In this document: piece after piece, positions 1-64,000 of the stretch
How positions within the stretch are numbered: the stretch's first letter is position 1
Layout of the letters: each line of letters starts with the position of its first letter
Notes under the pieces: generated by a model
Seen by the model: the letters and a program-made list of their open reading frames with translations, nothing else
Databases searched by the model: none
Told to the model about the DNA's origin: nothing
Translations under genes and position numbers: made by a program
Assembly (NCBI RefSeq): GCF_947499065.1
Contig: NZ_CANMMT010000002.1
Coordinates: 59,313-123,312, forward strand
DNA length: 64,000 bases
Source: an uncultured Tenacibaculum sp.
GTDB taxonomy: Bacteria; Bacteroidota; Bacteroidia; Flavobacteriales; Flavobacteriaceae
Direction: 5' to 3'

Positions 1-2
1 CA

Positions 3-446
3 GCACCAAAAGGTGTCAAAATGGGATCTATCGGTGGTGGAGGTCGTTATGACGACTTGACAGGAATTTTTGGACTAAAAGATGTAAGTGGAGTTGGAAT
101 TTCTTTTGGGTTAGATCGTATCTACCTGGTTATGGAAGAACTGAATTTATTTGAGGCAGTAGAATTACCTAAGCCAAAAGTATTATTCATAAATTTTGAT
201 GAAAGTCAGAGTTTATCTAAGATTAAAGCGATTAAAGAATTAAGAAATAACAACATAAAATCTGAATTATATCCAGATGTAGCTGGAAGTATTAAACAAC
301 AAAAGAAACAATGGAAGTATGCTACGAATAGAGAAATTGATTTTGTAGTAACAGATATAGAAAACGGTACACTTGTTGTTAAAAATATGAAGGCAGGAGA
401 ACAATTTAATTGTACTGTCAACGAATTGATTAACAAACTACAGTAA
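3..446 (+). CDS. hisS: Histidyl-tRNA synthetase, C-terminal part (gene begins before the window)
   Basis: GSIGGGGRYDDL...GVGISFGLDRI motif 3 followed by an anticodon-binding domain; frame is open from base 3. Confidence 0.93.
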   Translation, partial: APKGVKMGSIGGGGRYDDLTGIFGLKDVSGVGISFGLDRIYLVMEELNLFEAVELPKPKVLFINFDESQSLSKIKAIKELRNNNIKSELYPDVAGSIKQQKKQWKYATNREIDFVVTDIENGTLVVKNMKAGEQFNCTVNELINKLQ

Positions 447-464
447 ATTAACAACATTATATTG

Positions 465-472
465 TAAATTTG
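465..472 (+). promoter_or_regulatory. Bacteroidetes sigma70 -7 element upstream of folE
   Basis: TAAATTTG matches TAnnTTTG, 20 nt before the ORF. Confidence 0.55.
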
Positions 473-492
473 CGCCTTAATAACAGAAAGAA

Positions 493-1185
493 ATGTTTGA
501 AGTGAATAACAACAAAATGAATGACGAAAGAATAGATGAGATTGGGGAGAACCACGTAGGTACCTCAGCTCAAACTCCATTAAGAGCAGATGCTTTTGAT
601 ATTTCGGATAAAGAAAAAATAGAAAAAATACAGGAAAGTGTTAAAGATATTCTAGAAACTTTAGGAATGGATTTAACAGATGATAGTATGCAAGGAACTC
701 CTAAAAGAGTAGCTAAAGCTTTTGTTAATGAATTATTCATGGGATTAAACCCAAAGAACAAACCTGCTGCATCTACTTTTGATAATACCTATAAGTACGG
801 TGAAATGTTAGTAGAAAAAAATATCATTGTATATTCTACTTGTGAGCACCACTTATTACCAATTATAGGAAGAGCACATGTGGCTTATATTTCAAAAGGA
901 AAAGTTATTGGTTTATCTAAAATGAACCGTATTGTTGAGTATTATGCTAAACGTCCACAAGTACAAGAGCGTTTAACAATGCAAGTAGTACAGGCAATGC
1001 AAGAAGCTTTAGGAACAGATGATGTTGCTTGTGTTATTGATGCAAAACATTTATGTGTAAATTCTAGAGGAATTAAAGATATAGAAAGTAGTACAGTAAC
1101 AGCTGAGTTTGGTGGAGCGTTTAAAAACAAAGAAACTAAACGTGAGTTCTTAGACTATATAAAATTAAATACTGACTTCCAATAG
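493..1185 (+). CDS. folE: GTP cyclohydrolase I
   Basis: TPKRVAK, CEHHLLP, GLSKMNRIV, RPQVQERLT, HLCVNSRG motifs; the start could be a downstream ATG. Confidence 0.97.
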   Translation: MFEVNNNKMNDERIDEIGENHVGTSAQTPLRADAFDISDKEKIEKIQESVKDILETLGMDLTDDSMQGTPKRVAKAFVNELFMGLNPKNKPAASTFDNTYKYGEMLVEKNIIVYSTCEHHLLPIIGRAHVAYISKGKVIGLSKMNRIVEYYAKRPQVQERLTMQVVQAMQEALGTDDVACVIDAKHLCVNSRGIKDIESSTVTAEFGGAFKNKETKREFLDYIKLNTDFQ

Positions 1186-1208
1186 TAAAAAAGTCTTTAC
1201 AAATATTT

Positions 1209-1243
1209 AAAAAACTCTCAACTTTTAAAGTTGAGAGTTTTTT
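1209..1243 (+). terminator. Intrinsic terminator of folE
   Basis: aaaaaactctcaactt-tta-aagttgagagtttttt. Confidence 0.85.
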
Positions 1244-1419
1244 GTTTTAGTATAGTTTGATAATAGCTTAATATAAAAGGAAAGTAGGCATAATAAAATC
1301 CTTTAAACCTCATTTATAAATTAACAGCTATTTACAATAAATTAAAGTTTACTTTCTTCACTTAACAATTCTATTACGCTAAAATAGCTTTCTCTAAAAG
1401 TTTTCTTAATATTAAAAAG

Positions 1420-1434
1420 TTTACAAATAGTAAA
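1420..1434. promoter_or_regulatory. Candidate operator TTTAC-N5-GTAAA upstream of the TonB receptor
   Basis: TTTACAAATAGTAAA; near-identical copies at 7599 and 7629. Confidence 0.5.
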
Positions 1435-1486
1435 ATTATATAGTGATTTGTAGTGATTAAATTTAACTATTGTAAAACTAAACGAA

Positions 1487-4336
1487 ATGAATTATTTAAA
1501 ACTTTTATTAAGTACAATACTTGTTCTTTTTATAAGTACTGCTGTTTTAGCACAAAAATCTACCATTACTGGGGTAGTTAGCGATGGAAGTTATCCACTT
1601 CCAGGAGCTAGTGTTGTAGTTGTAGGAACTACAAAAGGGGTAAATACAGATATTGATGGAAACTTTGTCTTGAGTAAAGTCGGTATTGGAGAAATCGAAT
1701 TAGAAATATCATATATAGGTTTTCAAGCAAAAAAAGTAAAAGTATCCTTAGAGGAAGGAGCTCAAAAAAATATAGGAGTTGTAACATTAATTTCTTCTTC
1801 ACAAGAATTAGATGAAGTAATTATTAGCGGTGGTACACGAAGAAATAGCGAAGCTAAAGCATTAAGTATTCAAAAGAAATCGATGAGTATTATGAATGTT
1901 ATTGCAGCTGATGGTATAGGTAAATTACCAGATCGTAATGCTGCAGAAACTGTTCAACGTATTCAAGGATTATCTATAGAAAGAGACCAAGGAGAAGGGC
2001 GTTTTGTATCGGTAAGAGGATTGCCACCATTTTGGACATCTACCACTATTAACGGAAATAGAATTCCAACTGCTGAAGAAGAAACTACTTCAAGAGCTAC
2101 AGCATTCGATTTTTTTCCTTCAGAATTAATATCGTATGTACAAGCTGCAAAAGCATTTACTCCCGATATGGAAGCTGATGGAATTGGAGGAGGAGTAAAT
2201 TTTATAACGCAAACAGCTCCTACGAAACAAATTTTAAGTATAAACATTGGAGGAGGTTATAACGATAAATCAGGTAAGCCAATTTATAACGCGTCGTTAA
2301 CTTATGGTAATAAAAGTAAGGATGGAAAGTTTGGTTTTATTATCAATGGATCCTATTGGAATAGAAACTGGGGAACAGATAATTTTGAAGCTCGTAGAAA
2401 AGGAGATGAAGGAGTGTTTAGAATGGAGTTAAGAGATTATAATGGTGTAAGAATAACAACAGGTTTAAATGGAGCTATGGAGTATAATTTTACACCAGAT
2501 TATAAAATGTACTTCAGAGGAGTTTATGGTACGTTATCAGATACAGAAACACATTACAAACACAGAGTTCGTTTTGATAAATTCGATTCAGGTACCAATA
2601 CAGCTAGAGTAGAATTACAAAATATTTATAACGAACTTATTACAGAAATGTTTGGTGGAGAGCTTGGAGGAAAGCATTCATTAATAAACGGTAAGCTTGA
2701 TTGGAGTATTGCTTCTTATTCAAATGAATTTAGATATGGAAACATTCCTACAGCAAAAGATAAAAGTTATTATGTAGTTAAGTTTAAACAAGATGGTATT
2801 GGTATAAAACCAACATACTTAGATAATAGACCAACAGCCAATGGAGGAGCAGGAGATGATAGAGCATATTGGAAAGCAGATGGAGGTTTGTTAGACTATA
2901 ATGATACAGACGCCTTATTTGGTTTCTTTAGTGACCCAAATTTTAAAATGGATGCAACACAAATGTCTTTTTCTGATTTAGAGTTATATAAAATTTCAAT
3001 TAAAGAGCGAGATAATATAGTAGCTGCATTAAATTATGAACATACTATAAACGATAATTTTAAAATTAAAGTAGGAACAAAGTTTAGAGATAAAGATCGT
3101 AGAGCAACATTTGAAGATTTGTATTATGGATGGTCAGGAACAGGAGCTACACCAGTTTTATCAGATTATTCACAGTATTTAATGAATCAACCAGGGAAGG
3201 GAGATTTCTTAAAAGAAATGGGGTCTAATATTCAATCAACATTTAGTCCAGTACTATCTCAAGCTGGAATGAAAAACTTTTGGATAACAAATCAAGCTAA
3301 TTTATCAGTTTTACCAGGAGATTCATCAGCCTTACAATTTAATAGCGGTTTAGGTAGAAACTTTAATGTAGATGAAACTCATTTATCATTCTATGGTATG
3401 GGAACTTTAAAAGCATCTGAACAATGGACTATTTTAGGAGGTTTAAGAGCTACAAAAACAGAAACAAAAGTAGATGGGTATGTTGTTGAAAACAATGTTT
3501 TAACCAAAGCTATGAATACGAAAAGTTATTGGGCAGTATTACCAATGTTACACATTAAATATTCTCCAAAAAAGGATATGAATATTCGTTTTGCAGCTAC
3601 AAGAAGTTTTTCAAGGCCAAATTTTGGAGACATTTCACCATCTGGAACTTTTATTTCTTTCGATAACGAATTTAAAGGAGGGAATCCAAACTTAAATCCA
3701 ACATTTTCATGGAATTTCGATTTGTTAGGAGAGTATTATTTTAAAAATGTAGGAGTAATCAATGCAGGTTTTTTCTATAAATCAATAACAGATCCAGTAT
3801 TTAATGATACTTATCAAGGAACTTATAATGGACAAGCTGGAGTGGAATTTAGTACACCAACAAACGGTGCTGATGCTTGGATTGCTGGTATGGAATTAGG
3901 AATAAATAAGCGTTTTGATTTCTTACCAGGTTTCTTAAAATACTTTGGAACACAAGTAAATGTAACATTTATGGATTCCGAAATGACAAAGCCAAGTGGT
4001 AGAAAAGTATCTACTCCATACCAAGCAGGAACTTTATTTAATGCTCAATTGTTCTTTGAAAAAGGAGGTTTTAATACAAGGTTAGCATTCAATCATAAAG
4101 GAAGCTATGCTATTGGGTTTGGAGAAAGAGACATAGATGATGTATACTATGGAACTTACAATACTTTAGATTTTTCTGCATCGTATCAAATAGGGAAAAA
4201 TTGGACTATATATACTGATGTAAATAACATTTTAAACAATCCTCTAATTTATCACTATGGGAAAACAGAGGATCGTCCTAAACAAGTAGAATACTATGGT
4301 ATTAAAGGAAACATTGGTGTGAAGTTTAGTCTATAA
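1487..4336 (+). CDS. TonB-dependent receptor (N-terminal CarboxypepD_reg-like domain, plug, barrel), likely phosphonate/organophosphorus uptake
   Basis: Signal peptide, RNAAETVQRIQGLSIERDQGEGRFVSVRGL plug motif, C-terminal GVKFSL beta-strand; substrate inferred from gene context only. Confidence 0.9.
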   Translation: MNYLKLLLSTILVLFISTAVLAQKSTITGVVSDGSYPLPGASVVVVGTTKGVNTDIDGNFVLSKVGIGEIELEISYIGFQAKKVKVSLEEGAQKNIGVVTLISSSQELDEVIISGGTRRNSEAKALSIQKKSMSIMNVIAADGIGKLPDRNAAETVQRIQGLSIERDQGEGRFVSVRGLPPFWTSTTINGNRIPTAEEETTSRATAFDFFPSELISYVQAAKAFTPDMEADGIGGGVNFITQTAPTKQILSINIGGGYNDKSGKPIYNASLTYGNKSKDGKFGFIINGSYWNRNWGTDNFEARRKGDEGVFRMELRDYNGVRITTGLNGAMEYNFTPDYKMYFRGVYGTLSDTETHYKHRVRFDKFDSGTNTARVELQNIYNELITEMFGGELGGKHSLINGKLDWSIASYSNEFRYGNIPTAKDKSYYVVKFKQDGIGIKPTYLDNRPTANGGAGDDRAYWKADGGLLDYNDTDALFGFFSDPNFKMDATQMSFSDLELYKISIKERDNIVAALNYEHTINDNFKIKVGTKFRDKDRRATFEDLYYGWSGTGATPVLSDYSQYLMNQPGKGDFLKEMGSNIQSTFSPVLSQAGMKNFWITNQANLSVLPGDSSALQFNSGLGRNFNVDETHLSFYGMGTLKASEQWTILGGLRATKTETKVDGYVVENNVLTKAMNTKSYWAVLPMLHIKYSPKKDMNIRFAATRSFSRPNFGDISPSGTFISFDNEFKGGNPNLNPTFSWNFDLLGEYYFKNVGVINAGFFYKSITDPVFNDTYQGTYNGQAGVEFSTPTNGADAWIAGMELGINKRFDFLPGFLKYFGTQVNVTFMDSEMTKPSGRKVSTPYQAGTLFNAQLFFEKGGFNTRLAFNHKGSYAIGFGERDIDDVYYGTYNTLDFSASYQIGKNWTIYTDVNNILNNPLIYHYGKTEDRPKQVEYYGIKGNIGVKFSL

Positions 4337-4371
4337 GCTATGAGTAAAGATTTGAATTAAATGCAAAAACA

Positions 4372-4395
4372 AAGCTCTCAAATACTTGAGAGCTT
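4372..4395 (+). other. Intra-operonic stem-loop after the TonB receptor gene
   Basis: aagctctcaa-atac-ttgagagctt, followed by gttctg with no strong U-run. Confidence 0.65.
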
Positions 4396-4415
4396 GTTCT
4401 GTAAAATAAAAAAAT

Positions 4416-5684
4416 ATGCGTTTACGATTTTTATTACAAGCCTCCATAGCCGCATTCGGAACTTATTTCTGTATGTATGCATTTAGGAAACCATTTACGG
4501 TAGCAACATTTGCTAACGAATCATTCATAGGAATAGATTTTAAAATATTACTCATAATAGCTCAAGTAATAGGGTATACACTATCTAAGTTTATAGGAAT
4601 TAGAATAATAGCTGAGATGAAAAGCTCAAAAAGAATGATGTTTTTAATAGGCTTTATTCTTTTTGCTGAATTAGCTCTTTTAGGTTTTGCTACAGTTCCT
4701 GCTCCTTATAATATAGTATGTTTATTTTTTAATGGACTTCCTTTAGGAATGATTTGGGGAATAGTATTTTCCTATTTAGAAGGAAGAAAAGCTACAGAGT
4801 TATTGGGAGTTATTTTATCATCAAGTTTTATCGTGTCTTCAGGCGCTGTAAAATCGGTAGGTAAAATAGTTTTAGATACATTTCACTTTAATGAATATTG
4901 GATGCCTTTTATAACAGGAGGATTTTTTATTATTCCACTAATCTTTTTTGCTTGGTTATTAGAAAGACTACCAGAACCAACAAAAGAAGATAAATTGCTT
5001 AGAACAGTAAGAAAACCATTAGATAAAACTGAAAGAAAGAGGTTGTTTAGAAAGTTTGTAATTCCATTAACTCTTATAGTTTTCTTCTTTATGCTATTGA
5101 CATCTATTAGAGATTTTAGAGACAATTTTGCAAGAGAAATTTGGGATGCATTAGGGTATGAAGACGCATCAATTTATAGTATATCAGAAATACCAATAGC
5201 AATAACAGTACTAATAGTTTTAGGTTTTATAGGGAGCATAACTAAAAACTTTAAAGCTTTTATGTATTATCATTATGTATTGATAATTGGCTGTACTTCA
5301 ATTATCATTTCGACTTTATTATTTCAGCAGTCATTAATTTCTCCCTTAGTATGGATGACGGTTTCAGGATTAGGTTTGTATAGTTGCTATGTACCATTCA
5401 ATGGAATTTTCTTTGATAGAATGATAGCAACTTTTAAAATTAAAGGAAACGTAGGTTTTTTAATATACATAGCAGATGCATTCGGTTATTTGGGTAGTAT
5501 ACTCATTTTACTATATAAAAACTTTGGAAAAGGCGATATTTCTTGGCTAAGCTTTTTCATAACAGCTTTATACTTTTTAGCATTTATAGGGCTAATAATA
5601 ACTACTTATTGTTTTCAATTTTTTAGAAGAAAATATAAAAAACCAATACAAATACAAGAATTAATTTATGAACAACAAATATGA
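4416..5684 (+). CDS. DUF5690-type MFS-like membrane transporter
   Basis: About 12 hydrophobic helices; YFCMYAFRKPF, SSSFIVSSG, RDFRDNF and YIADAFGYLGS motifs recalled for this family. Confidence 0.8.
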   Translation: MRLRFLLQASIAAFGTYFCMYAFRKPFTVATFANESFIGIDFKILLIIAQVIGYTLSKFIGIRIIAEMKSSKRMMFLIGFILFAELALLGFATVPAPYNIVCLFFNGLPLGMIWGIVFSYLEGRKATELLGVILSSSFIVSSGAVKSVGKIVLDTFHFNEYWMPFITGGFFIIPLIFFAWLLERLPEPTKEDKLLRTVRKPLDKTERKRLFRKFVIPLTLIVFFFMLLTSIRDFRDNFAREIWDALGYEDASIYSISEIPIAITVLIVLGFIGSITKNFKAFMYYHYVLIIGCTSIIISTLLFQQSLISPLVWMTVSGLGLYSCYVPFNGIFFDRMIATFKIKGNVGFLIYIADAFGYLGSILILLYKNFGKGDISWLSFFITALYFLAFIGLIITTYCFQFFRRKYKKPIQIQELIYEQQI

Positions 5685-6834
5685 TTTAATTGTAGTGGGA
5701 GGTGGAGTTTTAGGAACTTTCCACGCATATCATGCAGCAAAAAAAGGACTATCGGTAATAATTTTAGAAAAAGATGCAAAACCGAATGGAGCTACAGTAC
5801 GCAATTTTGGGCAAGTAGTTCCTTCAGGGATGAATCAGAAATGGCAAAACTTTGGAAGAGAAAGTTTAGCTATTTATAAAGAAATTCAAAAAGAATTTGA
5901 TATTACTATTAGGCAAAATGGAACGGTATATCTAGCATCAAATGAAGAAGAGGTTCAGTTGATAGAAGAACTTCATGAAATTAATAAGCAAAATAATTAT
6001 ACATCTGAACTATTTACAAAACAGCAATGTTTAAATAAGTATGACGGTTTGCGAAGTGATTATTGTAAAGCAGGTTTATTTTTTCCTCAAGAAGTAACGG
6101 TAGAGCCAAGAACAATGATTTTACAATTACATTCTTTTTTAAGAGAACAAGGTATTCAAGTTTGTTATAATACCACAGTAATAAATACAGAAGAAATAAA
6201 TGGAGAAGTACAAGTAACATCTTCAAATGGAGAAGAGTTTAAAGCATTGAAAGTTTTGATATGCAACGGATCAGATTTTAAAACCTTATATCCTTCAATT
6301 TATAATGAAAGTGATTTAGTTGTTTCTAAATTACAAATGATGCAAACAAAACCACAAGGTAATTATAGGTTAAATGGATCTATTTTAACAGGTTTAACCA
6401 TTAGACGTTATGAAGCTTTTGAAGAATGTTCATCATGGAATTTAATCAAATCGAAAGAAAATCCAAATAGTTTTGAAAAGAAATATGGAGTGCACATATT
6501 ATTTAAGCAAGCTACAGACGGATCTATAATATTAGGTGATTCACATGAATATGCAGATGCAAAGAATATTGACAGTTTAGGTTTCGATTTAAAAGAAGAA
6601 ATTGACAGTTTTATGTTACAAGAAGCAAAGAAAATTATAGAGCTACCAAACTATGAAATCCAGCATCGTTGGGCAGGATTTTATAGTCAATGTAAAACCA
6701 AAGACATTTTTGAACACACTATAGGAGATAATATACATATAGTAACAGGTATAGGAGGGAAAGGAATGACGGGTAGCGCTGGATTTTCAAAAGAAAAAAT
6801 TAATAAGGTATTTAATTTAGTATATGATAAATAA
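5668..6834 (+). CDS. FAD-dependent oxidoreductase, TIGR03364/DAO family (phosphonate-cluster associated)
   Basis: GGGVLG Rossmann motif, GATVRNFGQVVPSG, C-terminal TGIGGKGMTGS; overlaps the upstream gene by 17 nt. Confidence 0.85.
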   Translation: MNNKYDLIVVGGGVLGTFHAYHAAKKGLSVIILEKDAKPNGATVRNFGQVVPSGMNQKWQNFGRESLAIYKEIQKEFDITIRQNGTVYLASNEEEVQLIEELHEINKQNNYTSELFTKQQCLNKYDGLRSDYCKAGLFFPQEVTVEPRTMILQLHSFLREQGIQVCYNTTVINTEEINGEVQVTSSNGEEFKALKVLICNGSDFKTLYPSIYNESDLVVSKLQMMQTKPQGNYRLNGSILTGLTIRRYEAFEECSSWNLIKSKENPNSFEKKYGVHILFKQATDGSIILGDSHEYADAKNIDSLGFDLKEEIDSFMLQEAKKIIELPNYEIQHRWAGFYSQCKTKDIFEHTIGDNIHIVTGIGGKGMTGSAGFSKEKINKVFNLVYDK

Positions 6835-7501
6835 AGAGATACAAATGGTTGTTTTTGATATGGCAGGAACAACAGTAGATGAACAAAATGTAGTTTATAA
6901 AACGTTGCATAAAGCGTTAAATGAACATGGAGTTGATGTAGATTTAGCTACAGTTTTAAAACTAGGAGCTGGTAAGGAAAAGCATCAGGCAATAAAAGAT
7001 GTATTGAACTATAGTAAACCAAATCAATTAATAGAATCAGAAACCATTTTTGAAGATTTCAAAGTCTTATTAAATAAAGCTTATAAAGATTTAGAAGTAA
7101 AACCAATAAAAGGGGTACAAAGAGTTTTATTAAATCTTAGAGAAGAAGGTATAAAAGTAGTTTTAAATACAGGGTATAATAGAGAAGTAGCTACTTTATT
7201 ATTGGAAAAATTACAATGGGATGAAAAGATACATTACGATGCACTTATAACAGCAAGCGATGTAGTAAAAGGACGTCCTCATCCTGATATGATTTTTAAA
7301 GCAATGGAGTTGTTTAATATAACAGATGCTTCTACAGTTTTAAAGGCAGGTGACTCTGCTATAGATATAGCAGAAGGAAAAAATGCAGGCTGTGGAATAA
7401 CAATAGGTGTATTGTCTGGAGCACAAACTCAAGAACAACTAGAAGAAGAAAAACCAACCTATATTTTAAATTCGTTAACAGCTATTAATGAAGTTTTTTG
7501 A
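6824..7501 (+). CDS. Phosphonatase-like HAD hydrolase (PhnX-like)
   Basis: FDMAGTTVD (DxxGT rather than DxDGT), LNTG, GRPHPDM, KAGDSAID, GKNAG motifs; Lys53 in the cap domain. Confidence 0.85.
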   Translation: MINKEIQMVVFDMAGTTVDEQNVVYKTLHKALNEHGVDVDLATVLKLGAGKEKHQAIKDVLNYSKPNQLIESETIFEDFKVLLNKAYKDLEVKPIKGVQRVLLNLREEGIKVVLNTGYNREVATLLLEKLQWDEKIHYDALITASDVVKGRPHPDMIFKAMELFNITDASTVLKAGDSAIDIAEGKNAGCGITIGVLSGAQTQEQLEEEKPTYILNSLTAINEVF

Positions 7502-7598
7502 TAGTTTAAATAATTGTAAAACATTTGTTTATGAAAATTAAAGTTAATGTTAGCTAGATTATTATAAGATTAATATTCATAAAGTAGGGTCTTGAAAG

Positions 7599-7643
7599 TT
7601 TACTAATAGTATATATTTAAATAACAAATTAACTAATAGTAAA
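7599..7643. promoter_or_regulatory. Two candidate operator copies upstream of the phosphatase-hemopexin gene
   Basis: TTTACTAATAGTATA (7599-7613) and TTAACTAATAGTAAA (7629-7643). Confidence 0.5.
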
Positions 7644-7652
7644 CTTTTTTTT

Positions 7653-9470
7653 ATGAAAACAAATTATTTTTTAAAGCTTTTGGCTTTAACTTTTACACTA
7701 ACAATTACAAGTTGTCAGGAAAACGGATTGGAAGAGATAACTTCTAAACAAAAAAAATCAAGTAAAAATGTTGGATCAAAATCATCGCTAAAAAAGAAGG
7801 TTTTGGTTGTAGGTTTTGATGGTATCCAGTTTGAGAAAATTTCAGAAACATCAACACCAAATTTAGATAAGCTAAATATTGTGAAAGCTTATGCTGGTGG
7901 AATTGATAATACAGCATCAGAGCAAAAAACAAGTAGTGGACCAGGTTGGACTACTATTTTAACAGGAGTTTGGGTAAACAAACATGGTGTAGCTGATAAT
8001 AGTACATCAAACAAATCTAAAGTAAAGAGTGTTTTTGAGTTAATTAAAAACTCTAAACAAAATTTAAAAACAGCAAGTGTAGTTACTTGGGCTCCAATTC
8101 ATGACTTTTTTAGAGATAAATTAAATTTTATCGATTATCATTCTAAGAGCGGAGGAGATGAAAACAGTGTAACAGGAGCTATTCATGCAATTAAAAATGA
8201 AGAATCAGATTTCGTTTTTGTTCATTTAGATGATGTAGATGGAGTAGGACATTCATTGGGGTTTGGTACTTCATATAACAAAGCAATAACGAAAGCAGAT
8301 GAGCAATTTGGAAGAATTGTAGCTGAAATTGAAAAAAGAACTGATGAAGATTGGTTAATTATGGTGGTTACCGATCATGGTAGAGGAAGTGGTGGATATA
8401 ACCATGGAGGACAAACTACTCAAGAGAAAACTATATTTGTGGGAATGAATAAAGTGGGAAATGAAGAGTTTACTTCTTCAGTACCTACAATTCCAAATAA
8501 AGACTATCAAGGAATTTATGGTTATGTAGCTCAAACAGCTATAGTACCATCGGTATTAACCCATTTAGGTATTTCAATTCAAAAAGAATGGCAACTAAAT
8601 AGTACTTCATTAATTGGTAATGTTGGAGTTAGAAAAGTTATGATGCATAACTTAAACACAATTTATTGGAGTTCTAATTCATCAGGTAATGTTGAAATTT
8701 ATAAGAATAATTCTTTCTTAAGTTCTGTTTCAGCGTCACAAGGTTTGTATTCAGATATTAGTTCTGATGGAAGTGTTAATTATACATTAATGTTAAACGG
8801 ACAAAGTGGTTCAGTAGCTTTAAATAATTCAAAAATTATAGCGGGGTTAGATTGGAATGATATGATAAATAACAGAGCTTATTTTTTTAGAAGTGATAAT
8901 AAGTATGTGCGTTACAATAAAACATTGGATAAATCAGATAGTGGATATCCAAAGGAAACAAATAATAGTTCATGGCCAGGACTTGGAGCGTATAAAGAAG
9001 CAATTAGCGCAGCTTTTAAATGGCATAATAATAAAGGGTACTTTTTTTTGAATGACGGTAGATATATACGTTACGATATGAATTCAGATTCGGTAGACTC
9101 AGGGTATCCAACTACAATTACAAATGGAAATTGGCCAGGTCTAGACTCATATAAAAATAAAATAATAGCAGCACTAAATTGGAATAATAGTAAGGCATAC
9201 TTCTTTTTAAATGATGGAACCTATATTAGATATAGTATTAGTAATGATGAGGTTGATTCTGGATATCCAAAGCCAATAAATAATAGTACATGGCCAGGAT
9301 TAGGAGATTATAAGACTAAAATTACTGCAGCTGTAGATTGGAACTCGACATTTTGTTATTTCTTTTTAGATAATAATACGTATATAAAGTATAGCAAAAT
9401 AACAGATAGTGCAGTTTCAGGATATCCAAAGCCTGTAAATAACAGTACATGGCCAGGGTTAAACAATTAA
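7653..9470 (+). CDS. Lipoprotein: alkaline-phosphatase-superfamily (NPP/phosphodiesterase-type) domain plus a 4-blade hemopexin-like domain
   Basis: Lipobox ITSC; VVGFDG, SSGPGW, HLDDVDGVGH and TDHG metal/nucleophile motifs; four C-terminal YFF..GYP..WPGL repeats. Confidence 0.85.
   Translation: MKTNYFLKLLALTFTLTITSCQENGLEEITSKQKKSSKNVGSKSSLKKKVLVVGFDGIQFEKISETSTPNLDKLNIVKAYAGGIDNTASEQKTSSGPGWTTILTGVWVNKHGVADNSTSNKSKVKSVFELIKNSKQNLKTASVVTWAPIHDFFRDKLNFIDYHSKSGGDENSVTGAIHAIKNEESDFVFVHLDDVDGVGHSLGFGTSYNKAITKADEQFGRIVAEIEKRTDEDWLIMVVTDHGRGSGGYNHGGQTTQEKTIFVGMNKVGNEEFTSSVPTIPNKDYQGIYGYVAQTAIVPSVLTHLGISIQKEWQLNSTSLIGNVGVRKVMMHNLNTIYWSSNSSGNVEIYKNNSFLSSVSASQGLYSDISSDGSVNYTLMLNGQSGSVALNNSKIIAGLDWNDMINNRAYFFRSDNKYVRYNKTLDKSDSGYPKETNNSSWPGLGAYKEAISAAFKWHNNKGYFFLNDGRYIRYDMNSDSVDSGYPTTITNGNWPGLDSYKNKIIAALNWNNSKAYFFLNDGTYIRYSISNDEVDSGYPKPINNSTWPGLGDYKTKITAAVDWNSTFCYFFLDNNTYIKYSKITDSAVSGYPKPVNNSTWPGLNN
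8835..9467 (+). repeat. Four hemopexin-like repeats with exact 159-nt (53-aa) period
   Basis: tggccagg at 8973, 9132, 9291 and 9450. Confidence 0.9.
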
Positions 9471-9483
9471 GAATAAAATTTTA

Positions 9484-9517
9484 AAATAGGTAGAATTCGA
9501 ATGAGTTCTGCCTATTT
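9484..9517. terminator. Terminator between the convergent phosphatase and XRE genes
   Basis: 15-bp stem aaataggtagaattc/gagttctgcctattt with two G-U pairs on the + strand; overlaps the XRE stop codon. Confidence 0.75.
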
Positions 9518-10087
9518 ATTTTCAGAATAAAAGTATAAAACCAGCATGGTACAATCTTTATCAGATTTGTTGATAGGTACATGAGGATTTCTTCCATCAA
9601 AATATAGAGAGTCTCCTTCGGAAACTAATACTTCTTCATTATTTATTAAATAGGTACATTTACCACTAATAATAAATTTAAATTCCCAAGCATCAGTAAC
9701 GACCTTTTCTCTTTTAGAATTTGGTTTGATGTTTAAAATAACAGCTTCAAAACCTATAGCAGATAAACTTTTACTAAATAAATGATGATAGGTAAAACCT
9801 TCTGCCTCTACTTCTTTTTCAATAAGTTGTTGTTGGTCTTTTGAAATGTGAATGTAGTTGGCAGTTTGAGAATTTTCAATCCCTCTAAAAAAAGTACTAG
9901 CATCAATTTTTAAAGCACTAATTAATTCTAACAAAACAGGTAAAGAAGGAATAGTTCTTCCATTTTCTATTCTTGAAATCAAACCATTAGAAACACCTGC
10001 GTTTGAAGCTACATCACTAATGGTTAATTTTTGTTCTTTTCTGATGGTTTTGATACGTTTACCAATACCTATTAAAAAATTATTCAT
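9512..10087 (-). CDS. XRE-family HTH plus cupin transcriptional regulator
   Basis: N-terminal HTH (GVSNGLISRIENGRTIPSL) and C-terminal cupin (EFKFIISG...GDSLYFDGRNPH). Confidence 0.92.
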   Translation of the reverse strand: MNNFLIGIGKRIKTIRKEQKLTISDVASNAGVSNGLISRIENGRTIPSLPVLLELISALKIDASTFFRGIENSQTANYIHISKDQQQLIEKEVEAEGFTYHHLFSKSLSAIGFEAVILNIKPNSKREKVVTDAWEFKFIISGKCTYLINNEEVLVSEGDSLYFDGRNPHVPINKSDKDCTMLVLYFYSENK

Positions 10088-10262
10088 AGAGTAATTTTGA
10101 AAATTAAATGTAAATAAAAACTACGAATATTTAGAGGACTTATCTTAAAAAGTAAAAATACTGTTTTAAGTAAATGAAACTCAAAATCTTTTCAAGAAAG
10201 TTATGTGAATAAAATAATTATAATAAAATCAATAATTTACGCTTTAATAAAAAAAATGGCAC

Positions 10263-10270
10263 TACCTTTG
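10263..10270 (+). promoter_or_regulatory. -7 promoter element of the cold-shock gene
   Basis: TACCTTTG followed by ca. Confidence 0.6.
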
Positions 10271-10322
10271 CAGTACAATAAACGTTGTTAGCACTTAAGC
10301 AAGCAACACATAATTTTTTATA

Positions 10323-10514
10323 ATGAATAAAGGTACTGTAAAATTTTTCAACGAATCAAAAGGATTTGGATTTATCGTTGAAGAAGGAACAAACAAAGAA
10401 CATTTTGTACACGTTTCTGGATTAATTGATGAAATCCGTGAAAACGACGAAGTAGAATTCGAGTTACAAGAAGGAAGAAAAGGATTAAACGCTGTTAACG
10501 TAAGAGTATTATAA
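10323..10514 (+). CDS. Cold-shock protein (CSD)
   Basis: GTVKFFNESKGFGFI and HFVHVS RNP motifs, 63 aa. Confidence 0.96.
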   Translation: MNKGTVKFFNESKGFGFIVEEGTNKEHFVHVSGLIDEIRENDEVEFELQEGRKGLNAVNVRVL

Positions 10515-10546
10515 TATATAGATTACCAGAGTAAACTTTTTAATGA

Positions 10547-10574
10547 GAAAAGCCTATCATAGTTGATAGGCTTT
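10547..10574 (+). terminator. Terminator after the cold-shock gene
   Basis: aaagcctatca-tagt-tgataggcttt followed by a T-rich run. Confidence 0.75.
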
Positions 10575-10601
10575 CTTATTTTTATATTTTAATTGTATCA
10601 A

Positions 10602-10802
10602 ATGAAAGACGGAAGAAATAGAAAAGACATAAAGATTGGGTTAGAAGTTGAGGTTGTTCAAAAAAATCATCAAAGAACTGGAGAGTTAACTGCAGGAATT
10701 GTAGGGAAGATATTAACGAAATCGTCAAATCATGCCCATGGAATTAAAGTGCAATTAGAATCAGGAATTGTAGGTAGAGTTAAAAATATAATCGATAATT
10801 AA
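10602..10802 (+). CDS. YwbE/DUF2196 family small protein
   Basis: VVQKNHQRTGELTAGIVGKILTKSSNHAHGIKVQLESGIVGRVK; ATG at 10602 preferred over TTG at 10593. Confidence 0.85.
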   Translation: MKDGRNRKDIKIGLEVEVVQKNHQRTGELTAGIVGKILTKSSNHAHGIKVQLESGIVGRVKNIIDN

Positions 10803-10809
10803 AACTAAA

Positions 10810-11025
10810 CTATTCTTCTTCGTTAATCTGTTTTAATTTTTTTACACCATCAATTAAAAACCATCCGGCAAATAATATTCTAATAAGTACAAAAATATAC
10901 TTGTTTTCGGTTTTAAAATTTAAAATAACTCGGTAGCTTTCTAAATCTTGAGAAAACCTAGAAAAAGTGTTAACAAGAATAAAAATACCGATAGCTATAT
11001 ATATAATAGGTAATATTTTTTTCAT
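10810..11025 (-). CDS. Small two-helix membrane protein, hypothetical
   Basis: Two hydrophobic segments; start overlaps the upstream stop by 1 nt. Confidence 0.7.
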   Translation of the reverse strand: MKKILPIIYIAIGIFILVNTFSRFSQDLESYRVILNFKTENKYIFVLIRILFAGWFLIDGVKKLKQINEEE

Positions 11026-11927
11026 TATTTAATAGGGATTTTAAGAGTGTATTCTTTACGACTTTTATTATTAAGTTTTGTTTCTCTTAACCATGGATTT
11101 ACCAACTTTAAATCTTTATAAGTCACACCACAAGTCTTAGCAAAACTCGCAATATTTGTTATAGCAGTATCTACTTTAATTTCATAAGTGTCAGGGAAGG
11201 TATAAAGGTCTTCTTTGTCAAATACAAAACCATATTTTTTAGGATTCGACATCACTTCTTTTAAAGCTAAAATTCTAAAAACATATCTACCAGTTTCGGT
11301 ATTTAAAAGTAAGTCGTAATAATCGCTTACTTGTTGTTGCTTCATACGTTGCGATATTCTCCCATTTCCAGCATTGTAAGCTGCTGCTGCAAGTGTCCAA
11401 GAACCTAATTTTTTCTTAGCCTTTTTTAAATATTCGGCAGCAACTCTTGTCGATTTTTCTAAGTTATAACGCTCATCAACATTTCTATTAACTTCCAATC
11501 CATATTCACGTCCAGTTGCTGGCATAAAATGCCAATATCCAGCAGCTCCTTTAGAAGAAGGAATGTTAATTAAAGCACTTTCTGCAACACATAAATATTT
11601 AAAATCGTCAGGTAAACCATATTCTTTAAGCAAGGGTTCTATAATAGGAAAAAACTTGTTAGCTCTTTTTATTAATAATAATCCGTTTGATTGCCAGTAA
11701 GTATTAACAAGTAACTCGCGATCCATTCGCTCTTTAATATCAGCTCTTTCTAAGGGAACACGTTCTCCAGCCAATTCCATGTATTTTGGAACTTTAACAG
11801 CTCTAATTTCATAGCTTTCCGCTACATTTTTAACTTCTGGTTCATTAGATTGACTAATGATATTCGTAAATAACACTCCTACAAAAACGACTGTAGTGAG
11901 TGATAAGAATCGTATTGATTTATTCAT
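11025..11927 (-). CDS. Lytic transglycosylase (SLT/MltD-like)
   Basis: YLCVAES, GAAGYWHF, VDERYNLEKST, AAAAYNAG, ETGRYV motifs. Confidence 0.92.
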   Translation of the reverse strand: MNKSIRFLSLTTVVFVGVLFTNIISQSNEPEVKNVAESYEIRAVKVPKYMELAGERVPLERADIKERMDRELLVNTYWQSNGLLLIKRANKFFPIIEPLLKEYGLPDDFKYLCVAESALINIPSSKGAAGYWHFMPATGREYGLEVNRNVDERYNLEKSTRVAAEYLKKAKKKLGSWTLAAAAYNAGNGRISQRMKQQQVSDYYDLLLNTETGRYVFRILALKEVMSNPKKYGFVFDKEDLYTFPDTYEIKVDTAITNIASFAKTCGVTYKDLKLVNPWLRETKLNNKSRKEYTLKIPIK

Positions 11928-11960
11928 CCTCTTTATTTTTTTGTTGAAGTTACTTTGGTA

Positions 11961-12626
11961 TTAAGCATTCAAAAAGCATTCCTTTTCTAATATTTTAGAA
12001 ATAGTTTTTGCTTTATTCAGAATCATAATATGAGTTCCATTTTCAACCTCAATATAATTTTCTATGTGTTTTACTGGAAATACTTCATCTTTATTTCCAT
12101 GAATATGAATTACATTTTTTAAAGGCTCTTCTTGTTGCCAATGTAATACATTGTAAATAGCCCATTGTAAATAGTCTTTATCTCTTATTGATAAGTATAA
12201 CTTATACAATTCAGCTCTTTTCTTTAAATAATCATTAAAGAAATAATGCTCATAGCTTTCAATATTCGCTATAATATTTGAAGGGAAAAGCTTATAAGCC
12301 CTTGTTAATTGAGCTATTTTTAAGCGTTTGGGTAGTTCTTTGTTGGTTTTTATGCTAGATATAAGAATAACTTTTTTACAGTTAATGAGCTTACTCATTT
12401 CTTGTACCATAACACCTCCAAAAGATACTCCTACTAATATAGGGTTTTTATGTTGAATATTAGCACACATTCTTTGTGCATATTCTTCAATAGTTTCATT
12501 TAGCGATTTTGGTAATATCCAACTTAAATAATGAAGCTCAAAATGTTCGTCTGATAAAGAAAGATACTCAAATATTTTAATGTTTGCGGCTAAACCGGGA
12601 ACAAAATACACATGAGTTTTTGCCAT
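11961..12626 (-). CDS. Alpha/beta hydrolase
   Basis: GVSFGG nucleophile elbow, HIHGNKDEVFP, GTHIM. Confidence 0.88.
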   Translation of the reverse strand: MAKTHVYFVPGLAANIKIFEYLSLSDEHFELHYLSWILPKSLNETIEEYAQRMCANIQHKNPILVGVSFGGVMVQEMSKLINCKKVILISSIKTNKELPKRLKIAQLTRAYKLFPSNIIANIESYEHYFFNDYLKKRAELYKLYLSIRDKDYLQWAIYNVLHWQQEEPLKNVIHIHGNKDEVFPVKHIENYIEVENGTHIMILNKAKTISKILEKECFLNA

Positions 12627-13381
12627 TAGTTAAAGAATTTTTTATCTAGTAAAATACCTTCAATGTATTCGTGTACGTTAATTAATGCATCTGGAATATC
12701 ATTCCACAAACGAATTTTTATTTGTTTTCCTTTATAGGTAATAAAAGTACTAGGTAAATCGGTAATACGCTCATTGTCGTATACGTCTTTAAAGCTATCA
12801 AAATCTCCCTCGTTTAGCATTTTAGTAAGTTTATTAAACTGCTCATTCGAAAGTTTAAATTCATGTTTTCCTTTTTCATTAACATATTGAATACCGTTGT
12901 AAGTTACATTACCATTTTTGTCAATAGATAGTTCATAAACAGGGCAATCGCCAAAACAAGGAGTTTTTCTCATAGATAATAATCTATTTTCATACTCTTC
13001 TTTAATATTGTTTAGGCTAACTGTTTTATTTTTTTCAACAGACTTGAAAGAACCAGATTCTTCTAAACGTTGTATCCAAAAGTCAACTTTATCTTTAGGA
13101 ACAGTAATTAAAGCAATTTTTAAATCCTTTTGATCAAAAATTAAATTGTTCCAAGTAAGTCCGCTATTGTTTACCAATGCTTTCGCATCCTTAACTTTTT
13201 GAGGGTCTTTTAGAACAAGAATTAACTCATTATTAATAATTTCAGGCTTTTTAACTTCTTCTTTTACAACGTTTTCTTTTTCTTCTACGTTACTTTTGTT
13301 ATCCTTTTTTGGAGTGTTACAAGCTAATGCAAAAACTAAAAAAGATAATAGCAGGTATCTCATAATTTTATTTAAAATCAA
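12626..13381 (-). CDS. Lipoprotein with a C-terminal DUF6438-like domain
   Basis: Lipobox ALAC; RKTPCFGDCPVY...ITDLPST. Confidence 0.8.
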   Translation of the reverse strand: MILNKIMRYLLLSFLVFALACNTPKKDNKSNVEEKENVVKEEVKKPEIINNELILVLKDPQKVKDAKALVNNSGLTWNNLIFDQKDLKIALITVPKDKVDFWIQRLEESGSFKSVEKNKTVSLNNIKEEYENRLLSMRKTPCFGDCPVYELSIDKNGNVTYNGIQYVNEKGKHEFKLSNEQFNKLTKMLNEGDFDSFKDVYDNERITDLPSTFITYKGKQIKIRLWNDIPDALINVHEYIEGILLDKKFFN

Positions 13382-13409
13382 TTAATATCATTTATAGCTT
13401 AAAATTAAA

Positions 13410-13712
13410 CTATTTTTTATCATTAAAAATAAATAAATCAAACTTTTTATCAATTAGCCATACGGGAAGCCATATGAATAAAAGGATACAGTTTATAAGA
13501 GTCATTGGAATAGGAGTTCTACGTCGAATAAATACGTCGCATAAAAAGTCTAAGAAATTAGAGTATGATTCGATACCGAAAAAATGTTTAACACTTTTAG
13601 GTTTTATACTTCTAATAATATCAATTCTATTTTTATAGAAAGTAATAATAAAGAAAAGTATTCCTAAGGAAAAAAAGCATTTAAAGAGAAAAGCCCAATT
13701 ATCTAAACTCAT
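13410..13712 (-). CDS. Hypothetical small membrane protein
   Basis: 100-aa ORF starting 5 nt after the mtaB stop; two hydrophobic stretches; no family recognised. Confidence 0.55.
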   Translation of the reverse strand: MSLDNWAFLFKCFFSLGILFFIITFYKNRIDIIRSIKPKSVKHFFGIESYSNFLDFLCDVFIRRRTPIPMTLINCILLFIWLPVWLIDKKFDLFIFNDKK

Positions 13713-13717
13713 TAAGT

Positions 13718-15052
13718 TTAATTAAGAACACTGTTTTCTACAAAATCGAAACGGACAATACCATCTTCATCAATTTTTGTTAGAGTAACTGTATGTAAAG
13801 TATTCACTAACTCAGGGTTCCAAGGAGTTTTTACTTTTACGTAGTTTTCAGTAAAACCATGGATGTATCCTTCTTTATTTTCGCTCTCAAATAATACCGT
13901 TAACGTATTTCCAATTTGAGTTTCATAAAAAGCTCTACGTTTTTTTACAGATAAACCACGTAGCATTTTACTGCGTTTTGCACGAACATTTTTAGGAACA
14001 ACTCCATCCATTTCAACAGCTTCTGTATTAGGCCTTTCAGAATATGTGAAAACGTGTAAATAAGAAATGTCCATTTCGCTTAAATAGTTGTATGTTTCTA
14101 AAAATAATTCATCAGTTTCACCTGGGAAACCAACAATTACATCAACACCAATACAAGCATTTGGCATTACTTCTTTTATTTTTGTAACCCTGTCAGTATA
14201 TACTTTACGTAAGTACCTACGCTTCATTCTCTTTAACAAAGTATCGCTACCAGATTGTAAAGGAATATGGAAATGAGGAACAAAAGTATCTGAGTTTGCA
14301 ACAAAATCTATTGTTTCATCTTTTAATAGATTTGGTTCAATAGATGAAATACGTAAACGATGAATTCCTTCAACAGTATCTAAAGCTTTAACTAATTCTA
14401 AAAAGGTGTGTTCGTGTCTTTTATTACCAAATTCACCTTTACCATAATCACCAATATTAACACCAGTTAAAACAATTTCTTTAATGCCTTTTTCAGAAAT
14501 TTCTTTGGCGTTTTTCATTACGTTTTCTAAAGTATCAGAACGAGAAATACCTCTAGCCAAAGGAATAGTACAATAGGTACATTTATAATCGCATCCATCT
14601 TGCACTTTTAGGAAAGCACGAGTACGATCGCCAATAGAATAGGCACCAACATAAGAATCAGCTTCTTCAATTTCACAAGAATGAACTTCACCAATATCGT
14701 TTTTGGTTAAGTCATTTATATAACTAGTAACATTAAACTTTTCAGTAGCACCTAATACTAAATCAACACCATCAACAGCAGCTAATTCTTCAGGTTTCAA
14801 TTGTGCATAACATCCAACACCAATAACAAAAGCATTGTCGTTTTTCTTTAAGGCAGATTTTACAATACTTTTAAAACGTTTGTCGGCATTATCGGTTACC
14901 GAACAAGTATTAATTACATACACATCTGCTTTTTCTTCAAATTCAACACGTTCAAAACCTTCATTTACAAAGTTTCTAGCAATGGTAGAAGTCTCCGAAA
15001 AATTTAATTTACAACCTAAAGTGTAAAAAGCTACTCTTTTATCTGCATTCAT
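13718..15052 (-). CDS. mtaB: tRNA t6A37 methylthiotransferase
   Basis: TLGCKLN, INTCSVT, radical-SAM QDGCDYKCTYC, C-terminal TRAM domain. Confidence 0.96.
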   Translation of the reverse strand: MNADKRVAFYTLGCKLNFSETSTIARNFVNEGFERVEFEEKADVYVINTCSVTDNADKRFKSIVKSALKKNDNAFVIGVGCYAQLKPEELAAVDGVDLVLGATEKFNVTSYINDLTKNDIGEVHSCEIEEADSYVGAYSIGDRTRAFLKVQDGCDYKCTYCTIPLARGISRSDTLENVMKNAKEISEKGIKEIVLTGVNIGDYGKGEFGNKRHEHTFLELVKALDTVEGIHRLRISSIEPNLLKDETIDFVANSDTFVPHFHIPLQSGSDTLLKRMKRRYLRKVYTDRVTKIKEVMPNACIGVDVIVGFPGETDELFLETYNYLSEMDISYLHVFTYSERPNTEAVEMDGVVPKNVRAKRSKMLRGLSVKKRRAFYETQIGNTLTVLFESENKEGYIHGFTENYVKVKTPWNPELVNTLHTVTLTKIDEDGIVRFDFVENSVLN

Positions 15053-15181
15053 TCTTTTCTCAATCCTTAATAAAAAATAAAAACCTTGTATAAGTCTTTA
15101 ATTTTTTAGAAGTTCGTATAGTTTATGTTACTAAAACTGTATGTGTTCAGTTTTACAATTTGCAAAAATACGATATTATTC

Positions 15182-15682
15182 ATGATTTTTGAAACCGAAA
15201 GATTAGTCATTAGAAAATTAGAATTATCTGATTTAGAAGGCTTTTTTAAATTAGAAAGTAATCCGTTAGTATTACAATATGCTACAGGGGAGGTCAAAAC
15301 GCTTTCTGAATGCGAAATTGAACTTAAAGACTTGATAAAGAAGTATGATGAAGAAGGAAATGATTTTTGGATTTACACTATTGAACGAAGATCAGACAAA
15401 GAGTTTATAGGAACAGTTGCATTGGTAAAAGATGAAGAAGGAAATGATGAAATAGGATACCGATTTATACAAGAATATTGGGGGAATGGTTATGCTACAG
15501 AGATTTGTGAATCTTTAATTAACTATTGCAAATCAGTAGGAATGAAAAAACTGATAGGTTGTGTGGTAGACGAAAATATTGCTTCAGCTAAAATTTTAAA
15601 ACGATTTAATTTTAAAGAAGTAGAGAAATTTGTTAGTGATGATATTGGTTTACCTGAAACAAAATATGAATTGATATTATGA
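15182..15682 (+). CDS. GNAT acetyltransferase (RimJ/RimL-like)
   Basis: ETERL..R, EIGYRF..EYWGNGYATE, NIASAKIL; ATG at 15182 preferred. Confidence 0.88.
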   Translation: MIFETERLVIRKLELSDLEGFFKLESNPLVLQYATGEVKTLSECEIELKDLIKKYDEEGNDFWIYTIERRSDKEFIGTVALVKDEEGNDEIGYRFIQEYWGNGYATEICESLINYCKSVGMKKLIGCVVDENIASAKILKRFNFKEVEKFVSDDIGLPETKYELIL

Positions 15683-16002
15683 TAGAAGACTTGTTAACTC
15701 CACCTTATTATGCTGTGATTTTTACAACAATTCTAACAAATAATTTAGAAGGTTATAGTGAGATGGCTGAAAGAATGGAGGTTCTTGCAAAACAACAAGA
15801 AGGTTATTTAGGAATTGAGTCGGCTAGAGCAGATATAGGTATAACGGTTTCTTATTGGAAAAGCTTGGAAGCTATTACAGCGTGGAAAAACAATATTGAA
15901 CATACAGAAGCTAGAGAAATAGGAAGAGAAAAATGGTATAAAAAATATCAATTACGAATATGTAAAGTAGAACGAGAATATGGATTTGAAAATAAGGATT
16001 AA
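15679..16002 (+). CDS. Antibiotic biosynthesis monooxygenase (ABM) family protein
   Basis: GYLGIESAR..GITVSYWKSLEAITAWK..H..A. Confidence 0.88.
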   Translation: MIEDLLTPPYYAVIFTTILTNNLEGYSEMAERMEVLAKQQEGYLGIESARADIGITVSYWKSLEAITAWKNNIEHTEAREIGREKWYKKYQLRICKVEREYGFENKD

Positions 16003-16006
16003 TTAG

Positions 16007-16519
16007 ATGTACGCAGCAATATCAAAAATTTTAAAAAAGTTTTTTAAGATGAGTACCATATTCAAATATGGATTTAATATTTCTCCTATGTATCGTAGGT
16101 CAACAGGGAAAGTGTTAAGTGTATCAGATGATTTATTAAGTGTACAAGTAAAAATACCTATAAGTTATAAAAACAGAAATTATGTAGGTTCTATTTTTGG
16201 AGGAAGTTTGTTTTCAGCCACAGATCCAGTATTCATGGTACAATTGATTAATATTCTAGAAGATTCGTATGTGGTTTGGGATAAAAAAGCAGAAATAAAA
16301 TTTAAGCGACCAGCCAAAGAAAATTCGTATGTAGATTTTACTTTTACTGAAGAAGAAATAGCTGAGATAAAAGAAAGAGTAAAAGAAGAAAAAGAAATAG
16401 ATTTAATAAAAGAAATTAAAATAACTAATAAAGATGCTTCAACGGTTTATGCAGAAGTGTCTAAAACTATATACATTGCCGATAAAGACTATTATAAAAA
16501 CAAAAGAAAGAAAAAATAA
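16007..16519 (+). CDS. DUF4442 / hot-dog-fold thioesterase-like protein
   Basis: NRNYVGSIFGGSLFSATDP, VVWDK..IKFKRP. Confidence 0.85.
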   Translation: MYAAISKILKKFFKMSTIFKYGFNISPMYRRSTGKVLSVSDDLLSVQVKIPISYKNRNYVGSIFGGSLFSATDPVFMVQLINILEDSYVVWDKKAEIKFKRPAKENSYVDFTFTEEEIAEIKERVKEEKEIDLIKEIKITNKDASTVYAEVSKTIYIADKDYYKNKRKKK

Positions 16520-18110
16520 CTTTCTTGTTTTAGGATTCTTTTTACTAGCTTTTTACGCTTGTTCAAAAAAAGAAAGTAAGTTTAGCGATCAACAAGTTTT
16601 TCGTTATAACGAACATTCCAATATTACATCATTAGATCCAGCTTTTGCAAAAGATCAACGAAATATTTGGGCGGTCAATCAATTGTATAATGGACTGGTT
16701 GAATTGGATGATAGTTTACATGTAAAACCAGCAATTGCTAAGAGTTGGACAATTTCTGAAGATGGGAAAAACTACGAGTTCACCTTAAGAGATAATGTAT
16801 ATTTTCATAAGCATCAACTATTTGGTGAGGATTCAACGAGAACAGTAAAAGCAAAAGATTTTGAATATTCATTTAATAGACTATTAGATAAAAATGTAGT
16901 TTCTCCAGGAGGTTGGGTATTGCAAAATGTTGATAGTTTTCAAGCAAAAAACGATTCTGTTTTTACCATAAATTTAAAACAACCATTTCCACCATTTTTA
17001 GGTCTATTAGCAATGAAATACTGTTCGGTAGTGCCAAAAGAAGCTGTTGAGTATTTTGGAAATAGGTTTAGAGCCAATCCAATAGGAACTGGACCATTTC
17101 AATTTAAATTATGGGTGGAAAATACCAAGTTGGTATTACGAAAAAATCCGTTGTATTTTGAAAAAGACACACAAGGAAAGCAATTACCGTATTTAGAAGC
17201 TGTAGCTGTTACTTTTTTACCAGATAAGCAGAGTGAATTTTTGCAGTTTATTCAAGGGAATATCGATTTTATGAAGAGTTTAGATGCTTCATATAAAGAT
17301 GATATTTTAAACACAGATGGAACCTTGAAAGAGAAATATGCCGATAAAATAATCATGCAAACGGGTTCTTACTTAAATACAGAATATTTAGGAATTTATT
17401 TAAATGGAGAAAAAAGTTTGCCAACTCAGTCTAAATTAATAAGACAAGCTATTAATTATGGGTTTGATAGAGAAAAAATGATTACCTATTTGAGAAATGG
17501 TATAGGAACTCCTGCTACAAGTGGATTTATACCTAAGGGGTTGCCATCGTTTAATAATCAAGAAGGATATTCATACCAACCACAAAAAGCAAAGGAATTG
17601 GTAGAAGAGTATAAAGCAATAAGGGGAAATAATAATCCACAAATTACCATAACAACCAATAGTAATTATTTAGATTTATGTGAGTTTATCCAAAGAGAAT
17701 TGCAAAAAATAGGTTTAGATACCAAGGTTGATGTAATTCCACCTTCAACATTGCGTCAAGGAAAGGCGAGTGGTAAGTTGCCAATTTTTAGAGCAAGTTG
17801 GATAGCAGATTATCCAGATGCGGAGAATTATGTTTCGTTGTTTTATAGTAAAAATTTTACTCCAAACGGACCAAATTATACGCATTTTAAAAACGAGAAA
17901 TTTGATGAGTTGTATGAACAGTCTATTCAAGAGGTAAATATTGATAAACGCTATCAATTATATCAAAAAATGGATAGTATTATTATAAAAGAAGCTCCAA
18001 TTGTACCTTTATATTATGACGAAGTGATTCGTTTTTCACAGAAAAATGTAAAAGGATTGGGGATTAATCCAATAGATTTATTGAACTTAAAAAAGGTAAG
18101 TAAGCAATAG
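16434..18110 (+). CDS. ABC transporter substrate-binding lipoprotein, family 5 (peptide/nickel type); start uncertain
   Basis: Lipobox FYAC, SLDPA, LYNGLV, GTGPF, WIADYPD; all in-frame ATG/TTG starts lie inside the upstream gene. Confidence 0.88.
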   Translation: MLQRFMQKCLKLYTLPIKTIIKTKERKNNFLVLGFFLLAFYACSKKESKFSDQQVFRYNEHSNITSLDPAFAKDQRNIWAVNQLYNGLVELDDSLHVKPAIAKSWTISEDGKNYEFTLRDNVYFHKHQLFGEDSTRTVKAKDFEYSFNRLLDKNVVSPGGWVLQNVDSFQAKNDSVFTINLKQPFPPFLGLLAMKYCSVVPKEAVEYFGNRFRANPIGTGPFQFKLWVENTKLVLRKNPLYFEKDTQGKQLPYLEAVAVTFLPDKQSEFLQFIQGNIDFMKSLDASYKDDILNTDGTLKEKYADKIIMQTGSYLNTEYLGIYLNGEKSLPTQSKLIRQAINYGFDREKMITYLRNGIGTPATSGFIPKGLPSFNNQEGYSYQPQKAKELVEEYKAIRGNNNPQITITTNSNYLDLCEFIQRELQKIGLDTKVDVIPPSTLRQGKASGKLPIFRASWIADYPDAENYVSLFYSKNFTPNGPNYTHFKNEKFDELYEQSIQEVNIDKRYQLYQKMDSIIIKEAPIVPLYYDEVIRFSQKNVKGLGINPIDLLNLKKVSKQ

Positions 18111-18112
18111 GT

Positions 18113-19081
18113 TTAAAGTTCAAAAGTATCGTAAATTTCACCAATTTTAAAACCTTTACTTTTTACTAGTTTAGCTTCTTTACTGTTAGGGTTTATGACT
18201 GGGTTTGTGTGATTAAAATGAATAAAAATAACCTTGTTTTTTTCAGTTTCATCTAAGTCTTTGAATTTATCAAGACTTTCAATGATAAAAGGGTGAGGAA
18301 TTTGAGTAATATCTCTGTTGTTAATTTCTTTTCCACTATAAAATGTAGCATCTAAAAAGGCATAATCTACCTTTTTAATTTCCTCAATAATATCTTTTTC
18401 CCATTTATTCCACTTATCAATGTCTGGAATAAATAAAGCAGTTTTGTTAGGACCACTTATTTTATAACCAACGGTTTCGGAATATTCATCTCTGTGAGGT
18501 ACTAAAAAAGGAGTAACTTTTAGTTCTTTAGAAAGATGAATTGTTTTATTGTCTTCCATTCCCTTTAGAAGAATATTTTTTCTAGTAACCAATTGACTCC
18601 ATGGGCCATTATTGGTAAGGTATTCTTTCATACGAGGCATTGTATATACAGGAATATTATTAGTATTTGCTGCCTCTTTACCAAGAAACATAAGTCCTGC
18701 GTAATGACCAATATGAGCATGTGTTAAAAATATAGCATCCACAAATTCTTTTTCTTCTCCTGTTTTATAATAAGAAAGTGTTTTTATCTGTCTACCTATA
18801 TCTGGAGTGGCTTCAAATAAGTATGTTTTATTACTAACTTTATCTATAAGACCTAATGAGATTACTTGCCTATCATTATCAGGGGTATTAAAAAGGCTTT
18901 TGCAACAATTTTTGTTACATCCTATTTGCGGAGATCCAGCATCTTGAATTGTTCCAAGAATAACAATAGAGCTGTTTTTAATATTAGTTTTTTTATTTTT
19001 AATATTTACTCTAGTAGATGCATTGTCTTTTTGTGCACATGAAATTAAAATAAGTAAAAATAATAGGCGGTAAATTTTCAT
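18113..19081 (-). CDS. Metallo-beta-lactamase-fold lipoprotein, PqqB-like
   Basis: Lipobox LISC, LGTIQDAGSPQ, THAHIGHY, VPHRDE, HFNHTNP. Confidence 0.85.
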   Translation of the reverse strand: MKIYRLLFLLILISCAQKDNASTRVNIKNKKTNIKNSSIVILGTIQDAGSPQIGCNKNCCKSLFNTPDNDRQVISLGLIDKVSNKTYLFEATPDIGRQIKTLSYYKTGEEKEFVDAIFLTHAHIGHYAGLMFLGKEAANTNNIPVYTMPRMKEYLTNNGPWSQLVTRKNILLKGMEDNKTIHLSKELKVTPFLVPHRDEYSETVGYKISGPNKTALFIPDIDKWNKWEKDIIEEIKKVDYAFLDATFYSGKEINNRDITQIPHPFIIESLDKFKDLDETEKNKVIFIHFNHTNPVINPNSKEAKLVKSKGFKIGEIYDTFEL

Positions 19082-19100
19082 TGTAGAAGTATTAAAGATT

Positions 19101-20240
19101 TTAAAAAACTAAACTTTTAATTTTCTTTTTAATACTTGCTTTTACATCTTTAGGATAGCTTCTATCTCCATGAAAAACATCAGCCATAGCTTCACTAAAA
19201 TATTGTCCGTATTTAGATAATAATAAGTTTCGAATTGTTTTTTGCTCATAAAACCATTTAGCAAGCCATAAACCAGTTTTAATTTCTGGTAATAATGTAT
19301 TCTCTAATTTCTCTTCATATAGCTTACCAGCTAATTCAAAATTTTTATTACTTTCACTAATGGCCTCCGCAGCTAACTTACCACTGTATATAGCATTTGA
19401 AATACCTTCGGCAGTAATTGGATCAGCAAAACCAGCAGCATCACCTATTAAGAATACATTGTTTTTTACAAAACCATCGGTACGAGGAGCTACAGGTATT
19501 TGAAAACCATGCTGAGATTCACTAACGATGTTATTAATTCCTAAAGTTTGTAAATATTCTTTGTAAAACTTTTTTAAATTAATTTTAGTTCTTCTAGCAG
19601 AAGCTACACCTAAGGATAAATGATTCTTCTTTGGAAAACTCCAAGCATATCCAAAGGGAATGGCATCAATATCAAAACGAACTTCTTTCGATAAACGTTC
19701 AAAATCTTCTTCCGAAACTTCTACTTCATATTCTAAAGCAGGAATTAATTTACGTGTATCTTCTTTCCATCCGGCTAACTTAGCTGTTGGGCTTAAAGCA
19801 CCATCGGCTGCAATTACAAAATTTGCTGTTAAATTTCCTTGAGAAGTCTCAAGAGTAATCACATTGTTATCAAAAGACAAGCCTTTTAATTTGTGATTTT
19901 CTAATAAAGTAGCACCAAATTCTTTTGCTTTTTTAGTAATTAAATTATCAAAAGAATCGCGCATTATCATTGAAATAGTTGGCTTTTCTCTATGAGTTTT
20001 AAAATGAAGTTTTTTTCCTAAATAAACATCAACTGTATGAAACTCTTTTTCTACTACTTCAGTAATGTCAAAAGGTAAATCTTTTCTACCTCTATATACA
20101 AAACCACCTCCACAAGTTTTATAGCGAGGTAAAGTCTCTTTTTCAATAATAACTGTTGAAATGCCTTGTTTGGCTAAATGAAATGCTGTTGAAGCTCCAG
20201 ACGGACCGCTACCAATTACTGCAACATCGTAATGATTCAT
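19101..20240 (-). CDS. Geranylgeranyl reductase family flavoprotein
   Basis: GSGPSG, RYKTCGGG, GYAWSFPK, GDAAGFADPITAEGI. Confidence 0.9.
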   Translation of the reverse strand: MNHYDVAVIGSGPSGASTAFHLAKQGISTVIIEKETLPRYKTCGGGFVYRGRKDLPFDITEVVEKEFHTVDVYLGKKLHFKTHREKPTISMIMRDSFDNLITKKAKEFGATLLENHKLKGLSFDNNVITLETSQGNLTANFVIAADGALSPTAKLAGWKEDTRKLIPALEYEVEVSEEDFERLSKEVRFDIDAIPFGYAWSFPKKNHLSLGVASARRTKINLKKFYKEYLQTLGINNIVSESQHGFQIPVAPRTDGFVKNNVFLIGDAAGFADPITAEGISNAIYSGKLAAEAISESNKNFELAGKLYEEKLENTLLPEIKTGLWLAKWFYEQKTIRNLLLSKYGQYFSEAMADVFHGDRSYPKDVKASIKKKIKSLVF

Positions 20241-20303
20241 AGAATTTATATTTGTTTATGGTATTGGTAAAAATACAGTTTTTATTAAACAAAACAATAT
20301 AAA

Positions 20304-21317
20304 TTACCAGTGCAAACGCGTCATAATAGGGTAGTGGTCAGATAGTTTTATATCGCTATAAGTTTTATATTGATTTATAGTTGCCGCTTTATCTGTAAAA
20401 ATAAAATCGATACGCATAGGGTATATGTATCGAAAAGATTTTCCGAGACCAATTCCAGAAGCGATAAAAGCATCTTTTTTGTTTTTTGAGAGTTTATTGT
20501 AAACCCAGGAATAAGCAGTATTATTAAAGTCACCACAAACAATTTTTTTCCCTTTCCAAGAATATTCGTGTTGTAAAATAAGCTCTGTTTGATCTACTTG
20601 TTTTTCAAAACCATTGGCTAAACGCTTAAATAAACGCTCTGAGTTTTTCTCGCCAAAATTTTCTTTTTTAGGGTTTATTTTTAGCGATTCTAAGTGTACA
20701 TTATAAATACGTATGGTGTCTTTTTTCTTAACTACATCAATAAAAATAGTATTATTGGCACTATTTTTAAAGTTTAAAGAACCAGAGTTTACAATAGGGT
20801 ATTTAGAATAAATAGCTAACCCAAACTGATTCGTTCTAGATTTTGTTTTAATGTATTTATATGGAAGTTTAATATCTAGTAATTCAGATTGATAAAACTC
20901 CTGCATTGCTATTACATCAGGGCTCTCATTATTTATAAATTCGTAAATCTGTTGTTCGGTAGTAATATCATCCTCGTGTTTGTAATGATTAAACAGACGT
21001 ACATTGTAACTCATTACTTTTAAATCATTATTTAAGATGATTTCTTTATTAGAAAACTTAATTAATGGAGGAGAGGCAAACCATCCTATTAGCAGTATTA
21101 ATAAGGATAATAAAGCATTTTTATGAAGTTTAAGAAGCCAGTATACAAAAAAGAAAAGATTTAGTATAACTAATAAAGGAACAAATAAACTAAACACTGC
21201 AACAGCAGGGATAGCTTTAGGCGATATAAAAGGAAGAGCATACGAGAATAACAAAACAGCCGCTAATACTGAATTGATAAAAAATAAGAGCTTATTTAAA
21301 ATAGAATATTTCTTCAT
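20304..21317 (-). CDS. Endonuclease/exonuclease/phosphatase family membrane protein
   Basis: N-terminal TM helices, SYNV, QE, GDFN, RIDFIF, SDHYP. Confidence 0.92.
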   Translation of the reverse strand: MKKYSILNKLLFFINSVLAAVLLFSYALPFISPKAIPAVAVFSLFVPLLVILNLFFFVYWLLKLHKNALLSLLILLIGWFASPPLIKFSNKEIILNNDLKVMSYNVRLFNHYKHEDDITTEQQIYEFINNESPDVIAMQEFYQSELLDIKLPYKYIKTKSRTNQFGLAIYSKYPIVNSGSLNFKNSANNTIFIDVVKKKDTIRIYNVHLESLKINPKKENFGEKNSERLFKRLANGFEKQVDQTELILQHEYSWKGKKIVCGDFNNTAYSWVYNKLSKNKKDAFIASGIGLGKSFRYIYPMRIDFIFTDKAATINQYKTYSDIKLSDHYPIMTRLHW

Positions 21318-22184
21318 TTATTTCTTTCCTTGTTTAAATAAAAATTCTTTTTCTTCTTTTGTTAACGTATCATAACCAGATTTACTTATTTTATCAAGGA
21401 TAGTATCTATCTCACGTTGATTATTTGTTTTGTTGCTTGAAAATCTAGAAGTAGAAGTTTTCTTGCCAGATTTATAAACTGTTTTTAAAGGTCTCTCTTT
21501 CTTCTTGAAAATGCTTCTAAAAGATTTAAAAATATCTAACTCTTTATTACTAGCGCTACTTACATATAAAAAACCAAAAATAGCACCACCAATATGGGCT
21601 AAGTGGCCACCAGCATTTCCTGCAGGAATCTGAATAATATCAATGGCAACCCAAATAAAAGCTAATATCCATAGTTTGACAAAACCAATTAAAGGGAACT
21701 TTATTTCATAATTAGGCATGTATGTTGCAATTCCTATAAAAATAGCAGAAATACCTGCTGAAGCACCTAATAATACACTATTGTTTGCTACACTTTGAAG
21801 TCCAGGAAAAAAATTGTAACTACTAATGAAAACAATACCTCCGAAAACTGTACCTAAAAAGTAAAAATTAAGTAATTGTTTAGAAGTGAAATATTGTTTG
21901 AATAAGTTTCCTATAAAAAATAAGGCTATTAAGTTTAAAAGAATATGAAGAAATCTTGTATGTAAAAAACCATAAGTAACAATAGTCCAAGGTTTTGATA
22001 AAAACTCATCAAAATTTGCAGGTAAAGCAAACCATTCTATAAAGAAATTACTATTAGACTTAAATAAAAAACCAAAGGTATTACTTATAAAAACTAGTAA
22101 AAATACAGCTAGATTTACATAAATAAGTTGTTCAACTATACCAGCATTTTTAAATCGATATTTTAGGTTGTCTAATATGTTCAT
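21318..22184 (-). CDS. Rhomboid intramembrane serine protease with C-terminal DUF6576-like tail
   Basis: GASAG, GGHLAHIGG, ILDKISKSGYDTLTKEEKEFL. Confidence 0.92.
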   Translation of the reverse strand: MNILDNLKYRFKNAGIVEQLIYVNLAVFLLVFISNTFGFLFKSNSNFFIEWFALPANFDEFLSKPWTIVTYGFLHTRFLHILLNLIALFFIGNLFKQYFTSKQLLNFYFLGTVFGGIVFISSYNFFPGLQSVANNSVLLGASAGISAIFIGIATYMPNYEIKFPLIGFVKLWILAFIWVAIDIIQIPAGNAGGHLAHIGGAIFGFLYVSSASNKELDIFKSFRSIFKKKERPLKTVYKSGKKTSTSRFSSNKTNNQREIDTILDKISKSGYDTLTKEEKEFLFKQGKK

Positions 22185-22228
22185 TGCTTATATACTCTTT
22201 TTCTTAATTGAAATTCAATATACTAAAT

Positions 22229-22954
22229 TTAACGAATTTTAAATTGATTTTTTTTCCAATACCAAGCAATTAAAAAACCAATGATAGCACCTCCTACATG
22301 CGCAAAATGAGCAACATTTCCTATAGAGTATTTTGTAACTCCAAAGAATAAATCACCTAAAATCATTACTGGAATAAAGTACTTAGCAGCTATAGGAATA
22401 GGTAAAAATATAAGTGCTAATTTAGCATTAGGAAAAGCTAAGCCAAAAGCAACTAAAACACCGTAAACAGCTCCAGAAGCACCAACAGCAGGTGTATGGT
22501 ATAGACTATAAAACTCACTCATAGTTTTATTAGAAAGTGTTATTAAAGTGTCGTTATATCTACCATCTGCTAAAATGCTTTGTATTTCAGAAGGAGAAAT
22601 ACCCATAGAAATCAATTGTTCATATATTCCATTAAATTGATAATAGTTAGCTATGGTATATATAATTCCTGCTCCGATACCAGCAGAGAAATAGAAAAAT
22701 AAAAACTTATTTCTACCCCACATTTGTTCTAAAGGAGTACCAAAAGCCCATAAACCATACATGTTAAATAATAAATGCATTGGACTACCATGCATAAACA
22801 TATGAGTTACGTATTGCCAAATACCAAAATGCTCATTTTTAGGATAATGTAGTGCAAGTATGTTTGTTAAATCTAGGTTTAACAATTGTGGAGCAAAATA
22901 CATAATCACGTTTATGATTATTAAATGTTTTATTGCTTCTGTTAATCTTCCCAT
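22229..22954 (-). CDS. Rhomboid intramembrane serine protease
   Basis: HMFMH, HLLFNM, GASGA, AHFAHVGG. Confidence 0.93.
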   Translation of the reverse strand: MGRLTEAIKHLIIINVIMYFAPQLLNLDLTNILALHYPKNEHFGIWQYVTHMFMHGSPMHLLFNMYGLWAFGTPLEQMWGRNKFLFFYFSAGIGAGIIYTIANYYQFNGIYEQLISMGISPSEIQSILADGRYNDTLITLSNKTMSEFYSLYHTPAVGASGAVYGVLVAFGLAFPNAKLALIFLPIPIAAKYFIPVMILGDLFFGVTKYSIGNVAHFAHVGGAIIGFLIAWYWKKNQFKIR

Positions 22955-22960
22955 AGTTTA

Positions 22961-24829
22961 TTATTTATTAAAAATGGTGTCAATTTCGTTTAAAGTCAAT
23001 GTCTTAAATGTAGGCTTACCTAAAGGAGAGGTATTAGGTTCTTTACATGAAAACAAATCGTTTACTAAATTTTCTTGTTCTTTAACTGATAAAATGGTTC
23101 CTGTTTTAATAGCCAATGATTTTGCAAAAGATTTAGCCATAACGTCAAAATGACTAAAACTAGTATCTGGAACTTCTAATTTTATATCATCCAATAATTG
23201 TTCTAAAATTAAGGTAATCTGACTTTCTGTTATAGAAGTTGGTATTCCCGCAATAACTACGCTATCTTTTGTAAATTCATCAAACATAAAACCAGCACTT
23301 TCTAAATCTGATTTTATAGACTGTAGCATTTCAATATCCGATGTAGAAAAAGAAATACTTACAGGGAATAATAATTGCTGACTACTTGCTTCTTTTACCG
23401 TAATGTTTTCTAAGAACTCTTCATATAAAACACGTTGGTGTGCTAAAGATTGATTGATTAAAACTACTCCCGATTTAATAGAACTCAACAAATATTTTCT
23501 TTGAATTTGAAAAGTTTTTCCAGTTTCAGTTTCTTGTTGTGTTTCAAAAAGTTGTTCTTGACTTGCAGAAGTTATTGGTGTTGTATCTGTATATAAAGCT
23601 TCCCAGCTACCAGTGTCTTTTTTGAAGTTAGATTGATAACTCATAGAACCACTTCCATTAGAAGAGTTGCTAGAAACACTTGGAGTAGGAGTAGATTGAT
23701 AACTTGTTTCTGTTTTAAACGGATTAAAAGTTGGGTCTACTGTAATTGGTGGTATAGATGCAGGAGAAGTACTTTTTTTACTATAATCATATGGAGTGTC
23801 TAAAGTAGCATCTCTGTCAAAATCCAATACAGGGCTCACATTATATTGTCCTAAACTATGTTTAACTGTAGCTCGTAAAATTGCATATAAAGCTTTTTCG
23901 TTGTCAAACTTAATTTCTGTTTTTGTTGGATGAATATTAATATCAATACTGTTAGAAGGTACTTCTAAATATAAGAAATATGAAGGATGTGATCCGTGTT
24001 CTAGTAAACCTTCAAAAGCGTTTACTACAGCGTGATTTAAATAAGAACTTTTAATAAAACGATTGTTTACAAAAAAGAATTGTTCACCTCTTTTTTTCTT
24101 TGCAAATTCAGGTTTAGCAACAAAACCTCTAATGGTAATAATGTCAGTTTGCTCAGAAATAGGAACTAACTTTTCATTCATTTTATTTCCAAAAATAGCT
24201 ACAATTCTCTTACGTAAGTTGCTCTTTTTTAAATGATATATTTCATTGTTGTTATGATGCAATAAAAATGAAATATCAGGATGTGCTAAGGCTACCCTTT
24301 GAAATTCATCAACGATATGACGAGTTTCAATAGCATCAGATTTTAAAAAGTTTCTACGTGCTGGAATATTGTAAAATAAATTTTTAACAGCTAAACTCGT
24401 TCCTTTTGAAGTAGAAACAGCATCTTGAGAAGTTATTTTACTTCCCTCAATTTTTATTTGTGTTCCTAATTCTTCATCTTCTTGTTTGGTTTTTAACTCT
24501 ACATGAGCAATGGCAGCAATAGAAGCTAATGCCTCACCACGAAACCCTTTTGTATTTAAATTAAATAAATCTTGTGCATCTTTAATTTTAGAAGTAGCAT
24601 GACGTTCAAAGCTTAAACGAGCATCAGTAGCGCTCATACCTTTTCCATTGTCAATAACTTGAATTAAAGTTTTTCCAGCATCTTTTAATAATAATTTAAT
24701 AGAAGTTGCACCAGCATCGATAGAGTTTTCTATCAATTCTTTTACTACAGAAGCTGGGCGTTGTACTACTTCACCTGCAGCAATTTGATTTGCAACATGA
24801 TCGGGAAGTAATTGAATAATATCTGACAT
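22961..24829 (-). CDS. mutL: DNA mismatch repair protein MutL
   Basis: QIAAGEVVQRP, ENSIDAG, GFRGEALASI, NIHPTK, C-terminal dimerisation domain. Confidence 0.98.
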   Translation of the reverse strand: MSDIIQLLPDHVANQIAAGEVVQRPASVVKELIENSIDAGATSIKLLLKDAGKTLIQVIDNGKGMSATDARLSFERHATSKIKDAQDLFNLNTKGFRGEALASIAAIAHVELKTKQEDEELGTQIKIEGSKITSQDAVSTSKGTSLAVKNLFYNIPARRNFLKSDAIETRHIVDEFQRVALAHPDISFLLHHNNNEIYHLKKSNLRKRIVAIFGNKMNEKLVPISEQTDIITIRGFVAKPEFAKKKRGEQFFFVNNRFIKSSYLNHAVVNAFEGLLEHGSHPSYFLYLEVPSNSIDINIHPTKTEIKFDNEKALYAILRATVKHSLGQYNVSPVLDFDRDATLDTPYDYSKKSTSPASIPPITVDPTFNPFKTETSYQSTPTPSVSSNSSNGSGSMSYQSNFKKDTGSWEALYTDTTPITSASQEQLFETQQETETGKTFQIQRKYLLSSIKSGVVLINQSLAHQRVLYEEFLENITVKEASSQQLLFPVSISFSTSDIEMLQSIKSDLESAGFMFDEFTKDSVVIAGIPTSITESQITLILEQLLDDIKLEVPDTSFSHFDVMAKSFAKSLAIKTGTILSVKEQENLVNDLFSCKEPNTSPLGKPTFKTLTLNEIDTIFNK

Positions 24830-25113
24830 TAGTTGTTTTTTGATAAAAAGATTGAAAGATCAAAATCGATGATAAATAAAAATATCAATACTAAAATAAT
24901 GATAATGATTACTATTGTTTTGTTAAAACCTCCATATTCAGAGCTCTTAAATTCTTCTAAAGCCTGATTGAATTTCTTTTTTAAGCCTTTTTTCTTACCA
25001 ACGGTAGAGCGAAATTCATCAAATTTATGTTTTACTTCATATGGATTTCCATCGCCTTTATAATAGCGAGGCTTGTATTCGAATTTTTTATTTTCTTTTT
25101 TAATAAATCCCAT
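24829..25113 (-). CDS. Conserved small membrane protein upstream of mutL, hypothetical
   Basis: FEYKPRYY motif and a C-terminal TM helix; ATG at 25113 preferred because a TAACTTTG -7 element lies at 25174-25181. Confidence 0.75.
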   Translation of the reverse strand: MGFIKKENKKFEYKPRYYKGDGNPYEVKHKFDEFRSTVGKKKGLKKKFNQALEEFKSSEYGGFNKTIVIIIIILVLIFLFIIDFDLSIFLSKNN

Positions 25114-25226
25114 AAATAATGCTTCTTTAGAATATCTAGTGTAGCAAAAACCACACCAAATTAAGACGAAAATCAAAGTTACTGAATTAAAGAGAGGTGG
25201 TCAAAATTTATAGATAAATTAAAGTT

Positions 25227-25263
25227 AAAAAGAGCCAATACTTTTACTGTATTGGCTCTTTTT
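25227..25263 (-). terminator. Terminator after ribH
   Basis: aaaaagagccaatac-ttttact-gtattggctcttttt. Confidence 0.85.
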
Positions 25264-25291
25264 TGTATTGTAAGTTTTAAAAGAAAGTGTT

Positions 25292-25798
25292 TTAAAAACC
25301 TAAAGTATTTTGTTTTCTATCTAAGTTTTTAATAGCTGCCATTTTAACAGCTGCTACAGCACATTCAATACCTTTGTTTCCTAGTTTTCCTCCAGAACGG
25401 TCTATAGATTGTTGCTTAGTATTGTCTGTTAAAACACAGAAAATTACAGGAACATCATATTTAATGTTTAAATCTACAATTCCTTGCGTAACACCATCAC
25501 AAACAAAATCGAAATGTTTAGTTTCTCCTTGAATCACATTTCCAATAGCAATAATAGCATCGACTTTTTGAGTTTCAATCATTTTTTTACATCCGTAAAC
25601 TAATTCGAAACTACCTGGTACATCCCAAGAAACAATATTTTCTTTGTCAGCTCCACAGTCTATTAAAGTTTCTATTGCACCTTTGTGCATGTTTCCTGTT
25701 ATTTCAGGATTCCATTCTGAAACAACAATCCCAAATCGAAAAGATTTCGCATTTGGGATTGAAGCTTTATCGTAATAAGATAAATTTGTTGTTGCCAT
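25292..25798 (-). CDS. ribH: 6,7-dimethyl-8-ribityllumazine synthase
   Basis: VSEWN, VPGSFEL, VIQGETKHFD, GKLGNKG. Confidence 0.97.
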   Translation of the reverse strand: MATTNLSYYDKASIPNAKSFRFGIVVSEWNPEITGNMHKGAIETLIDCGADKENIVSWDVPGSFELVYGCKKMIETQKVDAIIAIGNVIQGETKHFDFVCDGVTQGIVDLNIKYDVPVIFCVLTDNTKQQSIDRSGGKLGNKGIECAVAAVKMAAIKNLDRKQNTLGF

Positions 25799-26583
25799 TA
25801 TTGAGCGTATTTTGCGCTATTAATATATTTTTCAATATCTCTACCTTGGTCAGAGTTAGCGTATTTTTCTTTAATGGTTGTATATAATTTTTCAGCTTTA
25901 CTATACTCTTTTAATTCCATTGCAATTTGTGCTGCTTTAAATAAGAATAAAGGAGATGTAAATTGGTTGTCTTTTTTATTAGCTGCTTTTTCGTAGTATT
26001 CTAAAGCATCTTTAGGTTGGTTAATATCTGCAAAAGCATCACCAATAGCTCCTAAAGCAGTTGGTCCTAATAATTCGTCATCAGAACTAAAGTCACTTAA
26101 ATACTCAATTGCTTTATCATATTTCTTCATTTTTAAATAAGAAATACCTGCATAGTAATTTGCTAAGTTTCCAGCTTTAGTACCGCTATACATAGAAGCA
26201 ATATCAGTAAATCCGTATTTACCATCAACTCCTCCAACTAAAGATAAGTTGTATAAAGAATCAGCTTTAATACCAGCTGAAGTGCTTGCTTTTTCAAATA
26301 AAGCTCTTGGATAAGCTAAGTTATTAGAAGCATCTCTTTCAGTAGGTTCAGCTATAAATTTATTATAACCTAAATAAATTAAGATTAAAGCTGCAACAGT
26401 TACCAATCCGTAAAATAATGGTTTGCTATTTTTTTCAATCCATTGTTCTGATTTGTTCGCAGTTTCGTCTAAAGTGTTAAATACTTCTGCTGTAGTACTT
26501 TGCGATTCATCAAAATTTTCTTCTACTTCTTGTACAACCTTTTCTTTCTTAGGTTTATAACCTCTTTTCTTGTATGTAGCCAT
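25798..26583 (-). CDS. Membrane-anchored tetratricopeptide-repeat protein (YfgM-like)
   Basis: Single TM helix followed by TPR helices (NLANYYAGISYLKMKKYDKAIEYL). Confidence 0.88.
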   Translation of the reverse strand: MATYKKRGYKPKKEKVVQEVEENFDESQSTTAEVFNTLDETANKSEQWIEKNSKPLFYGLVTVAALILIYLGYNKFIAEPTERDASNNLAYPRALFEKASTSAGIKADSLYNLSLVGGVDGKYGFTDIASMYSGTKAGNLANYYAGISYLKMKKYDKAIEYLSDFSSDDELLGPTALGAIGDAFADINQPKDALEYYEKAANKKDNQFTSPLFLFKAAQIAMELKEYSKAEKLYTTIKEKYANSDQGRDIEKYINSAKYAQ

Positions 26584-26699
26584 AATTGCTTAAAAATTAG
26601 TGGCGACAAAAATAGTTTTTTTAATTGAATTTTAAAAGCCGATTTTTCGTAAAATTTTCAATAATTTGCGCTTTCTTTTCCGATAATAACAATCATTAC

Positions 26700-27779
26700 A
26701 TGTATTTGCAAAAAATATCTTTAGTAAATTTTAAGAATATTGAAACTCAAACTTTTGATTTTCAAAAGAAAATAAATTGTTTTGTAGGTAATAATGGTAT
26801 TGGAAAAACCAATGTTTTAGATGCAATTTACTATCTCTCATTTGCAAAAAGCTACTTCAATTCTATCGCTGGCCAGAATATTAGACATGGTCAAGACTTT
26901 TTTATGATTGAAGGAGATTATATGCTGAATGATAGAAATGAAAAAATTATTTGCTCTTTAAAAAGAGGGCAAAAAAAAGTATTAAAACGTAACGGAAAAG
27001 CATACGATAAGTTTTCTGAACATATTGGTCAATTACCTTTGGTTATTATTTCTCCGGCTGATAGAGATTTAATTGTTGAAGGTAGTGATACACGTAGAAA
27101 ATTTATAGATGGGGTAATTTCTCAGCAAGACAAAAAATATTTACAAACTTTAATTTCGTATAACAAAACTATAAGTCAGCGAAATGCTTTACTAAAGTAT
27201 TTTGCAGCAAATAGAACTTTCGATGCTTTAAATTTAAAGGTATATGATGAGCAATTAGTTGAGTATGGTAGCGTTATATATTCTAAGAGAAAAGCTTTTT
27301 TAGAAGAATTTGTTCCTATTTTTAATGAAAAACATAAAGTTATTTCTGGAGCTAAAGAAGAAGTGAATTTACGTTACAAAAGCCAGTTGCATGATGTAAG
27401 TTTGTCTGATTTGCTTGTTCAGAGTTTAGAGAAAGATAGAATGTTACAGTATACTTCAACGGGAATTCATAAAGACGATTTAAATTTTGAGATAGGAGAT
27501 CATCCAATTAAAAAATTTGGTTCTCAAGGACAGCAGAAATCATATTTAATAGCGTTAAAATTAGCACAATTTGAATTTATCAAAAAGCAGTCTAATGTTA
27601 CACCAATTTTATTATTAGATGATATTTTCGATAAGTTAGATGAAAATAGGGTAGCGCATATTGTAGGATTGGTAAATAATGATGAATTTGGACAAATATT
27701 TATTACCGATACGCATTTTGAACGTACAGAAAATGTAATTAAACAAAGTAATCAAGAATATCAGATTTTTAAATTATAA
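26700..27779 (+). CDS. recF: DNA replication/repair protein RecF
   Basis: [28 protein letters not shown]; ATG at 26700 gives 359 aa. Confidence 0.96.
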
Positions 27780-27847
27780 TAAGAAAGTTAAGCAAATAAC
27801 TTTTATATTAATATTTAATCTAAAATACAAAATAACAGAAGGGTAAA

Positions 27848-28144
27848 ATGACAAAGAGAGAGAGCGATAGCTTTTCAATAAAAGATTTATTAGGTACTTA
27901 CATTAAAGATAGCAAGTTGAACAAAGGATTTCAAAAAATTCATATTGAAGAAGCTTGGGAAAAATTAATGGGAGCTGGTGTTGCTTCTTATACAACTGAA
28001 GTTAAATTGCAAAATGGAACCTTGGTTGTTTGTTTATCATCTTCTGTATTGCGAGAAGAGTTAAGTTACGGAAAGGAGAAAATTGTACGTATGATTAATG
28101 AAGAAATGGGAGAAGACTTAGTAAAGAAATTAATGTTGGTTTAA
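27848..28144 (+). CDS. DUF721/DciA family protein
   Basis: W..LMG..VASYT..V.L..GTL.V.LSSSVLREEL; typical position after recF. Confidence 0.88.
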   Translation: MTKRESDSFSIKDLLGTYIKDSKLNKGFQKIHIEEAWEKLMGAGVASYTTEVKLQNGTLVVCLSSSVLREELSYGKEKIVRMINEEMGEDLVKKLMLV

Positions 28145-28202
28145 TAAGAAAGTAGCTTTTTATTTTCGATAATGTAGATATTATAACTAAAGTATTATAA
28201 AT

Positions 28203-28236
28203 AAAAAACTCGTTACAGTTACGTAACGAGTTTTTT
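28203..28236. terminator. Bidirectional terminator between DUF721 and ndk
   Basis: aaaaaactcgttac/gtaacgagtttttt. Confidence 0.85.
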
Positions 28237-28257
28237 AATATATCTAAAAGAAGTTTC

Positions 28258-28677
28258 TTAGAACATTTCTCTACCAGAAAAATGGAAAGCACCTTCTATA
28301 GCTGCATTTTCATCAGAATCAGAACCGTGTACTGCATTCTCTCCAATAGAAGTAGCAAACATTTTACGGATAGTTCCTTCAGCTGCTTCAGCAGGGTTAG
28401 TAGCTCCAATTAAAGTTCTGAAGTCTTCAACTGCGTTATCTTTTTCTAAGATAGCAGAAATGATTGGACCACGAGTCATGAACTCAACTAATTCACCAAA
28501 GAATGGACGCTCGCTGTGAATAGCATAAAAAGTTTCAGCATCACGCTTAGTCATTTGAGTTTTCTTCATTGCTACGATTCTAAAACCTGCAGCGTTAATT
28601 TTTTCTAAAATTGCACCAGTATGTCCGTTTTCAACAGCATCTGGTTTAATCATTGTAAAAGTTCTATTTGTTGCCAT
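28258..28677 (-). CDS. ndk: Nucleoside diphosphate kinase
   Basis: [23 protein letters not shown]. Confidence 0.98.
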
Positions 28678-28785
28678 TATTATAAGTTTCTATAAATAAA
28701 GTAAATAAAATTTGTAAGTGCGAGCTTCGCACAAATCGCCGCGAAATTACATAAATTTTTTAATTTAATTGTATCTTCGCCACTT

Positions 28786-29814
28786 ATGATTTTAAAACAC
28801 TTTAAAGAACTACAGGAATTTTTATCAGAACCTAAAAATATTGTAATTATAGGTCACAGAAATCCAGATGGAGATGCCGTTGGATCTACTTTAGGATTGA
28901 AACATTATTTTGATAAAAAAGGACATACCACTCAAGTATTAATGCCAAATGAGTATCCAGATTTTTTACACTGGATTCCTGGTTCGGAAACAGTAAAACG
29001 TTTTGATCGTCAAAATACTCAAAGTGTAAAAGCTCTAGGGAAATCTGAAATCATATTTTTATTAGATTTTAATGCATTGCATAGAGTGGGTGATGATATG
29101 AAGAATACTTTAGAGAAGTATGAAAATAATTTTGCATTAATAGATCATCATCAACAACCAGATGATTTTGAATATATGTATTCAGACACAACAATGTCTT
29201 CAACTTGTCAAATGGTCTACAATTTTATTGAGATGATGGGAGATGTTGATATGATTGATAAGAATATTGCAACTTGTTTGTATACTGGAATAATGACAGA
29301 TACTGGTTCTTTCAGATTTAGATCGACTACTAGCACTACACATCGTATTATTGCCGATTTGATTGATAAAGGAGCAGAAAACGATAAAATTCATAGTAAT
29401 GTTCATGATGCAAATTCTTACAATAGGTTATTATTGTTAGGTCAGGCATTGAGCAATATGAAAGTATTACCAGAATACAAAACAGCTTATATAACTTTAT
29501 CAGAAGAAGAAAAAAAGCGTTTTAGTTATGAAAAAGGTGATACAGAAGGAGTTGTAAATTATGCTTTATCTTTGAAGGGAATTGTGTTTGCAGCAATTTT
29601 TATTGAAGATAAAGAACAAGGAATAATTAAAATGTCACTTCGAAGCAAAGGTAAATTCTCTGTAAATCAATTTGCTAGAAATTACTTTAATGGAGGAGGA
29701 CATGATAATGCAGCAGGAGGTAAAAGTTTAGAATCTATGGAAAGTACTATTTCTAAGTTTACAGCGTTGTTACCTAAATATAAAAATGAATTAGAGATGT
29801 CTTATGAAATTTAA
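28786..29814 (+). CDS. nrnA: DHH/DHHA1 oligoribonuclease / PAP phosphatase
   Basis: HRNPDGDAVGS, LDFN, IDHH, TDTGSF, GGGHDNAAGG. Confidence 0.9.
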   Translation: MILKHFKELQEFLSEPKNIVIIGHRNPDGDAVGSTLGLKHYFDKKGHTTQVLMPNEYPDFLHWIPGSETVKRFDRQNTQSVKALGKSEIIFLLDFNALHRVGDDMKNTLEKYENNFALIDHHQQPDDFEYMYSDTTMSSTCQMVYNFIEMMGDVDMIDKNIATCLYTGIMTDTGSFRFRSTTSTTHRIIADLIDKGAENDKIHSNVHDANSYNRLLLLGQALSNMKVLPEYKTAYITLSEEEKKRFSYEKGDTEGVVNYALSLKGIVFAAIFIEDKEQGIIKMSLRSKGKFSVNQFARNYFNGGGHDNAAGGKSLESMESTISKFTALLPKYKNELEMSYEI

Positions 29815-30337
29815 AGCTATTTTTTTTCTTTTAGTAATTGTAGTTATGGTTTCTTGTAAACAAACAGAAGCAAGAAGACCAAAAAAACAAAGGACAGAAA
29901 ATTTTTATAAAGAAGTTCTAGAAAAGAATAAAAAGTTAAATGCTTTAGAAAAAAAATATCTAGAAAACTGGATTTCAAAAGATACTATTACAAAATATGA
30001 AACCTCACCTTTAGGTTTTTGGTATACTTATAAGAATAAAGATTCAGTTAATTCTGTTACACCAGTTTTAGAAGATTTAGTTCTTATATCCTATGATGTT
30101 ACCGATTTAAACGGTAATACGATATATGAAAAGCAAGAAAAAAGTTATAAAGTAGATAAAGAAGATTTTATTCCAGCATTACAAGAAGGAATAAAGTTGA
30201 TGAAGAAAGGAGAAACTATTACATTTGTGATTCCATCTTATAGTGCTTTTGGAGTTACAGGTGATGGAAATAAGATTGCGGTGAATCAGCCAATCATAAG
30301 CACAGTAACGTTAATCGAAATAAAATCAAATAAATAA
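29804..30337 (+). CDS. gldI: Gliding-motility FKBP-like lipoprotein GldI
   Basis: SCKQTEARRP N-terminus, GFWYTY, YKVDKED..ALQEGIKLMKKGE; follows the DHH gene as in other Flavobacteriaceae. Confidence 0.88.
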   Translation: MKFKAIFFLLVIVVMVSCKQTEARRPKKQRTENFYKEVLEKNKKLNALEKKYLENWISKDTITKYETSPLGFWYTYKNKDSVNSVTPVLEDLVLISYDVTDLNGNTIYEKQEKSYKVDKEDFIPALQEGIKLMKKGETITFVIPSYSAFGVTGDGNKIAVNQPIISTVTLIEIKSNK

Positions 30338-30340
30338 AAA

Positions 30341-31081
30341 ATGAAATTAACCAAAATTTTAGCAGCTACAGTTATAGGTTTATCAATTGTATCTTGTAAT
30401 AATACTAATAATAGTAACGGTCAATTTAAGTCAAGTACTTCATTAGATTCAGAATTAGATTCAGTAAGTTATGCTATAGGGTTAGATATGGCTAACAAAA
30501 TTAAATCTAATATTAAAGAGATTAATCAAGATTTATTTATGCAAGGGTATAAAAATGGTATGGATTCTACTAACTTGTTATTAGAAACCAAAGACATTAA
30601 TCTTGTTTTAAGAACATTTTTTCAGAAAAAACAATTAGAAAAAATGAAAAAACAGCAAGAAGAACAGGCTAAGAAAGCTGAAAAAGAGTTTGGTGAGTAC
30701 AAAAAAGAAGGAGAAAAATTCATTGCTGAAAATAAAACAAAAGAAGGTGTAAAAACTACTGAAAGTGGTTTACAATATATTGTTTTAAAAGAAGGGAAAG
30801 GAGAGGCACCAAAAGCAACTTCACGAGTAAAGGTACATTACCATGGTACTTTAGCAGATGGAACTGTATTTGATAGTTCTGTAGATAGAGGTCAGCCAAG
30901 TGAATTTGGAGTTGGTCAAGTTATAAAAGGTTGGACTGAAGGTTTACAATTAATGAAACCAGGAGCTAAGTATAAATTCTTTATTCCTCAAGAATTAGCT
31001 TATGGAGCACAACAAAGAGGTGCTAAAATTAAGCCTTTTTCTCCATTAGTTTTTGAAGTAGAATTACTTGAAGTTAAGTAA
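30341..31081 (+). CDS. FKBP-type peptidyl-prolyl isomerase lipoprotein (FkpA/Mip-like)
   Basis: [38 protein letters not shown]. Confidence 0.95.
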
Positions 31082-31104
31082 TCATAAAAATATAAATAAA
31101 TGAA

Positions 31105-31143
31105 AATCAATTAGGTTAGTATTTAATGCTAACCTAATTGATT
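31105..31143 (+). terminator. Long stem-loop between the PPIase genes
   Basis: aatcaattaggttag/ctaacctaattgatt 15-bp stem. Confidence 0.7.
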
Positions 31144-31172
31144 GTTTATAAGAGAAACTTAAAATATAATAA

Positions 31173-32219
31173 ATGAAGTTATTTAAAATTTTAATAGGAG
31201 CTGCTTTGTTATTTTCAGCTTGTAAATCAGTTAAATATCCCGATTTAGAAAACGGACTTTACGCAGATATTCAAACCAACCGTGGTGATATTTTAATAAA
31301 ACTACATGACAAGGAGGTTCCTATGACTGTTGCAAACTTTGTCTCGTTGGCCGAAGGAAGTAATCCTAAAATGACAGATTCTTTAAAAGGAAAACCATAT
31401 TACGATGGAACAAGATTTCATAGAGTAATTAAAGATTTTATGATTCAAGGAGGTGATATTACAGGAACTGGATCGGGTAATGCTGGATATAAGTTTGAAG
31501 ATGAATTCCCTTTAGATGAAGAAGCTAAACTAATATATAAACACGACGGCCCTGGGGTATTGTCTATGGCTAATTCTGGACCAGCATCTAATTCAAGTCA
31601 GTTTTTTATTACACATAAAGAAACACCTTGGTTAAATGGAAAGCATACGGTGTTTGGTATTGTTAAAATAGGTCAAAACATCGTAGATACGATTAAACAA
31701 GATGATTATATTAATAAAGTAGAAATCATTAGAGTAGGGAAAGAAGCAAAGAAATTTGATGCTCCTGTTGTTTTCGAAAGAGAAATAGCAAATATTAATC
31801 TTAGAAAGGAAGAAAGAAAAAAGGCTTTAGAAGAAAAGAAAAGAAAATTTTTAGAAGAAAAGGGATTTTTTAAATCGAAAACAACCGATTCAGGACTAAA
31901 GGTTTTAGAATTACAAAAAGGTAATGGAAAGAAGGTTAATCCAGCAATACCAACAACAGTACATTATACATTGTATTTACAGAATGGAAAAAAAATAGAT
32001 TCTAGTTTAGATAAAGGAACTCCATTTACTTTTACGATTGATGATCCAAACTTACCATTAATTGCAGGATGGAAAGAAGGAGTAAAAGGAATGAAAGAAG
32101 GAGATAAGAAAAGGCTCTTTATACCATATTATCTAGGTTATGGAGAGAGAAGTTTAGGACCAATTCCTTCAAAGTCTGATTTAATTTTTGAAATAGAAGT
32201 ATTAAAAGTAGGTAAATAG
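31173..32219 (+). CDS. Bifunctional cyclophilin plus FKBP PPIase lipoprotein
   Basis: FHRVIKDFMIQGGD, LSMANSG, SQFFITH, then an FKBP domain (IAGWKEGV, YGER). Confidence 0.94.
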   Translation: MKLFKILIGAALLFSACKSVKYPDLENGLYADIQTNRGDILIKLHDKEVPMTVANFVSLAEGSNPKMTDSLKGKPYYDGTRFHRVIKDFMIQGGDITGTGSGNAGYKFEDEFPLDEEAKLIYKHDGPGVLSMANSGPASNSSQFFITHKETPWLNGKHTVFGIVKIGQNIVDTIKQDDYINKVEIIRVGKEAKKFDAPVVFEREIANINLRKEERKKALEEKKRKFLEEKGFFKSKTTDSGLKVLELQKGNGKKVNPAIPTTVHYTLYLQNGKKIDSSLDKGTPFTFTIDDPNLPLIAGWKEGVKGMKEGDKKRLFIPYYLGYGERSLGPIPSKSDLIFEIEVLKVGK

Positions 32220-32221
32220 TT

Positions 32222-32782
32222 TTGTTAGATAGTATTATTCAAAAAGATAAAGAGCTTTTAATTTTTTTAAATAGCTTAGGAAGTGAACAATGGGATGGAT
32301 TTTGGTTGTTTATAACTAATCAATTCTCATGGATTCCTTTGTTTATTCTTATACTTGTTTTAGTGTTTAAATATTTGGGAGTAAAGAAAGGGTTATTTAC
32401 CGTTGTTTTTATAGCGCTATTGGTTACTTTTTCTGATCAATTTACTAATTTAATTAGAGGTGTTTTTGAAAGGTTAAGACCTAATAACGATCCTGAGATT
32501 AAAGATGTATTGAGAACGTTAATAAGCCCTCAGAGTTATAGTTTTACTTCTGGTCATGCTACAACATCGACTGTAGTTACTGTTTTTATTATTATGTTGT
32601 TAAAGGAATATACAGGTTACATTAAGTATTTGGTTCTTTTTCCTTTAATTTTTGCTTATAGTAGGCTATACTTAGGAGTACATTTTCCAACAGATATACT
32701 ATGTGGATTTATAAATGGTACAATAATAGGTTTCTTATCATACCATTTATATCAATATTTAAATAGAAAAATATTTAATTAA
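32222..32782 (+). CDS. PAP2 family phosphatase
   Basis: RLRP, SFTSGHA, SRLYLGVHFPTD; TTG start. Confidence 0.92.
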   Translation: MLDSIIQKDKELLIFLNSLGSEQWDGFWLFITNQFSWIPLFILILVLVFKYLGVKKGLFTVVFIALLVTFSDQFTNLIRGVFERLRPNNDPEIKDVLRTLISPQSYSFTSGHATTSTVVTVFIIMLLKEYTGYIKYLVLFPLIFAYSRLYLGVHFPTDILCGFINGTIIGFLSYHLYQYLNRKIFN

Positions 32783-34779
32783 TCTTTTTTGTTATTGTAG
32801 TACAAGTACTTTGTACTATGGTAAACCGCATTTGTTAAACTATCCATTTTTTGATATAAATTTGGATAGTTTTTTTTGATATCTACTTTAGTATTACTCT
32901 TATCATTCATATTGTATAAATGATTGTAATCGCTCAAAACAGCTTTAGAATACAGGAGAGAGTCTTTTAGAACAGTTACAGCTGGCTCTCCTTTAATTTT
33001 TTGATATAAAAAGGCAAAATTAGCATTGCTATTTTTATTTAAAGCATCACTACCTAGTGTATAGTTCGTATAATCAATATTAGCTAAACCAGCAGCAGTA
33101 GGTAATAGGTCTATTAAATTAGTGTATTTCTTAATTGTAGTAGGTTTAATATATTTTGGCGCATGTATAAAAAATGGCACATTATGTAAGTTTAATTGAT
33201 AGTCGTATAAATCTTTAAATTCATTAACATAACTCATAGAAGTATTGTGATCACCAAAAAACATAAAAATAGTATTGTCATAATATCCAGATTCTTTAGC
33301 ACGTTTTAAAAATCTATCTACATTAAAGTCTAAATAGCGTAATGCGTTTAGACGTTTAATACCATCAAAACCAGCTTTTTTAAGTAAAGAAGGAGTTATT
33401 TCATTTTCTTTTAAAGGTTTGTAGCTTTCTTGTTTATCTGGAACTGTAAAAGGCATATGGTTTGTAGCTGTCTGTATATAAGCTATAAATGGCTTATTTT
33501 CTTGATGTAACTCTCTAAGTTCAATATCTGATTCTTTAAAAAGTTCATAATCATCAATTCCCCAAACATCAGCTCTTTTTTCTGTTCTAAAACTACCTTC
33601 TTCAAAAATTTTTAAACCGTTTATATTTGATTGGAAAACTCCTCTAATGTTTGCCCAGTTAGCACTCCCACCTAAGAAATATAGTTTTTCGTAGCCTTTA
33701 AATTGATCAAAAATGATTCGCTGATTAATAATTCTTGGATTTCTTGAAGCTGTTCTAATTCCATCTATGTCAGGTAAACCAGTAATACTAGCAAATACAC
33801 TCGCAGCTGTTCCAGATTTATGAACATAAAAGTTAGAAAAACTAACACTTTTGTTTATTAAACTATCTATTTTAGGAGTTGTATTTATTGGGTTTCCATA
33901 ATAGCTCATTGGAACAACTCCTAGAGATTCTAACATAACAATTACTACATTAGGTTTACCTATAATTGTATCTTTTTTAGAGTTTACTCTTTTAAAAGAC
34001 AATTCTTTTTTAGGTAAGTTTAATTCTTTAGCGATTGATGGATAGTACTTTTTTGCTTTTTCAATATCAAATCCTTCATTTCTAAACTTAAAGCTATCAA
34101 AAAAATATAAAACTGGATTTAACGAAAATTGGTTTACAGCGGTATTTTTTGAAAAGAAAGCTTGACTCCAACGTAGTGGGTAATGCGTAAAACTATTATA
34201 AATTCCAAAGGCAAATAATAATAAAGGGACAATAATAAAAAAAGCTTTTTTCTTTTTAGAACTAACCTCATTGTTAGTTTTAAATGTATTGTATATCCAT
34301 TTAGAGAATTTGTAAAGTATGTAGGTAAGTATAATAAAAGCAAATAATCCTTTAAATACAGGATAGCTCTCAAAAAGAACTTGTGTAGATATTTTTAAAT
34401 TACTTAAAAATCGTAATGAAGCAGCATCTAAACGAATGTTTAAATAATCGTAATAACCAAAATCAAATAAGTGAAATAAAGTGATAATTAAGTAGGTCGC
34501 TACTATATAAATTGTGCTAAAAACTTTGTAAAATCGATGTTTGAAAAAACGATAATTTACAATGAAAAGTAAGATTGCTAAAGGTAGAAAACTGATTGAA
34601 GCTAATTTAATATCAAATCGTAACCCTAATGAAAATGCTTTATATATTTCTGAAGAATCAGCTTTACTTAAATCTGTAAAAAAATAAAAAAAGATTACTC
34701 TGAAAGCAAAGATGTATAAAAGTAAAAAAAAAGTATTTGTGAAAAGGAACTTAATGTAATTCGGAATTCTTTTTAGCAT
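32779..34779 (-). CDS. LTA synthase / sulfatase family membrane protein
   Basis: Five N-terminal TM helices, PNVVIVMLES, TATNHMPF, FFGDH. Confidence 0.9.
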   Translation of the reverse strand: MLKRIPNYIKFLFTNTFFLLLYIFAFRVIFFYFFTDLSKADSSEIYKAFSLGLRFDIKLASISFLPLAILLFIVNYRFFKHRFYKVFSTIYIVATYLIITLFHLFDFGYYDYLNIRLDAASLRFLSNLKISTQVLFESYPVFKGLFAFIILTYILYKFSKWIYNTFKTNNEVSSKKKKAFFIIVPLLLFAFGIYNSFTHYPLRWSQAFFSKNTAVNQFSLNPVLYFFDSFKFRNEGFDIEKAKKYYPSIAKELNLPKKELSFKRVNSKKDTIIGKPNVVIVMLESLGVVPMSYYGNPINTTPKIDSLINKSVSFSNFYVHKSGTAASVFASITGLPDIDGIRTASRNPRIINQRIIFDQFKGYEKLYFLGGSANWANIRGVFQSNINGLKIFEEGSFRTEKRADVWGIDDYELFKESDIELRELHQENKPFIAYIQTATNHMPFTVPDKQESYKPLKENEITPSLLKKAGFDGIKRLNALRYLDFNVDRFLKRAKESGYYDNTIFMFFGDHNTSMSYVNEFKDLYDYQLNLHNVPFFIHAPKYIKPTTIKKYTNLIDLLPTAAGLANIDYTNYTLGSDALNKNSNANFAFLYQKIKGEPAVTVLKDSLLYSKAVLSDYNHLYNMNDKSNTKVDIKKNYPNLYQKMDSLTNAVYHSTKYLYYNNKKD

Positions 34780-34862
34780 TCTTATATTAATTTATAAATG
34801 ACAAAGATATTTAATTTTAAAAGCACTTATCATAGTTATTTTATAATAAATACTTTATGGTC

Positions 34863-34955
34863 AAAAAAAAAGAACTCTTAAAATCAGAATTCTTTTTGCT
34901 TTAATAACAGGTCCCAAAAATCCTATTATTAATTTTTACTCTATTATATAAATAC
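34863..34955 (-). ncRNA. Candidate small RNA of about 90 nt
   Basis: TACATTTG -7 element at 34960-34967, a 10-bp hairpin and a 12-bp terminator with a U9 run; both stems contain a G-U pair only on the minus strand. Confidence 0.4.
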
Positions 34956-35099
34956 TTAACAAATGTATTGTAGATATATTGTTCTTAGCGTTAAAGAAAG
35001 TATAAAGTTTTTGGCGATTGTTCAGTTGTCTATAACAAAGAAAAGATAACTCTTTTGTGAGCTATCTTTTTGAATTGATAAGAGATAAATATTAGTTAT

Positions 35100-36029
35100 T
35101 TAATTGACAAAGCTATGAATTGCTTTATAGGCATTGTTTTGATAGGTTATGTTTGTTAAATCTGGGAAAATGTCACTTTGATCTACTACCGAACCAGTAA
35201 GAACATTTTCTTTGCTTGCATAAAAAACACCATTTTTTAAATTTTCATTATTGATACCGTCAACAAATCGTTTAGCACCTTTTTCTAAACTATGAGATAA
35301 GCCTAGTAGTGGCATAAAAATAGGCATCCCAACATACTTAAATAAAATACGTTTAACAAAAGGAAGATCGTTCATTCCATCAGTTCCTCTAGTACCTCCT
35401 GGACTCATGCTAATAAATTTAATTTCTGGGTATTTCCTTGCCATTGCCGACATCCACAAAGTCCCTCCATACTTTATCACTCCATATACTTGCATAGGGT
35501 CAAAGTTGTTTCCAAAGTAAGAACCGTCAAAAACTTTAATAAATTCATCTATAGATGAAGTTGTTAAGTTAGGGCGCTTCATTCCAGTTTGTTTAATACC
35601 TCTTGCTGCTTCCGAGCTAGCATATAAGGCAACATTGTTTAGTTTGTTTTCTTTTAGTAATTCATCTAATAAAACAACATGTCCTAAAAGATTACTAGCA
35701 GTAATAGTAGTAACTCCTTCTTTGGTAAGTTTTTCTGGAGTTTTTCCTCCAATACCACCAGCATTCATAATTAGTGCATCTATAGGTTCGTTTAATTGAG
35801 AAACGGCCTTTTTAACTGAATCTGGGCTTGATACATCCATTATTAAAATTTCAAAAATGAATCTTCCTGTTACTTTTTCTAAAGATATTTTTGCAGCTTC
35901 TGCTTTTGCTTTGTTTCTACAAGCTAAGTATATTTTTTCTGTATCTTTTATTAGTGCTAGTTGTCTTGCTGTATCTTTACCAATACCAGTATTGGCACCA
36001 GTAATCATTATAATTTTATTTGTTTTCAT
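35100..36029 (-). CDS. Short-chain dehydrogenase/reductase (retinol-dehydrogenase-like)
   Basis: ITGANTGIG, MNAGG, YGVIK (YxxxK). Confidence 0.9.
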   Translation of the reverse strand: MKTNKIIMITGANTGIGKDTARQLALIKDTEKIYLACRNKAKAEAAKISLEKVTGRFIFEILIMDVSSPDSVKKAVSQLNEPIDALIMNAGGIGGKTPEKLTKEGVTTITASNLLGHVVLLDELLKENKLNNVALYASSEAARGIKQTGMKRPNLTTSSIDEFIKVFDGSYFGNNFDPMQVYGVIKYGGTLWMSAMARKYPEIKFISMSPGGTRGTDGMNDLPFVKRILFKYVGMPIFMPLLGLSHSLEKGAKRFVDGINNENLKNGVFYASKENVLTGSVVDQSDIFPDLTNITYQNNAYKAIHSFVN

Positions 36030-36619
36030 TATTCGGTATATTTTTTCTTAATTCTTTTAAAGTTTTCTTTGTTTACATTCTCGCCAGTAAGAACATGATG
36101 TTCTACAGCTAATAAATAATCTGCGATATCTCGTTTAAATTTTCCTTTAGCAAACCATCCTAGAAAAGCGGGTTTGGTTCTTATAACCATCGTCATTTTT
36201 AATATAGATGAGCTGTCTGTAACAGGTGTTACTTTGTAAATTCCGTAGCTATATTCGTTGTTTAAAGGAATTCCTCCTGTTTGTGATATTAGTACTTTGA
36301 AAGTGTAATTTTTAGCGTCAAAACTTATTTGTTTTTCTTCTAAGAATTTTGTCCCAGCTTCATTAAAATTACATCTTCTCGAAGCATTTTCTCCACCAGT
36401 AATATGACCTTGGTTATAGTTAGAGCTTACTATTTTGGGGTGAGAGTTGGCTATAGCTCCAAAGTCTTCTCCCACAACTTTCCATACTCTTTCTGCTGAG
36501 GCATTTATGTTTCTTTCTACAGAAAAAGAGATCGTTTTTTTGTCAGTTTTTTGAGCAAATACACTTTGACCAGTTATCATTACTAGTACTAGTGATAATG
36601 TTTTAAATATTGTTTTCAT
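36029..36619 (-). CDS. SRPBCC / polyketide-cyclase-like protein with a signal peptide
   Basis: Signal peptide, VERNINASAERVWKVVGEDFG, GASRRC-like segment. Confidence 0.8.
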   Translation of the reverse strand: MKTIFKTLSLVLVMITGQSVFAQKTDKKTISFSVERNINASAERVWKVVGEDFGAIANSHPKIVSSNYNQGHITGGENASRRCNFNEAGTKFLEEKQISFDAKNYTFKVLISQTGGIPLNNEYSYGIYKVTPVTDSSSILKMTMVIRTKPAFLGWFAKGKFKRDIADYLLAVEHHVLTGENVNKENFKRIKKKYTE

Positions 36620-36630
36620 AAGGTTAATGT

Positions 36631-37026
36631 TTAATATTTTTCTCTATAAATGTTGAAAAGAATTAGACCAATAATTCCCAAAACGAATTCTAAACCAGTG
36701 GCTTTAACTAATCCATCAACAGGGAAACCATCTATAAGAATACTAATAGCTCTTCCAATTCCAAGAGAAAGAAATAATGTAAATGATATAAGGGTAGAGG
36801 TGAAGGTTAATTTTCTAATAAATACACCTAGAATAGTTATTAAGGCAACTGCAAGAATTAATGCACTGGATGCTCTAACGTCATTTATTATACTTGTACT
36901 TTGAGAGATATCTATCCCTGCACTTGCTTTCATAGCCACAGGAGCAAAAAGAGTAGCTCCTCCTATAAAAGTTAATAATAATCCAGAGATGATTAAAAAT
37001 AGTTTTAATACTTTCGAATTTTCCAT
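36631..37026 (-). CDS. DUF4345-type membrane protein
   Basis: Four TM helices, INDVRA, GIGRAISIL.DG.P; ATG at 37026 lies downstream of the predicted promoter. Confidence 0.8.
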   Translation of the reverse strand: MENSKVLKLFLIISGLLLTFIGGATLFAPVAMKASAGIDISQSTSIINDVRASSALILAVALITILGVFIRKLTFTSTLISFTLFLSLGIGRAISILIDGFPVDGLVKATGLEFVLGIIGLILFNIYREKY

Positions 37027-37052
37027 GATATTGTTCTTTTTGTTGTTTAGAA

Positions 37053-37119
37053 CAAAGGTCATGTAAAGGGAGAGTTTTGTTATCTCGTTTTAGTTCAAAG
37101 ACATCTCATTTTAGTCCAA
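37053..37119 (-). promoter_or_regulatory. AraC-type tandem direct repeats plus a suboptimal -7 element
   Basis: ATCTCGTTTTAGTTCAA (37082) and ATCTCATTTTAGTCCAA (37103), 21-bp period; GACCTTTG at 37053-37060 on the minus strand. Confidence 0.65.
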
Positions 37120-37947
37120 TCGATATTCTGAGGGAGATTTACCATAAATATTGGTAAAATTTCTATTAAAAGTAGCTAAAGAATCGAAGCCAACATCATA
37201 AGCAATATCTGAAATACGGTCATTTTTTGCTTTTAATAAAGTAGCTGCTTTTTCAATTTTCTTCTTAGCTATATATTTTTTAGGGCTATCATTAAATACC
37301 GCTTTAAACTTTCTTTTAAAAGAAGAGGTACTTAAATGACAAAGTGCAGCTAATTCATCTAAGGATAGATTAGCATACAAATTATGATGTATAGTAGATT
37401 TAAAACTTACTTCATTAGGTTTGAATAAAGCTGCTAAAAAATCTAAATGAGAAGGGGCTTCTTGAGATTTAGATATCAATAAAATAAATTCTTTAAGCTT
37501 AGTTTTTATAATACTTTCATCAGCCAATTCAGGATTATCTAATAAAATATTAATACTCTCTTTGTAGTTTTCTAGTAAACGATCTACTTGAATTTGTTTT
37601 ACGTTAAAATCAACAGTATAATTCGAGTTTGAGATGTCGAATTCAAAAAGGTCTTTGACAAGAGATGGGTAAAGGAAAATACCGATAGACTCAATACCTT
37701 CATCACAATTATGAGGTTCTTTACTTGGTTCAAAGAAATAATTTAAGCATTTAGCCAACATTGAAGTTTTTTTATTCAATGTTAAATAATCTTCAGAAGA
37801 CCTTACATTAACTTCCCCTTTGTTTACAAACATAAAACAAGCTTCATCTTCCATATATTCTTTTAAAGTTCTATTAAAAGAGGGCATGGATAGTTTTATA
37901 AATACAACTCTGTCTTTGTAAGTAATAATCTGTTCTTTAAATTCCAT
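37111..37947 (-). CDS. AraC family transcriptional regulator
   Basis: LDELAALCHLSTSSFKRKF, ISDIAYDVGFDS...FNRNF...SPSEYR. Confidence 0.95.
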   Translation of the reverse strand: MEFKEQIITYKDRVVFIKLSMPSFNRTLKEYMEDEACFMFVNKGEVNVRSSEDYLTLNKKTSMLAKCLNYFFEPSKEPHNCDEGIESIGIFLYPSLVKDLFEFDISNSNYTVDFNVKQIQVDRLLENYKESINILLDNPELADESIIKTKLKEFILLISKSQEAPSHLDFLAALFKPNEVSFKSTIHHNLYANLSLDELAALCHLSTSSFKRKFKAVFNDSPKKYIAKKKIEKAATLLKAKNDRISDIAYDVGFDSLATFNRNFTNIYGKSPSEYRLD

Positions 37948-38019
37948 TTATAGTAGGAGGATAGTTAATTTTCTTTAAAAGAATTTGCTCAATGCTAAAT
38001 TAATAAATAGAAAATAAAA

Positions 38020-38574
38020 TTAGCTTTTGTGTATAAAATTAATGGATAGTTTTGGCCATTGCTTACTCCATTCTTTTTTTTGAATCCTATCATTATAAAT
38101 CATAAGATTAAATTTTGGAGTTGGAGTAACTATAAGGCTAAAAACATCTTCTAAGCCATGAGGTGCTATGTATTCAATTTTGTTTTTTTGAGTTATCCTT
38201 ATAGCTATTGAAGTAGCAGTTTCTGGCCAAAATGAAATAGCTTCTTCACAATTCGTATATGAAGTGTGATTATTTCTAATATGCATTCTTGACTGATTTT
38301 TTACAGACCAGTTTAATTCGGGGTCTATCATTTTTAATTGATTTTCAATTAATAAATCACACTCTTTAGAAGAATTGATTTTATCAAAATGTATAACATC
38401 AATATCGTTCAATTTTGTTCGTTGATAACCGTGTTTTTTATCCCAAATTTTATTTCTGACAAATCCAGCACCAATCCAACAGTCGTTTAATTTTAAGTCT
38501 CTAACAGTTTTTAAAATAGAAATCATCCATGCATCATTTTCTATAATTTGAATTAACTCGTTTTCTAATTCCAT
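38020..38574 (-). CDS. Nucleotidyltransferase family protein (DUF925-like)
   Basis: WIGAGFVRN.IWD, DIDVIHFD, WSVKNQSRMH, WPETAT, APHGLED; ATG at 38574 preferred. Confidence 0.88.
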   Translation of the reverse strand: MELENELIQIIENDAWMISILKTVRDLKLNDCWIGAGFVRNKIWDKKHGYQRTKLNDIDVIHFDKINSSKECDLLIENQLKMIDPELNWSVKNQSRMHIRNNHTSYTNCEEAISFWPETATSIAIRITQKNKIEYIAPHGLEDVFSLIVTPTPKFNLMIYNDRIQKKEWSKQWPKLSINFIHKS

Positions 38575-38601
38575 TTTAAATATTTGTAGAGGTTGATAAA
38601 A

Positions 38602-38635
38602 AAAGCCTCTTTTGATATGAAACAAAAGAGGCTTT
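38602..38635 (-). terminator. Terminator of htpG
   Basis: aaagcctcttttg/caaaagaggcttt, U-run on the minus strand. Confidence 0.8.
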
Positions 38636-38669
38636 AAATTTATAATTTTAACCTAAAAAGGTATTTATA

Positions 38670-40580
38670 TTATTTAATTAACTCGTAGCTGCGTTTAATA
38701 AAGTTTGTTAATTCTTCACCGTGTAACAAGTTTTGAGATAATTTAGCTAAATCAAATGCTTGAGTAGTTAGACGCTTTTGGTCTTCTTCGCTAGCGTTTA
38801 AGATATCAGAAATTAATGGGTGATTTGTGTTTACAATTAAATTGTACATTTCTGGTAAATTACCCATTCCCATCATTCCTCCACCTCCAGAAGCTTGCAT
38901 CTCTTTCATACGACGCATAAATTCTGGTACTGTAATTAAGAATGGAGAACTAGAAGAATCCATTGATTCTAACTGAACTGTATAACTTGAATTGTTTACA
39001 GCTCCTTCGATAACTGGCTTTAATTTCTCTTTTTCTTCATCAGAAAGTTTAGAAATAACTGTGTCATCTTTTTTGATTAAGTTATCAATGTGATCAGCAT
39101 CTACACGAGTAAATTGAACTTTTGTATCACCAGAAGTTTCTAATTTTTGCATTAAATGCGATACGATAGGAGAATCTAATAATAAAACTTCATATCCTTT
39201 TGCTTTTGCATCTTGAATATAAGAGTGCTGAGCATCTTTATTAGCTGCATATAAAATTACATGGTTTCCATCTTTATCAGTTTGAGCATCTTTTGTTTTT
39301 TCGATTAACTCATCAAAAGTGAAAAATGTATCATCTACAGTTGGGTATAAGGCGAACTTTTTAGCTTTATCGAAGAATTTCTCTTCAGATAACATTCCGT
39401 ATTCGATAATCACTTTAATGTCGTTCCATTTTTTCTCAAAATCCTCACGGTCTTTTTTGAATAATGAACTTAATTTATCAGCCACCTTTTTAGTAATGTA
39501 ACCAGAGATTTTCTTAACAGCTCCATCAGCTTGTAAATAAGAACGAGATACGTTTAATGGAATGTCTGGAGAATCGATAACTCCTTTTAACATTTGTAAG
39601 AAATCTGGTACAATTCCTTCTACGTTATCTGTTACAAAAACTTGGTTTTGATATAATTGAATTTTATCCTTTTGCATATCTAAGTTTTGAGATAACTTAG
39701 GGAAGAATAAAATTCCAGTTAAATTAAATGGATAATCTACGTTTAAGTGAATGTGGAATAAAGACTCCTCGAATTGCATTGGATACAATTCTCTGTAGAA
39801 ATTAGTATAATCTTCAGCTTCTAAATCAGCAGGCTTTTTAGTCCAAGCTGGATTTGTATTGTTGATAATGTTATCAACTTCAATTTGTTTATGTGGCTCA
39901 GTAGTTTCTTTACCTTCCGCATCAGTTGTAGTTTGAGGCGTAAAATCTGGATCGTTAACTTTCTTTGTTCCAAATTTAATTGGCACTTGGTTAAAACGGT
40001 TGTACTTGTTTAATAAACCTGAGATTTTACTTTCTTCTAGAAATTCAGTAGAATCGTCAGCAATGTGTAAGATAATTTCTGTACCTCTATCTGCTTTGTT
40101 GTGCTCAACTAAAGTAAACTCAGGAGAACCATCACAAGTCCAGTGAGCAGCTGGTTCATCTTTAAAAGATTTTGTAATTAATTCAACTTTATCAGCTACC
40201 ATAAAAGCTGAGTAAAAACCTAAACCAAAGTGACCAATTACACCAGTTTCGTTTTTATCGTCTTTATATTTATCTAAGAACTCTTCAGCTCCTGAAAATG
40301 CAATTTGATTAATATATTTTTCAACCTCATCAGCTGTCATACCTAAACCTTGATCTTTAATAGTTAAAGTTTTGGCATCTTTATCAATACTGATTTCAAT
40401 TTTAGCATTACCTAATTCAGTCTTAGCCTCACCAATTGAAATAAGGTGTTTTAACTTTGTTGTTGCGTCAGTTCCGTTAGAAATTAACTCACGTAAGAAG
40501 ATTTCGTGATCAGAATACAAGAATTTTTTAATCAGTGGAAATATATTTTCTACCGATACATTAATGTTTCCTTTGCTCAT
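38670..40580 (-). CDS. htpG: Chaperone HtpG (Hsp90)
   Basis: LYSDHEIFLRELISN, IGHFGLGFYSAF, DSPDIPLNVSRSYLQ. Confidence 0.98.
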   Translation of the reverse strand: MSKGNINVSVENIFPLIKKFLYSDHEIFLRELISNGTDATTKLKHLISIGEAKTELGNAKIEISIDKDAKTLTIKDQGLGMTADEVEKYINQIAFSGAEEFLDKYKDDKNETGVIGHFGLGFYSAFMVADKVELITKSFKDEPAAHWTCDGSPEFTLVEHNKADRGTEIILHIADDSTEFLEESKISGLLNKYNRFNQVPIKFGTKKVNDPDFTPQTTTDAEGKETTEPHKQIEVDNIINNTNPAWTKKPADLEAEDYTNFYRELYPMQFEESLFHIHLNVDYPFNLTGILFFPKLSQNLDMQKDKIQLYQNQVFVTDNVEGIVPDFLQMLKGVIDSPDIPLNVSRSYLQADGAVKKISGYITKKVADKLSSLFKKDREDFEKKWNDIKVIIEYGMLSEEKFFDKAKKFALYPTVDDTFFTFDELIEKTKDAQTDKDGNHVILYAANKDAQHSYIQDAKAKGYEVLLLDSPIVSHLMQKLETSGDTKVQFTRVDADHIDNLIKKDDTVISKLSDEEKEKLKPVIEGAVNNSSYTVQLESMDSSSSPFLITVPEFMRRMKEMQASGGGGMMGMGNLPEMYNLIVNTNHPLISDILNASEEDQKRLTTQAFDLAKLSQNLLHGEELTNFIKRSYELIK

Positions 40581-40664
40581 AATTATATATTTTGTTTGAT
40601 ATTATTTTCTGATAATTGATTAGTCAAAAAAAATACCAAAACTGTTCTTGTGACAAGATGACAT

Positions 40665-40697
40665 AAAAAACGCCAACTTAAAATGTTGGCGTTTTTT
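40665..40697 (-). terminator. Terminator of the GH109 gene
   Basis: aaaaaacgccaac/gttggcgtttttt. Confidence 0.85.
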
Positions 40698-40720
40698 AAA
40701 TTTATATAATTTCTAGTTTT

Positions 40721-42112
40721 TTAAATGTTTCGTAACATTTCAGTTGTGTTTTTATTTTTCCATGTTCCACCTGTAAAATCTGGTACTTTAACAGATGAGC
40801 TATTTTGTGCGACAGATAATTCAGATAGGGGAGTTATAGAACTCCATAAAACACTATCATATACGTTGATGTCTAAAGGTAATCCTTTGTTTAAACATTT
40901 AATTAGGCGATAAATCATTACAAAATCCATTCCTCCATGTCCTACAGAGTTATCAGAAATTTGAGTTTTTAGTTTATCCCATAAAGGATGATTGTATTTT
41001 TCTCGATACTCATTGTATTTCTCTTTATCAAGCCATTTATGTCCCCACCATGCCAATTCATCTTCATTAATATAAAGTTTAGAAGGATAGCCTTCGTGTA
41101 CAGCTTTTGTTCCTACAACTGTATTTAGTCTGTCATAAGGTCTACCAGAATGTACATCAAACTGTAGCATGATACTTTTACCTAACTTGGTTTTTATCAT
41201 GGTAGTATTCATATCTCCACACTTAACGTTTGAAAATTTATTGATTCCAGCACGTTTTGCAGCATCGCTTAAACTTTTTTCTCGAGAACTCATAGATACT
41301 ACATGATCATAAGTATCTCCGCGCCCAATATCCATATATTGACTTATAGGGCCTAAACCATGAGTGGTATAAAAATTACCATCTTTATTTAAATGATGTT
41401 TAATTCTCCATTGATTCTCATAATATTTTTCATCGAGTAGGTGTTTACGTAAATCATGTATATAAGCTCCTTCAGCATGTGTTAAATCGCCAAAAACTCC
41501 TTGATTAATCATATTTAAAACCCAAAGTTCTTCTCCATTAAAACAGCAGTTTTCCATCATCATACAATGTTTCTGGGTACGTTCTGTGGTTTCAATTATT
41601 TTCCAACAATCTTCAAGAGTATAAGCTATAGGAACTTCACAAGCAACATGTTTGCCTTTTTCCATTCCATAAATAGCCATAGGAGTATGTAATTCCCACG
41701 GAGTAGCAATGATTAATAAATCAATATCATCTCTGTCTACTAATTTTTTCCACTCATTAGGATTTCCATAATAAGCTTGTGCAGTTTTACTATGTGTTTT
41801 TTGTAAATGTTCGTTTAGTTTATCGGTTTTTTCTTTTCGTAAGTCTGAAACAGCTACAATTTCTGCATCATTATTTTTTATCAACCAATCAAACATTTGT
41901 ATTAAAACCTGCCCTCGATTTCCGCAGCCTATAATTCCAACTTTAACCTTATCTATTTTGGGAGCTGTTAAGCCAAAAGCTGTTCCTTTTGCTTTTGAAT
42001 TGGATAATGAGATTGTTTTTTCTTCAATTTCGTTTTTACAAGAAATAGCTGATGATAGGCCTAAAAATACAGCAGCTTTGGTTGAAAGGGACAAAAAGTC
42101 TTTTCTATTCAC
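40721..42112 (-). CDS. GH109 NAD+-dependent alpha-N-acetylgalactosaminidase-like protein (Gfo/Idh/MocA fold), Tat lipoprotein
   Basis: GTG start, NRKDFL...ISC signal, MMENCC, HAEGAYIHDLR, YTTHGLGP, GHGGMD. Confidence 0.88.
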   Translation of the reverse strand: MNRKDFLSLSTKAAVFLGLSSAISCKNEIEEKTISLSNSKAKGTAFGLTAPKIDKVKVGIIGCGNRGQVLIQMFDWLIKNNDAEIVAVSDLRKEKTDKLNEHLQKTHSKTAQAYYGNPNEWKKLVDRDDIDLLIIATPWELHTPMAIYGMEKGKHVACEVPIAYTLEDCWKIIETTERTQKHCMMMENCCFNGEELWVLNMINQGVFGDLTHAEGAYIHDLRKHLLDEKYYENQWRIKHHLNKDGNFYTTHGLGPISQYMDIGRGDTYDHVVSMSSREKSLSDAAKRAGINKFSNVKCGDMNTTMIKTKLGKSIMLQFDVHSGRPYDRLNTVVGTKAVHEGYPSKLYINEDELAWWGHKWLDKEKYNEYREKYNHPLWDKLKTQISDNSVGHGGMDFVMIYRLIKCLNKGLPLDINVYDSVLWSSITPLSELSVAQNSSSVKVPDFTGGTWKNKNTTEMLRNI

Positions 42113-42208
42113 AATGAGTTGATTAGTGTTAGTTGTAAAAATATCAATAAATTGCTACTTTTACAAGCTGTAAATTTGCTAACAATTTAAAAAATCAACA
42201 TAAAAATT

Positions 42209-43219
42209 ATGTATAGTTCAAAAATAACGGGGTTAGGGTATTATGTTCCAGAGAATGTAGTTACTAATGAAGATTTAAAACAATGGATGGATACTAGTGA
42301 CGAGTGGATTCAGGAAAGAACTGGTATTAAAGAACGTCGTTGGATTGACCCAAAAACATCTGATGATTCTACTTCTGTTATGGGAGCTAAGGCTGCTAAG
42401 ATTGCCATAGAAAGAGCTGGATTGACAAAAGATGATATCGACTTTATCATTTTTGCTACTTTAAGTCCTGAATTATATTTTCCAGGAGGTGGAGTACAAA
42501 TACAAGACTTACTTGATATGCCTACAATTGGAGCATTAGATGTACGTAATCAATGTTCTGGTTTTATATACTCTTTATCTGTTGCAGATCAGTTTATTAA
42601 AACTGGTATGTATAAAAATATATTAGTTATTGGTTCTGAAAACCATTCTGGTGGTTTAGAGCGTTCTACACGTGGTAGAGGAGTAACGGTGATTTTTGGT
42701 GATGGAGCTGGAGCTGCTGTTCTTTCTCGTAGTGAAGAAGAAGGAAAAGGAATTTTATCTTCTCATTTACATTCTGAAGGAAAGCATGCGAAAGAATTGG
42801 TGTTAGAAGGACCTTCTACTGGACGTTGGGTACCAGAAATTTTAGAGAAAAATGATCCAGATGATGTTTCTTATTATCCATATATGAATGGTCAGTTTGT
42901 ATTTAAGCATGCTGTAGTTCGTTTTTCTGAAGCAATTGTTGAAGGTTTACAAGCAAATGGATTGCAAAAAGAAGACATTGATATGTTAATTCCTCACCAA
43001 GCTAATTTACGTATAGCGCAGTTTATTCAAAAGAAGTTCCAGCTTTCTGATGATAAGGTGTATAATAATATCATGAAATATGGTAACACTACAGCTGCTT
43101 CTGTTATTATTGCTTTAACTGAAGCTTGGGAAAAAGGTAAAATAAAAGATAATGATTTAGTAGTATTAGCTGCCTTTGGTAGTGGATTTACTTGGGGATC
43201 TGTTGTGATTCGTTGGTAG
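42209..43219 (+). CDS. fabH: 3-oxoacyl-ACP synthase III
   Basis: WIQERTGIKERR, NQCSGF, FGDGAGA, PHQANLRI, YGNTTAAS; TAAATTTG promoter at 42171. Confidence 0.94.
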   Translation: MYSSKITGLGYYVPENVVTNEDLKQWMDTSDEWIQERTGIKERRWIDPKTSDDSTSVMGAKAAKIAIERAGLTKDDIDFIIFATLSPELYFPGGGVQIQDLLDMPTIGALDVRNQCSGFIYSLSVADQFIKTGMYKNILVIGSENHSGGLERSTRGRGVTVIFGDGAGAAVLSRSEEEGKGILSSHLHSEGKHAKELVLEGPSTGRWVPEILEKNDPDDVSYYPYMNGQFVFKHAVVRFSEAIVEGLQANGLQKEDIDMLIPHQANLRIAQFIQKKFQLSDDKVYNNIMKYGNTTAASVIIALTEAWEKGKIKDNDLVVLAAFGSGFTWGSVVIRW

Positions 43220-43242
43220 TTAGCTAATTAAATTTAAAAATA

Positions 43243-43273
43243 AAAAAACCGAAGTTTCAAACTTCGGTTTTTT
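43243..43273. terminator. Bidirectional terminator between fabH and the OMP gene
   Basis: aaaaaaccgaagt/acttcggtttttt. Confidence 0.85.
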
Positions 43274-43279
43274 GTTTTG

Positions 43280-45664
43280 TTAAAACATACCTCCTTGAGA
43301 TTCGTTATCATCTCTATATTTTCTACCTTTTCTTTTGTTTTTACTACTTCCAAAGTTGTATGAAAAGCCTAGATATATTGAATCGTATTCTAAAATATAT
43401 TTTCCTTTTTGATTGAATGGATTATTAGTAGTGTAATCAAAATTAACGTTATTGAAAATATCTGTACCTCTAAGACTAATTTTTCCTTTTCCATCAAATA
43501 CTTTTAATCGAGCACCAATATTTATCATTGTATATGGTTGAACAGTATATTGAATATTTTCACTTTTACCTCTATAAATTGTAGAAAACTGAAAACTTAG
43601 TTTTTTAGAAGCTTTAAAAGAGTTGCTAATTCTAGCTTTTGTTATTGTATTTTTGATTGTTTCAAATTGATTATTTAATATACCTTGAGAATCTTGAATA
43701 TAGGTTTCAAAAGAAGGTCTTAAAGTCCACCATTTTATAGGTTTGAAACTACCTGAAAGTTCTACTCCATAGCTGTCAGCAAAATCATAATTGGTAAAAG
43801 AAGAAATTGATTTGTCAGGATTTAGAGCATCTCTTTCAAGAATTCTTCCAATTTTATCATTTGTTCTTCTATAGAAAGAACCCAAAGAAATATATCCTTT
43901 GGTAATTGTTTTAGTATAGTTTAATTCTATGGAATTAGTAAATTGAGGAGTTAGATTTCTATTTCCCCTAGCAATAGTTAAAGGAGAAGCCCATTCTTGA
44001 ATAGGAGTTACTTGATATGCCGAAGGGCGATCAACTCTTCTGCTATAGGCTAGCTGTATATTATCTTTTTCGCTAAGAGAATAGTTTATCGAAGCTGAAG
44101 GATAAATATTGAAGAGATTATCTTTTAAATTCGTATTTCCTTGGTTAGTATTGAAAAATGAAGCGTCTAAATTAAATTGCTCAACTCTAATACCGATTTG
44201 AAATGTAATTTTTTCATATTCTTTATTAAAATTGAAGTACCCAGAATAAATTGAACGATCATAATCTAAAGAGGTGTTTCCAATAGGTTGTAATATAGGA
44301 GTACTAGTTGTTTGTACTTCTTGATCGGTTATTATTTTGTTATAAAAATTTTGCTTTCTATATTCCAAACCAAATTCGATTTTACCAGATTCAATAGGCA
44401 TAGTATAATCGATGTTGAACAACCAAAGTTTTCTAGTATCTACTATATCGTTGGTGTAATTGTTTTCTTTAGAACTACTGTCAATCGATTCGGAATTGAT
44501 TGAGTTTTCTGGGTTGTTTGTACTAGAATAATTAAACTCTAATTCTAAATTTTGCCCTTTTTTATCAAAATTATATACGTAATCAATATTATATGTTTCG
44601 TCTTTTTGTTTGTATTTTGAAAAACGTTGATTGTTAAATTGTATATTAGAATTTTGAGTTACGAGTGTATTTGTAGCTAAACTGTTATTATCAAAATTTT
44701 GGTCAGTGTAAAGAGATAGTATGCTTTTGGAGTTTAAATTTATATCTACACCAAATTTAAAAAAATGACTGCTAGAGTTGTTTAAAAAGTCAATACCTTG
44801 TAACAAATCTTTATCTGTTCTTTGTAGGTTGTTGAATGTTTCATAATCTCCCCAACTAGCACTATAATTTGTGTAAAAATTAGTTATACCTGTTTTATAA
44901 TTTGTAGTTAAAGCAATATCTGTTCTTGTATTTTTACTATGTGTAAGACCTGAAGAAATATTCCCATTAAAGCCAATTTTAGTATTCTTTTTAAGAATTA
45001 TATTAATAATACCACTCATTCCTTCAGGATTGTATTTAGAAGAGGGATTGGTTATTATTTCAATGCTTTTTACTGAACTGGAAGGAAGTTGTTTTAAAAG
45101 TTGTTCGGTATTAATGTTTGAAGGTTTTCCGTTTATTAAAACACTAACATTTTCATTACCTCTAAGACTCACTGTACCAGAAAGATGATCTATGTCAACA
45201 GAAGGGATATTCTCTAACATTTCCAAAGAGCTAGCTCCTGTAGCTATTAGGTCGTTATTTACATTGATTATTTTTCTATCGATTTTTTGGACTACTGTAG
45301 AAGATTCTGCTTGTATTTCAACTTCATTTAGTTGGTTGTTGTTTTCTTGTAAATATATAGCACCTATATTGTATTTTATATCCTTCTCGGTTAAATCAAT
45401 ACTTTTAACTAAGGTTTTGTATCCTATAAACTGAAAACTTAAAAATAGTTTGGTTTTTGGAAGTTTAGATAAAGTAAAATATCCTTTATCATTAGTTATG
45501 GAACCTGTAATTATAGTACCATTTTCAGATTTACAAGTGATAGTTGCATAAGGTATACTAACCTTGTTTTTGGAATTTATAACTTTACCAGTAATTTCTT
45601 GTTTTTGCGCATAATTACTAATTGCTATGACAGCAAAAAGTATCGTTAATAACAATTTTTTCAT
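43280..45664 (-). CDS. TonB-dependent-like outer-membrane beta-barrel protein (OMP_b-brl_3 type), paralog 2
   Basis: Signal peptide, CarboxypepD_reg-like domain, IELITNPSSKYNPEGMSGIINI-type plug, YSRRVDRP. Confidence 0.9.
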   Translation of the reverse strand: MKKLLLTILFAVIAISNYAQKQEITGKVINSKNKVSIPYATITCKSENGTIITGSITNDKGYFTLSKLPKTKLFLSFQFIGYKTLVKSIDLTEKDIKYNIGAIYLQENNNQLNEVEIQAESSTVVQKIDRKIINVNNDLIATGASSLEMLENIPSVDIDHLSGTVSLRGNENVSVLINGKPSNINTEQLLKQLPSSSVKSIEIITNPSSKYNPEGMSGIINIILKKNTKIGFNGNISSGLTHSKNTRTDIALTTNYKTGITNFYTNYSASWGDYETFNNLQRTDKDLLQGIDFLNNSSSHFFKFGVDINLNSKSILSLYTDQNFDNNSLATNTLVTQNSNIQFNNQRFSKYKQKDETYNIDYVYNFDKKGQNLELEFNYSSTNNPENSINSESIDSSSKENNYTNDIVDTRKLWLFNIDYTMPIESGKIEFGLEYRKQNFYNKIITDQEVQTTSTPILQPIGNTSLDYDRSIYSGYFNFNKEYEKITFQIGIRVEQFNLDASFFNTNQGNTNLKDNLFNIYPSASINYSLSEKDNIQLAYSRRVDRPSAYQVTPIQEWASPLTIARGNRNLTPQFTNSIELNYTKTITKGYISLGSFYRRTNDKIGRILERDALNPDKSISSFTNYDFADSYGVELSGSFKPIKWWTLRPSFETYIQDSQGILNNQFETIKNTITKARISNSFKASKKLSFQFSTIYRGKSENIQYTVQPYTMINIGARLKVFDGKGKISLRGTDIFNNVNFDYTTNNPFNQKGKYILEYDSIYLGFSYNFGSSKNKRKGRKYRDDNESQGGMF

Positions 45665-45701
45665 ATTCGGGGAACTAATTTTATTAGAAAGCTAAATATA
45701 T

Positions 45702-45740
45702 AAAAAAACCAAGGTAATATAATATTACCTTGGTTTTTTT
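45702..45740 (-). terminator. Terminator between the two OMP paralogs
   Basis: aaaaaaaccaaggtaat/attaccttggttttttt. Confidence 0.88.
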
Positions 45741-45757
45741 ATACAGTAGTTAGTTGC

Positions 45758-48205
45758 TTAGAAGAAACCTCCGCCTCCTTGCTTTTCATTACTGTCTCTT
45801 CTTCTGCGTTGTTTTGCTTTATTTTTTCCACCTCCAAATCGGTAGTTGAAACCTAAGAAAGTAGTTCTACTTTCCCATTTAAAACGTCCGTTTTGTGTAA
45901 ATGGATTGTCTGAGTTGAATTGAAATCTCATAGTATTGAAGATATCATTTACTCTAAAGCTAATATTTCCTTTTCCTTTAAATACACTATAATTAGCTCC
46001 TATGTTAACCATTTTCATTGGGTCAACATTCCATTGAATATCTTTAACTCTACCTCTATACATTGCAAATAACTGTAATCTAAGTTTTTTACTAACAGTA
46101 AAGCTGTTGCTAATACGAGCATTGAATACTTCATTTTTAACTTCTATTCTATTAGCAGTTGGATTCGTTAAATTAGTTGTCCCAAATTGCTTTTGAGAGT
46201 AGAAATCCATACTTGCATTGGCACGCCACCATTTTGCAATTCTATAGTTTGCAGAAAGCTCTAATCCGTATGCATCTGTATCATCAAAGTTTCTAAAAGT
46301 TAATAACTGAGCTTTTGGGTTTACATTATCAGCATCTAGAGTTGTAACTCTATTAATAACATCAGTAATGTTTCTATAGAAACTACCTAAAGTAATTGAC
46401 CCTCCTTTAACTTTTCTTGTATAGTTAAACTCTACAGAGTTTGTAAACTGAGGTACTAACGTTGGTTCTCCTTTAGATGTAATAAGTGGTGTACTCCATT
46501 CTCTGATAGGATTCACTTGTTGAATACTTGGTCTATCAACACGCTTACTATAACTTAATTGGAATTGATTTTTCTCAGTTGGATTAAATGTAAAGAAGGC
46601 AGATGGATATACAGTGAATATTTCATCTGTAACTTTTTTAGTTGTAGGAACACCATTTTCTAATCCATTAAAATCTCCTTTAATATTGTACTGTTCTAAT
46701 CTAGCTCCTAATTGCATAGTTACTTTTCCAAACTTATGACTATAATTAACGTAACCAGAATAGATATCTCTATCATATGTGAACGATGAGTTTCCTAAGT
46801 CAACAAAACTAATGGGTGTAGTACTTGTATCAGCACGTTGTTGATCGGTTAAATTTACATTATCTGTTGAATTGAATCTATATTCTAAACCTAACTCTAA
46901 TTTACCCTTTTTAGAAACAGGGTTGGTATAGTCAAGATTAATTAAAGTATTCTTTCGATTATTATTGATATCATTAAAGTAATTTAATGTACGATCAGTA
47001 GGGGCTAATAGATCTATATTTTTTAATAATTGAGGAGACTTATTAATTGAATATGTTGCTTCAAACTCAATGTTGTGCCCTTCTTTTTCGAAGTCTCTTT
47101 TAAAGTTTACATTATAAGTTTGATTATGGCTATCAGATACTTGTGTGTTTGGGGCGTTGTTAGTTAATGTATTGGCGTTGTTAAAAATTAAAGAACGCCC
47201 AGAAGCATTACTATCAAACCAGTTCTGAGTAGTGTAAAAAGAAAGAGTATTCTTTTCATTTAAATATACATCAGCACCAAATTTTAATAAATGAGATTCA
47301 TTATCATTTACAAAAATGAAGTCTTGAAGATTTGTTTCGTTTCTAACAAACCCAAAATTATATCTCTCTCCAGTTCTAAATCCGTAGTTACCGAAGAAAT
47401 TAACCTTTCCTGTTTTATAGTTCATGTTAGTACCAACATTATAACGAACATAATGCCCAGCTTCAAGTCCAGTATTAACAGAACCATTGAATCCCATGTT
47501 TGCATTTTTGTTTAATACGATATTAATAATACCACTCATTCCCTCTGGGTTGTATTTTGCTGAAGGGTTGGTAATCAATTCAACACTTTTTATCGATGTA
47601 GAAGGTATTTGCTTTAATAATTGAGCTGCAGGAATATTTGTTGGTCTTCCATCTACTAATACACGTACGTTTTCGTTACCACGTAAGCTAATGTTACCAC
47701 TTTGACTATCTACACTTACAGATTGTACATTGTTTAATAATTCTGAAGCAGTAGCTCCTGCAGAAGTTAAATCTTTTCCTACATTAATTACTTTCCTATC
47801 TACTTTTTGAGTAACAGATGATGTTTCAGCTCTAACCTCAACTTCATCTAAAGTGGTAGAATCTTCTGTTAAAGGAATAGTTCCTAAGTTAATTTTTCTT
47901 CTTTTATTGTTTATAAGAATTGGTTTGCTAACAGTTTTGTATCCAATAAATTGAACTTCTACAATATTTTTACCTTCTGGAATGTTTTTTATTGAAAAAG
48001 TACCATTATCATTAGTAATTCCTCCTGTTAAAATTTTGTTGGCAGTATCTTTGATTATTATATTTACGTAAGGAAGTGGTTCTTTTGTTGTTTGGTCAAC
48101 GACTTTACCAGAAACGGAACCTGGTTTTGGTAATTTACTTTTGGGCATTTGTGCAAATAAATTAACACTAAATACTGTTAAAAGTATAAGTAATATGTTT
48201 CTCAT
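45758..48205 (-). CDS. TonB-dependent-like outer-membrane beta-barrel protein (OMP_b-brl_3 type), paralog 1
   Basis: Same architecture: VELITNPSAKYNPEGMSGIINI, YSKRVDRP, GFNYRFG. Confidence 0.92.
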   Translation of the reverse strand: MRNILLILLTVFSVNLFAQMPKSKLPKPGSVSGKVVDQTTKEPLPYVNIIIKDTANKILTGGITNDNGTFSIKNIPEGKNIVEVQFIGYKTVSKPILINNKRRKINLGTIPLTEDSTTLDEVEVRAETSSVTQKVDRKVINVGKDLTSAGATASELLNNVQSVSVDSQSGNISLRGNENVRVLVDGRPTNIPAAQLLKQIPSTSIKSVELITNPSAKYNPEGMSGIINIVLNKNANMGFNGSVNTGLEAGHYVRYNVGTNMNYKTGKVNFFGNYGFRTGERYNFGFVRNETNLQDFIFVNDNESHLLKFGADVYLNEKNTLSFYTTQNWFDSNASGRSLIFNNANTLTNNAPNTQVSDSHNQTYNVNFKRDFEKEGHNIEFEATYSINKSPQLLKNIDLLAPTDRTLNYFNDINNNRKNTLINLDYTNPVSKKGKLELGLEYRFNSTDNVNLTDQQRADTSTTPISFVDLGNSSFTYDRDIYSGYVNYSHKFGKVTMQLGARLEQYNIKGDFNGLENGVPTTKKVTDEIFTVYPSAFFTFNPTEKNQFQLSYSKRVDRPSIQQVNPIREWSTPLITSKGEPTLVPQFTNSVEFNYTRKVKGGSITLGSFYRNITDVINRVTTLDADNVNPKAQLLTFRNFDDTDAYGLELSANYRIAKWWRANASMDFYSQKQFGTTNLTNPTANRIEVKNEVFNARISNSFTVSKKLRLQLFAMYRGRVKDIQWNVDPMKMVNIGANYSVFKGKGNISFRVNDIFNTMRFQFNSDNPFTQNGRFKWESRTTFLGFNYRFGGGKNKAKQRRRRDSNEKQGGGGFF

Positions 48206-48300
48206 TTTGTTTGTTTTTGAATTGTTTAGATGCCTAATAGACTATTTGTCGATTACTTTTGTTACTTCCTTTAACAGAGTTTAACTTATTATTAACAACT

Positions 48301-48663
48301 ATGGATAAAACAACTTTAATTATTGGAGCATCATTAAATCCTAACAAGTATTCTAATATTGCACTTAAAAGATTAGATGATAAAGAAATAAAAATACATG
48401 CCATTGGGGCTAGAGAAGGAAGAGTAAATGATGTCAATATTACAACAGAGAAAACATCACTTGATAATATTGATACCGTTACAATGTATTTGAATCCTAA
48501 AAGACAGGAAGAATATTACGATTATGTGTTAGGGTTAAATCCTAGAAGGGTAATATTCAACCCAGGTACAGAGAATTTTGAATTTTCAAAAATATTAAAA
48601 GAGAAAGGAATTAAATCAGAAATAGCATGTACATTGGTTTTGTTATCAACCAATCAATATTAA
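48301..48663 (+). CDS. CoA-binding protein (YccU-like)
   Basis: TLIIGASLNP.KYS, IDTVTMYL.P, RVIFNPGTEN, ACTLVLL; ATG at 48301. Confidence 0.9.
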   Translation: MDKTTLIIGASLNPNKYSNIALKRLDDKEIKIHAIGAREGRVNDVNITTEKTSLDNIDTVTMYLNPKRQEEYYDYVLGLNPRRVIFNPGTENFEFSKILKEKGIKSEIACTLVLLSTNQY

Positions 48664-49601
48664 TTTAAAACTTCTATTGGAAATGAGTTGGTAGAGTATA
48701 GTTTACCAGCTTCAGCTAATTCTACATTTTCAAAAATAGTCTGTGCTTCTGCTTTAAAGTCTTTTAGGTTTGAGTACCTACTAGAATAGTGTCCAATAAT
48801 TAGTTTTCCTGCATTTGCTTGATTTGCAATGCTAGCAGCTTGTTCGGCAGTTGAGTGTTTGGTTTTATCACACAAATCTTCTCTATCTTTTAAAAAGGTA
48901 GCTTCATGGTATAGTAAATCTACATCTTTAATAATAGGTACTATATCTGGTTTGTAGGAAGTGTCACTACAAAAAGCATAACTTTTTGGTTTTGGAGGAT
49001 CTATTGTCAATTCAAAATTAGGAATTATTTCTCCTGTAGATAAAACAAAATCTTTACCAGCTTTTATGTTGTGAAAATCGCAGGTTTCTATTTCATCATA
49101 TTGTTGAATATTCTCAATATGTAATTTTCTAGGTTTAGGCTTTTCTTTAAATAAAAAGCCATTAGTGTATACTCTATGATCTAAAGGAATAGTATGTACA
49201 CTTATTTTATCATCTTCAAAGATTAATTCACTTTCGTTTGAATCTAATTCATGAAAAACAATGTTGTATTTAGTCCAAGATTTCGAAATTTTTAATTGAA
49301 GAACAGTAATTTCCTTAATTCCTTTAGGACCATAAATATGTAAGTCTTTTTCTCTATTAAGTATTCCAAATGTAGAAATTAAACCAATTAATCCAAAAAA
49401 GTGATCTCCATGCAAATGAGAGATAAATATATGGTTGATTTTAGAAAAACCAACTTTATACTTTCTCATTTGTCTTTGAGTACCTTCTCCACAATCGATT
49501 AAAAAATGACGGTTATTTATTTCTAAGTACTGAGATGTAGGGTGTGCATTAACTCTTGGGGTAGCAGAGTGGCATCCTAAAATAGTTAAATGCAAACTCA
49601 T
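48660..49601 (-). CDS. rnz: Ribonuclease Z
   Basis: LIDCGEGTQ, ISHLHGDH, AFCSDT, HEATF, HSTA, GHYSSRY. Confidence 0.97.
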   Translation of the reverse strand: MSLHLTILGCHSATPRVNAHPTSQYLEINNRHFLIDCGEGTQRQMRKYKVGFSKINHIFISHLHGDHFFGLIGLISTFGILNREKDLHIYGPKGIKEITVLQLKISKSWTKYNIVFHELDSNESELIFEDDKISVHTIPLDHRVYTNGFLFKEKPKPRKLHIENIQQYDEIETCDFHNIKAGKDFVLSTGEIIPNFELTIDPPKPKSYAFCSDTSYKPDIVPIIKDVDLLYHEATFLKDREDLCDKTKHSTAEQAASIANQANAGKLIIGHYSSRYSNLKDFKAEAQTIFENVELAEAGKLYSTNSFPIEVLN

Positions 49602-49922
49602 TTATTTTATAACAAAACGTTTTGAAATAATATTCTTATTGCTTTGTATAGCATATATATACATACCTGACTTTAAATCATTGCGATAAAAAGGGTAAGA
49701 GTTACGTCCTTTAGAAATATTTAATTCTTTTCTATATACAGTTTTACCTAATACGTTTCTAACGGTGAAAATAACGGTCTGGTCACTTTTAGCATTAAAT
49801 GAAATAGTGGTATTATTGGTAAAAGGGTTAGGAGAAGCAACTAACTTGTCTACTTGTTTCTCTTGAGAGAAACTAGATAAGGTTACTAAGAATAAAAATA
49901 ATAAAAGTATTTTTTTTACCAT
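49602..49922 (-). CDS. Signal peptide plus stand-alone T9SS type A C-terminal sorting domain
   Basis: PNPF, NVLGK, GMYIY, KRFVIK; essentially no passenger domain. Confidence 0.82.
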   Translation of the reverse strand: MVKKILLLFLFLVTLSSFSQEKQVDKLVASPNPFTNNTTISFNAKSDQTVIFTVRNVLGKTVYRKELNISKGRNSYPFYRNDLKSGMYIYAIQSNKNIISKRFVIK

Positions 49923-49953
49923 ACGTTATTCGATTTTAAGGGATTAATATAGG

Positions 49954-50286
49954 TTAAAAACCTAAATCACGCTGAATATTTTCCATTTCAATAATATCTT
50001 CTGCCTCAACTAATGTAGGGGCTATGTTTAACGATTCAGGAAATTCATCAATATTCACATCTTTTAATACAATTACAAAAGATGTGCCATTTGTTTGATG
50101 CACTTGAGCGTATTTCAAAAATAATAAAATATTTTCTTTGGAAACGTTATTTTTTTCTGAAATTTTTACAATAAGGTGTTTTTCCTTAAAGTTAAAGTGC
50201 TCTTTTTCAAAATTTAATAAGAAATCATCGAAAGAAGTATCATCAAAATGAACTAACGCATATTCTTTTTTATCTTCAATTTTCAT
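49954..50286 (-). CDS. Conserved hypothetical protein between pyrB and rnz
   Basis: SFVIV...IAPTLVEAEDIIEMENIQRDLGF C-terminus recalled from Bacteroidetes pyrB-rnz operons. Confidence 0.8.
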   Translation of the reverse strand: MKIEDKKEYALVHFDDTSFDDFLLNFEKEHFNFKEKHLIVKISEKNNVSKENILLFLKYAQVHQTNGTSFVIVLKDVNIDEFPESLNIAPTLVEAEDIIEMENIQRDLGF

Positions 50287-50288
50287 TA

Positions 50289-51221
50289 TTATCTTTTTAT
50301 TTGTTGTGCTAACAAATATATAACAGCCATACGAGTAGCAACCCCATTTTCTACCTGATTTAAAATAATAGATTGGTCACTATCGGCAACATCACTTGTT
50401 AATTCAACCCCTCTATTTATAGGTCCTGGGTGCATTATAACAATTTTCTTACCAAGGTTGTCTAGTATTTGTTTATTAATACCAAATAACTGTGTGTATT
50501 CTCTAGTAGAAGGGAAATATTTAATATCCATTCGTTCGTGTTGTACACGTAGTACATTGGCAACATCACACCATTCTAAAGCTTTTTTCAAGTTTGTTTC
50601 AACCTCAACACCTAAACTAGTAATATATCTAGGTATTAATGTTGTTGGACCACAAACTTTTACTTTAGCTCCTTGCAATTGTAAAGCAAAAATATTTGAC
50701 AAAGCTACACGAGAATGTAAAACATCACCAACAATAACAATTTTCTTACCTTTTAGGTTACTGTTTAAAGCTTCACGCATAGAAAAACTATCTAATAAAG
50801 CTTGTGTTGGGTGTTCATGTGTACCATCACCAGCATTAATAATTTTTGCATCTACATGTTTTGATAAGAAAATACCAGCACCTACATTGGCATGACGCAT
50901 AACAACAATATCAACTTTCATTGAAAGGATATTGTTAACGGTATCAATTAAGGTTTCTCCTTTTTTTACAGAAGACTGCCCAGCAGAAAAATTAATAACA
51001 TCTGCCGATAAACGTTTTTCAGCTAATTCAAATGATAATTTAGTACGAGTACTATTTTCAAAAAATAAGTTAGCAATGGTAATATCTCGTAAAGAAGGAA
51101 CTTTCTTTATAGGGCGGTTAATAACTTCTTTAAAATGAGAAGCAGTTTCAAAAATAAGCTCTAAATCGGTTTTGTTAAGGTATTTTATACCTAGTAAATG
51201 TTCAACGCTTAACTGCTTCAT
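50289..51221 (-). CDS. pyrB: Aspartate carbamoyltransferase catalytic subunit
   Basis: FFENSTRT, HEHPTQALLD, GDVLHSRVA, MHPGP.NRGVE. Confidence 0.98.
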   Translation of the reverse strand: MKQLSVEHLLGIKYLNKTDLELIFETASHFKEVINRPIKKVPSLRDITIANLFFENSTRTKLSFELAEKRLSADVINFSAGQSSVKKGETLIDTVNNILSMKVDIVVMRHANVGAGIFLSKHVDAKIINAGDGTHEHPTQALLDSFSMREALNSNLKGKKIVIVGDVLHSRVALSNIFALQLQGAKVKVCGPTTLIPRYITSLGVEVETNLKKALEWCDVANVLRVQHERMDIKYFPSTREYTQLFGINKQILDNLGKKIVIMHPGPINRGVELTSDVADSDQSIILNQVENGVATRMAVIYLLAQQIKR

Positions 51222-51245
51222 TTTAGTTTGTTTTTATAATCATAA

Positions 51246-51800
51246 CTAATCAAGCTTTGATGGCTTGGGTTCAAGGTAAATAGTATCTTCTTTATGAGTT
51301 TCTTCCCAGTTAACAACAACTTTTTCTTCATTTATAGCGTCAACTTGTCTTCCTCTATAATTAGGTTGAATAGGGAGGTGACGGCTAAAACGGCGATCAA
51401 TTAACACTAGTAACTCAATGTTTTCAGGTCTTCCGTATGACTGAATTGCTGTTAAAGCACTTCGTACACTTCTACCTGAATATAAAACATCGTCAATAAT
51501 AACAACTTTTTTGCCTTCAATTAAAAAGTCAATTTGAGTTGCTGTAGCTTCTAAAGGTTCATCTCTTCTACGAAAATCGTCTCGATAAAAAGTAATGTCT
51601 AATAAACCTAATTGAAGATTTTGTATTCCATAATCATCTGTTAACAATTTAGCTAATCGTTTTGCTAAAAAAGTTCCTCTAGGTTGAAGTCCTATTAGCA
51701 CGGTATTAGAGAAGTCGTTATGGTTTTCGATTAACTGACAAGCTAATCGATGCAGAATGATTTGAATTTCTTTTGATGTAAGTAGTGTTTTTCTGCTCAT
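51246..51800 (-). CDS. pyrR: PyrR bifunctional regulator / uracil phosphoribosyltransferase
   Basis: LDITFYRDD, VIIDDVLYSGRSVRSA, LIDRRFSRHLPIQP. Confidence 0.96.
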   Translation of the reverse strand: MSRKTLLTSKEIQIILHRLACQLIENHNDFSNTVLIGLQPRGTFLAKRLAKLLTDDYGIQNLQLGLLDITFYRDDFRRRDEPLEATATQIDFLIEGKKVVIIDDVLYSGRSVRSALTAIQSYGRPENIELLVLIDRRFSRHLPIQPNYRGRQVDAINEEKVVVNWEETHKEDTIYLEPKPSKLD

Positions 51801-51947
51801 TTGTTGCTATCAAATTGGTTTGATAGTTCAACGTTCAAAAATAAAGCAAAAAAAAACGTCCACAAAATTAAAGTTAATGAAACATAAAACTATATGAATA
51901 AAATTATCTTTACATTTGCCAACTTTTAGAATATACCTGTTGATATT

Positions 51948-53609
51948 ATGATGAAATACATTAAAAATAAGAAGATTAACATTAAAGATGACACTTTAGC
52001 GGGGATTACGGTTTCGTTAGCTATGATACCTGAAGTAGTAGCTTTTGCCTTTGTTGCTCAAATAGATCCTTTAGTAGCACTTTCAGGAGCGTTTATTATT
52101 GGTTTAATTACTGCAATTTTTGGAGGTAGACCTGGATTAATATCAGGAGCAGCTGGAGCAGTGGCAGTTATTTTTGTGCATATGATTGCTGAAGGGCACA
52201 AAAAAGGGATGCTTTTTGATACTCCGATAGATAATATGGGGTATTACTATTTATTAGGAGCTGTTATTTTAATGGGACTAATACAAGTTGGAGCAGGAGT
52301 TTTAAAATTAGGACGCTTTGTACGTTTAATACCACATTCAGTAATGATGGGGTTTGTAAACGGTTTAGCTATTGTGATTTTTATTGCTCAGGTAAAAATG
52401 TTTTCTCATAAAGAACTAAATATTTCACCAGAAGGAGTAAAGGAATATAAAAACATATTTATGCAAGGTACAGAGTTATTTACCATGATTGGATTGGTAT
52501 TATTAACAATGGCAATTATTTGGGGACTTCCAAAAATTACAAAGAAAGTGCCTGCGGCTTTAACTGCAATTATTATAACTACTGCAATTGTTGTTATTTC
52601 TGGAATGGATGTAAGTACAGTTGGTTCTTACATTAGAGAAGGTGGAGGAGACGGATTATCTGGAAAATTTCCTACACCAAATTTAGAACTATGGCAAAAC
52701 TTACCATTTAATTTAGATACTTTATTATTTATTCTTCCATATGCTTTTTTAGCAGCATCAGTAGGTTTAATCGAGTCATTAATGACAATGAATTTAGTTG
52801 ATGAGTTAACAGATTCTAGAGGAAACGGAAATAAAGAATGTGTTGCCCAAGGAGCTGGAAATATTGTAAGTGGATTGTTTGGTGGAACAGGTGGTTGTGG
52901 TATGATTGGACAAACAGTAATTAATATCAATGCTGGTGGTAGAGGAAGATTATCTGGAGTGATGATGGCATTAACTTTACTTACATTTATTTTATTTGCT
53001 GATAAGTATATAGAACAAGTACCTATTGCTGCTTTAGTAGGAGTAATGTTTATGATGGTAATTGAAACATTTGCATGGTCTAGTTTTAGAATTATGAATA
53101 AGATTCCAAAATCGGATGCTTTTGTTTTAATAATTGTATCTGCGGTTACTGTAATTTTCGATTTAGCTATCGCTGTATTTGTTGGAGTAATTGTTAGTGC
53201 ATTAGTATTCTCATGGGAAAATGCAAAGAAAATTAGAGCAAGAAAACGTATGAAAGATGATGGTACTAAAGTTTATGAAATTTGGGGACCTTTATTTTTT
53301 GGTAGTATTACAGCTTTCAATGAAAAGTTTGATATAAAAAATGATCCAGATAGAGTTGAGATTGACTTTGTTGAATCTAGAGTTTCTGATCATTCTGCTA
53401 TTGAAGCTATTTTCGCCTTAGTTGAAAAATATCAAGCAGCAGGAAAGAAAGTTGTTTTAAAACACTTAAGTGAAGACTGTAAAGTATTATTATACAAAGC
53501 AAGTCCAATTTTCTCAGATGTGATAGAGGAAGCTATTGATGATCCTCGTTATCATTTGGCGGCAAATCCTGAAGATTTTCCAAAACCATTATCAGAGTAT
53601 AAATTTTAA
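51948..53609 (+). CDS. SulP/SLC26 anion permease with STAS domain
   Basis: GITVSLAMIPE, GGRPGLISG, GRGRLSG, GPLFFG, C-terminal STAS; TACATTTG promoter at 51911. Confidence 0.94.
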   Translation: MMKYIKNKKINIKDDTLAGITVSLAMIPEVVAFAFVAQIDPLVALSGAFIIGLITAIFGGRPGLISGAAGAVAVIFVHMIAEGHKKGMLFDTPIDNMGYYYLLGAVILMGLIQVGAGVLKLGRFVRLIPHSVMMGFVNGLAIVIFIAQVKMFSHKELNISPEGVKEYKNIFMQGTELFTMIGLVLLTMAIIWGLPKITKKVPAALTAIIITTAIVVISGMDVSTVGSYIREGGGDGLSGKFPTPNLELWQNLPFNLDTLLFILPYAFLAASVGLIESLMTMNLVDELTDSRGNGNKECVAQGAGNIVSGLFGGTGGCGMIGQTVININAGGRGRLSGVMMALTLLTFILFADKYIEQVPIAALVGVMFMMVIETFAWSSFRIMNKIPKSDAFVLIIVSAVTVIFDLAIAVFVGVIVSALVFSWENAKKIRARKRMKDDGTKVYEIWGPLFFGSITAFNEKFDIKNDPDRVEIDFVESRVSDHSAIEAIFALVEKYQAAGKKVVLKHLSEDCKVLLYKASPIFSDVIEEAIDDPRYHLAANPEDFPKPLSEYKF

Positions 53610-53610
53610 A

Positions 53611-53640
53611 TAAAAAATCCCGCTACATGCGGGATTTTTT
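53611..53640. terminator. Bidirectional terminator between SulP and oxyR
   Basis: aaaaaatcccgc-taca-tgcgggatttttt. Confidence 0.85.
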
Positions 53641-53645
53641 ATTTA

Positions 53646-54587
53646 TTATCCTTTATTTAAAGGACTAATTATTTCTACATCGCTAAAAGCTATAGCGCCT
53701 CTTACAACGCTATCAATGGTACTTTTTAAAGCTTCTATTAACTGCATTTTTAATTGAGATTTATGATAAATTAAACTAACCTCTCTAGCTGGAGGTGGAG
53801 TTTCAAATTCTCTAAGGTGTTCTTTGTCTTTTTCGTTTAAATCCAAAGTATTTAAATAAGGTAATAAAGTCATACCTAATCCATCTTTAGATAATTTAAT
53901 TAAAGTATCAAAGCTTCCGCTTTCTAGTTGGAAATGATTTTTAGAATTTCTTTTGTCAGTTCTACATAGATTTATAACACTGTCTTTAAAGCAATGTCCG
54001 TCTTCTAATAATAAGATATCATCAACCTCTAAGTCGTTAACTTCAATTTTCTTTTTTTCAAATAAACGATGTTCGTGTGGTATTAAACCTACAAAAGGTT
54101 CGTAATATAAAACACGTTCTTTAATAGCTTCGTTTTCTAATGGAGTTGCAGCTAAAGCAGCATCAATATGACCATCCATTAACTTTCTAACAATTTCCTC
54201 GGTAGTTAATTCTTCTATGATTAATTGAACTTTAGGATAGTTTCTACTAAATGTTTTTAAAAACATAGGTAACAGAGTAGGCATTATAGTAGGAATTATT
54301 CCAAGTTTGAATTCTCCTCCAACATAACCTTTTTGTTGGTGTACAATGTCTAGAATACGATTACTTTCATCGACAATAACTTTTGCTTGTTCTACTATTT
54401 TTTTACCAACTTCAGTTAACTCGATAGGTTTTTTAGAACGGTTAAATATTTTAGCATCTAATTCTTCTTCCAATTTTTGTATTTGCATACTTAATGTTGG
54501 TTGAGTAACGAAACAATGCTCGGCAGCAATTGTAAAGTTTTTATACTCAGCAACAGATAAGGTATATTTTAGTTGTGTTATAGTCAT
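53646..54587 (-). CDS. oxyR: Hydrogen-peroxide sensor OxyR (LysR family)
   Basis: LysR HTH; LLEDGHCFKDSVINLC redox Cys pair; divergent from dps. Confidence 0.94.
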   Translation of the reverse strand: MTITQLKYTLSVAEYKNFTIAAEHCFVTQPTLSMQIQKLEEELDAKIFNRSKKPIELTEVGKKIVEQAKVIVDESNRILDIVHQQKGYVGGEFKLGIIPTIMPTLLPMFLKTFSRNYPKVQLIIEELTTEEIVRKLMDGHIDAALAATPLENEAIKERVLYYEPFVGLIPHEHRLFEKKKIEVNDLEVDDILLLEDGHCFKDSVINLCRTDKRNSKNHFQLESGSFDTLIKLSKDGLGMTLLPYLNTLDLNEKDKEHLREFETPPPAREVSLIYHKSQLKMQLIEALKSTIDSVVRGAIAFSDVEIISPLNKG

Positions 54588-54607
54588 GTATAAAAATTTT
54601 CGATAAA

Positions 54608-54640
54608 GATATTAAAACTATCAATAGAATTTATAGTTTT
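54608..54640. promoter_or_regulatory. Putative OxyR operator in the oxyR-dps intergenic region
   Basis: GATA-N7-TATC (54608-54622) overlapping the dyad AAAACTAT-N11-ATAGTTTT (54614-54640). Confidence 0.5.
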
Positions 54641-54697
54641 TTAAATAAAAGTTGGCCTAATTTTGACATAGAAAAATTAGAAAAACAAAGATAAAAA

Positions 54698-55168
54698 ATG
54701 AATACAACAGTTATAGGTTTAGATAAAAATAAAACAGAGGAATTAGTTAAAGAATTAAATAGTTTGTTAGCAAACTTTCAGGTGTATTATCAAAATGTAA
54801 GGGGTTTACACTGGAATATTAAAGGAAAAAACTTTTTTGAATTACATGTAAAGTTTGAAGAGTTTTATACAGATGCTCAAGAGAAAGTAGATTTAATAGC
54901 TGAAAGAATATTAACATTACAAGGAACACCTTTACATACTTTTAGTGATTATACAGAATTGTCAAAAGTAAAAGTTGGTAAGAATATATCTAACGATGTA
55001 GAAGCGGTTACTTTAGTGGTAGATTCATTATCGGAATTATTAAAAATAGAAAGAACTATATTAGAATTATCTGATGAAGCTGATGATGAAGGAACAAATT
55101 CTATGATGAGTGATTTTATATCAGAGCAAGAAAAAACTTTATGGATGATGAATGCTTGGTTAGGATAA
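54698..55168 (+). CDS. dps: DNA protection during starvation protein
   Basis: HWNIKG..FFELH..FEE.Y, D.IAERIL, EQEK..WM. Confidence 0.96.
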   Translation: MNTTVIGLDKNKTEELVKELNSLLANFQVYYQNVRGLHWNIKGKNFFELHVKFEEFYTDAQEKVDLIAERILTLQGTPLHTFSDYTELSKVKVGKNISNDVEAVTLVVDSLSELLKIERTILELSDEADDEGTNSMMSDFISEQEKTLWMMNAWLG

Positions 55169-55200
55169 AACAAGAAAAACGTAACAAAAACAAACAACAA

Positions 55201-55230
55201 GAAAAGCAACATATTTATGTTGCTTTTTTC
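55201..55230 (+). terminator. Terminator of dps
   Basis: aaaagcaacat/atgttgctttt followed by a T-run. Confidence 0.8.
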
Positions 55231-55299
55231 TTTTTAAGAAAGAAATGTAACTTTCTTTTTTAGATATCGTCTAATCTTTATAAATCAAATAACAAAACT

Positions 55300-56946
55300 A
55301 TGAGAAACATAATTAAACACGGAATTATAGCTCTTTGCTTTATGCTTACAAGCATAATAACAGCTCAAAACTTAGAGCAAAAAATAGATGATATTTTAAA
55401 GAAAGAGTTTAAAAGCAACGAAACAGGAGTTACAGCTCTTGTAGCCAAAGATGGTAAGGTTATTTATAGAAAAGCATTTGGAAAAGCTAATTTAGAATTA
55501 GATGTAGATATGATTCCAGAAAATGTTTTTGAAATTGGATCTATAACTAAACAATTTACTTCGGTTGCTATTTTAATGTTATTAGAAGAAGGTAAGCTTA
55601 GCTTAGAAGACGATATAACTAAATTTATTCCAGATTACCCAACTCATGGGAAAAAGATAACAATTCATCATTTATTAACGCATACTTCAGGTATTAAGAG
55701 TTATACTTCAATGAAAGAATTTGGAAAAGTAGCTACACTTCATAAAACACCTCTAGAATTTATAGATTTCTTCAAAAATGAACCAATGAATTTTGAACCA
55801 GGAGAAAAATATAAGTACAATAACTCAGGTTACTTTCTTTTAGGATATATTATAGAAAAAGCTAGTGGAATGACTTATCAGAAGTTCATAAAAGAAAGAA
55901 TTTTTGATAAGCTGGATATGAATTCATCATATTATGGAAGTCAAACAGAGTTGATTAAAAATAGAGCGTATGGGTATAATCGAAGAGGTGATGTGTTTTC
56001 TAATGCACAATATATAAGCTTAACTTTACCTTATGCAGCAGGATCAATAATGTCTAATATAGATGATATGTTAAAATGGCAATCAGCTATAACAAATAAT
56101 ACATTGGTAAAAAAAGAAACAATAGCTAAGGCTTTTAAAAATTACACTCTAAACAATGGAGAGAAGATAAACTATGGATATGGTTGGAGTTTAGATGAAA
56201 TCAAAGATGTTCCAACAATAGAGCATGGAGGGGCTATACCAGGATATATATCAATGGGGATTTATGTGCCAAGTAAAAATGTATACGTAATAGCATTTTC
56301 AAACTGTGGATGTATCTCACCAAGAAATAGCGCTACAGAAATTGCAGCTTTGGTAATAGGTAAACCTAAGTTTGACAAAAATAATGTGATTAAATTATCT
56401 ACTGAAGAATTGAAAAAATGGGTTGGAGCTTACCAATTTGATAATGATGTTGTAAGATATATTACATTAAAAGATAACCAATTGTATAGTAAAAGAGAAG
56501 GTAGTAGTAAAGACTTTAAAATTTATCCAACCTCAGCAACTAATTTTTCTTTTGAAGATGGATTTATAGAGTATGAATTTTCTGATAAAGGAGGAAAAAA
56601 AGAAGCACATTTCAAGAATAGAATTAATAAAGAAAAAGGAGTGTGGATAAATAAAAAAGCTCCAAAAGAGAAAAAAGAAATAAAAGTAGCAGCTGATATT
56701 TTAAAAAAATATGAAGGAGCTTATGAGTTACAACCGAATTTTATAATTACAATAAGAACTAAAAATAATCAAATATTTGCACAGGCAACAGGGCAACCTG
56801 AGTTTGAGATATTTGCTGAAACTAACAAGGAATTCTTTTTAAAAGTAGTAAAAGCAAGTATAGAGTTTCATACTAATGATGCTGGAGTAATTGATGCATT
56901 AACCTTATATCAAGGAGGAAGAGCAATGAAAGCGAAAAAGAAATAG
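55300..56946 (+). CDS. Serine hydrolase (beta-lactamase/AmpC-like family) with two C-terminal DUF3471-like domains
   Basis: Signal peptide, GSITKQF (SxxK), YNNSGY, HGGA; two GAY[Q/E]-initiated C-terminal modules. Confidence 0.92.
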   Translation: MRNIIKHGIIALCFMLTSIITAQNLEQKIDDILKKEFKSNETGVTALVAKDGKVIYRKAFGKANLELDVDMIPENVFEIGSITKQFTSVAILMLLEEGKLSLEDDITKFIPDYPTHGKKITIHHLLTHTSGIKSYTSMKEFGKVATLHKTPLEFIDFFKNEPMNFEPGEKYKYNNSGYFLLGYIIEKASGMTYQKFIKERIFDKLDMNSSYYGSQTELIKNRAYGYNRRGDVFSNAQYISLTLPYAAGSIMSNIDDMLKWQSAITNNTLVKKETIAKAFKNYTLNNGEKINYGYGWSLDEIKDVPTIEHGGAIPGYISMGIYVPSKNVYVIAFSNCGCISPRNSATEIAALVIGKPKFDKNNVIKLSTEELKKWVGAYQFDNDVVRYITLKDNQLYSKREGSSKDFKIYPTSATNFSFEDGFIEYEFSDKGGKKEAHFKNRINKEKGVWINKKAPKEKKEIKVAADILKKYEGAYELQPNFIITIRTKNNQIFAQATGQPEFEIFAETNKEFFLKVVKASIEFHTNDAGVIDALTLYQGGRAMKAKKK

Positions 56947-57720
56947 TTAAAACAAGTATTTAAGTAAAATACGAATACTAACAAAGGCAATCAGTAAAGC
57001 GGTTGCCTTTTTTAATTGAATAGGACTAAATAGTCTAGTACTCATTCTACTACCAATTTGACCACCAATAAAAACAGTGATTAATAAAATAGAAGTCAAA
57101 TGCCAATTGATTGTAAATTCAGGATTTGTATACTGTCCAATTAATCCAGCAATAGAATTCAATAAAATAAAAAAACTAGCAGTGGCAGCAATTTTTTTAG
57201 GGCTATCCCAATTAGTTAAATGAAGTAAAGGTGCTAAGAAAATTCCACCACCAATACCTACCATACCAGAAATAAAACCAATAATACCACCGTAACTAGC
57301 ATTTTTTGAAATACTTAAAGATTTTGACTCAGTTTCAGAAGAAACTATTTTTTTAGAAATCCACATGGTAATCGCGGCAAATAACAAAGTAAATCCTAGA
57401 AGTATAAAAAAGAAGGTTTGACTTATACGTAAATAGCCTCCAATAAAAGCTAAAGGAACACTAAATAATACTAATGGAAGTACTTTTTTCCAATTGTATT
57501 TTTTGCTTTGGATGTATAAAAAAACATTTCCACTTACAACCATTATATTACACAATAAAGCTGTAGCTCTAATTTGAGAAAAAGCTAAACCAGTTAACGC
57601 CAAAATGGCTAAATAACTTGAACCTCCACCAAAGCCTACAGATGAGTATAACACAGCAACTGTAAAGAATAACAAAACGATATGCCAGTTTTGTAAAAAT
57701 GTTAGTATGAGAAAATCCAT
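56947..57720 (-). CDS. TauE/SafE sulfite-exporter family protein
   Basis: SVGFGGGS, GMVGIGGGIF.P, multiple TM helices. Confidence 0.9.
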   Translation of the reverse strand: MDFLILTFLQNWHIVLLFFTVAVLYSSVGFGGGSSYLAILALTGLAFSQIRATALLCNIMVVSGNVFLYIQSKKYNWKKVLPLVLFSVPLAFIGGYLRISQTFFFILLGFTLLFAAITMWISKKIVSSETESKSLSISKNASYGGIIGFISGMVGIGGGIFLAPLLHLTNWDSPKKIAATASFFILLNSIAGLIGQYTNPEFTINWHLTSILLITVFIGGQIGSRMSTRLFSPIQLKKATALLIAFVSIRILLKYLF

Positions 57721-57827
57721 AGAAAATCGAAAATAATAAAATAGCGTTTCTTAAAAGCTTTTTTAGATAAAAACTATTATAAAATTTTAAAAAATTGTAG
57801 ATTAGTTCGCCAAAAAAATAGCAAATA

Positions 57828-59735
57828 ATGAGTAACTACCATGTAAAAACCTTAGAGGAATATTTTCAAGTTTACAGAAGATCAGTACGAAACCCTGAAT
57901 TATTTTGGGAAGAAATAGCTGAAGAACACTTTGTTTGGAGGAAAAAATGGGATTCTGTTTTAGAATACGATTTTTCAAAACCAGAAGTAAAATGGTTTGA
58001 TGGAGCAGAATTAAATATAACTGAAAACTGTATCGATCGTCATTTACAAATTAGAGGAGATAAAACAGCAATTCTTTTTGAACCCAATGATCCCAAAGAA
58101 GAAGCAGAGCATATTACATATAAAGAATTATATAAGAGAGTATGTAAGTTTGCTAATGTTTTAAAAGAAAATGGCGTACAAAAAGGAGATAGAGTTTGTA
58201 TTTATTTACCAATGATTCCAGAGTTAGCTATCTCTGTATTAGCATGTGCTAGAATTGGAGCCGTACATTCGGTAGTATTTGCAGGTTTTTCATCAACAGC
58301 GTTATCAACTAGAATAAATGATTGTGAAGCGAAAATGGTAATTACTTCTGATGGATCTTACAGAGGAGCAAAAACAATCGATTTAAAAGGAATTGTAGAT
58401 GAAGCGTTGAACGATTGTGAATGTGTTGAAACTGTACTGGTAGCAAAAAGGATTAATTCTGACATTCAAATGAAAGAAGGTCGCGATAAATGGTTACAAC
58501 CGTTATTAGAAGAAGCATCAGATTTTTGTGAGCCAGAAATAGTAAAAGCAGAAGATCCTTTATTTATCTTATATACTTCAGGTTCAACAGGAAGTCCAAA
58601 GGGAATGTTACATACCACAGCAGGATATATGATATATTCAGCATATACTTTTAAAAATGTATTTAACTATAAAGAAAATGATGTGTATTGGTGTACTGCC
58701 GATATTGGTTGGATTACTGGGCATAGTTATATAGTATATGGGCCTTTGGCTAATGGAGCAACTACAGTAATGTTTGAAGGAGTACCAAGTTACCCAGATT
58801 TTGGGCGTTTTTGGGAAATAGTAGAAAAACATAAAGTAAGCCAGTTTTATACTGCACCAACAGCTATTAGAGCTTTAGCAAAAGAGAAGTTAGAATTTGT
58901 TGATAAGTACGATTTATCTTCTCTAAAAGTTTTAGGAACCGTAGGAGAACCTATAAATGAAGAGGCGTGGCATTGGTATAATGACAATGTAGGGAAAAAG
59001 AAAAGTCCTATTGTAGATACTTGGTGGCAAACAGAAACAGGAGGAATGATGATTTCTCCAATTCCTTATGTGACACCTACAAAGCCAACTTATGCAACTT
59101 TACCATTACCAGGAGTGCAATTAGCGTTAATGGACGAAAATGGAAAAGAAATAGTAGGAAACCAAGTAGATGGGCGTTTGTGTGTAAAATATCCGTGGCC
59201 ATCAATGGCAAGAACTATCTGGGGAAATCACCAACGTTATAAAGAAACCTATTTCTCTGCTTTTGAAAACAAGTATTTTACAGGAGATGGAGCTTTACGT
59301 GATGAAGTTGGGTATTACAGAATAACGGGTAGAGTAGATGATGTAATTATTGTGTCAGGACATAATTTAGGAACAGCACCGATAGAAGATGCTATCAATG
59401 AGCATCCAGCTGTAGCAGAAAGCGCTATTGTAGGATATCCGCATGATGTAAAAGGAAACGCATTGTATGGTTATGTAATATTAAAAGATGTAGGAGAGGG
59501 GAGAAATCACGATAATTTACGTAAGGAAATTAACCAAATTATAACCGAGCATATAGGGCCTATTGCCAAATTGAATAAAATCCAATTCACTATAGGATTG
59601 CCAAAAACACGTTCAGGTAAAATTATGCGAAGAATTTTGCGTAAAATAGCGCACAACGAATTAGATAATTTAGGAGATGTTTCTACTTTGTTAAACCCAG
59701 AAGTGGTACAAAGTATTATCGACGAACGATTGTAA
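57828..59735 (+). CDS. acs: Acetyl-CoA synthetase
   Basis: YTSGSTGSPKG, DTWWQTETGG, GRVDD, PKTRSGKIMRR. Confidence 0.98.
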   Translation: MSNYHVKTLEEYFQVYRRSVRNPELFWEEIAEEHFVWRKKWDSVLEYDFSKPEVKWFDGAELNITENCIDRHLQIRGDKTAILFEPNDPKEEAEHITYKELYKRVCKFANVLKENGVQKGDRVCIYLPMIPELAISVLACARIGAVHSVVFAGFSSTALSTRINDCEAKMVITSDGSYRGAKTIDLKGIVDEALNDCECVETVLVAKRINSDIQMKEGRDKWLQPLLEEASDFCEPEIVKAEDPLFILYTSGSTGSPKGMLHTTAGYMIYSAYTFKNVFNYKENDVYWCTADIGWITGHSYIVYGPLANGATTVMFEGVPSYPDFGRFWEIVEKHKVSQFYTAPTAIRALAKEKLEFVDKYDLSSLKVLGTVGEPINEEAWHWYNDNVGKKKSPIVDTWWQTETGGMMISPIPYVTPTKPTYATLPLPGVQLALMDENGKEIVGNQVDGRLCVKYPWPSMARTIWGNHQRYKETYFSAFENKYFTGDGALRDEVGYYRITGRVDDVIIVSGHNLGTAPIEDAINEHPAVAESAIVGYPHDVKGNALYGYVILKDVGEGRNHDNLRKEINQIITEHIGPIAKLNKIQFTIGLPKTRSGKIMRRILRKIAHNELDNLGDVSTLLNPEVVQSIIDERL

Positions 59736-59761
59736 TAAATTATTAGAGTAAATAATAAAAC

Positions 59762-59800
59762 AGCTACAGTTTGATTTCCTATTGAACTGTGGCTTTTTTT
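59762..59800 (+). terminator. Terminator of acs
   Basis: agctacagtt/aactgtggct followed by a T-run. Confidence 0.75.
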
Positions 59801-59951
59801 ATTGTTGAAATGATAGAGTAGAAGTTTTTAAAGTAAGAGTACCTTAAAAAATTAAAAGTTTAGAGAAGAGATGACTATACTCATGGGGGACGCACTAACT
59901 TCTTTTAAATAGGTTAGCATGAGGTAGACGTGTTAAAAATGCTTAAAAAGC

Positions 59952-60635
59952 TTAAATAAAGCCTTTGTCTCTAGCTATTAGAATAAGATCTTTGTCATCA
60001 GAGCTATTTACACCAAACATTTGTTTAATTTGACGTTTTCTTTTTTCAATACCAGCAAAAGAAAGCGGAATAATATCAGGTAAATCTTTCATTTTTGTAC
60101 CAATAGACAGCTCATATAGCATTTTTCTATCTAAATCGTCAATAAGATATTCACTAGTAACTTCATTTCTAAGAAGTTTCGTAATAGTTTTGCTATAGTA
60201 TGGAGGATCGTTTAAAACTTCTTGTATAGCAGTTACTAACTCTTGAGGAGTAATATCATTTTTAACTAAAAAACCATCAGGGTTTATGCTTTTAAAAATG
60301 CTATGTACTCTATAATTATCGTTAAAAGTAGTAGAAACAATTATTCTAGCATCAGGTAGCATTGTGTTTATTTTTAAACCTAAGTCTTCACCAGATAAAA
60401 TAGTGCCATCAGAAGAAGCTGGTAATCGCATGTCTAAAAAAATGATATCTACTTTTTTAGAGGTATCAGCATGTTGTTTTATAAGCTTATAAGCTTCATC
60501 GCAATTGTGAGCAACGTGGATTTCAAAGGCAATATGTTCGTTTTGTTGATCAATGTAATTAAAGGCACTTTTGTAGGCTTCAGAAATTAATGGATGATCA
60601 TCAATAATTAAAGCAGTGTATTGTTTACTATTCAT
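59952..60635 (-). CDS. Response regulator: receiver domain plus divergent NarL/LuxR-like HTH
   Basis: IIDDH, FLDMRLP (phospho-Asp), STT, LVK; C-terminal LS..GIEKRKRQIKQMF helix. Confidence 0.92.
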   Translation of the reverse strand: MNSKQYTALIIDDHPLISEAYKSAFNYIDQQNEHIAFEIHVAHNCDEAYKLIKQHADTSKKVDIIFLDMRLPASSDGTILSGEDLGLKINTMLPDARIIVSTTFNDNYRVHSIFKSINPDGFLVKNDITPQELVTAIQEVLNDPPYYSKTITKLLRNEVTSEYLIDDLDRKMLYELSIGTKMKDLPDIIPLSFAGIEKRKRQIKQMFGVNSSDDKDLILIARDKGFI

Positions 60636-62658
60636 TATTCATTTTATAAGGGGTTGAAATTAAAAGGGCAGTACCTTTACCTACTTCCGATAAAAACTGT
60701 ACTGTTCCGTTTAATTTGTCTACTCTAGATTTTATGTTTTTCATTCCAATACCTTTTTTACCCTTTTTAGGATTAAAGCCAATGCCGTCGTCTTTTAAAT
60801 TGATAATAAGGTTTTGGTTTTCGTTAGAGAATACTAAAGTAACGTTTTTTGCTTTTGCATGTTTTATAATATTTTGCAAAGCTTCTTGTATAATTCTATA
60901 AATATTAGCTTTGGTAATTTCATTAATGTTTTTCCAAACAATATTTTTATCAAAAGAAAATTTATAGTTAAAGTTACCAATGGTACTTTTATCTTTTAGT
61001 AATTGTTCTATAATACTGGTAAAGTTAATATTAGAGCTATCAAAATTATCGCTCAGTTTGTGAGATACGTCTCTAATTTCCTTTTCAATTTCTTGAAGTT
61101 CATCTAAAAAAGATTGGTGTTTTTCAAGGGTTTGTTCATCACCTTTAAGAGGTAAAAAACCTAAGCCAAAACGAGTTCCAAACAGTTTACCTAGAATACC
61201 ATCATGAAGTTCTTCGGAAATTCTGTTACGTTCTTTAACTTTTTCTTCTTCTAGTTTGGCTTGTTGTTGTAGGGTTAATACATATACTTCTTCGTTAGCT
61301 TTTTGCTGTTCAGCTTCTAGGCTAAGTTTTTCGTTTTTTACCTTTTGAACACGTAAAAAATATAGTAAACTTAAAATAAGGATTCCACCAATACTGGTAA
61401 CAATAATCCAAATACGTTGTTGGTTTAAACGTTTAGTTTCTTCTATGTATTCATCAGTTTCAAACTCAATACGTGTAAATTTATTTTGAGTTCTACGTTC
61501 AGCGCTAATTAAACTATCATTAAACACTATATAGCGATCTAAGTATTTTTTAGAATTTTGTTTGTCTAAATTGGCTAGTTGTTTTAAAGAAGTTAAATAA
61601 TCGCCACCATTTTTTATTTGTTTGGCTAAAGTATTGGCTTCTTTGGCATATTTTAAGGCATTGATAGTGTCTTTATTGTATTTAAAGTAATCGGATATGC
61701 ATATCTTAGAGTTTAAGATATTAGTTTTGTCACCAATACTATCTCTAATGGATAAAGCTTTAAAAAAATCTTTCTTTATACCAGTAGTATCTTTCATTAA
61801 TAGTTTACAATAGGCTTTGTTGTTAAGTAATATAGCATATTGACTTCTGTTTATCTTTTTGTTATTTAAATCTTTATTATAGTATTTAAGGGCGGTTTGA
61901 TAGTCTTTTTTTTCTTGATAAGCATGCCCTATATTGTTATATATTATAATATAGCTTTTTACTCTAGTTTTTTTAGGGATTTTATCAAAATACTCTAGGG
62001 CTTTTATATAATACTCTATGGCTTTATCATATTCTTTTATATCATATTGTAATAAACCTAAATGGTTATATGAATCGTAAAGTTTTTTATGATTTTTTAA
62101 TTCCTTAAATAATTCTATTACTTTAATATTTAAAATTTCACTACCAATATAATCTTTATAGCGTCCTTTAATACGTGTCATTCCCCATAAAACTGTAGAA
62201 GCTTCTTTTTTATGATTTTCTTTAATAAAGTTTTCATAAGCTTTGTTAAAATGAAAGTATGCTTTATCAAATATTTCTAGTTTTACGTAATAACTAGCAT
62301 AATTCCAATGAGCATCTGCTGTAGCATATGTATGTTTATTTTTTATAGCAGAGTTAAGAGCTTTTTTATTTACTTTAAAAAATGAAGTAGTATCTTTCAA
62401 TCTATAGAACTCATAGGCTATAGAACTGAGTTCTAAAGGGAATTGTTTGTTGTGGTTTAAAATATAATTGTAAGATTTTACTAAAAGTTGAGATCTGGAA
62501 GTACTATCTAGTTTTTTATTTTTAGCTTTTTTTAACCAAGTTTTTATACTATCGTTTTTTAGTTTAAACACAGTATGTTTATTAGAGGAAGAAAAGCATA
62601 GTTGATTTCCTATGGATAAGAAAAATATAAATGCTGCAATTTTTTTTAAAGCTTTCAA
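60628..62658 (-). CDS. Membrane sensor histidine kinase: periplasmic TPR array plus HisKA_3 and HATPase_c
   Basis: TTG start, N-terminal hydrophobic segment, TPR helices (SYNHLGLLQYDIKEYDKAIEYY; IYNNIGHAYQEKKDYQTALKYY), TM helix, ERNRISEELHDG, QEALQNIIKH, DDGIGF, GIGMKNI. Confidence 0.94.
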   Translation of the reverse strand: MKALKKIAAFIFFLSIGNQLCFSSSNKHTVFKLKNDSIKTWLKKAKNKKLDSTSRSQLLVKSYNYILNHNKQFPLELSSIAYEFYRLKDTTSFFKVNKKALNSAIKNKHTYATADAHWNYASYYVKLEIFDKAYFHFNKAYENFIKENHKKEASTVLWGMTRIKGRYKDYIGSEILNIKVIELFKELKNHKKLYDSYNHLGLLQYDIKEYDKAIEYYIKALEYFDKIPKKTRVKSYIIIYNNIGHAYQEKKDYQTALKYYNKDLNNKKINRSQYAILLNNKAYCKLLMKDTTGIKKDFFKALSIRDSIGDKTNILNSKICISDYFKYNKDTINALKYAKEANTLAKQIKNGGDYLTSLKQLANLDKQNSKKYLDRYIVFNDSLISAERRTQNKFTRIEFETDEYIEETKRLNQQRIWIIVTSIGGILILSLLYFLRVQKVKNEKLSLEAEQQKANEEVYVLTLQQQAKLEEEKVKERNRISEELHDGILGKLFGTRFGLGFLPLKGDEQTLEKHQSFLDELQEIEKEIRDVSHKLSDNFDSSNINFTSIIEQLLKDKSTIGNFNYKFSFDKNIVWKNINEITKANIYRIIQEALQNIIKHAKAKNVTLVFSNENQNLIINLKDDGIGFNPKKGKKGIGMKNIKSRVDKLNGTVQFLSEVGKGTALLISTPYKMNNE

Positions 62659-62688
62659 ATAATCTGATTTTAAGCAAAGCTAAAAAAA

Positions 62689-62714
62689 AAGCCTTTAACA
62701 TTTGTTAAAGGCTT
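62689..62714 (-). terminator. Strong intrinsic terminator after the lipopeptide gene
   Basis: aagcctttaaca-aa-tgttaaaggctt followed by a long U-run on the minus strand. Confidence 0.88.
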
Positions 62715-62732
62715 GTATTTATAAAAAAATGA

Positions 62733-62954
62733 TTAAGATCCAGCACCACGACCATTTCCTTTACCTCCATCATCATTACCTCCATCATTACCACCACCAG
62801 TATCGCCTCCGTAGATATTATCATCATCGCCTATACCAGTTGTTAATTCTGTATTGTTTTTTTCAGGAACTAAATCGTCTTTTGTTAAGTCTGTACAACT
62901 TGTAGTTAAAAGGATTAGCATGCTGATTAGTAAAGTAGTTTTTAAAGTTTTCAT
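62733..62954 (-). CDS. Small lipoprotein (73 aa) with a Gly/Asp/Asn-rich tail, directly upstream of the TPR kinase
   Basis: MKTLKTTLLISMLILLTTSC lipoprotein signal; A-rich translation initiation region; own terminator; ATG at 62954 preferred over TTG at 62963. Confidence 0.85.
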   Translation of the reverse strand: MKTLKTTLLISMLILLTTSCTDLTKDDLVPEKNNTELTTGIGDDDNIYGGDTGGGNDGGNDDGGKGNGRGAGS

Positions 62955-62989
62955 AATTTTCAATTTTTAATATTTGACATTAGTTTTCC

Positions 62990-63330
62990 ATGCCGCATAT
63001 GCAGCAGTAATAGCATCGAATTGGTTATGTTCGATTTTTTTTGAGCCTTGGTAAAATCAAGGCAATAGTCATCTAGCCCAAGTAATTTGGGTAGTTAGTA
63101 GAATTAAGTTGATATGGAACATCAACTCGTGAAGACTCATTACTACTAAGGCCTATTGAGTACAACAGACTTCAGGAATTCTACATTGTCATAAATAAAG
63201 GAAGCGTTTTTGCAATTTTTAATGAACGCTAGTTGATTCTGTCACTAAAATAGTGACATAGATTGTGTAAACGAACACAATTTTAGTAAGCGTTGTTGTT
63301 TAATGAGTAAACGTCCTTTTTCATTTAGTT
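62990..63330 (-). ncRNA. Candidate structured leader / ncRNA upstream of the lipopeptide gene
   Basis: About nine stems in about 330 nt including a multibranch junction; no ORF of 60 aa or more; strand not certain. Confidence 0.5.
63283..63324 (-). CDS. Candidate 13-aa upstream ORF MKKDVYSLNNNAY
   Basis: ATG a few nt after a near-consensus -7 element (TAAAATTG, 63335-63342); covers a switchable helix. Confidence 0.25.
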   Translation of the reverse strand: MKKDVYSLNNNAY

Positions 63331-63451
63331 TGTGCAATTTTAATATAATCATAGCTTTCAATTTCGTTCAATTAAGATAGTGAAAAATAACGAATTACAC
63401 AAGTTTTTTAATACTTTTTTTACTGTGTTCGTTTTTATTTTTTGGAATAAA

Positions 63452-63478
63452 AAAAGGCGCCCTTTTAAGGCGCCTTTT
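63452..63478 (-). terminator. GC-rich intrinsic terminator after the 38-aa ORF
   Basis: aaaaggcgcc/ggcgcctttt with a U-run on the minus strand. Confidence 0.85.
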
Positions 63479-63506
63479 GTATATATACTATATTAATGAC
63501 TTGTTG

Positions 63507-63623
63507 TTAACTCATCTTTAAATATTGCTTCTTACAATAAACATCCTTACTCATTTTTATATAACTGCCATCACCTCCTATAATTAGTCTTTCGATGATT
63601 GGGTTTAAATAAAATAGTTTCAT
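63507..63623 (-). CDS. Small ORF of 38 aa missing from the ORF track (MKLFYLNPIIERLIIGGDGSYIKMSKDVYCKKQYLKMS)
   Basis: Consensus promoter (TTG-N19-TATATTTG), 5' hairpin, A-rich initiation region and downstream terminator bracket it. Confidence 0.6.
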   Translation of the reverse strand: MKLFYLNPIIERLIIGGDGSYIKMSKDVYCKKQYLKMS

Positions 63624-63681
63624 AATCTTTAAATATTAATTTGTTAAATAATCATTCAAATACTTCTGAATGATTACGGTA

Positions 63682-63731
63682 CAAATATACAAAATATTTT
63701 AATAAAAACAAGGAAAATAACGAGTTATTTT
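63682..63731 (-). promoter_or_regulatory. Promoter of the 38-aa ORF with an upstream 8-2-8 palindrome
   Basis: TATATTTG (63682-63689), TTG (63709-63711), AAAATAAC-GA-GTTATTTT (63714-63731). Confidence 0.6.
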
Positions 63732-63898
63732 ATTGGTAATCAGTAAGTTAAGTTGTTTTTAAGGTAGGAAGGTCCTGTCCAGATATTATCTAGATTTTAG
63801 CTATTTAGCAACAGTTTGTAATTCAGTTCTTTACGAGTCAAAGTGTGTTTTTTGTATGTTTAAATTAAAAATGTCATTTTTTAAAAAAAATTATAAAA

Positions 63899-63927
63899 AA
63901 AGCGTCCAATTTATAGTTGGACGCTTT
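63899..63927 (-). terminator. Terminator of a minus-strand gene entering from the right edge
   Basis: aaagcgtccaa/ttggacgcttt. Confidence 0.8.
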
Positions 63928-63952
63928 ATATATTGTTAATTTATGTATTGAA

Positions 63953-64000
63953 TCATATTCGAAAATTGTCAGAAATAAACACATTACGTCCGTTTTTATA
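63953..64000 (-). CDS. C-terminal end of a gene truncated by the window edge (...YKNGRNVFISDNFRI*)
   Basis: Open frame from base 64000 to a TGA about 25 nt before a terminator. Confidence 0.5.
   Translation of the reverse strand, partial: YKNGRNVFISDNFRI

Follow-up and report, generated by a model that had tools for sequence, protein, structure and literature searches.

Gene content and boundaries of the locus

The 64-kb stretch of DNA analysed here (the window) contains a six-gene cluster flanked upstream by the housekeeping genes hisS and folE (Table 1). A strong hairpin terminator marks the left edge of the locus, and the ORF list of the window places all six ORFs at the coordinates first assigned to them. 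The overlaps that the initial annotation described among three consecutive genes measure 17 nt (DUF5690/oxidase) and 11 nt (oxidase/HAD), and a hairpin in the gap between the receptor and DUF5690 genes could possibly act as an attenuator or processing site. The initial calls of a DUF5690 protein, an FAD oxidoreductase and a PhnX-like HAD were all matched in profile searches (PF18943, TIGR03364 and TIGR03351), and those of a TonB receptor lacking a SusD partner and of a convergent XRE-cupin regulator were likewise confirmed by the domain matches given below. Scans of 20 further ORFs in the window, all of a suitable length, gave no match to phnW, phnA, phnY or C-P lyase, in agreement with the gene content originally described. 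A search for RNA data covering the locus found none.

Table 1. Positions of genes and candidate regulatory elements in the window.
Feature	Position	Strand	Remarks
Strong hairpin terminator 3′ of folE	1208-1244	.	17-bp perfect inverted repeat, then T-run
Operator-like inverted pair 5′ of TBDT	1418-1431 + partner arm 1460-1479	.	AGTTTACAAATAGT
TonB-dependent receptor (TBDT), Xanth-Caul subfamily	1487-4336	+	N-terminal CarboxypepD_reg
10-bp hairpin in 79-nt gap TBDT/DUF5690	4372-4395	.	candidate attenuator/processing site
DUF5690 transporter, inner membrane (predicted)	4416-5684	+	
PbfD-family FAD amine oxidase	5668-6834	+	TIGR03364
PhnX-like HAD hydrolase	6824-7501	+	TIGR03351
Second operator-like inverted pair, 5′ of NPP gene	7597-7610, 7632-7645	+, -	AGTTTACTAATAGT
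NPP-type phosphodiesterase-like + beta-sandwich + hemopexin lipoprotein	7653-9470	+	
XRE-HTH + cupin regulator	9512-10087	-	convergent with NPP gene

Predicted oxidase and C-P hydrolase

The oxidase scored 426.5 bits against TIGR03364 (cut-off 285.1), carries a GGGVLG FAD motif at its N-terminus and is, by this profile, a member of the PbfD family, to which TIGR03364 corresponds. Purified enzymes of this family convert 2-aminoethylphosphonate (AEP) and N-methyl-AEP (M1AEP) to phosphonoacetaldehyde (PAA), replacing PhnW, and a 2023 study characterised pbfD-phnX clusters that lack phnW (Zangelmi et al., PMC10590968). The window oxidase is predicted to produce PAA from AEP or N-methyl-AEP, as expected of a stand-in for PhnW and in line with the oxidative route proposed in the initial annotation. 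Since a phnW-less PbfD-PhnX route had already been published, it is less novel than was then implied.

The HAD protein scored 238.5 bits against the PhnX-like profile TIGR03351 (cut-off 218.9) and 118 bits against the canonical PhnX equivalog, under the cut-off of 220. When aligned to Bacillus cereus PhnX (E = 7e-20), it was found to keep the DxAGT nucleophile motif, with K51 and H54 opposite the Schiff-base K53 and H56, respectively; Cys22 of the B. cereus enzyme is not conserved. Residues D12, A14, G15, T16 and N115-Y118 were invariant in 67 orthologues. We know of no assay of a TIGR03351 enzyme; the window protein is predicted to break the C-P bond of PAA as a phosphonoacetaldehyde hydrolase. 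The published pathway, with Dyadobacter as its Bacteroidota example, has the same two cytoplasmic enzyme types and the same phnW-less logic, but it uses canonical PhnX, whereas the window HAD falls in the PhnX-like clade; the published clusters are described with no TonB receptor, DUF5690, NPP or XRE-cupin gene, and no Flavobacteriia are listed among them (PMC10590968).

Conservation of the cluster and the receptor

Synteny was surveyed in 80 Flavobacteriales loci from many genera. The arrangement of the cluster is far beyond chance; DUF5690, PbfD and PhnX-like genes are contiguous in 64/80 loci. NPP-domain genes of varying architecture occurred in 60 of the 80, and XRE-cupin genes in 62. The gammaproteobacterium Microbulbifer carries, together, a TBDT (47% identity), DUF5690 (45%), PbfD (40%) and NPP-hemopexin (49%) along with canonical PhnX, and a metagenome contig shows the order TBDT-PbfD-PhnX-DUF5690. 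Together, the receptor, the transporter, the predicted surface esterase and the regulator form a conserved and apparently co-regulated set.

The TBDT scored 472 bits against TIGR01782 (TonB-Xanth-Caul, cut-off 310), with Plug and barrel domains present. A SusC identity was rejected (71 bits vs. a cut-off of 368), and no SusD ORF lies 3′ of the gene. Orthologues with 59-69% identity were found directly upstream of DUF5690 in 37/80 loci. SusC/D pairs or unrelated TBDTs take this place in other loci, related loci of Zobellia, Arenibacter and T. ovolyticum having SusC/D-like pairs, and the receptor family is thus not constant. A TBDT merely within 10 kb is weak evidence, because these receptors are so common in Bacteroidota.

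TonB receptors or PusCD beside phnX and dao genes in Flavobacterium were already noted in 2019-2021 (10.1101/719427; PMC8115612) and also by Connolly et al. 2026 (10.64898/2026.09.03.749221). The Pus/PusCD systems of Flavobacterium (Lidbury et al.; Connolly et al.) likewise place a TBDT in a cluster with phosphoesterases and a transporter of organophosphorus compounds in the inner membrane. The window locus differs from PusCD in its stand-alone Xanth-Caul receptor, which has no SusD-like lid, and in its XRE-cupin regulator, which stands where PusCD has an ECF/anti-sigma pair or PhoBR. Characterised Pus systems comprise only the phosphoinositide PusCD1 and PusCD2, not the phosphonate-linked ones (PMC8115612; 10.1101/719427; 10.64898/2026.09.03.749221).

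DUF5690 as a candidate aminophosphonate importer

The transporter scored 562 bits against DUF5690 (PF18943). Its AF2 model (pLDDT 84) has a 12-TM MFS fold, and the closest solved folds are the anion/organophosphate carriers sialin, G6PT/SLC37A4 and GlpT. The protein misses the MFS_1 Pfam threshold, and in sequence searches the DUF5690 profile matched no solved MFS protein, GlpT included, even at E = 1. Neighbours of DUF5690 in other phyla include PbfA, TmpA/TmpB-like, PhnZ-like and canonical PhnX genes. PbfA adjoins it in Arenibacter (728 bits, cut-off 525) and Algibacter (576 bits), TmpA (543 bits, cut-off 400) and a TmpB-like HD protein lie beside it in Rhizomicrobium, and Phn-HD and a PhyH protein do so in Bowmanella. 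Phosphonates are the sole substrates of PbfA, TmpA and PhnZ-type enzymes. Because it lies beside such diverse aminophosphonate enzymes in other phyla, DUF5690 very probably imports aminophosphonates, as a carrier distinct from AepP. Import of AEP, the job predicted for DUF5690, is carried out by AepXVW, AepP and AepSTU, whose genes also lie beside catabolic ones (Murphy et al. 2021, PMC8316502). AepP is an MFS protein like DUF5690 but is GlpT-like (28% identity, E = 9e-37 to GlpT; PMC8316502), and DUF5690 is, judged by sequence, a separate family. No functional account of DUF5690 was found in the papers searched.

An NPP-type lipoprotein with a hemopexin propeller

The protein initially annotated as a phosphatase lipoprotein is indeed a lipoprotein; its enzymatic part is now refined to an NPP-type phosphodiesterase-like domain (PF01663, 60 bits), accompanied by a beta-sandwich and a four-blade hemopexin propeller (PF00045, 61 bits); the AF2 model has a pLDDT of 90.9. 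The nucleophile and the metal ligands do not vary and correspond in alignments to those of ENPP4/5/7. Acidic residues follow the lipobox Cys21, as they do in Bacteroidota orthologues; by this signal, a loose one, the lipoprotein is probably exposed on the cell surface. NPP variants in the surveyed loci always bear lectin-like modules (hemopexin, Laminin_G_3 + DUF4983, or CHB_HEX_C + PA14) or export modules; the Chryseobacterium enzyme, with its C-terminal T9SS sorting domain, is exported. These modules suggest phosphonate release from lipids or glycans outside the cell, and the window protein is predicted to free aminophosphonate from ester conjugates. It shares the bimetal site and Thr/Ser nucleophile motifs of the NPP/ENPP family and bacterial NPPs. 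One member, the alkaline sphingomyelinase ENPP7 (5tcd), removes the head group of a ceramide phosphodiester, the same type of reaction that we propose for ceramide-AEP, although identity is only ~20% and the window protein has Ser opposite the nucleophile Thr and a fused hemopexin propeller.

The regulator and an operator-like motif

The regulator combines HTH_3 (49.6 bits) and Cupin_2 (43.3 bits) domains and is predicted to be a ligand-sensing repressor of the locus. The same architecture is found in PuuR, the putrescine-utilisation repressor of E. coli, which senses a small molecule and represses an amine-catabolic operon; the window protein, at 49.6, is far under the PuuR equivalog cut-off of 211, and its predicted operator and effector differ.

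A 14-nt inverted-repeat motif precedes both transcription units, and the pairs at 1418-1479 and 7597-7645 are the only sites with ≤1 mismatch in the window. The motif was derived from the window itself and then searched for in other loci. Orthologous loci from many genera carry it ~55 nt 5′ of their first gene, and pairs equivalent to the second one precede NPP genes in Chryseobacterium and Tenacibaculum loci. A total of 89 sites were found in 1.58 Mb, compared with 1-6 in random sequence; 84 of them lie no more than 300 nt 5′ of a cluster gene, and other intergenic DNA contains none. Sites were present in 48/62 loci with an XRE-cupin gene vs. 2/18 without one, and 14 regulator-bearing loci had no site at ≤1 mismatch. 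The inverted AGTTTACWAATAGT pairs are thus a probable XRE-cupin operator. Cross-phylum synteny and the common operator-like motif together tie TBDT, DUF5690 and NPP to the core enzymes.

Alternative explanations

The locus might merely scavenge free AEP and N-methyl-AEP, with the NPP-hemopexin protein serving general P scavenging as a secreted phosphodiesterase or phosphatase, co-located and co-regulated by chance and freeing no phosphonate from conjugates. Vibrio proteolyticus, Hahella and Pseudoalteromonas have homologues that do not lie near phosphonate genes, the Chitinimonas gene has a general P-scavenging context, the gene is absent from three Tenacibaculum loci (L001-L003), and a Foldseek search with the NPP domain returned no substrate-specific match. 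Its occurrence outside phosphonate contexts and its absence from those three loci mark the lipoprotein as an accessory part that may be a general phosphoesterase. We nevertheless consider chance association unlikely, as an NPP-domain gene persists in most loci despite changes in architecture, recurs with DUF5690 in Microbulbifer and Bowmanella, and in the window has its own copy of the locus-specific pair. Similar doubt attaches to the idea that the AGTTTACWAATAGT pairs are a Pho box or other global-regulator site, a specialised promoter element, or arms of a regulatory RNA hairpin covering the start of translation. Complementarity between the arms, and a downstream arm that in several loci stops 2-9 nt short of the start codon, would suit such a hairpin, and Pi depletion induces related Flavobacterium loci (PMC8115612; 10.1101/719427). 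Against this stand the lack of sites in any other intergenic DNA of the 1.58 Mb, their absence from Arenibacter, Microbulbifer and Bowmanella-type loci, which have other regulators, the occurrence of single arms without a partner, a spacing that varies from 35 to 46 nt while arm sequence is fixed, and the lack of any Rfam match for the pairs.

It is improbable that the HAD acts on an analogue of PAA, such as hydroxy-phosphonoacetaldehyde from 1-hydroxy-2-aminoethylphosphonate, as in the original TIGR03351/TIGR03364 proposal. Its sub-threshold PhnX score, the missing Cys22 and the TIGR03364 description, which pointed to HAEP (quoted in PMC10590968), are compatible with such a substrate, but characterised PbfD enzymes yield PAA from AEP and M1AEP (PMC10590968), the PhnX-like gene of Algibacter is followed by the PAA-producing PbfA, and canonical PhnX takes the place of the HAD beside PbfD and DUF5690 in Microbulbifer and on contig L090. 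Least credible of all is a locus handling no C-P compounds, in which an ordinary amine or amino-phosphate ester (e.g. phosphoethanolamine) would be imported, oxidised and then dephosphorylated by the HAD. DAO and HAD are very broad superfamilies and the NPP enzyme is by family a phosphoesterase; both enzymes, however, score above the thresholds set for phosphonate-specific subfamilies, the HAD has the Schiff-base lysine that sets phosphonatases apart, DUF5690 co-occurs with the phosphonate-only PbfA, TmpA and PhnZ-type enzymes, and no Pbf oxidase tested in plate assays was active on non-phosphonate analogues, e.g. sarcosine, taurine and beta-alanine (PMC10590968).

Proposed function

We favour, with a probability of roughly 0.7, a locus for the use of AEP and its N-methylated relatives that is regulated by its substrate; most likely it releases compounds of the 2-aminoethylphosphonate type, takes them up and splits them. 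The NPP-hemopexin lipoprotein, probably at the surface, would bind a phosphonate-bearing macromolecule, e.g. an AEP-decorated glycan or ceramide-AEP, and hydrolyse the P-O ester to give free aminophosphonate. Synteny and co-regulation suggest that the small phosphonate would then cross the outer membrane via the TBDT, and strong guilt-by-association points to the DUF5690 carrier for entry into the cytoplasm. There, PbfD and O2 would deaminate AEP or N-methyl-AEP to PAA, the function demonstrated in vitro by others for the family, and the HAD, with the residues for a lysine Schiff base in place, would cleave the C-P bond to give acetaldehyde and phosphate. From the inverted pairs, the XRE-cupin protein would keep both transcription units repressed as long as its cupin domain has no effector bound, the phosphonate itself being the probable effector.

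Every part of the initial interpretation that could be examined in silico was supported. The outer-membrane-to-cytoplasm route it proposed for larger substrates stands as a route, on the strength of cross-phylum synteny and the common motif; import of whole head-group conjugates is probably not the case, and the findings suggest that large conjugates are cut extracellularly and that small free aminophosphonate crosses the membranes. The catalytic core is already known. Uncharacterised parts are the receptor, the transporter, the surface esterase and the regulator; the initial annotation had said this of receptor, transporter and true substrate. What is added here are the synteny of the DUF5690 trio, the cross-phylum links of DUF5690, the Microbulbifer set, the NPP modules and the operator-like motif.

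In its logic the locus matches SusC/D polysaccharide utilisation loci, with a surface enzyme bearing a binding module, a TonB importer, an inner-membrane carrier, cytoplasmic enzymes and a dedicated sensor-regulator, but the proposed target is a phosphonate head group rather than a sugar, and the window has neither glycoside hydrolases nor SusD. Compounds of the 2-aminoethylphosphonate type are abundant in corals, anemones and molluscs. Metagenomes containing the region came from coral, oyster, algae and seawater.

Organization and conservation of the locus

The locus comprises five forward-strand genes and one convergent gene, at exactly the coordinates that the initial annotation had assigned to them. 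Profile searches bore out its calls of a DUF5690 transporter (PF18943, 561.7 bits against a gathering score of 25; residues 26-406 align with profile positions 1-382), an FAD oxidoreductase (TIGR03364, cut-off 285.1; residues 5-376 align with profile positions 1-365) and a PhnX-like HAD protein (TIGR03351, cut-off 218.9). These three genes overlap as it had described, by 17 nt (DUF5690/oxidase) and 11 nt (oxidase/HAD), and the convergent gene has the XRE-cupin architecture. PhnW, PhnA, PhnY and C-P lyase subunits, which had been reported missing from the window, found no match among the 20 further ORFs of suitable size that were scanned.

Features of the phosphonate locus and its flanks (window positions)
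Feature	Position	Strand	Remarks
Terminator, strong	1208-1244		behind folE, 5′ of the locus
Motif pair 1	1418-1431; partner arm 1460-1479		
TonB-dependent receptor, Xanth-Caul subfamily	1487-4336	+	TIGR01782; N-terminal CarboxypepD_reg
Hairpin, 10-bp, GC-containing	4372-4395		in the 79-nt gap between receptor and DUF5690 genes
DUF5690, full-length	4416-5684	+	562 bits
FAD oxidoreductase, TIGR03364	5668-6834	+	426.5 bits
PhnX-like HAD, TIGR03351	6824-7501	+	238.5 bits
Motif pair 2	7597-7610 and 7632-7645		
Lipoprotein, NPP-type phosphodiesterase domain and hemopexin repeats	7653-9470	+	
Regulator, HTH_3 and Cupin_2	9512-10087	-	convergent
Cold-shock protein, 63 aa	10323-10514	+	
Terminator hairpin	10549-10574		
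YwbE-like protein, 69 aa	10593-10802	+	
Small membrane protein, 71 aa	10810-11025	-	

The source organism is a Tenacibaculum, and its DUF5690 protein is 98% identical to the T. aiptasiae counterpart. The hairpin behind the receptor gene could adjust receptor transcript levels relative to those of the genes downstream. The 940 nt that follow the regulator (10088-11024) are not empty, as they had seemed, but carry small genes that lie outside the locus. Further away, a LysR regulator (53646-54587, minus strand) matches OxyR best (207 bits, under the cut-off of 329) and is sub-threshold to TIGR03339, a LysR family associated with catabolism of 2-aminoethylphosphonate (AEP; 109 bits against 341); a connection with the locus is improbable.

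Conservation was assessed in 80 Flavobacteriales loci anchored on DUF5690, one genome per species, with neighbours classified by means of the window proteins. The contiguous DUF5690-oxidase-HAD trio, and with it the oxidase/HAD pair, is kept in 64 of the 80 loci; an XRE-cupin gene occurs in 62 and an NPP-domain gene in 60. An orthologue of the window receptor (59-69% identity) lies directly upstream in 37/80, from Tenacibaculum, Flavobacterium, Chryseobacterium and Pseudofulvibacter. Zobellia, Maribacter, Flagellimonas, Pricia, Algibacter and T. ovolyticum have a SusC/SusD pair and an NPP enzyme at the same core.

The catalytic core corresponds to a published phnW-less route

TIGR03364 enzymes were named PbfD by Zangelmi et al. 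(PMC10590968). Purified PbfD from A. baumannii and M. fucicola, the only two enzymes for which this has been shown, converts AEP and N-methyl-AEP to phosphonoacetaldehyde with O2 (PMC10590968). Outside the PbfD1 clade, pbfD is mostly found with phnX alone, in place of the transaminase PhnW, and Table S1 of that study lists pbfD-phnX clusters in many phyla, Dyadobacter among them, with no Flavobacteriia (PMC10590968). The catalytic core is thus already published biochemistry. Outer-membrane TonB systems near phnX/dao in Flavobacterium have also been remarked upon and left uncharacterized (10.1101/719427; PMC8115612), as they have in a 2026 PusCD preprint (10.64898/2026.09.03.749221). The phosphonate-catabolic reading of the initial annotation is supported, with less novelty than it had implied. 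What we infer beyond it, from sequences and structural models, is a dedicated aminophosphonate carrier family (DUF5690), a recurrent lectin-tagged NPP enzyme, a cross-phylum module and a predicted operator.

Oxidation by the PbfD-type enzyme and C-P cleavage by the HAD protein are predicted from family membership and conserved catalytic residues. The HAD scores 117.9 bits against canonical PhnX (TIGR01422), under the cut-off of 220, and for this reason is filed as PhnX-like; the literature searched holds no assay of any TIGR03351 member. In its alignment to PhnX of B. cereus (E = 7e-20), D12-M-A-G-T16 forms the DxAGT nucleophile motif. K51 falls on the Schiff-base lysine K53 of the B. cereus enzyme, a column fixed by means of the K53R mutant structure 2ioh, and H54 falls on H56; the TGY, GRP and GDxxxD motifs are likewise conserved. 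D12, A14, G15 and T16 do not vary among 67 orthologues, 48 of which have K51.

Two departures from this core were observed. All 19 Chryseobacterium PhnX-like proteins (loci L048, L050 and L053-L080 of the Flavobacteriales set; example gene L050:12395-13111) read CAGMEKL where the others read GAGKEKH, with Met at the K53 column, Leu in place of His, and a Lys kept two residues later. Either the catalytic lysine has shifted in these proteins or the enzymes may work differently. In a Winogradskyella locus that is otherwise typical, the oxidase slot holds a SolA/ThiO-like FAD enzyme (L011:11266-12501; TIGR03364, 55 bits against 285), which may be a PbfC-type or an independently recruited aminophosphonate oxidase.

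DUF5690 as a candidate aminophosphonate importer

The DUF5690 family is large, with more than 7,900 proteins at E ≤ 0.001 among 8,000 candidates scored, and the literature searched contains no functional treatment of it. The AF2 model of the window protein is a 12-helix MFS fold (pLDDT 84, pTM 0.83). Its nearest solved folds in Foldseek are anion and organophosphate carriers, namely sialin, G6PT/SLC37A4, SLC37A2, DgoT and GlpT, with TM scores of 0.65-0.72 to sialin, G6PT, DgoT and GlpT. At the level of sequence, the protein reaches 21.8 bits with MFS_1, under the gathering score of 33.4. Identity with the published AEP permease AepP, also an MFS protein, was rejected, as AepP is plainly GlpT-like and a profile built from 12 DUF5690 proteins has no match among PDB sequences at E = 1 or better. 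DUF5690 is not a member of the GlpT/UhpT/AepP organophosphate:Pi antiporter family, although it may work in a similar manner.

The genes that accompany DUF5690 proteins, which are 45-48% identical across phyla, differ from lineage to lineage. Flavobacteriales loci carry PbfD and the PhnX-like HAD; Arenibacter (728 bits, cut-off 525) and Algibacter carry PbfA, the ammonia-lyase of (R)-1-hydroxy-2-aminoethylphosphonate; Microbulbifer carries PbfD, a PhnZ-like HD protein and canonical PhnX; Rhizomicrobium carries TmpA (543 bits, cut-off 400) and a TmpB-like HD oxygenase; Bowmanella carries a Phn-HD oxygenase and a PhyH hydroxylase; and a soil metagenome contig shows the order TBDT-PbfD-PhnX-DUF5690 (TBDT, TonB-dependent receptor). 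The Arenibacter stretch fetched, which ends just past PbfA, contains no PbfD or PhnX. Because the partner enzymes vary while the substrate class stays the same, DUF5690 is very probably an aminophosphonate importer.

The HD oxygenases that adjoin DUF5690 in three loci outside the Flavobacteriales set (L081:5494-6144, L089:6220-6840 and L088:9504-10124) fall just below curated cut-offs (Phn-HD, 194-204 bits against 214.6; TmpB, 266 against 300) and may form a distinct PhnZ/TmpB-like subgroup. In Arenibacter, an amidohydrolase (PRK09237, 449 bits), a DgaE-like PLP ammonia-lyase and a RidA-like protein lie 5′ of the phosphonate genes (L026:3261-6413). They resemble an independent cassette for the deamination of amino sugars or amino acids, and a CopA copper ATPase is situated between this cassette and DUF5690.

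Outer-membrane receptors and a module shared between phyla

The window receptor belongs to TIGR01782 (471.9 bits, cut-off 310), with Plug and TonB_dep_Rec barrel domains. Assignment to the SusC/RagA type with a SusD partner was rejected, since TIGR04056 reached 71.4 bits against 368 through a match to the N-terminal domain only, and since the next gene is DUF5690 there is no adjacent SusD, as had been noted at the outset. Nor is there a single family of phosphonate receptors: the receptors differ among loci and are of the SusC/D type in many. The Microbulbifer receptor is orthologous to that of the window, the Bowmanella receptor is only 28-34% identical to it over parts, and the receptor of L090, another locus outside the Flavobacteriales set, showed no similarity to it. 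Receptors of at least three kinds are offered as candidates by this type of locus.

In Microbulbifer pacificus, homologues of the receptor (47% identity over 868 residues), DUF5690 (45%), PbfD (40%) and the NPP-hemopexin protein (49%) are found in one place, with a canonical PhnX (24%) as the C-P hydrolase and a GntR protein as the regulator. Four of the six window genes therefore stay together across Bacteroidota and Gammaproteobacteria. This module is the strongest single argument for a functional tie of the receptor and lipoprotein to the transporter and oxidase.

A predicted operator for the XRE-cupin regulator

An inverted pair of AGTTTACWAATAGT is present in both window intergenic regions that precede transcription units, and no further site occurs in the 64 kb when one mismatch at most is allowed. 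By this criterion the 80 loci together contain 89 sites, compared with 1-6 in random sequence of equal composition. Of these, 84 precede a cluster gene (TBDT, DUF5690, NPP or SusC) by no more than 300 nt and the other five are inside ORFs, which leaves none elsewhere in intergenic DNA. The consensus reads AAA-AGTTTAC(A/T)AATAGT-AAA, mostly as inverted pairs 45-46 nt apart.

Several explanations of this motif were weighed. It is present in 48 of the 62 loci with an XRE-cupin gene, compared with 2 of the 18 without one, and is absent from the Arenibacter and Microbulbifer loci, where other regulators serve. The motif may instead be a Pho box, a promoter element or an RNA hairpin. For the last of these, Rfam gave no match in window positions 1-12000 at E = 0.1 or better; for the first, the Flavobacterium PHO-regulon paper gives no motif for comparison, and the possession by the locus of its own XRE-cupin regulator points to control by substrate. 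The simplest reading is that the motif is the predicted operator of the XRE-cupin protein. The pair that precedes the NPP gene would place the lipoprotein in the same regulon as the remaining genes of the locus. As to the type of regulator, a PuuR-type repressor was rejected (NF007408, 49.6 bits against 211), the HTH_3 and Cupin_2 architecture being all that is common to the two.

The NPP-hemopexin lipoprotein

The lipoprotein contains an NPP-type domain (PF01663, 60.1 bits against a gathering score of 23) and hemopexin repeats (PF00045, 61 bits against 21.3). Its AF2 model (pLDDT 90.9) consists of the catalytic domain, a beta-sandwich and a four-blade hemopexin propeller (residues 395-605) with TM scores of ~0.75-0.83 to MMP and plant hemopexin folds; haemagglutination has been reported for one plant hemopexin-fold protein that the propeller resembles. 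No variation was seen among 30 homologues in the metal ligands and nucleophile (D56, T93/S95, D196, H200, D241, H242 and H251), and the catalytic residues, with a Ser/Thr nucleophile, align with the motifs of ENPP4/5/7. Foldseek matches of the domain include ENPP3/5/7; with respect to substrate, they are generic to the alkaline phosphatase superfamily (sulfatases, LtaS, ENPPs), and the nearest homologue of known activity is no closer than ~20% identity. PafA alkaline phosphatase was rejected as an identity: NF042991 does not match the window protein and gives 39 bits, against 650, for the Arenibacter NPP.

Acidic residues after the lipobox Cys are characteristic of surface-exposed Bacteroidota lipoproteins, and in Bacteroidota NPP orthologues this Cys is directly followed by such residues. 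The Chryseobacterium NPP ends in a T9SS sorting domain and so would be exported; proteobacterial NPP-hemopexin homologues carry ordinary signal peptides. In loci of the variant types, the fusion partners of the NPP domain are instead Laminin_G_3 and DUF4983, or CHB_HEX_C and PA14. Sequence and model together suggest an extracellular enzyme that would bind a macromolecule and cut a P-O ester. Since phosphonate monoesters, ceramide-AEP and AEP-sugars for example, are steric analogues of phosphodiesters, release of free AEP is the natural proposal. This release is the weakest step of the model: some homologues lie in unrelated contexts, the gene is missing from three Tenacibaculum loci and the fold search is unspecific.

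NPP-hemopexin was rejected as a strict phosphonate marker, as three of six contexts sampled outside Tenacibaculum are unrelated (Vibrio, Hahella and Pseudoalteromonas). In Vibrio proteolyticus (L082:8001-11959) the gene is flanked on one side by a peptide ABC importer and an M24 peptidase and on the other by an M9 collagenase, which hints that in some bacteria the protein is part of a tissue- or matrix-degrading set and not of a phosphonate locus. In SusC/D-type loci the NPP gene is always followed by an uncharacterized gene of 419-427 aa that is absent from the window (L026:18162-19445, L015:6999-8258; truncated copy, L055:20439-21224). It belongs to no Pfam family and has only a faint ComEC/metallo-beta-lactamase-like match.

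Implications for the use of conjugated phosphonates

No natural phosphonates are commoner than AEP and its methylated forms, which in cnidarians and molluscs are major head groups of lipids and glycans. Ceramide-AEP has been described as a major lipid of both groups. Sea anemones were the first source from which N-methylated AEPs were isolated. Bacteroidota are key degraders of marine particulate matter, and the cytoplasmic chemistry of AEP breakdown is well known. A 2023 review is silent on the liberation of conjugated forms of AEP and on their passage through the two Bacteroidota membranes. For each of these missing steps the locus gives testable candidates, namely the widespread DUF5690 family, exported NPP enzymes joined to binding modules, the receptors and a regulator with a predicted operator; the regulation of AEP loci is a second gap that it addresses.

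Flavobacterial Pus loci cluster a TonB transporter with phosphoesterases and an inner-membrane organophosphorus carrier, and the window locus has this composition. By analogy with the polysaccharide utilization locus, it may represent a "phosphonate utilization locus". DUF5690 would be the principal, hitherto unrecognized, inner-membrane importer of AEP-family aminophosphonates in Bacteroidota and many Proteobacteria, and lectin-tagged NPPs the missing phosphonate-ester hydrolases that liberate AEP outside the cell from phosphonolipids and phosphonoglycans. The other components would be a TonB receptor and an XRE-cupin repressor that senses AEP and binds the operator pairs. We give this joint reading, which is tentative, a probability of roughly 0.4. 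If it is true, invertebrate- and alga-associated bacteria would be able to mine conjugated phosphonates; if the role of DUF5690 is confirmed, the family would be a better metagenomic marker of aminophosphonate use in Bacteroidota than aepX, aepP or phnD. The runs that contain the locus region are DNA metagenomes or isolates, with no RNA run among those listed, and the metagenomes include those of coral, oyster, algae and seawater.

Follow-up and report, generated by a model that had tools for sequence, protein, structure and literature searches.

A candidate peptide-signalling module of Flavobacteriaceae that pairs a small exported peptide with a periplasmic TPR histidine kinase

The genes for a small exported peptide, a histidine kinase with a TPR sensor and a response regulator form a conserved module of Flavobacteriaceae. 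We describe this trio from a window of 64,000 nucleotides of an uncultured Tenacibaculum sp. (contig NZ_CANMMT010000002.1; Table 1). The module probably functions in peptide-ligand/sensor-kinase signalling, in which the TPR sensor in the periplasm would recognise the exported peptide as its cognate ligand and the pair would occur as pherotype-like alleles; we give this reading a probability of roughly 55%.

Table 1. Features of the module and its surroundings (positions within the 64,000-nt window)
Feature	Position	Strand	Remarks
Response regulator gene	59952..60635	-	227 aa; REC and divergent LuxR/NarL-type HTH
Kinase gene	60628..62658	-	TTG start 62658; 676 aa
Kinase residues 341-676	60628..61638	-	last TPR/stalk helix, TM (~416-436), HisKA_3 DHp, HATPase_c; conserved part
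Kinase residues 1-340	61639..62658	-	N-terminal signal/anchor helix and most of the predicted periplasmic TPR superhelix; hypervariable 'specificity' part
Intrinsic terminator-like hairpin	62689..62714	-	11 bp stem, 4 nt loop, then T-run; between peptide gene and kinase
Small exported lipopeptide gene	62733..62954	-	ATG start; 73 aa
Signal peptide with lipobox	peptide aa 1-20		Cys20; LLTTS-C at residues 15-20
Conserved mature N-terminus	peptide aa 21-31		TDLTKDDLVPE
Variable spacer	peptide aa 32-50		followed by the C-terminal module
C-terminal module DTGGGNDGGNDDGGKGN with extension GRGAGS	62736..62804	-	proposed ligand or 'core peptide'
Structured leader, ~290 nt, conserved	62955..63244	-	directly 5' of the peptide ATG; candidate cis-regulatory RNA
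Short ORF2	ATG 63352	-	35 aa, MIILKLHKLNEKGRLL...; within 63245..63387; possible leader ORF
Conserved box TTTTTCACTAT	63377..63387	-	within 63245..63387; possible promoter/operator of the peptide transcript
Separate small unit	63452..63689	-	invariant TATATTTG, then ORF1, then terminator

Conservation of the three-gene module

The initial annotation had described three co-oriented genes, with a 73-aa lipoprotein encoded upstream of the kinase, and this layout was borne out. All three are encoded on the minus strand; 74 nt separate the peptide gene from the kinase start (TTG 62658), and the kinase and regulator reading frames overlap by 8 nt. A TTG at 62963 offers an alternative start for the lipopeptide ORF, which would then encode 76 aa.

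An enrichment of small lipoproteins upstream of TPR-HisKA_3 kinases, which the annotation had proposed as a check, is clearly present. Among 77 homologues of the kinase, the most distant of them 33% identical, 69 have a signal-peptide ORF of 40-110 aa at most 300 nt upstream, compared with 4/223 control genes from the same loci. Three more upstream peptide ORFs were recognised by eye, giving 72/77 after manual checks. The kinases with such an ORF span Tenacibaculum, Lutibacter, Hanstruepera, Aureibaculum, Flavobacterium and other genera, and a regulator gene lies directly downstream of the kinase in 77 loci. When all flanking ORFs of 80 loci were clustered, nothing was conserved beyond kinase and regulator; no conserved exporter, protease, outer-membrane channel or modification gene was found near the module in this set.

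The peptide family

The peptide of the window begins MKTLKTTLLISMLILLTTS-C-TDLTKDDLVPE, with the lipobox LTTS directly before Cys20, and thus has the signal peptide ending in a lipobox and Cys that marks a bacterial lipoprotein; lipidation is predicted from the sequence. Its ORF is open and conserved in about 70 genomes. Variability at the three codon positions is 0.147, 0.10 and 0.205, and the excess at the third is a coding signature. Homologous peptides are encoded upstream of the orthologous kinase all across Tenacibaculum, and every member of the family has a signal peptide. The lipobox Cys is kept in all Tenacibaculum and Lutibacter homologues, the clade that accounts for the 44/72 peptides with a lipobox; none of the Flavobacterium-clade peptides has one. 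By this measure, lipidation is not a family-wide feature.

Published export signals of Bacteroidota lipoproteins include C-X-K-(D/E)2, SDDDD and SDDFE, and their position matters (PMC5080379). The post-Cys region CTDLTKDD (C-T-D-L-T-E-D in relatives) is acidic with a polar first residue, and its likeness to these signals is only loose, with K-D-D at +6 to +8 where the published signals occupy +2 to +6.

The mature product of ~50 residues is a low-complexity, predicted disordered tail without a hydrophobic core. G, T, D and N make up 52% of family tails (16% G, 13% T, 12% D, 10% N), and W and C are absent. The tails end in a module of 13-17 aa, usually ...[K/R]-x-[D/N]: K or R is among the last five residues in 61/72 peptides, and D, N or E is the final residue in 50/72. 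The window's peptide continues six residues beyond the usual ...KGN end, and this GRGAGS extension is lineage-specific; a free C-terminus would therefore not be essential, unless the extension is trimmed. Twelve precursors carry two to five tandem, near-identical copies of an 11-20-aa unit, such as AAGSGAAGGNVRLD in four copies. In Flavobacterium precursors the repeated unit is the C-terminal module itself, and it differs from species to species.

The kinase and its regulator

Pfam models place TPR_12/TPR_1/TPR_2 at kinase residues ~195-262, HisKA_3 at 476-535 (E = 6e-6) and HATPase_c at 585-670 (E = 1e-10). Across 42 homologues, the H-box His485 and the N- and G-box residues (Asn596, DxGxG at 623-627, GxG at 636-638) do not vary, and the kinase core resembles the structures of VraS and DesK. 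An AlphaFold model has an N-terminal hydrophobic helix at residues 2-21, about nine helix pairs over residues 40-364 (pLDDT above 90) and a single long helix, 366-483, that runs through the TM segment IWIIVTSIGGILILSLLYFL. Because this helix follows the TPR array and crosses the membrane, the model supports the extracytoplasmic placement of the array given in the initial annotation. The sensor model is structurally closest to the TPR domains of LGN/Pins, which wrap around extended peptides (TMt ~0.7), and to Rap/NprR receptors; Foldseek retrieved RapI, RapJ-CSF, NprR and Rap-pLS20 at TMt 0.5-0.7. As modelled, the sensor is a peptide-channel TPR superhelix like those of LGN and Rap.

The regulator has a REC domain (Pfam, E = 1e-9) with invariant Asp13, Asp68, Thr102 and Lys125. 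Its earlier description as NarL-like did not emerge from direct search: the C-terminal domain gave no direct match to Pfam GerE, and just 1/36 members of the regulator family did. A profile of the 36 orthologues aligns over its full length with RcsB, VraR, NarL and EvgA (E = 2e-13), with RcsB as the best PDB match, and also matches the C-terminal domains of EsrB/SsrB. On this profile similarity the NarL-like label holds, and kinase and regulator both have the features of a HisKA_3/NarL-type two-component system.

A hypervariable cassette

The predicted co-evolution of peptide and TPR domain was found for the C-terminal module, which shares one hypervariable cassette with the sensor. In three T. 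maritimum strains both flanks are 99-100% identical. Identity falls to 55-63% in the cassette, which begins at nt ~157 of the peptide gene, covers the gene's last 13 codons and extends to about residue 307 of the kinase; the peptides of these strains end in GSGDNPDNNTEKE, ENGSDDGNGSKNN and EDGSDGGNTDRE. Between the window and the related locus L019, nucleotide identity is 98% in the 5' part of the peptide gene, 60% in the tail and 77% in the TPR region, compared with 92% in the kinase core, 91% in the regulator and 95% in acs. Metagenome variants of a Flavobacterium locus likewise differ in their tails and diverge by 7-8.5% in the TPR part, against ~2% in the flanks.

Synonymous divergence (dS) is 0.95-1.75 in the TPR region; the kinase core has 0.17-0.42 and acs 0.21-0.53. 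The TPR part exceeds the flanks 3-10 times in this measure, and dN/dS is 0.1-0.3. One pair has a TPR dS below the genome baseline, which points to allele exchange. Mosaic recombination is also seen inside the cassette, within the TPR domain.

Nine Tenacibaculum loci fall into four classes of C-terminal module that correspond one-to-one with classes of TPR allele. The TPR regions of one class are 88-100% identical, those of different classes 52-74%; the spacers are mixed among the classes, and the kinase cores of all nine loci share 93-100% identity. Within an allele class, the identical module occurs in different species with differing spacers. The left boundary of the cassette recurs at the start of the C-terminal module, and the neighbouring spacer recombines freely. 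In partial Mantel tests that control for the kinase core, with a division into 'module' and 'spacer' that was drawn post hoc, the module correlates with the TPR domain (r=0.35, p=0.0015) and the spacer does not (r=0.02). Identity over the whole tail does not track that of the TPR domain: in the L005-L039 pair the tails are 84% and the TPRs 60% identical, and L009-L013 shows the reverse. Co-variation with the sensor thus appears only in the last ~15 residues of the peptide. The initial annotation had proposed the tail, or a fragment of it, as the ligand of the TPR domain; co-variation favours the final ~15 residues, and not the tail as a whole, as the putative ligand. Because the module, the intergenic region and the TPR region are contiguous (~80-120 nt apart), the co-variation could also be hitch-hiking with a selected TPR allele. 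By analogy, the joint swapping of a peptide end and a sensor is the genetic signature typical of peptide pheromones and their receptors.

Proposed mechanism and alternatives

We propose that the small gene yields a Sec-exported precursor, which would be lipid-anchored at Cys20 in Tenacibaculum and unanchored in Flavobacterium. Its disordered tail would present the 13-17-residue C-terminal module, here DTGGGNDGGNDDGGKGN(GRGAGS). Either tethered or released by proteolysis, the module may bind the concave channel of the adjacent kinase's periplasmic TPR superhelix, and binding would alter autophosphorylation at His485 and phosphotransfer to Asp68 of the NarL/LuxR-type regulator. Peptide module and TPR sensor would diversify jointly as a recombining specificity cassette, with its alleles as 'pherotypes'. 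The sequences and the structural model show the anatomy of the genes, their conserved linkage, the export signals, the conservation and tandem repetition of the peptide module, the hypervariable cassette with its limits, and the TPR fold; direct binding, processing or release, the sign of regulation and action between cells are the steps that we infer. It can be argued from the joint diversification of module and sensor that the signal is exchanged between cells, as in comQXPA and agr. Such exchange would require an acidic peptide of ~1.5 kDa to exit one cell and re-enter the periplasm of another with no linked exporter or channel, which counts against it.

An accessory role is one alternative. 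The lipopeptide could act in cis as a tether in the style of RcsF, NlpE, QseG or LpqB and stay in the envelope of its producer, with its tail contacting the TPR domain according to periplasm width, lipoprotein trafficking or proteolysis; the system would then report envelope stress and not cell density. The lipobox of the Tenacibaculum/Lutibacter peptides (44/72), a post-Cys motif that is just loosely LES-like, the lack of an exporter or importer linked to the module, and RcsB as the regulator's best profile match all fit this role, and a Sec signal by itself would bring peptide and TPR domain together in one periplasm. We nevertheless consider it unlikely. The Flavobacterium clade lacks predicted lipidation and repeats the module in tandem, which resembles a precursor that releases its peptide in several copies, and the folded sensor domain of RcsF or NlpE has no counterpart here. 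Moreover, an intracellular pair offers no obvious reason for multiple old recombining alleles within a species. Alternatively, the peptide could be an output, a secreted effector with a surface, matrix, adhesion or antimicrobial role, and the two-component system would act chiefly on its promoter. Something other than the peptide would then be sensed by the TPR domain, and the variable peptide end would merely hitch-hike with the diversifying sensor.

Linkage could indeed explain the co-variation, as no more than ~100 nt separate the variable end of the peptide from the variable sensor, and the promoter region, direct repeats and terminator of the peptide gene would suit an effector. However, peptide signalling systems normally autoregulate their signal genes, and an output role is compatible with an input role. 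Adjacency is kept from 86% to 33% kinase identity, over which the peptide sequence turns over wholly and its type stays. The repeated placement of the left cassette boundary at the start of the module, next to a freely recombining spacer, and the identity of modules within allele classes across species with different spacers also argue against hitch-hiking, and a pure output role seems improbable to us. That the ORF is an unrelated conserved lipoprotein, and the TPR hypervariability a product of relaxed constraint or of assembly and annotation artefacts, is largely refuted already and is the least credible reading. Sensor domains do as a rule evolve faster than kinase cores, but the raised synonymous divergence with low dN/dS is not that of relaxed constraint, the pattern recurs in independent isolate genomes and metagenomes, and the upstream enrichment (69/77 vs 4/223) speaks for a link.

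It is possible, though less likely than not, that Flavobacteriaceae use genuine peptide-pheromone quorum sensing or kin discrimination, read periplasmically by a TPR kinase, and that each species has several old pherotypes that recombine. The pheromone would be a lipopeptide in some genera and a multi-copy precursor in others, and T. maritimum and Flavobacterium spp., which are fish pathogens, would be covered. Bacteroidota would thereby gain their first peptide-based system of cell-cell signalling, and a TPR fold would for the first time be seen as a kinase's extracytoplasmic sensor; the system would also hint at what FimS-type sensors bind. Our literature search found no Bacteroidota system of this peptide/TPR-kinase kind.

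Comparison with known systems

The closest functional analogues of the module would be comQXPA and agr. In the ComQXPA system of Bacillus subtilis, the gene for the ComX pheromone lies directly upstream of that for the ComP kinase, and ComA is the regulator. ComX is lipid-modified, being isoprenylated by the dedicated enzyme ComQ, which is encoded in the cassette. The pherotype cassette takes in the pheromone together with the N-terminal sensor region of the kinase; kinase core and regulator are conserved. The Tenacibaculum module shares the combination of a HisKA_3-class kinase with a NarL/LuxR-type regulator, the placement of the peptide gene just upstream of the kinase gene, a lipid modification, here predicted, and the polymorphic cassette over peptide and sensor between conserved flanks. 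Unlike ComP, which senses through a polytopic membrane domain in a Gram-positive envelope without an outer membrane, the Tenacibaculum kinase would sense through a periplasmic TPR array, and no modification enzyme is linked to it. Among the features of pherotype systems we thus find a linked small exported precursor gene and a hypervariable cassette with conserved flanks, and no dedicated ComQ-, AgrB- or ComAB-type gene among the flanking ORFs of 80 loci.

Like Agr (AgrBDCA), ComCDE and Blp, the module has a small precursor gene adjoining a receptor kinase and a hypervariable specificity region over peptide and sensor domain, and many family members outside Tenacibaculum add a LytTR regulator and 21-bp-spaced direct repeats. 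Those systems use a polytopic HPK10 kinase where the module has HisKA_3 with a TPR sensor; they have an AgrB- or ComAB-type processing/export gene, absent here, where the peptide has a Sec or lipoprotein signal peptide instead. With its HisKA_3 and TPR kinase and no LytTR gene in the window, the module does not belong to the Agr/Com/Blp subclass. The RRNPP family (Rap, NprR, PlcR, PrgX, AimR) has the TPR superhelix as its peptide-binding fold, and a small exported propeptide gene adjoins the receptor gene. The initial annotation's appeal to this fold stands as a structural analogy, drawn from the Foldseek matches to Rap and NprR, and goes no further: RRNPP receptors are cytoplasmic, need Opp-mediated peptide import and are fused to HTH or phosphatase domains, whereas the module's TPR array is predicted to lie in the periplasm between two hydrophobic segments and is fused to a histidine kinase. 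The kinase shares the TPR domain and is not an RRNPP member. RRNPP receptors are known only from Firmicutes and their mobile elements.

RcsF, NlpE, QseG and LpqB are lipoproteins of diderm envelopes that are encoded with a kinase pathway or act on its extracytoplasmic part, and the pairs RcsF-IgaA/Rcs, NlpE-CpxA, QseG-QseE and LpqB-MtrB resemble the module in tying a lipoprotein to that part. These lipoproteins have folded domains and no known polymorphic specificity alleles; the module's mature product is ~50 putatively disordered residues, and in its family lipidation appears dispensable in part and the functional unit can repeat in tandem. The low-complexity tail, the lack of a hydrophobic core and the unconserved lipidation place the peptide outside this accessory class, which is marked by a folded domain that acts on the sensor and by a need for lipidation. 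Within Bacteroidota, the nearest parallel is FimS of P. gingivalis, a sensor kinase with a periplasmic array of ~8 TPR motifs whose ligand is unknown and suspected by the authors to be a polypeptide (PMC11053733). FimS/FimR and the module share a kinase whose TPR sensor is placed in the periplasm; for FimS, a peptide gene in linkage has not been reported. Our kinase is not a FimS equivalog, scoring 28.1 bits with the NCBIfam model (NF053520; cut-off 600) over residues 164-445 only. As FimS is characterised and its ligand is not, the earlier remark that no characterised Bacteroidota system has the module's layout is still fair.

Regulatory context

The strong hairpin and T-run in the 74-nt gap suggest that the peptide gene is not simply co-transcribed with the kinase. 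An equivalent hairpin and T-run follow the peptide gene in 55/68 homologous loci, with differing sequences. With its own upstream control region and this terminator, the peptide gene may yield much mRNA with little read-through into the kinase. The leader is predicted to fold with 42 pairs, of which 13 show compensatory changes, and its covariation was reached by 0/500 shuffles. ORF2 and the peptide gene are not separated by a terminator. Loci of other genera have a gene for a LytTR regulator upstream and direct repeats at 21-bp spacing in front of the peptide gene; no LytTR gene occurs in the window. Membership of the separate small unit in the module is only possible. Its TATATTTG is a Bacteroidetes-type -7 box, followed by ORF1 (63507..63623; 38 aa, ...KDVYC..QYL...) and a terminator at 63478..63452.

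A peptide gene, a periplasmic-TPR kinase gene and a regulator gene

The three co-oriented genes that the initial annotation had read as a module, with their spacing and the kinase/regulator overlap, are all present in the window (Table). The peptide begins with a lipoprotein signal peptide, MKTLKTTLLISMLILLTTS, followed by Cys20. Beyond this cysteine lie a conserved TDLTKDDLVPE, a low-complexity spacer and DTGGGNDGGNDDGGKGNGRGAGS; the C-terminal module is DTGGGNDGGNDDGGKGN, extended by GRGAGS. A six-residue extension is also found in the closest relative of this peptide, P0122 (GRNSGV). Almost all other Tenacibaculum peptide homologues stop at ...GGKGN. We considered a RiPP reading on the basis of a weak match (15 bits, cut-off 40; E=0.03) to the NCBIfam 'chryseobasin-related MNIO class RiPP peptide'. 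It was ruled out, as the match is confined to the signal-peptide region (62895..62954, residues 1-39) and there is no maturase gene nearby; we judge it to be a signal-peptide resemblance.

Positions of the module genes and of other features in the window
Feature	Position	Strand	Details
Response regulator	59952..60635	minus	227 aa; 8-nt overlap with kinase gene
Kinase	start TTG 62658, end 60628	minus	676 aa; begins 74 nt 3' of peptide gene
Strong hairpin + T-run	62714..62689	minus	within 74-nt peptide/kinase gap
Small peptide ORF	62733..62954	minus	ATG, 73 aa; alternative TTG 62963 adds 3 residues
Six residues beyond usual ...GGKGN end	62736..62753		GRGAGS
ORF-poor conserved block	62964..64000		~1.05 kb, continues past window end
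Bidirectional terminator		minus	first in minus-strand order of the block
Small unit	63452..63689	minus	invariant TATATTTG box, -7-type; 38-aa candidate ORF; own terminator
38-aa candidate ORF	63507..63623	minus	...KDVYC..QYL...
Conserved box	63377..63387	minus	TTTTTCACTAT
35-aa candidate ORF	ATG 63352, within 63245..63387	minus	MIILKLHKLNEKGRLL...
Structured leader	62955..63244	minus	~290 nt, directly 5' of peptide ATG
106-aa secreted protein	49602..49922	minus	signal peptide; C-terminal beta-rich region ending ...SKRFVIK
313-aa ORF	48660..49601		start abutted by the 106-aa ORF

Pfam assigns TPR families, HisKA_3 and HATPase_c to the kinase and REC to the regulator. NCBIfam matches on the kinase core (MctS, UhpB, LiaS) are all partial and sub-threshold, and FimS matches the TPR/TM part only partially, at 28 bits against a cut-off of 600. 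An AlphaFold2 model of the kinase, built on 42 homologues (mean pLDDT 79, above 90 over residues ~40-390), has an N-terminal hydrophobic helix and about nine TPR-like helix pairs. Residues 366-483 form one continuous helix that crosses the membrane segment and enters the DHp domain, which places the TPR array in the periplasm, as had been read from the sequence. Catalytic residues are invariant in homologue alignments of both kinase and regulator. There is no direct Pfam GerE match to the window regulator. However, when 36 orthologous regulators were made into a profile, it aligned with RcsB, VraR, NarL and EvgA across both domains (E = 2e-13); the regulator is thus a divergent NarL/LuxR-family protein, consistent with its earlier description as NarL-like. 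The source Tenacibaculum is close to T. aiptasiae (kinase identity 84-86%), and tblastn found no kinase paralogue elsewhere in the window.

Peptide and kinase genes remain adjacent across Flavobacteriaceae and in MAGs

A scan for kinase homologues with one genome per species yielded 79 loci, from 84% down to 33% identity, in Tenacibaculum, Polaribacter, Lutibacter, Hanstruepera, Aestuariivivens, Aureibaculum, Flavivirga, Flavobacterium and several MAGs. We applied a single crude signal-peptide rule to all ORFs and counted those that were co-oriented, 40-110 aa long and ended no more than 300 nt upstream. Such an ORF precedes 69 of the 77 kinases with enough upstream sequence (median gap 81 nt, median length 64 aa), compared with 4 of 223 other large ORFs from these loci; the Fisher p of 2e-53 overstates independence, given the shared phylogeny of the loci. 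Of the eight misses, three do have a peptide ORF, two over-extended by an upstream ATG and one lying further upstream. The expectation of a small lipoprotein gene upstream of homologous kinases thus holds for an exported peptide, but a lipobox is present in only 44 of 72 peptides, those of Tenacibaculum, Lutibacter and allies. Peptides of the Flavobacterium clade have a signal peptide without the cysteine. The real point is that the adjacency has outlasted complete turnover of the peptide sequence: a small exported peptide and a periplasmic-TPR kinase have been inherited together over deep divergence. When all flanking ORFs were clustered, only the kinase and its downstream regulator were common across loci, and no conserved protease, transporter or modification-enzyme gene was found near the module.

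Peptide tails are rich in G (16%), T (13%), D (12%) and N (10%), contain no Trp or Cys, and are disordered sequence of low complexity. The last residue is D, N or E in 50/72 peptides, and K or R occurs within the last five residues in 61/72. What is conserved is a terminal unit of 13-17 residues: DTGG-x8-12-GKGN in Tenacibaculum, ATGE...[KR]x[DN] in Lutibacter and AAGSGAAGGNVRLD in Flavobacterium. This unit is sometimes repeated. Twelve precursors carry two to five near-identical tandem copies of a species-specific repeat (e.g. AAGAGATGGTVRLD, AVTGSVLSNRKMD, LTGNQGAGGNKKID, IGGRSQEPTFS). Identical copies within a precursor and differing units between species form the pattern that would be expected of a multi-copy precursor of one released peptide. 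Duplication also involves whole genes. In one locus, L078, the kinase is preceded by four lipopeptide paralogues of 57 aa in tandem (...ETDPIIIPKKD) together with a fifth peptide, which lacks a lipobox (3924..4948), and several Flavobacterium loci (L052, L057, L067, L073) have two or three peptide-plus-TPR-kinase pairs in series, followed by a single regulator.

The C-terminal module and the TPR sensor form a recombining cassette

Nucleotide identity between the window and its nearest relative, L019, is 94% in the upstream non-coding block and 98% in the first 93 nt of the peptide gene, 60% in the peptide tail and 77% over kinase residues 1-410, and then 92% in the kinase core, 91% in the regulator and 95% in the neighbouring acs gene. 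The variable part of the kinase spans residues ~1-340; beyond ~360, identity within species groups is 92-100%. Synonymous divergence is 3-10 times as high in the TPR part as in the kinase core, acs and regulator (dS for TPR, core and acs: 1.75, 0.17 and 0.53 for the L005-L039 pair of loci; 1.18, 0.42 and 0.31 for the window and L019), with dN/dS at 0.10-0.31. Low dN/dS together with raised synonymous divergence argues that this variability is not relaxed constraint. In the pair L009-L013, TPR dS falls under the genome baseline (0.22, against 0.52 for the core and 0.475 for acs), which indicates recent allele sharing. The genealogy of the sensor segment is thus decoupled from the species tree, and its allelic lineages are, to judge from these divergences, old, recombining and selectively maintained.

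A variable block is also seen within a species. In three T. maritimum strains the module occupies one common locus, with the same regulator, ABC transporter and desaturase neighbours, and the flanks of the variable block are 99-100% identical. The block itself is 55-63% identical; it starts at nt ~157 of the 65-aa peptide gene, just past ...KIDFTG, and stops at nt ~1240, which falls at kinase residue ~307. The three peptides end in GSGDNPDNNTEKE, ENGSDDGNGSKNN and EDGSDGGNTDRE, and each allele has its own terminator hairpin. Population variation in Flavobacterium was read from metagenome contigs aligned on a Flavobacterium locus. The picture matches that in Tenacibaculum: the contigs are interrupted at the repeat region, where they encode differing units (...SVISTKKLD, ...GVYVKHRLD, ...SGIVNRKKL); the TPR part differs by 7-8.5%, and the LytTR gene, kinase core and regulator by about 2%. 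The recombining cassette starts at the C-terminal module and stops where the variable TPR repeats end.

Nine Tenacibaculum loci fall into four C-terminal-module classes, DTGGT[G/E]NDNDGGKGN, DTGGSDGSGNDGGKGN, DTGGDDGNSGGTGKGN and DTGGGDTDTDDGGKGN. These match the TPR classes exactly, with TPR identity of 88-100% within and 52-74% between classes. Kinase cores are 93-100% identical throughout, and the spacer just 5' of the module is shuffled among the four classes. In a partial Mantel analysis of 20 loci that controlled for kinase-core distance, the module co-varied with the TPR part (r=0.35, p=0.0015) and the spacer did not (r=0.02, p=0.41); this split was made post hoc, replacing a whole-tail test, and is exploratory. 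The whole tail co-varies only weakly (partial r=0.21, p=0.026), with plain exceptions. Co-evolution of peptide tail and TPR domain, a test suggested in the initial annotation, is thus supported for the C-terminal module but not for the tail as a whole.

Likeness to known systems, and a model for the module

The closest Foldseek match to the modelled sensor is the TPR domain of LGN/Pins (TMt ~0.7), whose inner channel encloses extended peptides (NuMA, Inscuteable, Frmpd). RapI, RapJ-CSF, NprR and Rap-pLS20, all of them peptide receptors, come next; for the kinase core the matches are VraS and DesK. As modelled, the sensor shows a TPR fold of the peptide-channel kind. A PDB sequence search with the sensor matched only generic or designed TPR proteins. 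The likeness to RRNPP receptors drawn in the initial annotation thus extends to the fold, but not to architecture or cellular location. ComQXPA combines a HisKA_3 kinase, a NarL-type regulator, an adjacent gene for a lipid-modified pheromone and a polymorphic pheromone-plus-sensor cassette. With the same kinase and regulator classes, an adjacent peptide gene and a polymorphic cassette, it is the system that the module works most like. The module is not a ComQXPA member, however, because its sensor is a periplasmic TPR array and it has no ComQ-like enzyme. The closest characterised Bacteroidota relative is FimS of P. gingivalis, which controls fimbriae. Full-text literature searches returned no description of the module, in agreement with the earlier statement that no characterised Bacteroidota system has this layout; the nearest, FimS, has a ligand that is still unidentified (PMC11053733). 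The module is therefore filed as putative peptide-sensing two-component signalling with specificity alleles.

We propose that the TPR channel binds the C-terminal module, as a tethered or a released peptide, and that binding would set kinase output toward the NarL-type regulator in a system that may be autoregulated. Species maintain several specificity alleles each, and for this reason the peptide could be a signal exchanged between cells, in the style of comQXP and agr pherotypes. We put the probability of direct ligand-receptor pairing at about 0.6; that the signal is genuinely intercellular is a more tentative suggestion, at somewhat less than even odds. The proposal has weak points: module and sensor are physically contiguous, so that hitch-hiking could account for their co-variation; no exporter or importer is linked to a peptide that would have to cross the outer membrane twice; and the window peptide runs six residues past the usual end.

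The lipobox and the periplasmic location of both peptide and sensor would suit an accessory lipopeptide that acts in cis and reports on the state of the envelope, much as RcsF, NlpE or QseG. Multi-copy precursors that lack lipidation fit such a role poorly, as does the diversity of alleles, and we consider it rather unlikely. Alternatively, the peptide could be an output of the two-component system, its variable end hitch-hiking with the sensor; we regard this reading as quite improbable. That peptide and kinase have no functional link is essentially excluded by the enrichment of peptide ORFs upstream of kinases (69/77 versus 4/223), the raised TPR dS, the T. maritimum cassette and the match of module and TPR classes.

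Signalling by peptide pheromones is generally seen as a feature of Gram-positive bacteria. We know of no established peptide signalling system in Bacteroidota and, to our knowledge, no ligands have been identified for the abundant periplasmic-TPR kinases of this phylum, such as FimS. For one such family the module supplies a concrete candidate ligand, encoded in genetic linkage with the kinase, and its natural specificity alleles are a ready-made comparison of cognate with non-cognate pairs. If confirmed, pairing of the peptide with the TPR sensor would reveal a way for a diderm to operate a pherotype system like agr or comQXP, assign a role to multi-copy peptide precursors in bacteria and possibly offer handles on the behaviour of aquaculture pathogens.

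Terminators, LytTR genes and a conserved upstream region

The strong hairpin between the peptide and kinase genes was absent from the initial annotation. In 55 of 68 loci a hairpin and T-run lie 3' of the peptide gene, the stems being unrelated in sequence. This suggests that the peptide transcript is short and abundant and that only limited transcription continues into the kinase gene. A search for RNA runs covering the window locus found none; matches for a Flavobacterium homologue were metagenome contigs, which gave population variation but no transcript ends. The stretch from terminator to kinase start has no visible Bacteroidetes-type TTG...TAnnTTTG promoter, and a scan for sigma-70-type sites gave no excess over shuffled sequence.

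Outside Tenacibaculum, ~27 loci have a second regulator gene just upstream of the peptide gene, at about 3400-4500 in each (L031-L035, L040, L042, L045-L054, L057-L060, L064, L066, L074, L076, L079); it was LytTR-type in 4/4 tested. Some downstream regulators are REC-only (154 aa). Between the LytTR and peptide genes are direct repeats 21 bp apart, CATTCACTATCAAAC / CATTCTACCACAAAC in Flavobacterium and GTTTTACTCATA / CTTTCACTAAA in Lutibacter, a spacing that is the LytTR operator geometry of agr, com and blp systems. A tblastn search found no LytTR regulator gene in the window.

The ORF-poor block upstream of the window peptide gene lacks long ORFs, and its DNA is 68-94% identical across ~30 Tenacibaculum species, a conservation equal to that of the coding flanks. 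Its structured leader is conserved 5' of the peptide gene in ~28 loci (L001-L030, L022, L041). The consensus structure has 42 pairs, 13 with compensatory changes; the observed covariation was reached by 0/500 shuffles, and 96% of cells are paired, versus ~40% when slid. This makes the leader a candidate new cis-regulatory RNA. Two AACGCT copies are alternative pairing partners for one AGCGTT in the leader, a hint that more than one structure can form. The leader has no Rfam match; over 59700-64000 an Rfam scan at E<=1 produced nothing beyond sub-threshold chance matches, on terminators. The 35-aa and 38-aa candidate ORFs are open in most species. Unlike the peptide gene, neither shows an excess of variability at third codon positions. 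Leader and short candidate ORFs together point to an extra, undescribed layer of control. Both short ORFs are called as genes in some annotations (L085, L086).

Elsewhere in the window, the ORF for the 106-aa secreted protein is the only control match for a small signal-peptide ORF upstream of a gene. Its product may be a T9SS-type C-terminal-domain protein.

Follow-up and report, generated by a model that had tools for sequence, protein, structure and literature searches.

Several described systems provide points of comparison for the locus reported here: (i) the mgtA leader of Salmonella, in which a short translated open reading frame (ORF), mgtL, is combined with a structured sensor, (ii) processive antitermination RNAs, including EAR of the Bacillus eps operons and put of phage HK022, and (iii) the direct-repeat operators, with repeats about two helical turns apart, of LytTR regulators at peptide-signal promoters. 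In the Bacteroidota, and especially in the marine Flavobacteriia, regulatory RNA is poorly charted; the -7 element of Bacteroidetes promoters has the consensus TAnnTTTG, and Shine-Dalgarno pairing is, to our knowledge, not used. Orphan riboswitch candidates and other structured cis-regulatory 5′ leaders are known from comparative genomics as CMfinder-type motifs (PMC1950547).

The element described here lies in a 64,000-nt stretch of DNA from an uncultured Tenacibaculum sp. (the window), upstream of a small lipoprotein gene (Table 1). Like the orphan candidates, it occupies a 5′ leader beside a start codon, has a multi-helix junction with covarying stems and invariant unpaired nucleotides, and is constantly associated with one gene. 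It differs from them in that it belongs to no catalogued family, is found in one genus and its close relatives, has no expression platform that could be found, and precedes the gene of a tiny lipoprotein instead of a metabolic or transport gene. It is probably a new family of cis-regulatory leader RNAs of Tenacibaculum and close relatives.

Table 1. Features of the element and its surroundings, with positions in the window. Stems marked "+ coordinates" are given as plus-strand letters; L-numbers are orthologous loci.
Feature	Position	Strand	Remarks
-33 TTG of the canonical Bacteroidetes-type promoter of the upstream unit	63709..63711	-	TTG, 19 nt, then TATATTTG; conserved in L009
-7 box TATATTTG	63682..63689	-	predicted transcription start ~63677; direct reading
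sORF2, 38 codons, contains AAGGATGTTTATT (63548-63536)	63507..63623	-	only the ...KDVYC..KYL part conserved
T2, terminator-like hairpin and U-tract, 28 nt after the sORF2 stop	63452..63478	-	stem covaries; RNA contigs read through
Promoter-like block CTTG, 20 nt, TATCTTAA, upstream of uORF1	63370..63404	-	conserved; also in L098, L022, L024
uORF1, ATG + 35 codons + TAG	63245..63352	-	open in 20/28 species
25-nt block CTAAATGAAAAAGGACGTTTACTCA	63304..63328	-	invariant or nearly so; all wobble positions fixed
Direct repeats CGTTTACTCA/CGCTTACTAA, 21 nt apart	63283..63313	-	1 match in window vs 0.02 expected
Promoter-like -7 box TATTTTAG	63245..63252	-	predicted start ~63240
Stem GCGTT/AACGT	63290-63314	+ coordinates	direct reading
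Stem ATTGTGT/ACACAAT	63262-63281	+ coordinates	direct reading
Stem TGTCACTA/TAGTGACA	63240-63258	+ coordinates	direct reading
Stem AGCGTT/AACGCT	63203-63230	+ coordinates	direct reading; conserved/covarying, P1
Stem GTAGAATT/AATTCTAC	63098-63184	+ coordinates	direct reading; conserved/covarying, P2
Stem TGAAG/CTTCA	63130-63174	+ coordinates	direct reading; conserved/covarying, P3
Stem ACTCA/TGAGT	63135-63161	+ coordinates	direct reading
Stem AGTTGAT/ATCAACT	63107-63127	+ coordinates	direct reading; conserved/covarying as (G)AGTTGAT/ATCAACT(T), P5
Stem CCCAA/TTGGG	63077-63091	+ coordinates	direct reading; conserved/covarying as CTACCCAA/TTGGGCTAG, P6
Stem GCCTTG/CAAGGC	63045-63063	+ coordinates	direct reading; conserved/covarying, H5
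Stem ATCGAA/TTCGAT	63015-63035	+ coordinates	direct reading; conserved/covarying, H6
P1 hairpin AGCGUU/AACGCU, conserved loop AAAAUUGCA	63203..63230	-	invariant in 30 sequences; kept in L098, L021, L041
P2 outer helix GUAGAAUU/AAUUCUAC, enclosing three-way junction	63098..63184	-	98.3% paired; in L098 shifted but kept
P3 UGAAG/CUUCA	63130..63174	-	core alignment
P4 UACU/AGUA	63141..63162	-	UA->AU covariation in 6 sequences; CUCC/GGAG in L098, L041
P4 loop, 14 nt, CAAUAGGCCUUAGU	within 63141..63162	-	invariant or nearly so
P5 GAGUUGAU/AUCAACUU	63106..63128	-	3 covarying pairs
P6 CUACCCAA/UUGGG-C-UAG	63073..63094	-	UA->CG in 13 sequences; CG->UG in 12
H5 hairpin, position fixed, sequence variable	63045..63063	-	at least 9 different stem sequences; hairpin in 28/28 species
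H6 hairpin AUCGAA/UUCGAU	63015..63035	-	missing in 5 species; AUCGG/CCGAU in L098
P7 GCUGC/GCGGC	62992..63005	-	100% paired; CG->UA in 5 sequences; kept in L098, L021, L041, L022, L024
Long-range closing helix GACA (63190-63187)/UGUC (62979-62976)	62976..63190	-	98.1% paired
Small lipoprotein gene, 73 aa, lipobox LTTSC, G/D/N-rich tail	62733..62954	-	ORF list
T3 terminator after the lipoprotein gene	62689..62714	-	sequence conserved out to Lutibacter, Hanstruepera
TPR-HisKA_3-HATPase sensor kinase and NarL-like response regulator, downstream	59952..62658	-	domain matches; response regulator at 59952-60635

A region of about 570 nt (543-569 nt) is syntenic in 27 other species of Tenacibaculum, flanked there by the upstream unit and the lipoprotein gene; cultivable carriers include T. 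aiptasiae a4 and T. discolor DSM 18842. Divergent copies occur in Polaribacter and further Flavobacteriaceae. Column identity averages 78% in the RNA core, while the protein identity of the adjoining kinase is only 60-84%; across the genus, the element is better conserved than the neighbouring genes. Three outgroup loci (L098, L021, and L041) were recovered both by nhmmer and by a covariance model, and their helices are rebuilt with other letters, as where UACU/AGUA of P4 becomes CUCC/GGAG. Lutibacter, Flavobacterium, L022, and L024 lie beyond the reach of the covariance model (R1), and the homology of the latter two loci was recognised by eye only. The range of the element is narrow, comprising a single genus and a few relatives. 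In the loci compared, including L022, L024, and L098, it invariably stands in front of the lipoprotein gene, and neither blastn of the region nor a covariance-model search found a second copy in the window. A scan of a metagenome collection with an invariant 23-nt block gave 120 matches, nearly all in one unrelated coding sequence, which we take to be SAR11 lepB; the only relevant loci were L098, L117, L138, and L187.

The lipoprotein itself has no Pfam or NCBIfam family match. A protein search returned 17 homologues and no new loci, and all homologues with a named source are from Tenacibaculum. The corresponding place upstream is taken by a LytTR regulator gene in Lutibacter and Flavobacterium. 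The arrangement of a lipoprotein with a TPR kinase recurs across the Flavobacteriaceae and looks like a peptide-signal module.

A preliminary description had read the region as a single structured unit of about 330 nt with eleven stems, a GC content of about 34% against about 20% nearby, and an ambiguous strand. Every one of the stems is present (Table 1), and the recomputed GC contents are 0.343 over 63001-63300 and 0.200 over 63361-63420, with 0.298 for the whole window. The proposed folding also exceeds that of shuffled sequences: on the minus strand, 62964-63345 folds at -89 kcal/mol (z = -5.91, equalled by 0 of 100 shuffles), and on the plus strand z = -3.07. For the 171-nt core (63066-63236), z is -3.10 for the minus and -0.86 for the plus strand. 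Because G-U wobble cells outnumber A-C cells 55 to 7 on the minus-strand reading, the RNA is assigned to the minus strand, the sense of the lipoprotein gene; together with the asymmetry of the core z values, this removes the ambiguity of strand. The single unit survives in part. Its portion from 63240 to 62955 is a structured domain, whereas two local hairpins between 63352 and 63245 are not conserved, and this proximal segment is a separate unit with uORF, direct-repeat, and promoter-like characteristics.

That the stems are instead an array of palindromic DNA operators for transcription factors is highly unlikely. Several are perfect short palindromes, and the direct repeats spaced by 21 nt and the promoter-like boxes of the 5′ third are indeed best read as DNA signals, but the G-U excess, the difference in z between strands, and the transcription of the region point to RNA, and nested long-range helices (87 and 215 nt) and hairpins that change in sequence are unlike operators. 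Chance hairpins in an AT-rich spacer, or a decaying pseudogene, would be harder still to credit: although AT-rich intergenic DNA forms many short hairpins and two of the described stems are species-specific, this account must contend with the z of -5.9, the covariation, conservation above that of the neighbouring genes, and the absence of a conserved ORF from the core, where a 30-aa ORF (63073-63165) stops after 12 codons in clade B.

The domain of about 290 nt from 63240 to 62955 is a conserved, compactly folded RNA. Seven of its helices (P1-P7) are conserved, a long-range helix closes it, and two hairpins (H5 and H6) vary in sequence. P2, with a span of 87 nt, encloses P3/P4 and P5 in a three-way junction. 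The closing helix spans 215 nt and seals the domain some 22 nt before the lipoprotein AUG, and the most conserved 3′ block reaches the start codon directly with fixed spacing. Alignment of the orthologues upholds the proposed structure: 97.7% of the pair cells of the 39 core pairs are paired, as against 27-43% in slid-partner controls, and six pairs covary, with 33 cells changed on both sides and a score reached by 0 of 500 shuffles. The paired fraction is 87-100% for Px, P7, and the closing helix. No covariation evidence comes from P1-P3 or from the closing helix, because they are invariant or changed on one side only; the closing helix has five such one-sided changes, all wobble-compatible, and no double change.

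Among the stems first described, those that are conserved or covarying are marked as such in Table 1. The stems TGTCACTA/TAGTGACA and ATTGTGT/ACACAAT are confined to the closest relatives of the window, and GCGTT/AACGT, which has just 4 bp on the transcribed strand, is grouped with the species-specific or non-conserved stems. The ACTCA/TGAGT helix (ACUCA/UGAGU) was rejected, as it is broken in about half of the species (clades B and D); the covarying TACT/AGTA helix (P4) replaces it. A candidate pseudoknot between the loop CAAUAG and CUAUUG (63070-63065) forms 6 bp in most species and was also set aside, being broken in L023, L029, L014, and L030.

Rfam 15, whose models include tRNA, tmRNA, RNase P, SRP, 6S-Flavo, Flavo-1, EAR/epsC, and the known riboswitches, has no match at gathering score in the whole 64-kb window. 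At E ≤ 10 no match falls inside 62964-63345, the weak matches all lying on terminator hairpins, and the orthologous 2.1 kb from T. discolor (L009) gives no match at E ≤ 0.01. These scans agree with the suggestion that the RNA is undescribed and is not a tRNA, tmRNA, RNase P, or SRP RNA, and no earlier description was found in the literature searched. The small RNAs of T. mesophilum vesicles are 30 nt long and unrelated to the element.

A conserved, structured 5′-leader domain with covariation, as in riboswitch aptamers, is present. A consensus scan for an expression platform found no terminator-like site between 63245 and 62955, and no alternating helix that masks the lipoprotein start region is predicted, this region being about 0.7-0.8 unpaired in both modelled states (0.71 versus 0.78 in ViennaRNA, with uORF1 masked or not). 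Because the start region is mostly unpaired regardless of uORF masking, no simple start-codon occlusion switch is predicted.

The element is transcribed inside a long leader that starts far upstream, together with the sequence that precedes it. The RNA evidence consists throughout of assembled contigs, with flat depth and no read-level 5′ ends. Metatranscriptome contigs start about 30-55 nt downstream of the predicted upstream start (L009:4996 and 5020); with depths of 24-190, such contigs cover sORF2, T2, uORF1, the core, and the start of the lipoprotein gene. In RNA-seq of isolates, contigs that begin at L009:4575 continue across the element and reach the kinase gene; they are preceded by a sequence that is presumably the Illumina 5′ RNA adapter, which would give their direction. 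The preliminary description had started its transcript at a -7 element, TAAAATTG, which is present on the minus strand at 63335-63342 with one mismatch to consensus. The start itself cannot be maintained: the octamer lies inside the conserved uORF, has no -33 element at 19-21 nt (the nearest upstream TTG is 16 nt away), reads CAATATTG in clades D-F, and is crossed from upstream by RNA contigs (63146-63506; 63109-63387; L009 from 4996/5020 and from 4575 onward). The leader or co-transcribed RNA envisaged there is borne out as a structured, conserved, and transcribed part of the lipoprotein 5′ leader; that it controls the signal peptide, we infer.

A candidate promoter within the region is the box TATTTTAG, which reads TAwTTTAR in all 28 species and the outgroups, also forms the 3′ side of helix Px, and contains the uORF1 stop. 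Position 7 of the box deviates from the TAnnTTTG consensus; the -33 element is TTTG/TTG at 19 nt in clades D-F and degenerate in three clades (TTCG, TTCA, or similar in clades A-C). Among the assembled contigs, ends at window position 63241 (X26) and at L009:5388 (about window 63239-63243; X42) match the predicted start. This TAnnTTAG box is probably an internal promoter that fires at about 63240 and may be activated by a response regulator. Upstream of it, at about -41 to -72, stand the two 10-nt direct-repeat units, which are perfect in L098 and lie outside the uORF in L022. For this 5′ third only, 10-nt repeats 21 nt apart, upstream of a small secreted peptide gene that adjoins a two-component system, recall LytTR operators; the local regulator, however, is NarL-like, and the repeats of this candidate operator are also transcribed and inside the uORF.

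An internal start would also suit a trans-acting small RNA, and it is unlikely that the core is such an RNA, stand-alone or processed, made from the promoter at about 63240 or cut from the leader, with the lipoprotein gene just happening to lie downstream. That it would use the invariant loops AAAAUUGCA and CAAUAGGCCUUAGU to pair with mRNAs or to bind a protein appears as improbable. Besides the coincidence of two contig ends with the start predicted from TATTTTAG and the loops being invariant or nearly so, this alternative can draw on five low-depth contigs, placed on L009 or with at least 99% identity on the window, that all fall in the core-to-AUG segment (window 63050-63241; L009 5388-5679, 5422-5668, 5418-5767, and 5495-5710). 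The clustering is incomplete, because one low-depth contig each of X28 and X15 maps elsewhere, over the uORF and promoter-like region (63306-63456) and the lipoprotein coding sequence, respectively. In the metatranscriptomes, coverage of the leader far exceeds that of the kinase region, which would likewise fit a small RNA, but preferential leader accumulation is not universal because the two have similar mean contig depths (368 versus 341) in the isolate runs. A small RNA is further opposed by the lack of a terminator or 3′ end between the core and the lipoprotein AUG, by the fixed spacing at which the 3′ block meets the start codon, and by the unvarying position of the element before the lipoprotein gene. 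Moreover, a nearby abundant small RNA assembles in the isolate libraries as a contig of its own (depth 3915), and the core does not. A leader acting in cis is preferred to an RNA acting in trans.

The ATG of uORF1 is kept in 27 of 28 species, and its start (cUAUGAAAA) is conserved out to L022 and L024; in eight species, the frame is shortened to 19-31 codons. Stops per sequence number 0.36 in frame 0 and 5.4 and 2.1 in the other frames, and the variable half lacks a stop in 20 of 27 sequences, compared with 18% in shuffles. A coding-type substitution or third-position signature is absent, with entropies by codon position of 0.62/0.70/0.65. Judged from these comparisons of sequence, the openness of the frame is conserved and the peptide is not. 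A type I toxin-antitoxin locus was considered and rejected, as the peptide encoded by uORF1 lacks a long hydrophobic stretch and, outside the invariant nucleotide block, shows no sequence conservation, and as an antisense RNA finds no counterpart in the plus-strand core, which folds no better than shuffles.

Conservation of the start and depletion of in-frame stops would be expected if uORF1 were a leader peptide on which a ribosome selects between the P1 hairpin and pairing of the invariant block with AACGCUUCC. On direct reading, pairing between the block and the P1 3′ strand is possible in Tenacibaculum, L098, L021, and L041, and the stop codon of the uORF falls within Px, 14 nt ahead of P1. 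Such an attenuator is nevertheless improbable. No terminator or antiterminator hairpin directly follows uORF1 (T2 follows sORF2 by 28 nt), substitutions are not coding-like, eight species have the shortened frame, the block is outside the uORF in L022, and the GCUAUG start context is, from general knowledge, poor for Bacteroidetes; masking the uORF in silico, moreover, leaves access to the lipoprotein start unchanged. The mgtA leader with mgtL offers a likeness in plan, as a long leader in which a short ORF over alternatively pairing RNA is followed by a structured domain before the gene. The present element differs in that it has no sequence or structural homology to it, the uORF peptide is not conserved and its translation is putative, and no Rho-dependent or intrinsic termination step has been identified.

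Strong terminator-like hairpins that are apparently read through, within a long transcript that carries a structured RNA, are shared with EAR and put. T1-T3 score strongly in the consensus scan (5 sites versus 0.3 expected); single isolate contigs cross all three at similar depth on both sides, and the metatranscriptome crosses T2 at a depth of 190. The RNA and the two small ORFs might accordingly decide on read-through of T3 into the kinase and regulator genes by antitermination or attenuation, a proposal to which the sORF2 stop 28 nt before T2 and the complementarity in all species (RNAalifold) of the invariant block GAAAAAGG(A)CG to the 3′ arm and U-tract of T2 would lend themselves. We regard it as quite unlikely. 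Flat contig depth cannot reveal partial termination, and the far lower coverage of the kinase region in the metatranscriptomes fits working terminators. The complementary block lies 150 nt downstream of T2 and so cannot act before termination, and its A-run and GG pair with almost any terminator arm; the pairing was rejected as probably generic complementarity between an A-run and a U-tract. The element has no likeness to EAR or any other antitermination RNA in Rfam, and two of the three terminators lie upstream of it.

As a cis-regulatory leader, the element may work as follows. The folded domain would serve to bind or sense a small molecule, protein, or RNA, and its state would set the translation and/or the lifetime of the lipoprotein mRNA; it may also make the leader fragment outlast the coding RNA that follows. 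The low-depth contigs over the core-to-AUG segment and the greater depth of the leader in the metatranscriptomes fit this reading as well. A separate layer of control would be formed by the proximal third (63352-63245), with its uORF, invariant block, repeats, and putative internal promoter. More specifically, and as a rather doubtful possibility, the domain could represent a new class of sensor RNA, riboswitch-like or a dock for an RNA-binding protein, that gates a secreted lipopeptide feeding the adjacent kinase and regulator. If so, a peptide-signalling circuit of marine Flavobacteriaceae would be under RNA-level control, with the uORF and the regulator-dependent internal promoter as added inputs.

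Control of translation by long leaders is largely uncharted in the Bacteroidota, and a covariation-supported domain with invariant loops is relevant there. The element is a candidate addition to the families of Rfam. Even if it merely stabilises the leader, its annotation would be useful, as 1 kb of seemingly "empty" intergenic DNA is then accounted for; should the RNA be a sensor, it would offer a way to find out what turns the circuit on in colonisers of coral, oyster, jellyfish, and fish.

The structured element is on the minus strand, 5′ of a lipoprotein gene closed by the terminator-like hairpin T3, 3′ of which follow a TPR-HisKA_3-HATPase sensor kinase and then a NarL-like response regulator. 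The window belongs to a Tenacibaculum genome, and the closest relatives of the kinase are from that genus (84% identity in T. aiptasiae, 60-79% in others). By blastn, the whole stretch 62660-64000 is syntenic in 27 other Tenacibaculum species at 68-90% identity. The inter-anchor length is constant across these species (543-569 nt), and in the leader alignment variable segments alternate with long invariant blocks. Searches by nhmmer and covariance model added three full-length copies of much greater divergence: L021 (Polaribacter genome), L041 (Flavobacteriaceae MAG), and L098 (metagenome contig). Two even more divergent versions (L022, L024) were detected by eye alone. One MAG contig, CBDTZS010000005.1, carries the locus twice (L011 at 1-9352 and L012 at 14891-28789) with identical match statistics, reflecting either a duplication or an assembly artefact. 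Sequence identity of T3 (AAGCCTTTAACAAATGTTAAAGGCTT) stays at 80-90% out to Lutibacter, Hanstruepera, and further genera, which is unusual for a plain terminator. In Lutibacter/Flavobacterium (L031:4773-5867, L053:4564-5864), a small secreted peptide/lipoprotein with a G/S/D-rich tail also precedes the orthologous TPR kinase, and a LytTR response-regulator gene occupies the place of the ~1.5 kb of non-coding sequence in Tenacibaculum.

Features of the leader locus (window positions unless marked L009, the T. discolor locus; last column, the outgroup contig L098)
Feature	Position	Strand	Sequence or content	In L098
P1, core helix			AGCGUU/AACGCU	
P2, core helix			GUAGAAUU/AAUUCUAC	AGAAUUUC/GAAAUUCU
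P3, core helix			UGAAG/CUUCA	
P4, core helix			UACU/AGUA	CUCC/GGAG
P5, core helix			GAGUUGAU/AUCAACUU	
P6, core helix			CUACCCAA/UUGGG-C-UAG	UGCCU/AGGCA
H5 hairpin				CCUGAA/UUCAGG
H6 hairpin				AUCGG/CCGAU
P7 hairpin			GCUGC/GCGGC	GCUGU/ACGGC
13-bp hairpin	63674-63645	-	directly after predicted start of upstream unit	
sORF2	63623-63507	-	38 codons; T2 28 nt past its stop	
uORF1	63352-63245	-	ATG + 35 codons + TAG	
-7-like box	63252-63245	-	TATTTTAG; TAwTTTAR in all species, region without indels in any species	
Lipoprotein gene	ATG 62954-62952	-	73 aa; lipobox LTTSC, G/D/N-rich tail	
T3 (terminator scan)	62714-62689	-	closes lipoprotein gene	
Kinase gene	60628-62658	-	676 aa	
Low-depth contig	63050-63241			
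Low-depth contig	L009 5388-5679			
Low-depth contig	L009 5422-5668			
Low-depth contig	L009 5418-5767			
Low-depth contig	L009 5495-5710			

Direct inspection recovered every stem of the preliminary description at its assigned position, together with the reported GC contrast (0.343 over 63001-63300 vs 0.200 over 63361-63420). The minus strand of 62964-63345 folds at -89 kcal/mol (z = -5.91, equalled by 0 of 100 shuffles) and the plus strand gives z = -3.07; the corresponding values for the 171-nt core (63066-63236) are -3.10 vs -0.86. The six core helices (39 pairs in total) were assessed in a 30-sequence alignment, A3, where standard pairs make up 97.7% of cells vs 27-43% after a shift of the 3′ partners by 1-3 columns. 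Changes on both sides affect six pairs (33 cells), and the covariation score is reached by 0 of 500 shuffles, making chance hairpins an extremely improbable reading. Covariation is located in P4, P5, and P6; P1-P3 are uninformative because they are invariant. Core cells hold 55 G-U vs 7 A-C, and this excess, with the z-score asymmetry, settles a strand previously called ambiguous: the structured RNA is the minus-strand transcript, which shares its sense with the lipoprotein gene. That the stems act instead as DNA operators is very unlikely.

As conserved structure, P1, P2, P3, P5, P6, H5, and H6 of the originally listed stems stand. The listed ACUCA/UGAGU helix is rejected, as about half of the species break it, and so are the hairpins at 63240-63258 and 63262-63281, present only in the window's closest relatives. 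Beyond the core, pairing reaches 87% in helix Px (CUAAAAU/AUUUUAG), which has a single covarying pair, and 100% in P7, where CG is replaced by UA in five species. For a long-range helix, GACA (63190-63187)/UGUC (62979-62976), the figure is 98%, and all five of its changes are one-sided and wobble-compatible. All species have a hairpin at H5, between P6 and P7, with no fewer than nine stem sequences among them, and most keep H6. Read directly from the sequence, helices of L098 are re-formed with different letters.

Transcription was followed in assembled contigs, which have flat depth and no read-level ends. In isolate RNA-seq runs X33-X36, from an organism ~95-97% identical to L009, a single contig (depth ~370) begins at L009:4575, a place past window position 64000, and covers all of the non-coding region plus both the lipoprotein and kinase genes. 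It is preceded by GTTCAGAGTTCTACAGTCCGACGATC, which we take to be the Illumina 5′ RNA adapter; on that reading, L009:4575 marks a true 5′ end of an RNA running in the locus's + sense. Two metatranscriptome contigs, with depths of 24 and 190, start at L009:5020 and 4996 and reach into the lipoprotein gene, crossing the terminator-like hairpin T2, and begin, in window terms, slightly 3′ of a canonical promoter, TTG-N19-TATATTTG (63711-63682). The proposed -7 element (TAAAATTG, minus strand, 63335-63342) is present, but these contigs from further upstream refute a start there. All five low-depth contigs on L009, or with 99+% identity on the window, fall between the core start and the lipoprotein start, and leader depth greatly exceeds kinase-region depth in three metatranscriptomes; the core-to-start segment therefore seems to persist or to be made in excess. 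That the core is a processed small RNA is unlikely.

Further units lie upstream. The promoter, hairpin, sORF2, and T2 form a separate unit (63445-63711, minus strand) arranged like a leader-peptide attenuator, and T2 is crossed by RNA contigs that continue into the structured leader region. The last 100 nt of the window (63899-64000, minus strand) hold the 3′ end of a ~170-nt unit (L009:4575-4748) that terminator T1 (63927-63899) closes and whose 5′ end, at the adapter junction of the isolate contigs (L009:4575), lies outside the window; GGACGT (63991-63986) within it recalls the invariant block. Also outside the window, L009:4230-4395 (minus strand of the locus) yields a ~165-nt RNA of very high abundance, which has its own terminator and adjoins the divergent lipoprotein gene (contig depth 3915 vs ~370 for the operon) and without a match in Rfam.

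The 5′ third (63352-63245) is an object distinct from the structured domain. Of 28 species, 27 have the uORF1 ATG and 20 keep its frame fully open; the variable half of the uORF is stop-free in 20 of 27 sequences vs ~18% in shuffles. Variation is even over codon positions (0.62/0.70/0.65), eight species have shortened versions of 19-31 codons, and a 25-nt block, CTAAATGAAAAAGGACGTTTACTCA (63328-63304), shows little or no variation, wobble positions included. Selection therefore acts here on nucleotides, not amino acids. A uORF attenuator is an unlikely reading. Direct repeats CGTTTACTCA and CGCTTACTAA, spaced by 21 nt, overlap the block; they are perfect in L098, and in L022 they lie outside the uORF, yet ~95 nt from the P1 loop as in Tenacibaculum. 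In species clades D-F, TTTG or TTG stands 19 nt upstream of the -7-like box, whose predicted start, ~5 nt downstream (~63240), coincides with two independent contig ends (window 63241; L009:5388, or ~63239-63243). Box, repeats, and contig ends together point to a regulatory region, probably an internal promoter with an upstream candidate direct-repeat operator; putative translation of uORF1 may also matter on read-through transcripts.

AAGGAYGTTTAYT has just two exact occurrences in the 64 kb of the window, both in the leader on the minus strand: at 63536-63548, encoding in-frame KDVY within sORF2, and at 63306-63318 within uORF1, giving MKKDVYS in an alternative frame whose ATG lies within the invariant block. 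An identical copy of the 23-nt block CTAAATGAAAAAGGACGTTTACT is present on an unrelated metagenome contig (L187:~1014-1036, minus strand), ~90 nt 5′ of a gene for a secreted 235-aa protein; coincidence or a common binding site could explain it. The 23-nt pattern also forms part of a coding sequence abundant in marine metagenomes (L080-L199), where it is strongly conserved and its reverse strand encodes ...YGYSKHSFPFS..., presumably SAR11 signal peptidase I.

A terminator scan found no internal terminator in the structured domain. An antitermination element is quite unlikely. In-silico folding does not predict a simple occlusion switch at the lipoprotein start. Complementarity connects three sequences, none of which varies and which thus carry no covariation: the invariant block (GAAAAAGGACGUUU), P1's 3′ strand plus CUUCCUU, and the near-start block AGGAAAAC. 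The RNA, previously proposed to be undescribed, matches no catalogued family in Rfam 15, and no description of it was found in the literature. It behaves like orphan structured leaders from comparative genomics and like leaders joining a short ORF to a sensor domain. Fold, conservation, strand, transcription, position relative to the start codon, and the lack of an internal terminator are shown, and the locus is a real, hitherto uncatalogued structured leader RNA at the genus level, whose structured domain would, responding to a ligand or protein, act in cis on the lipoprotein mRNA to alter its translation and/or stability.
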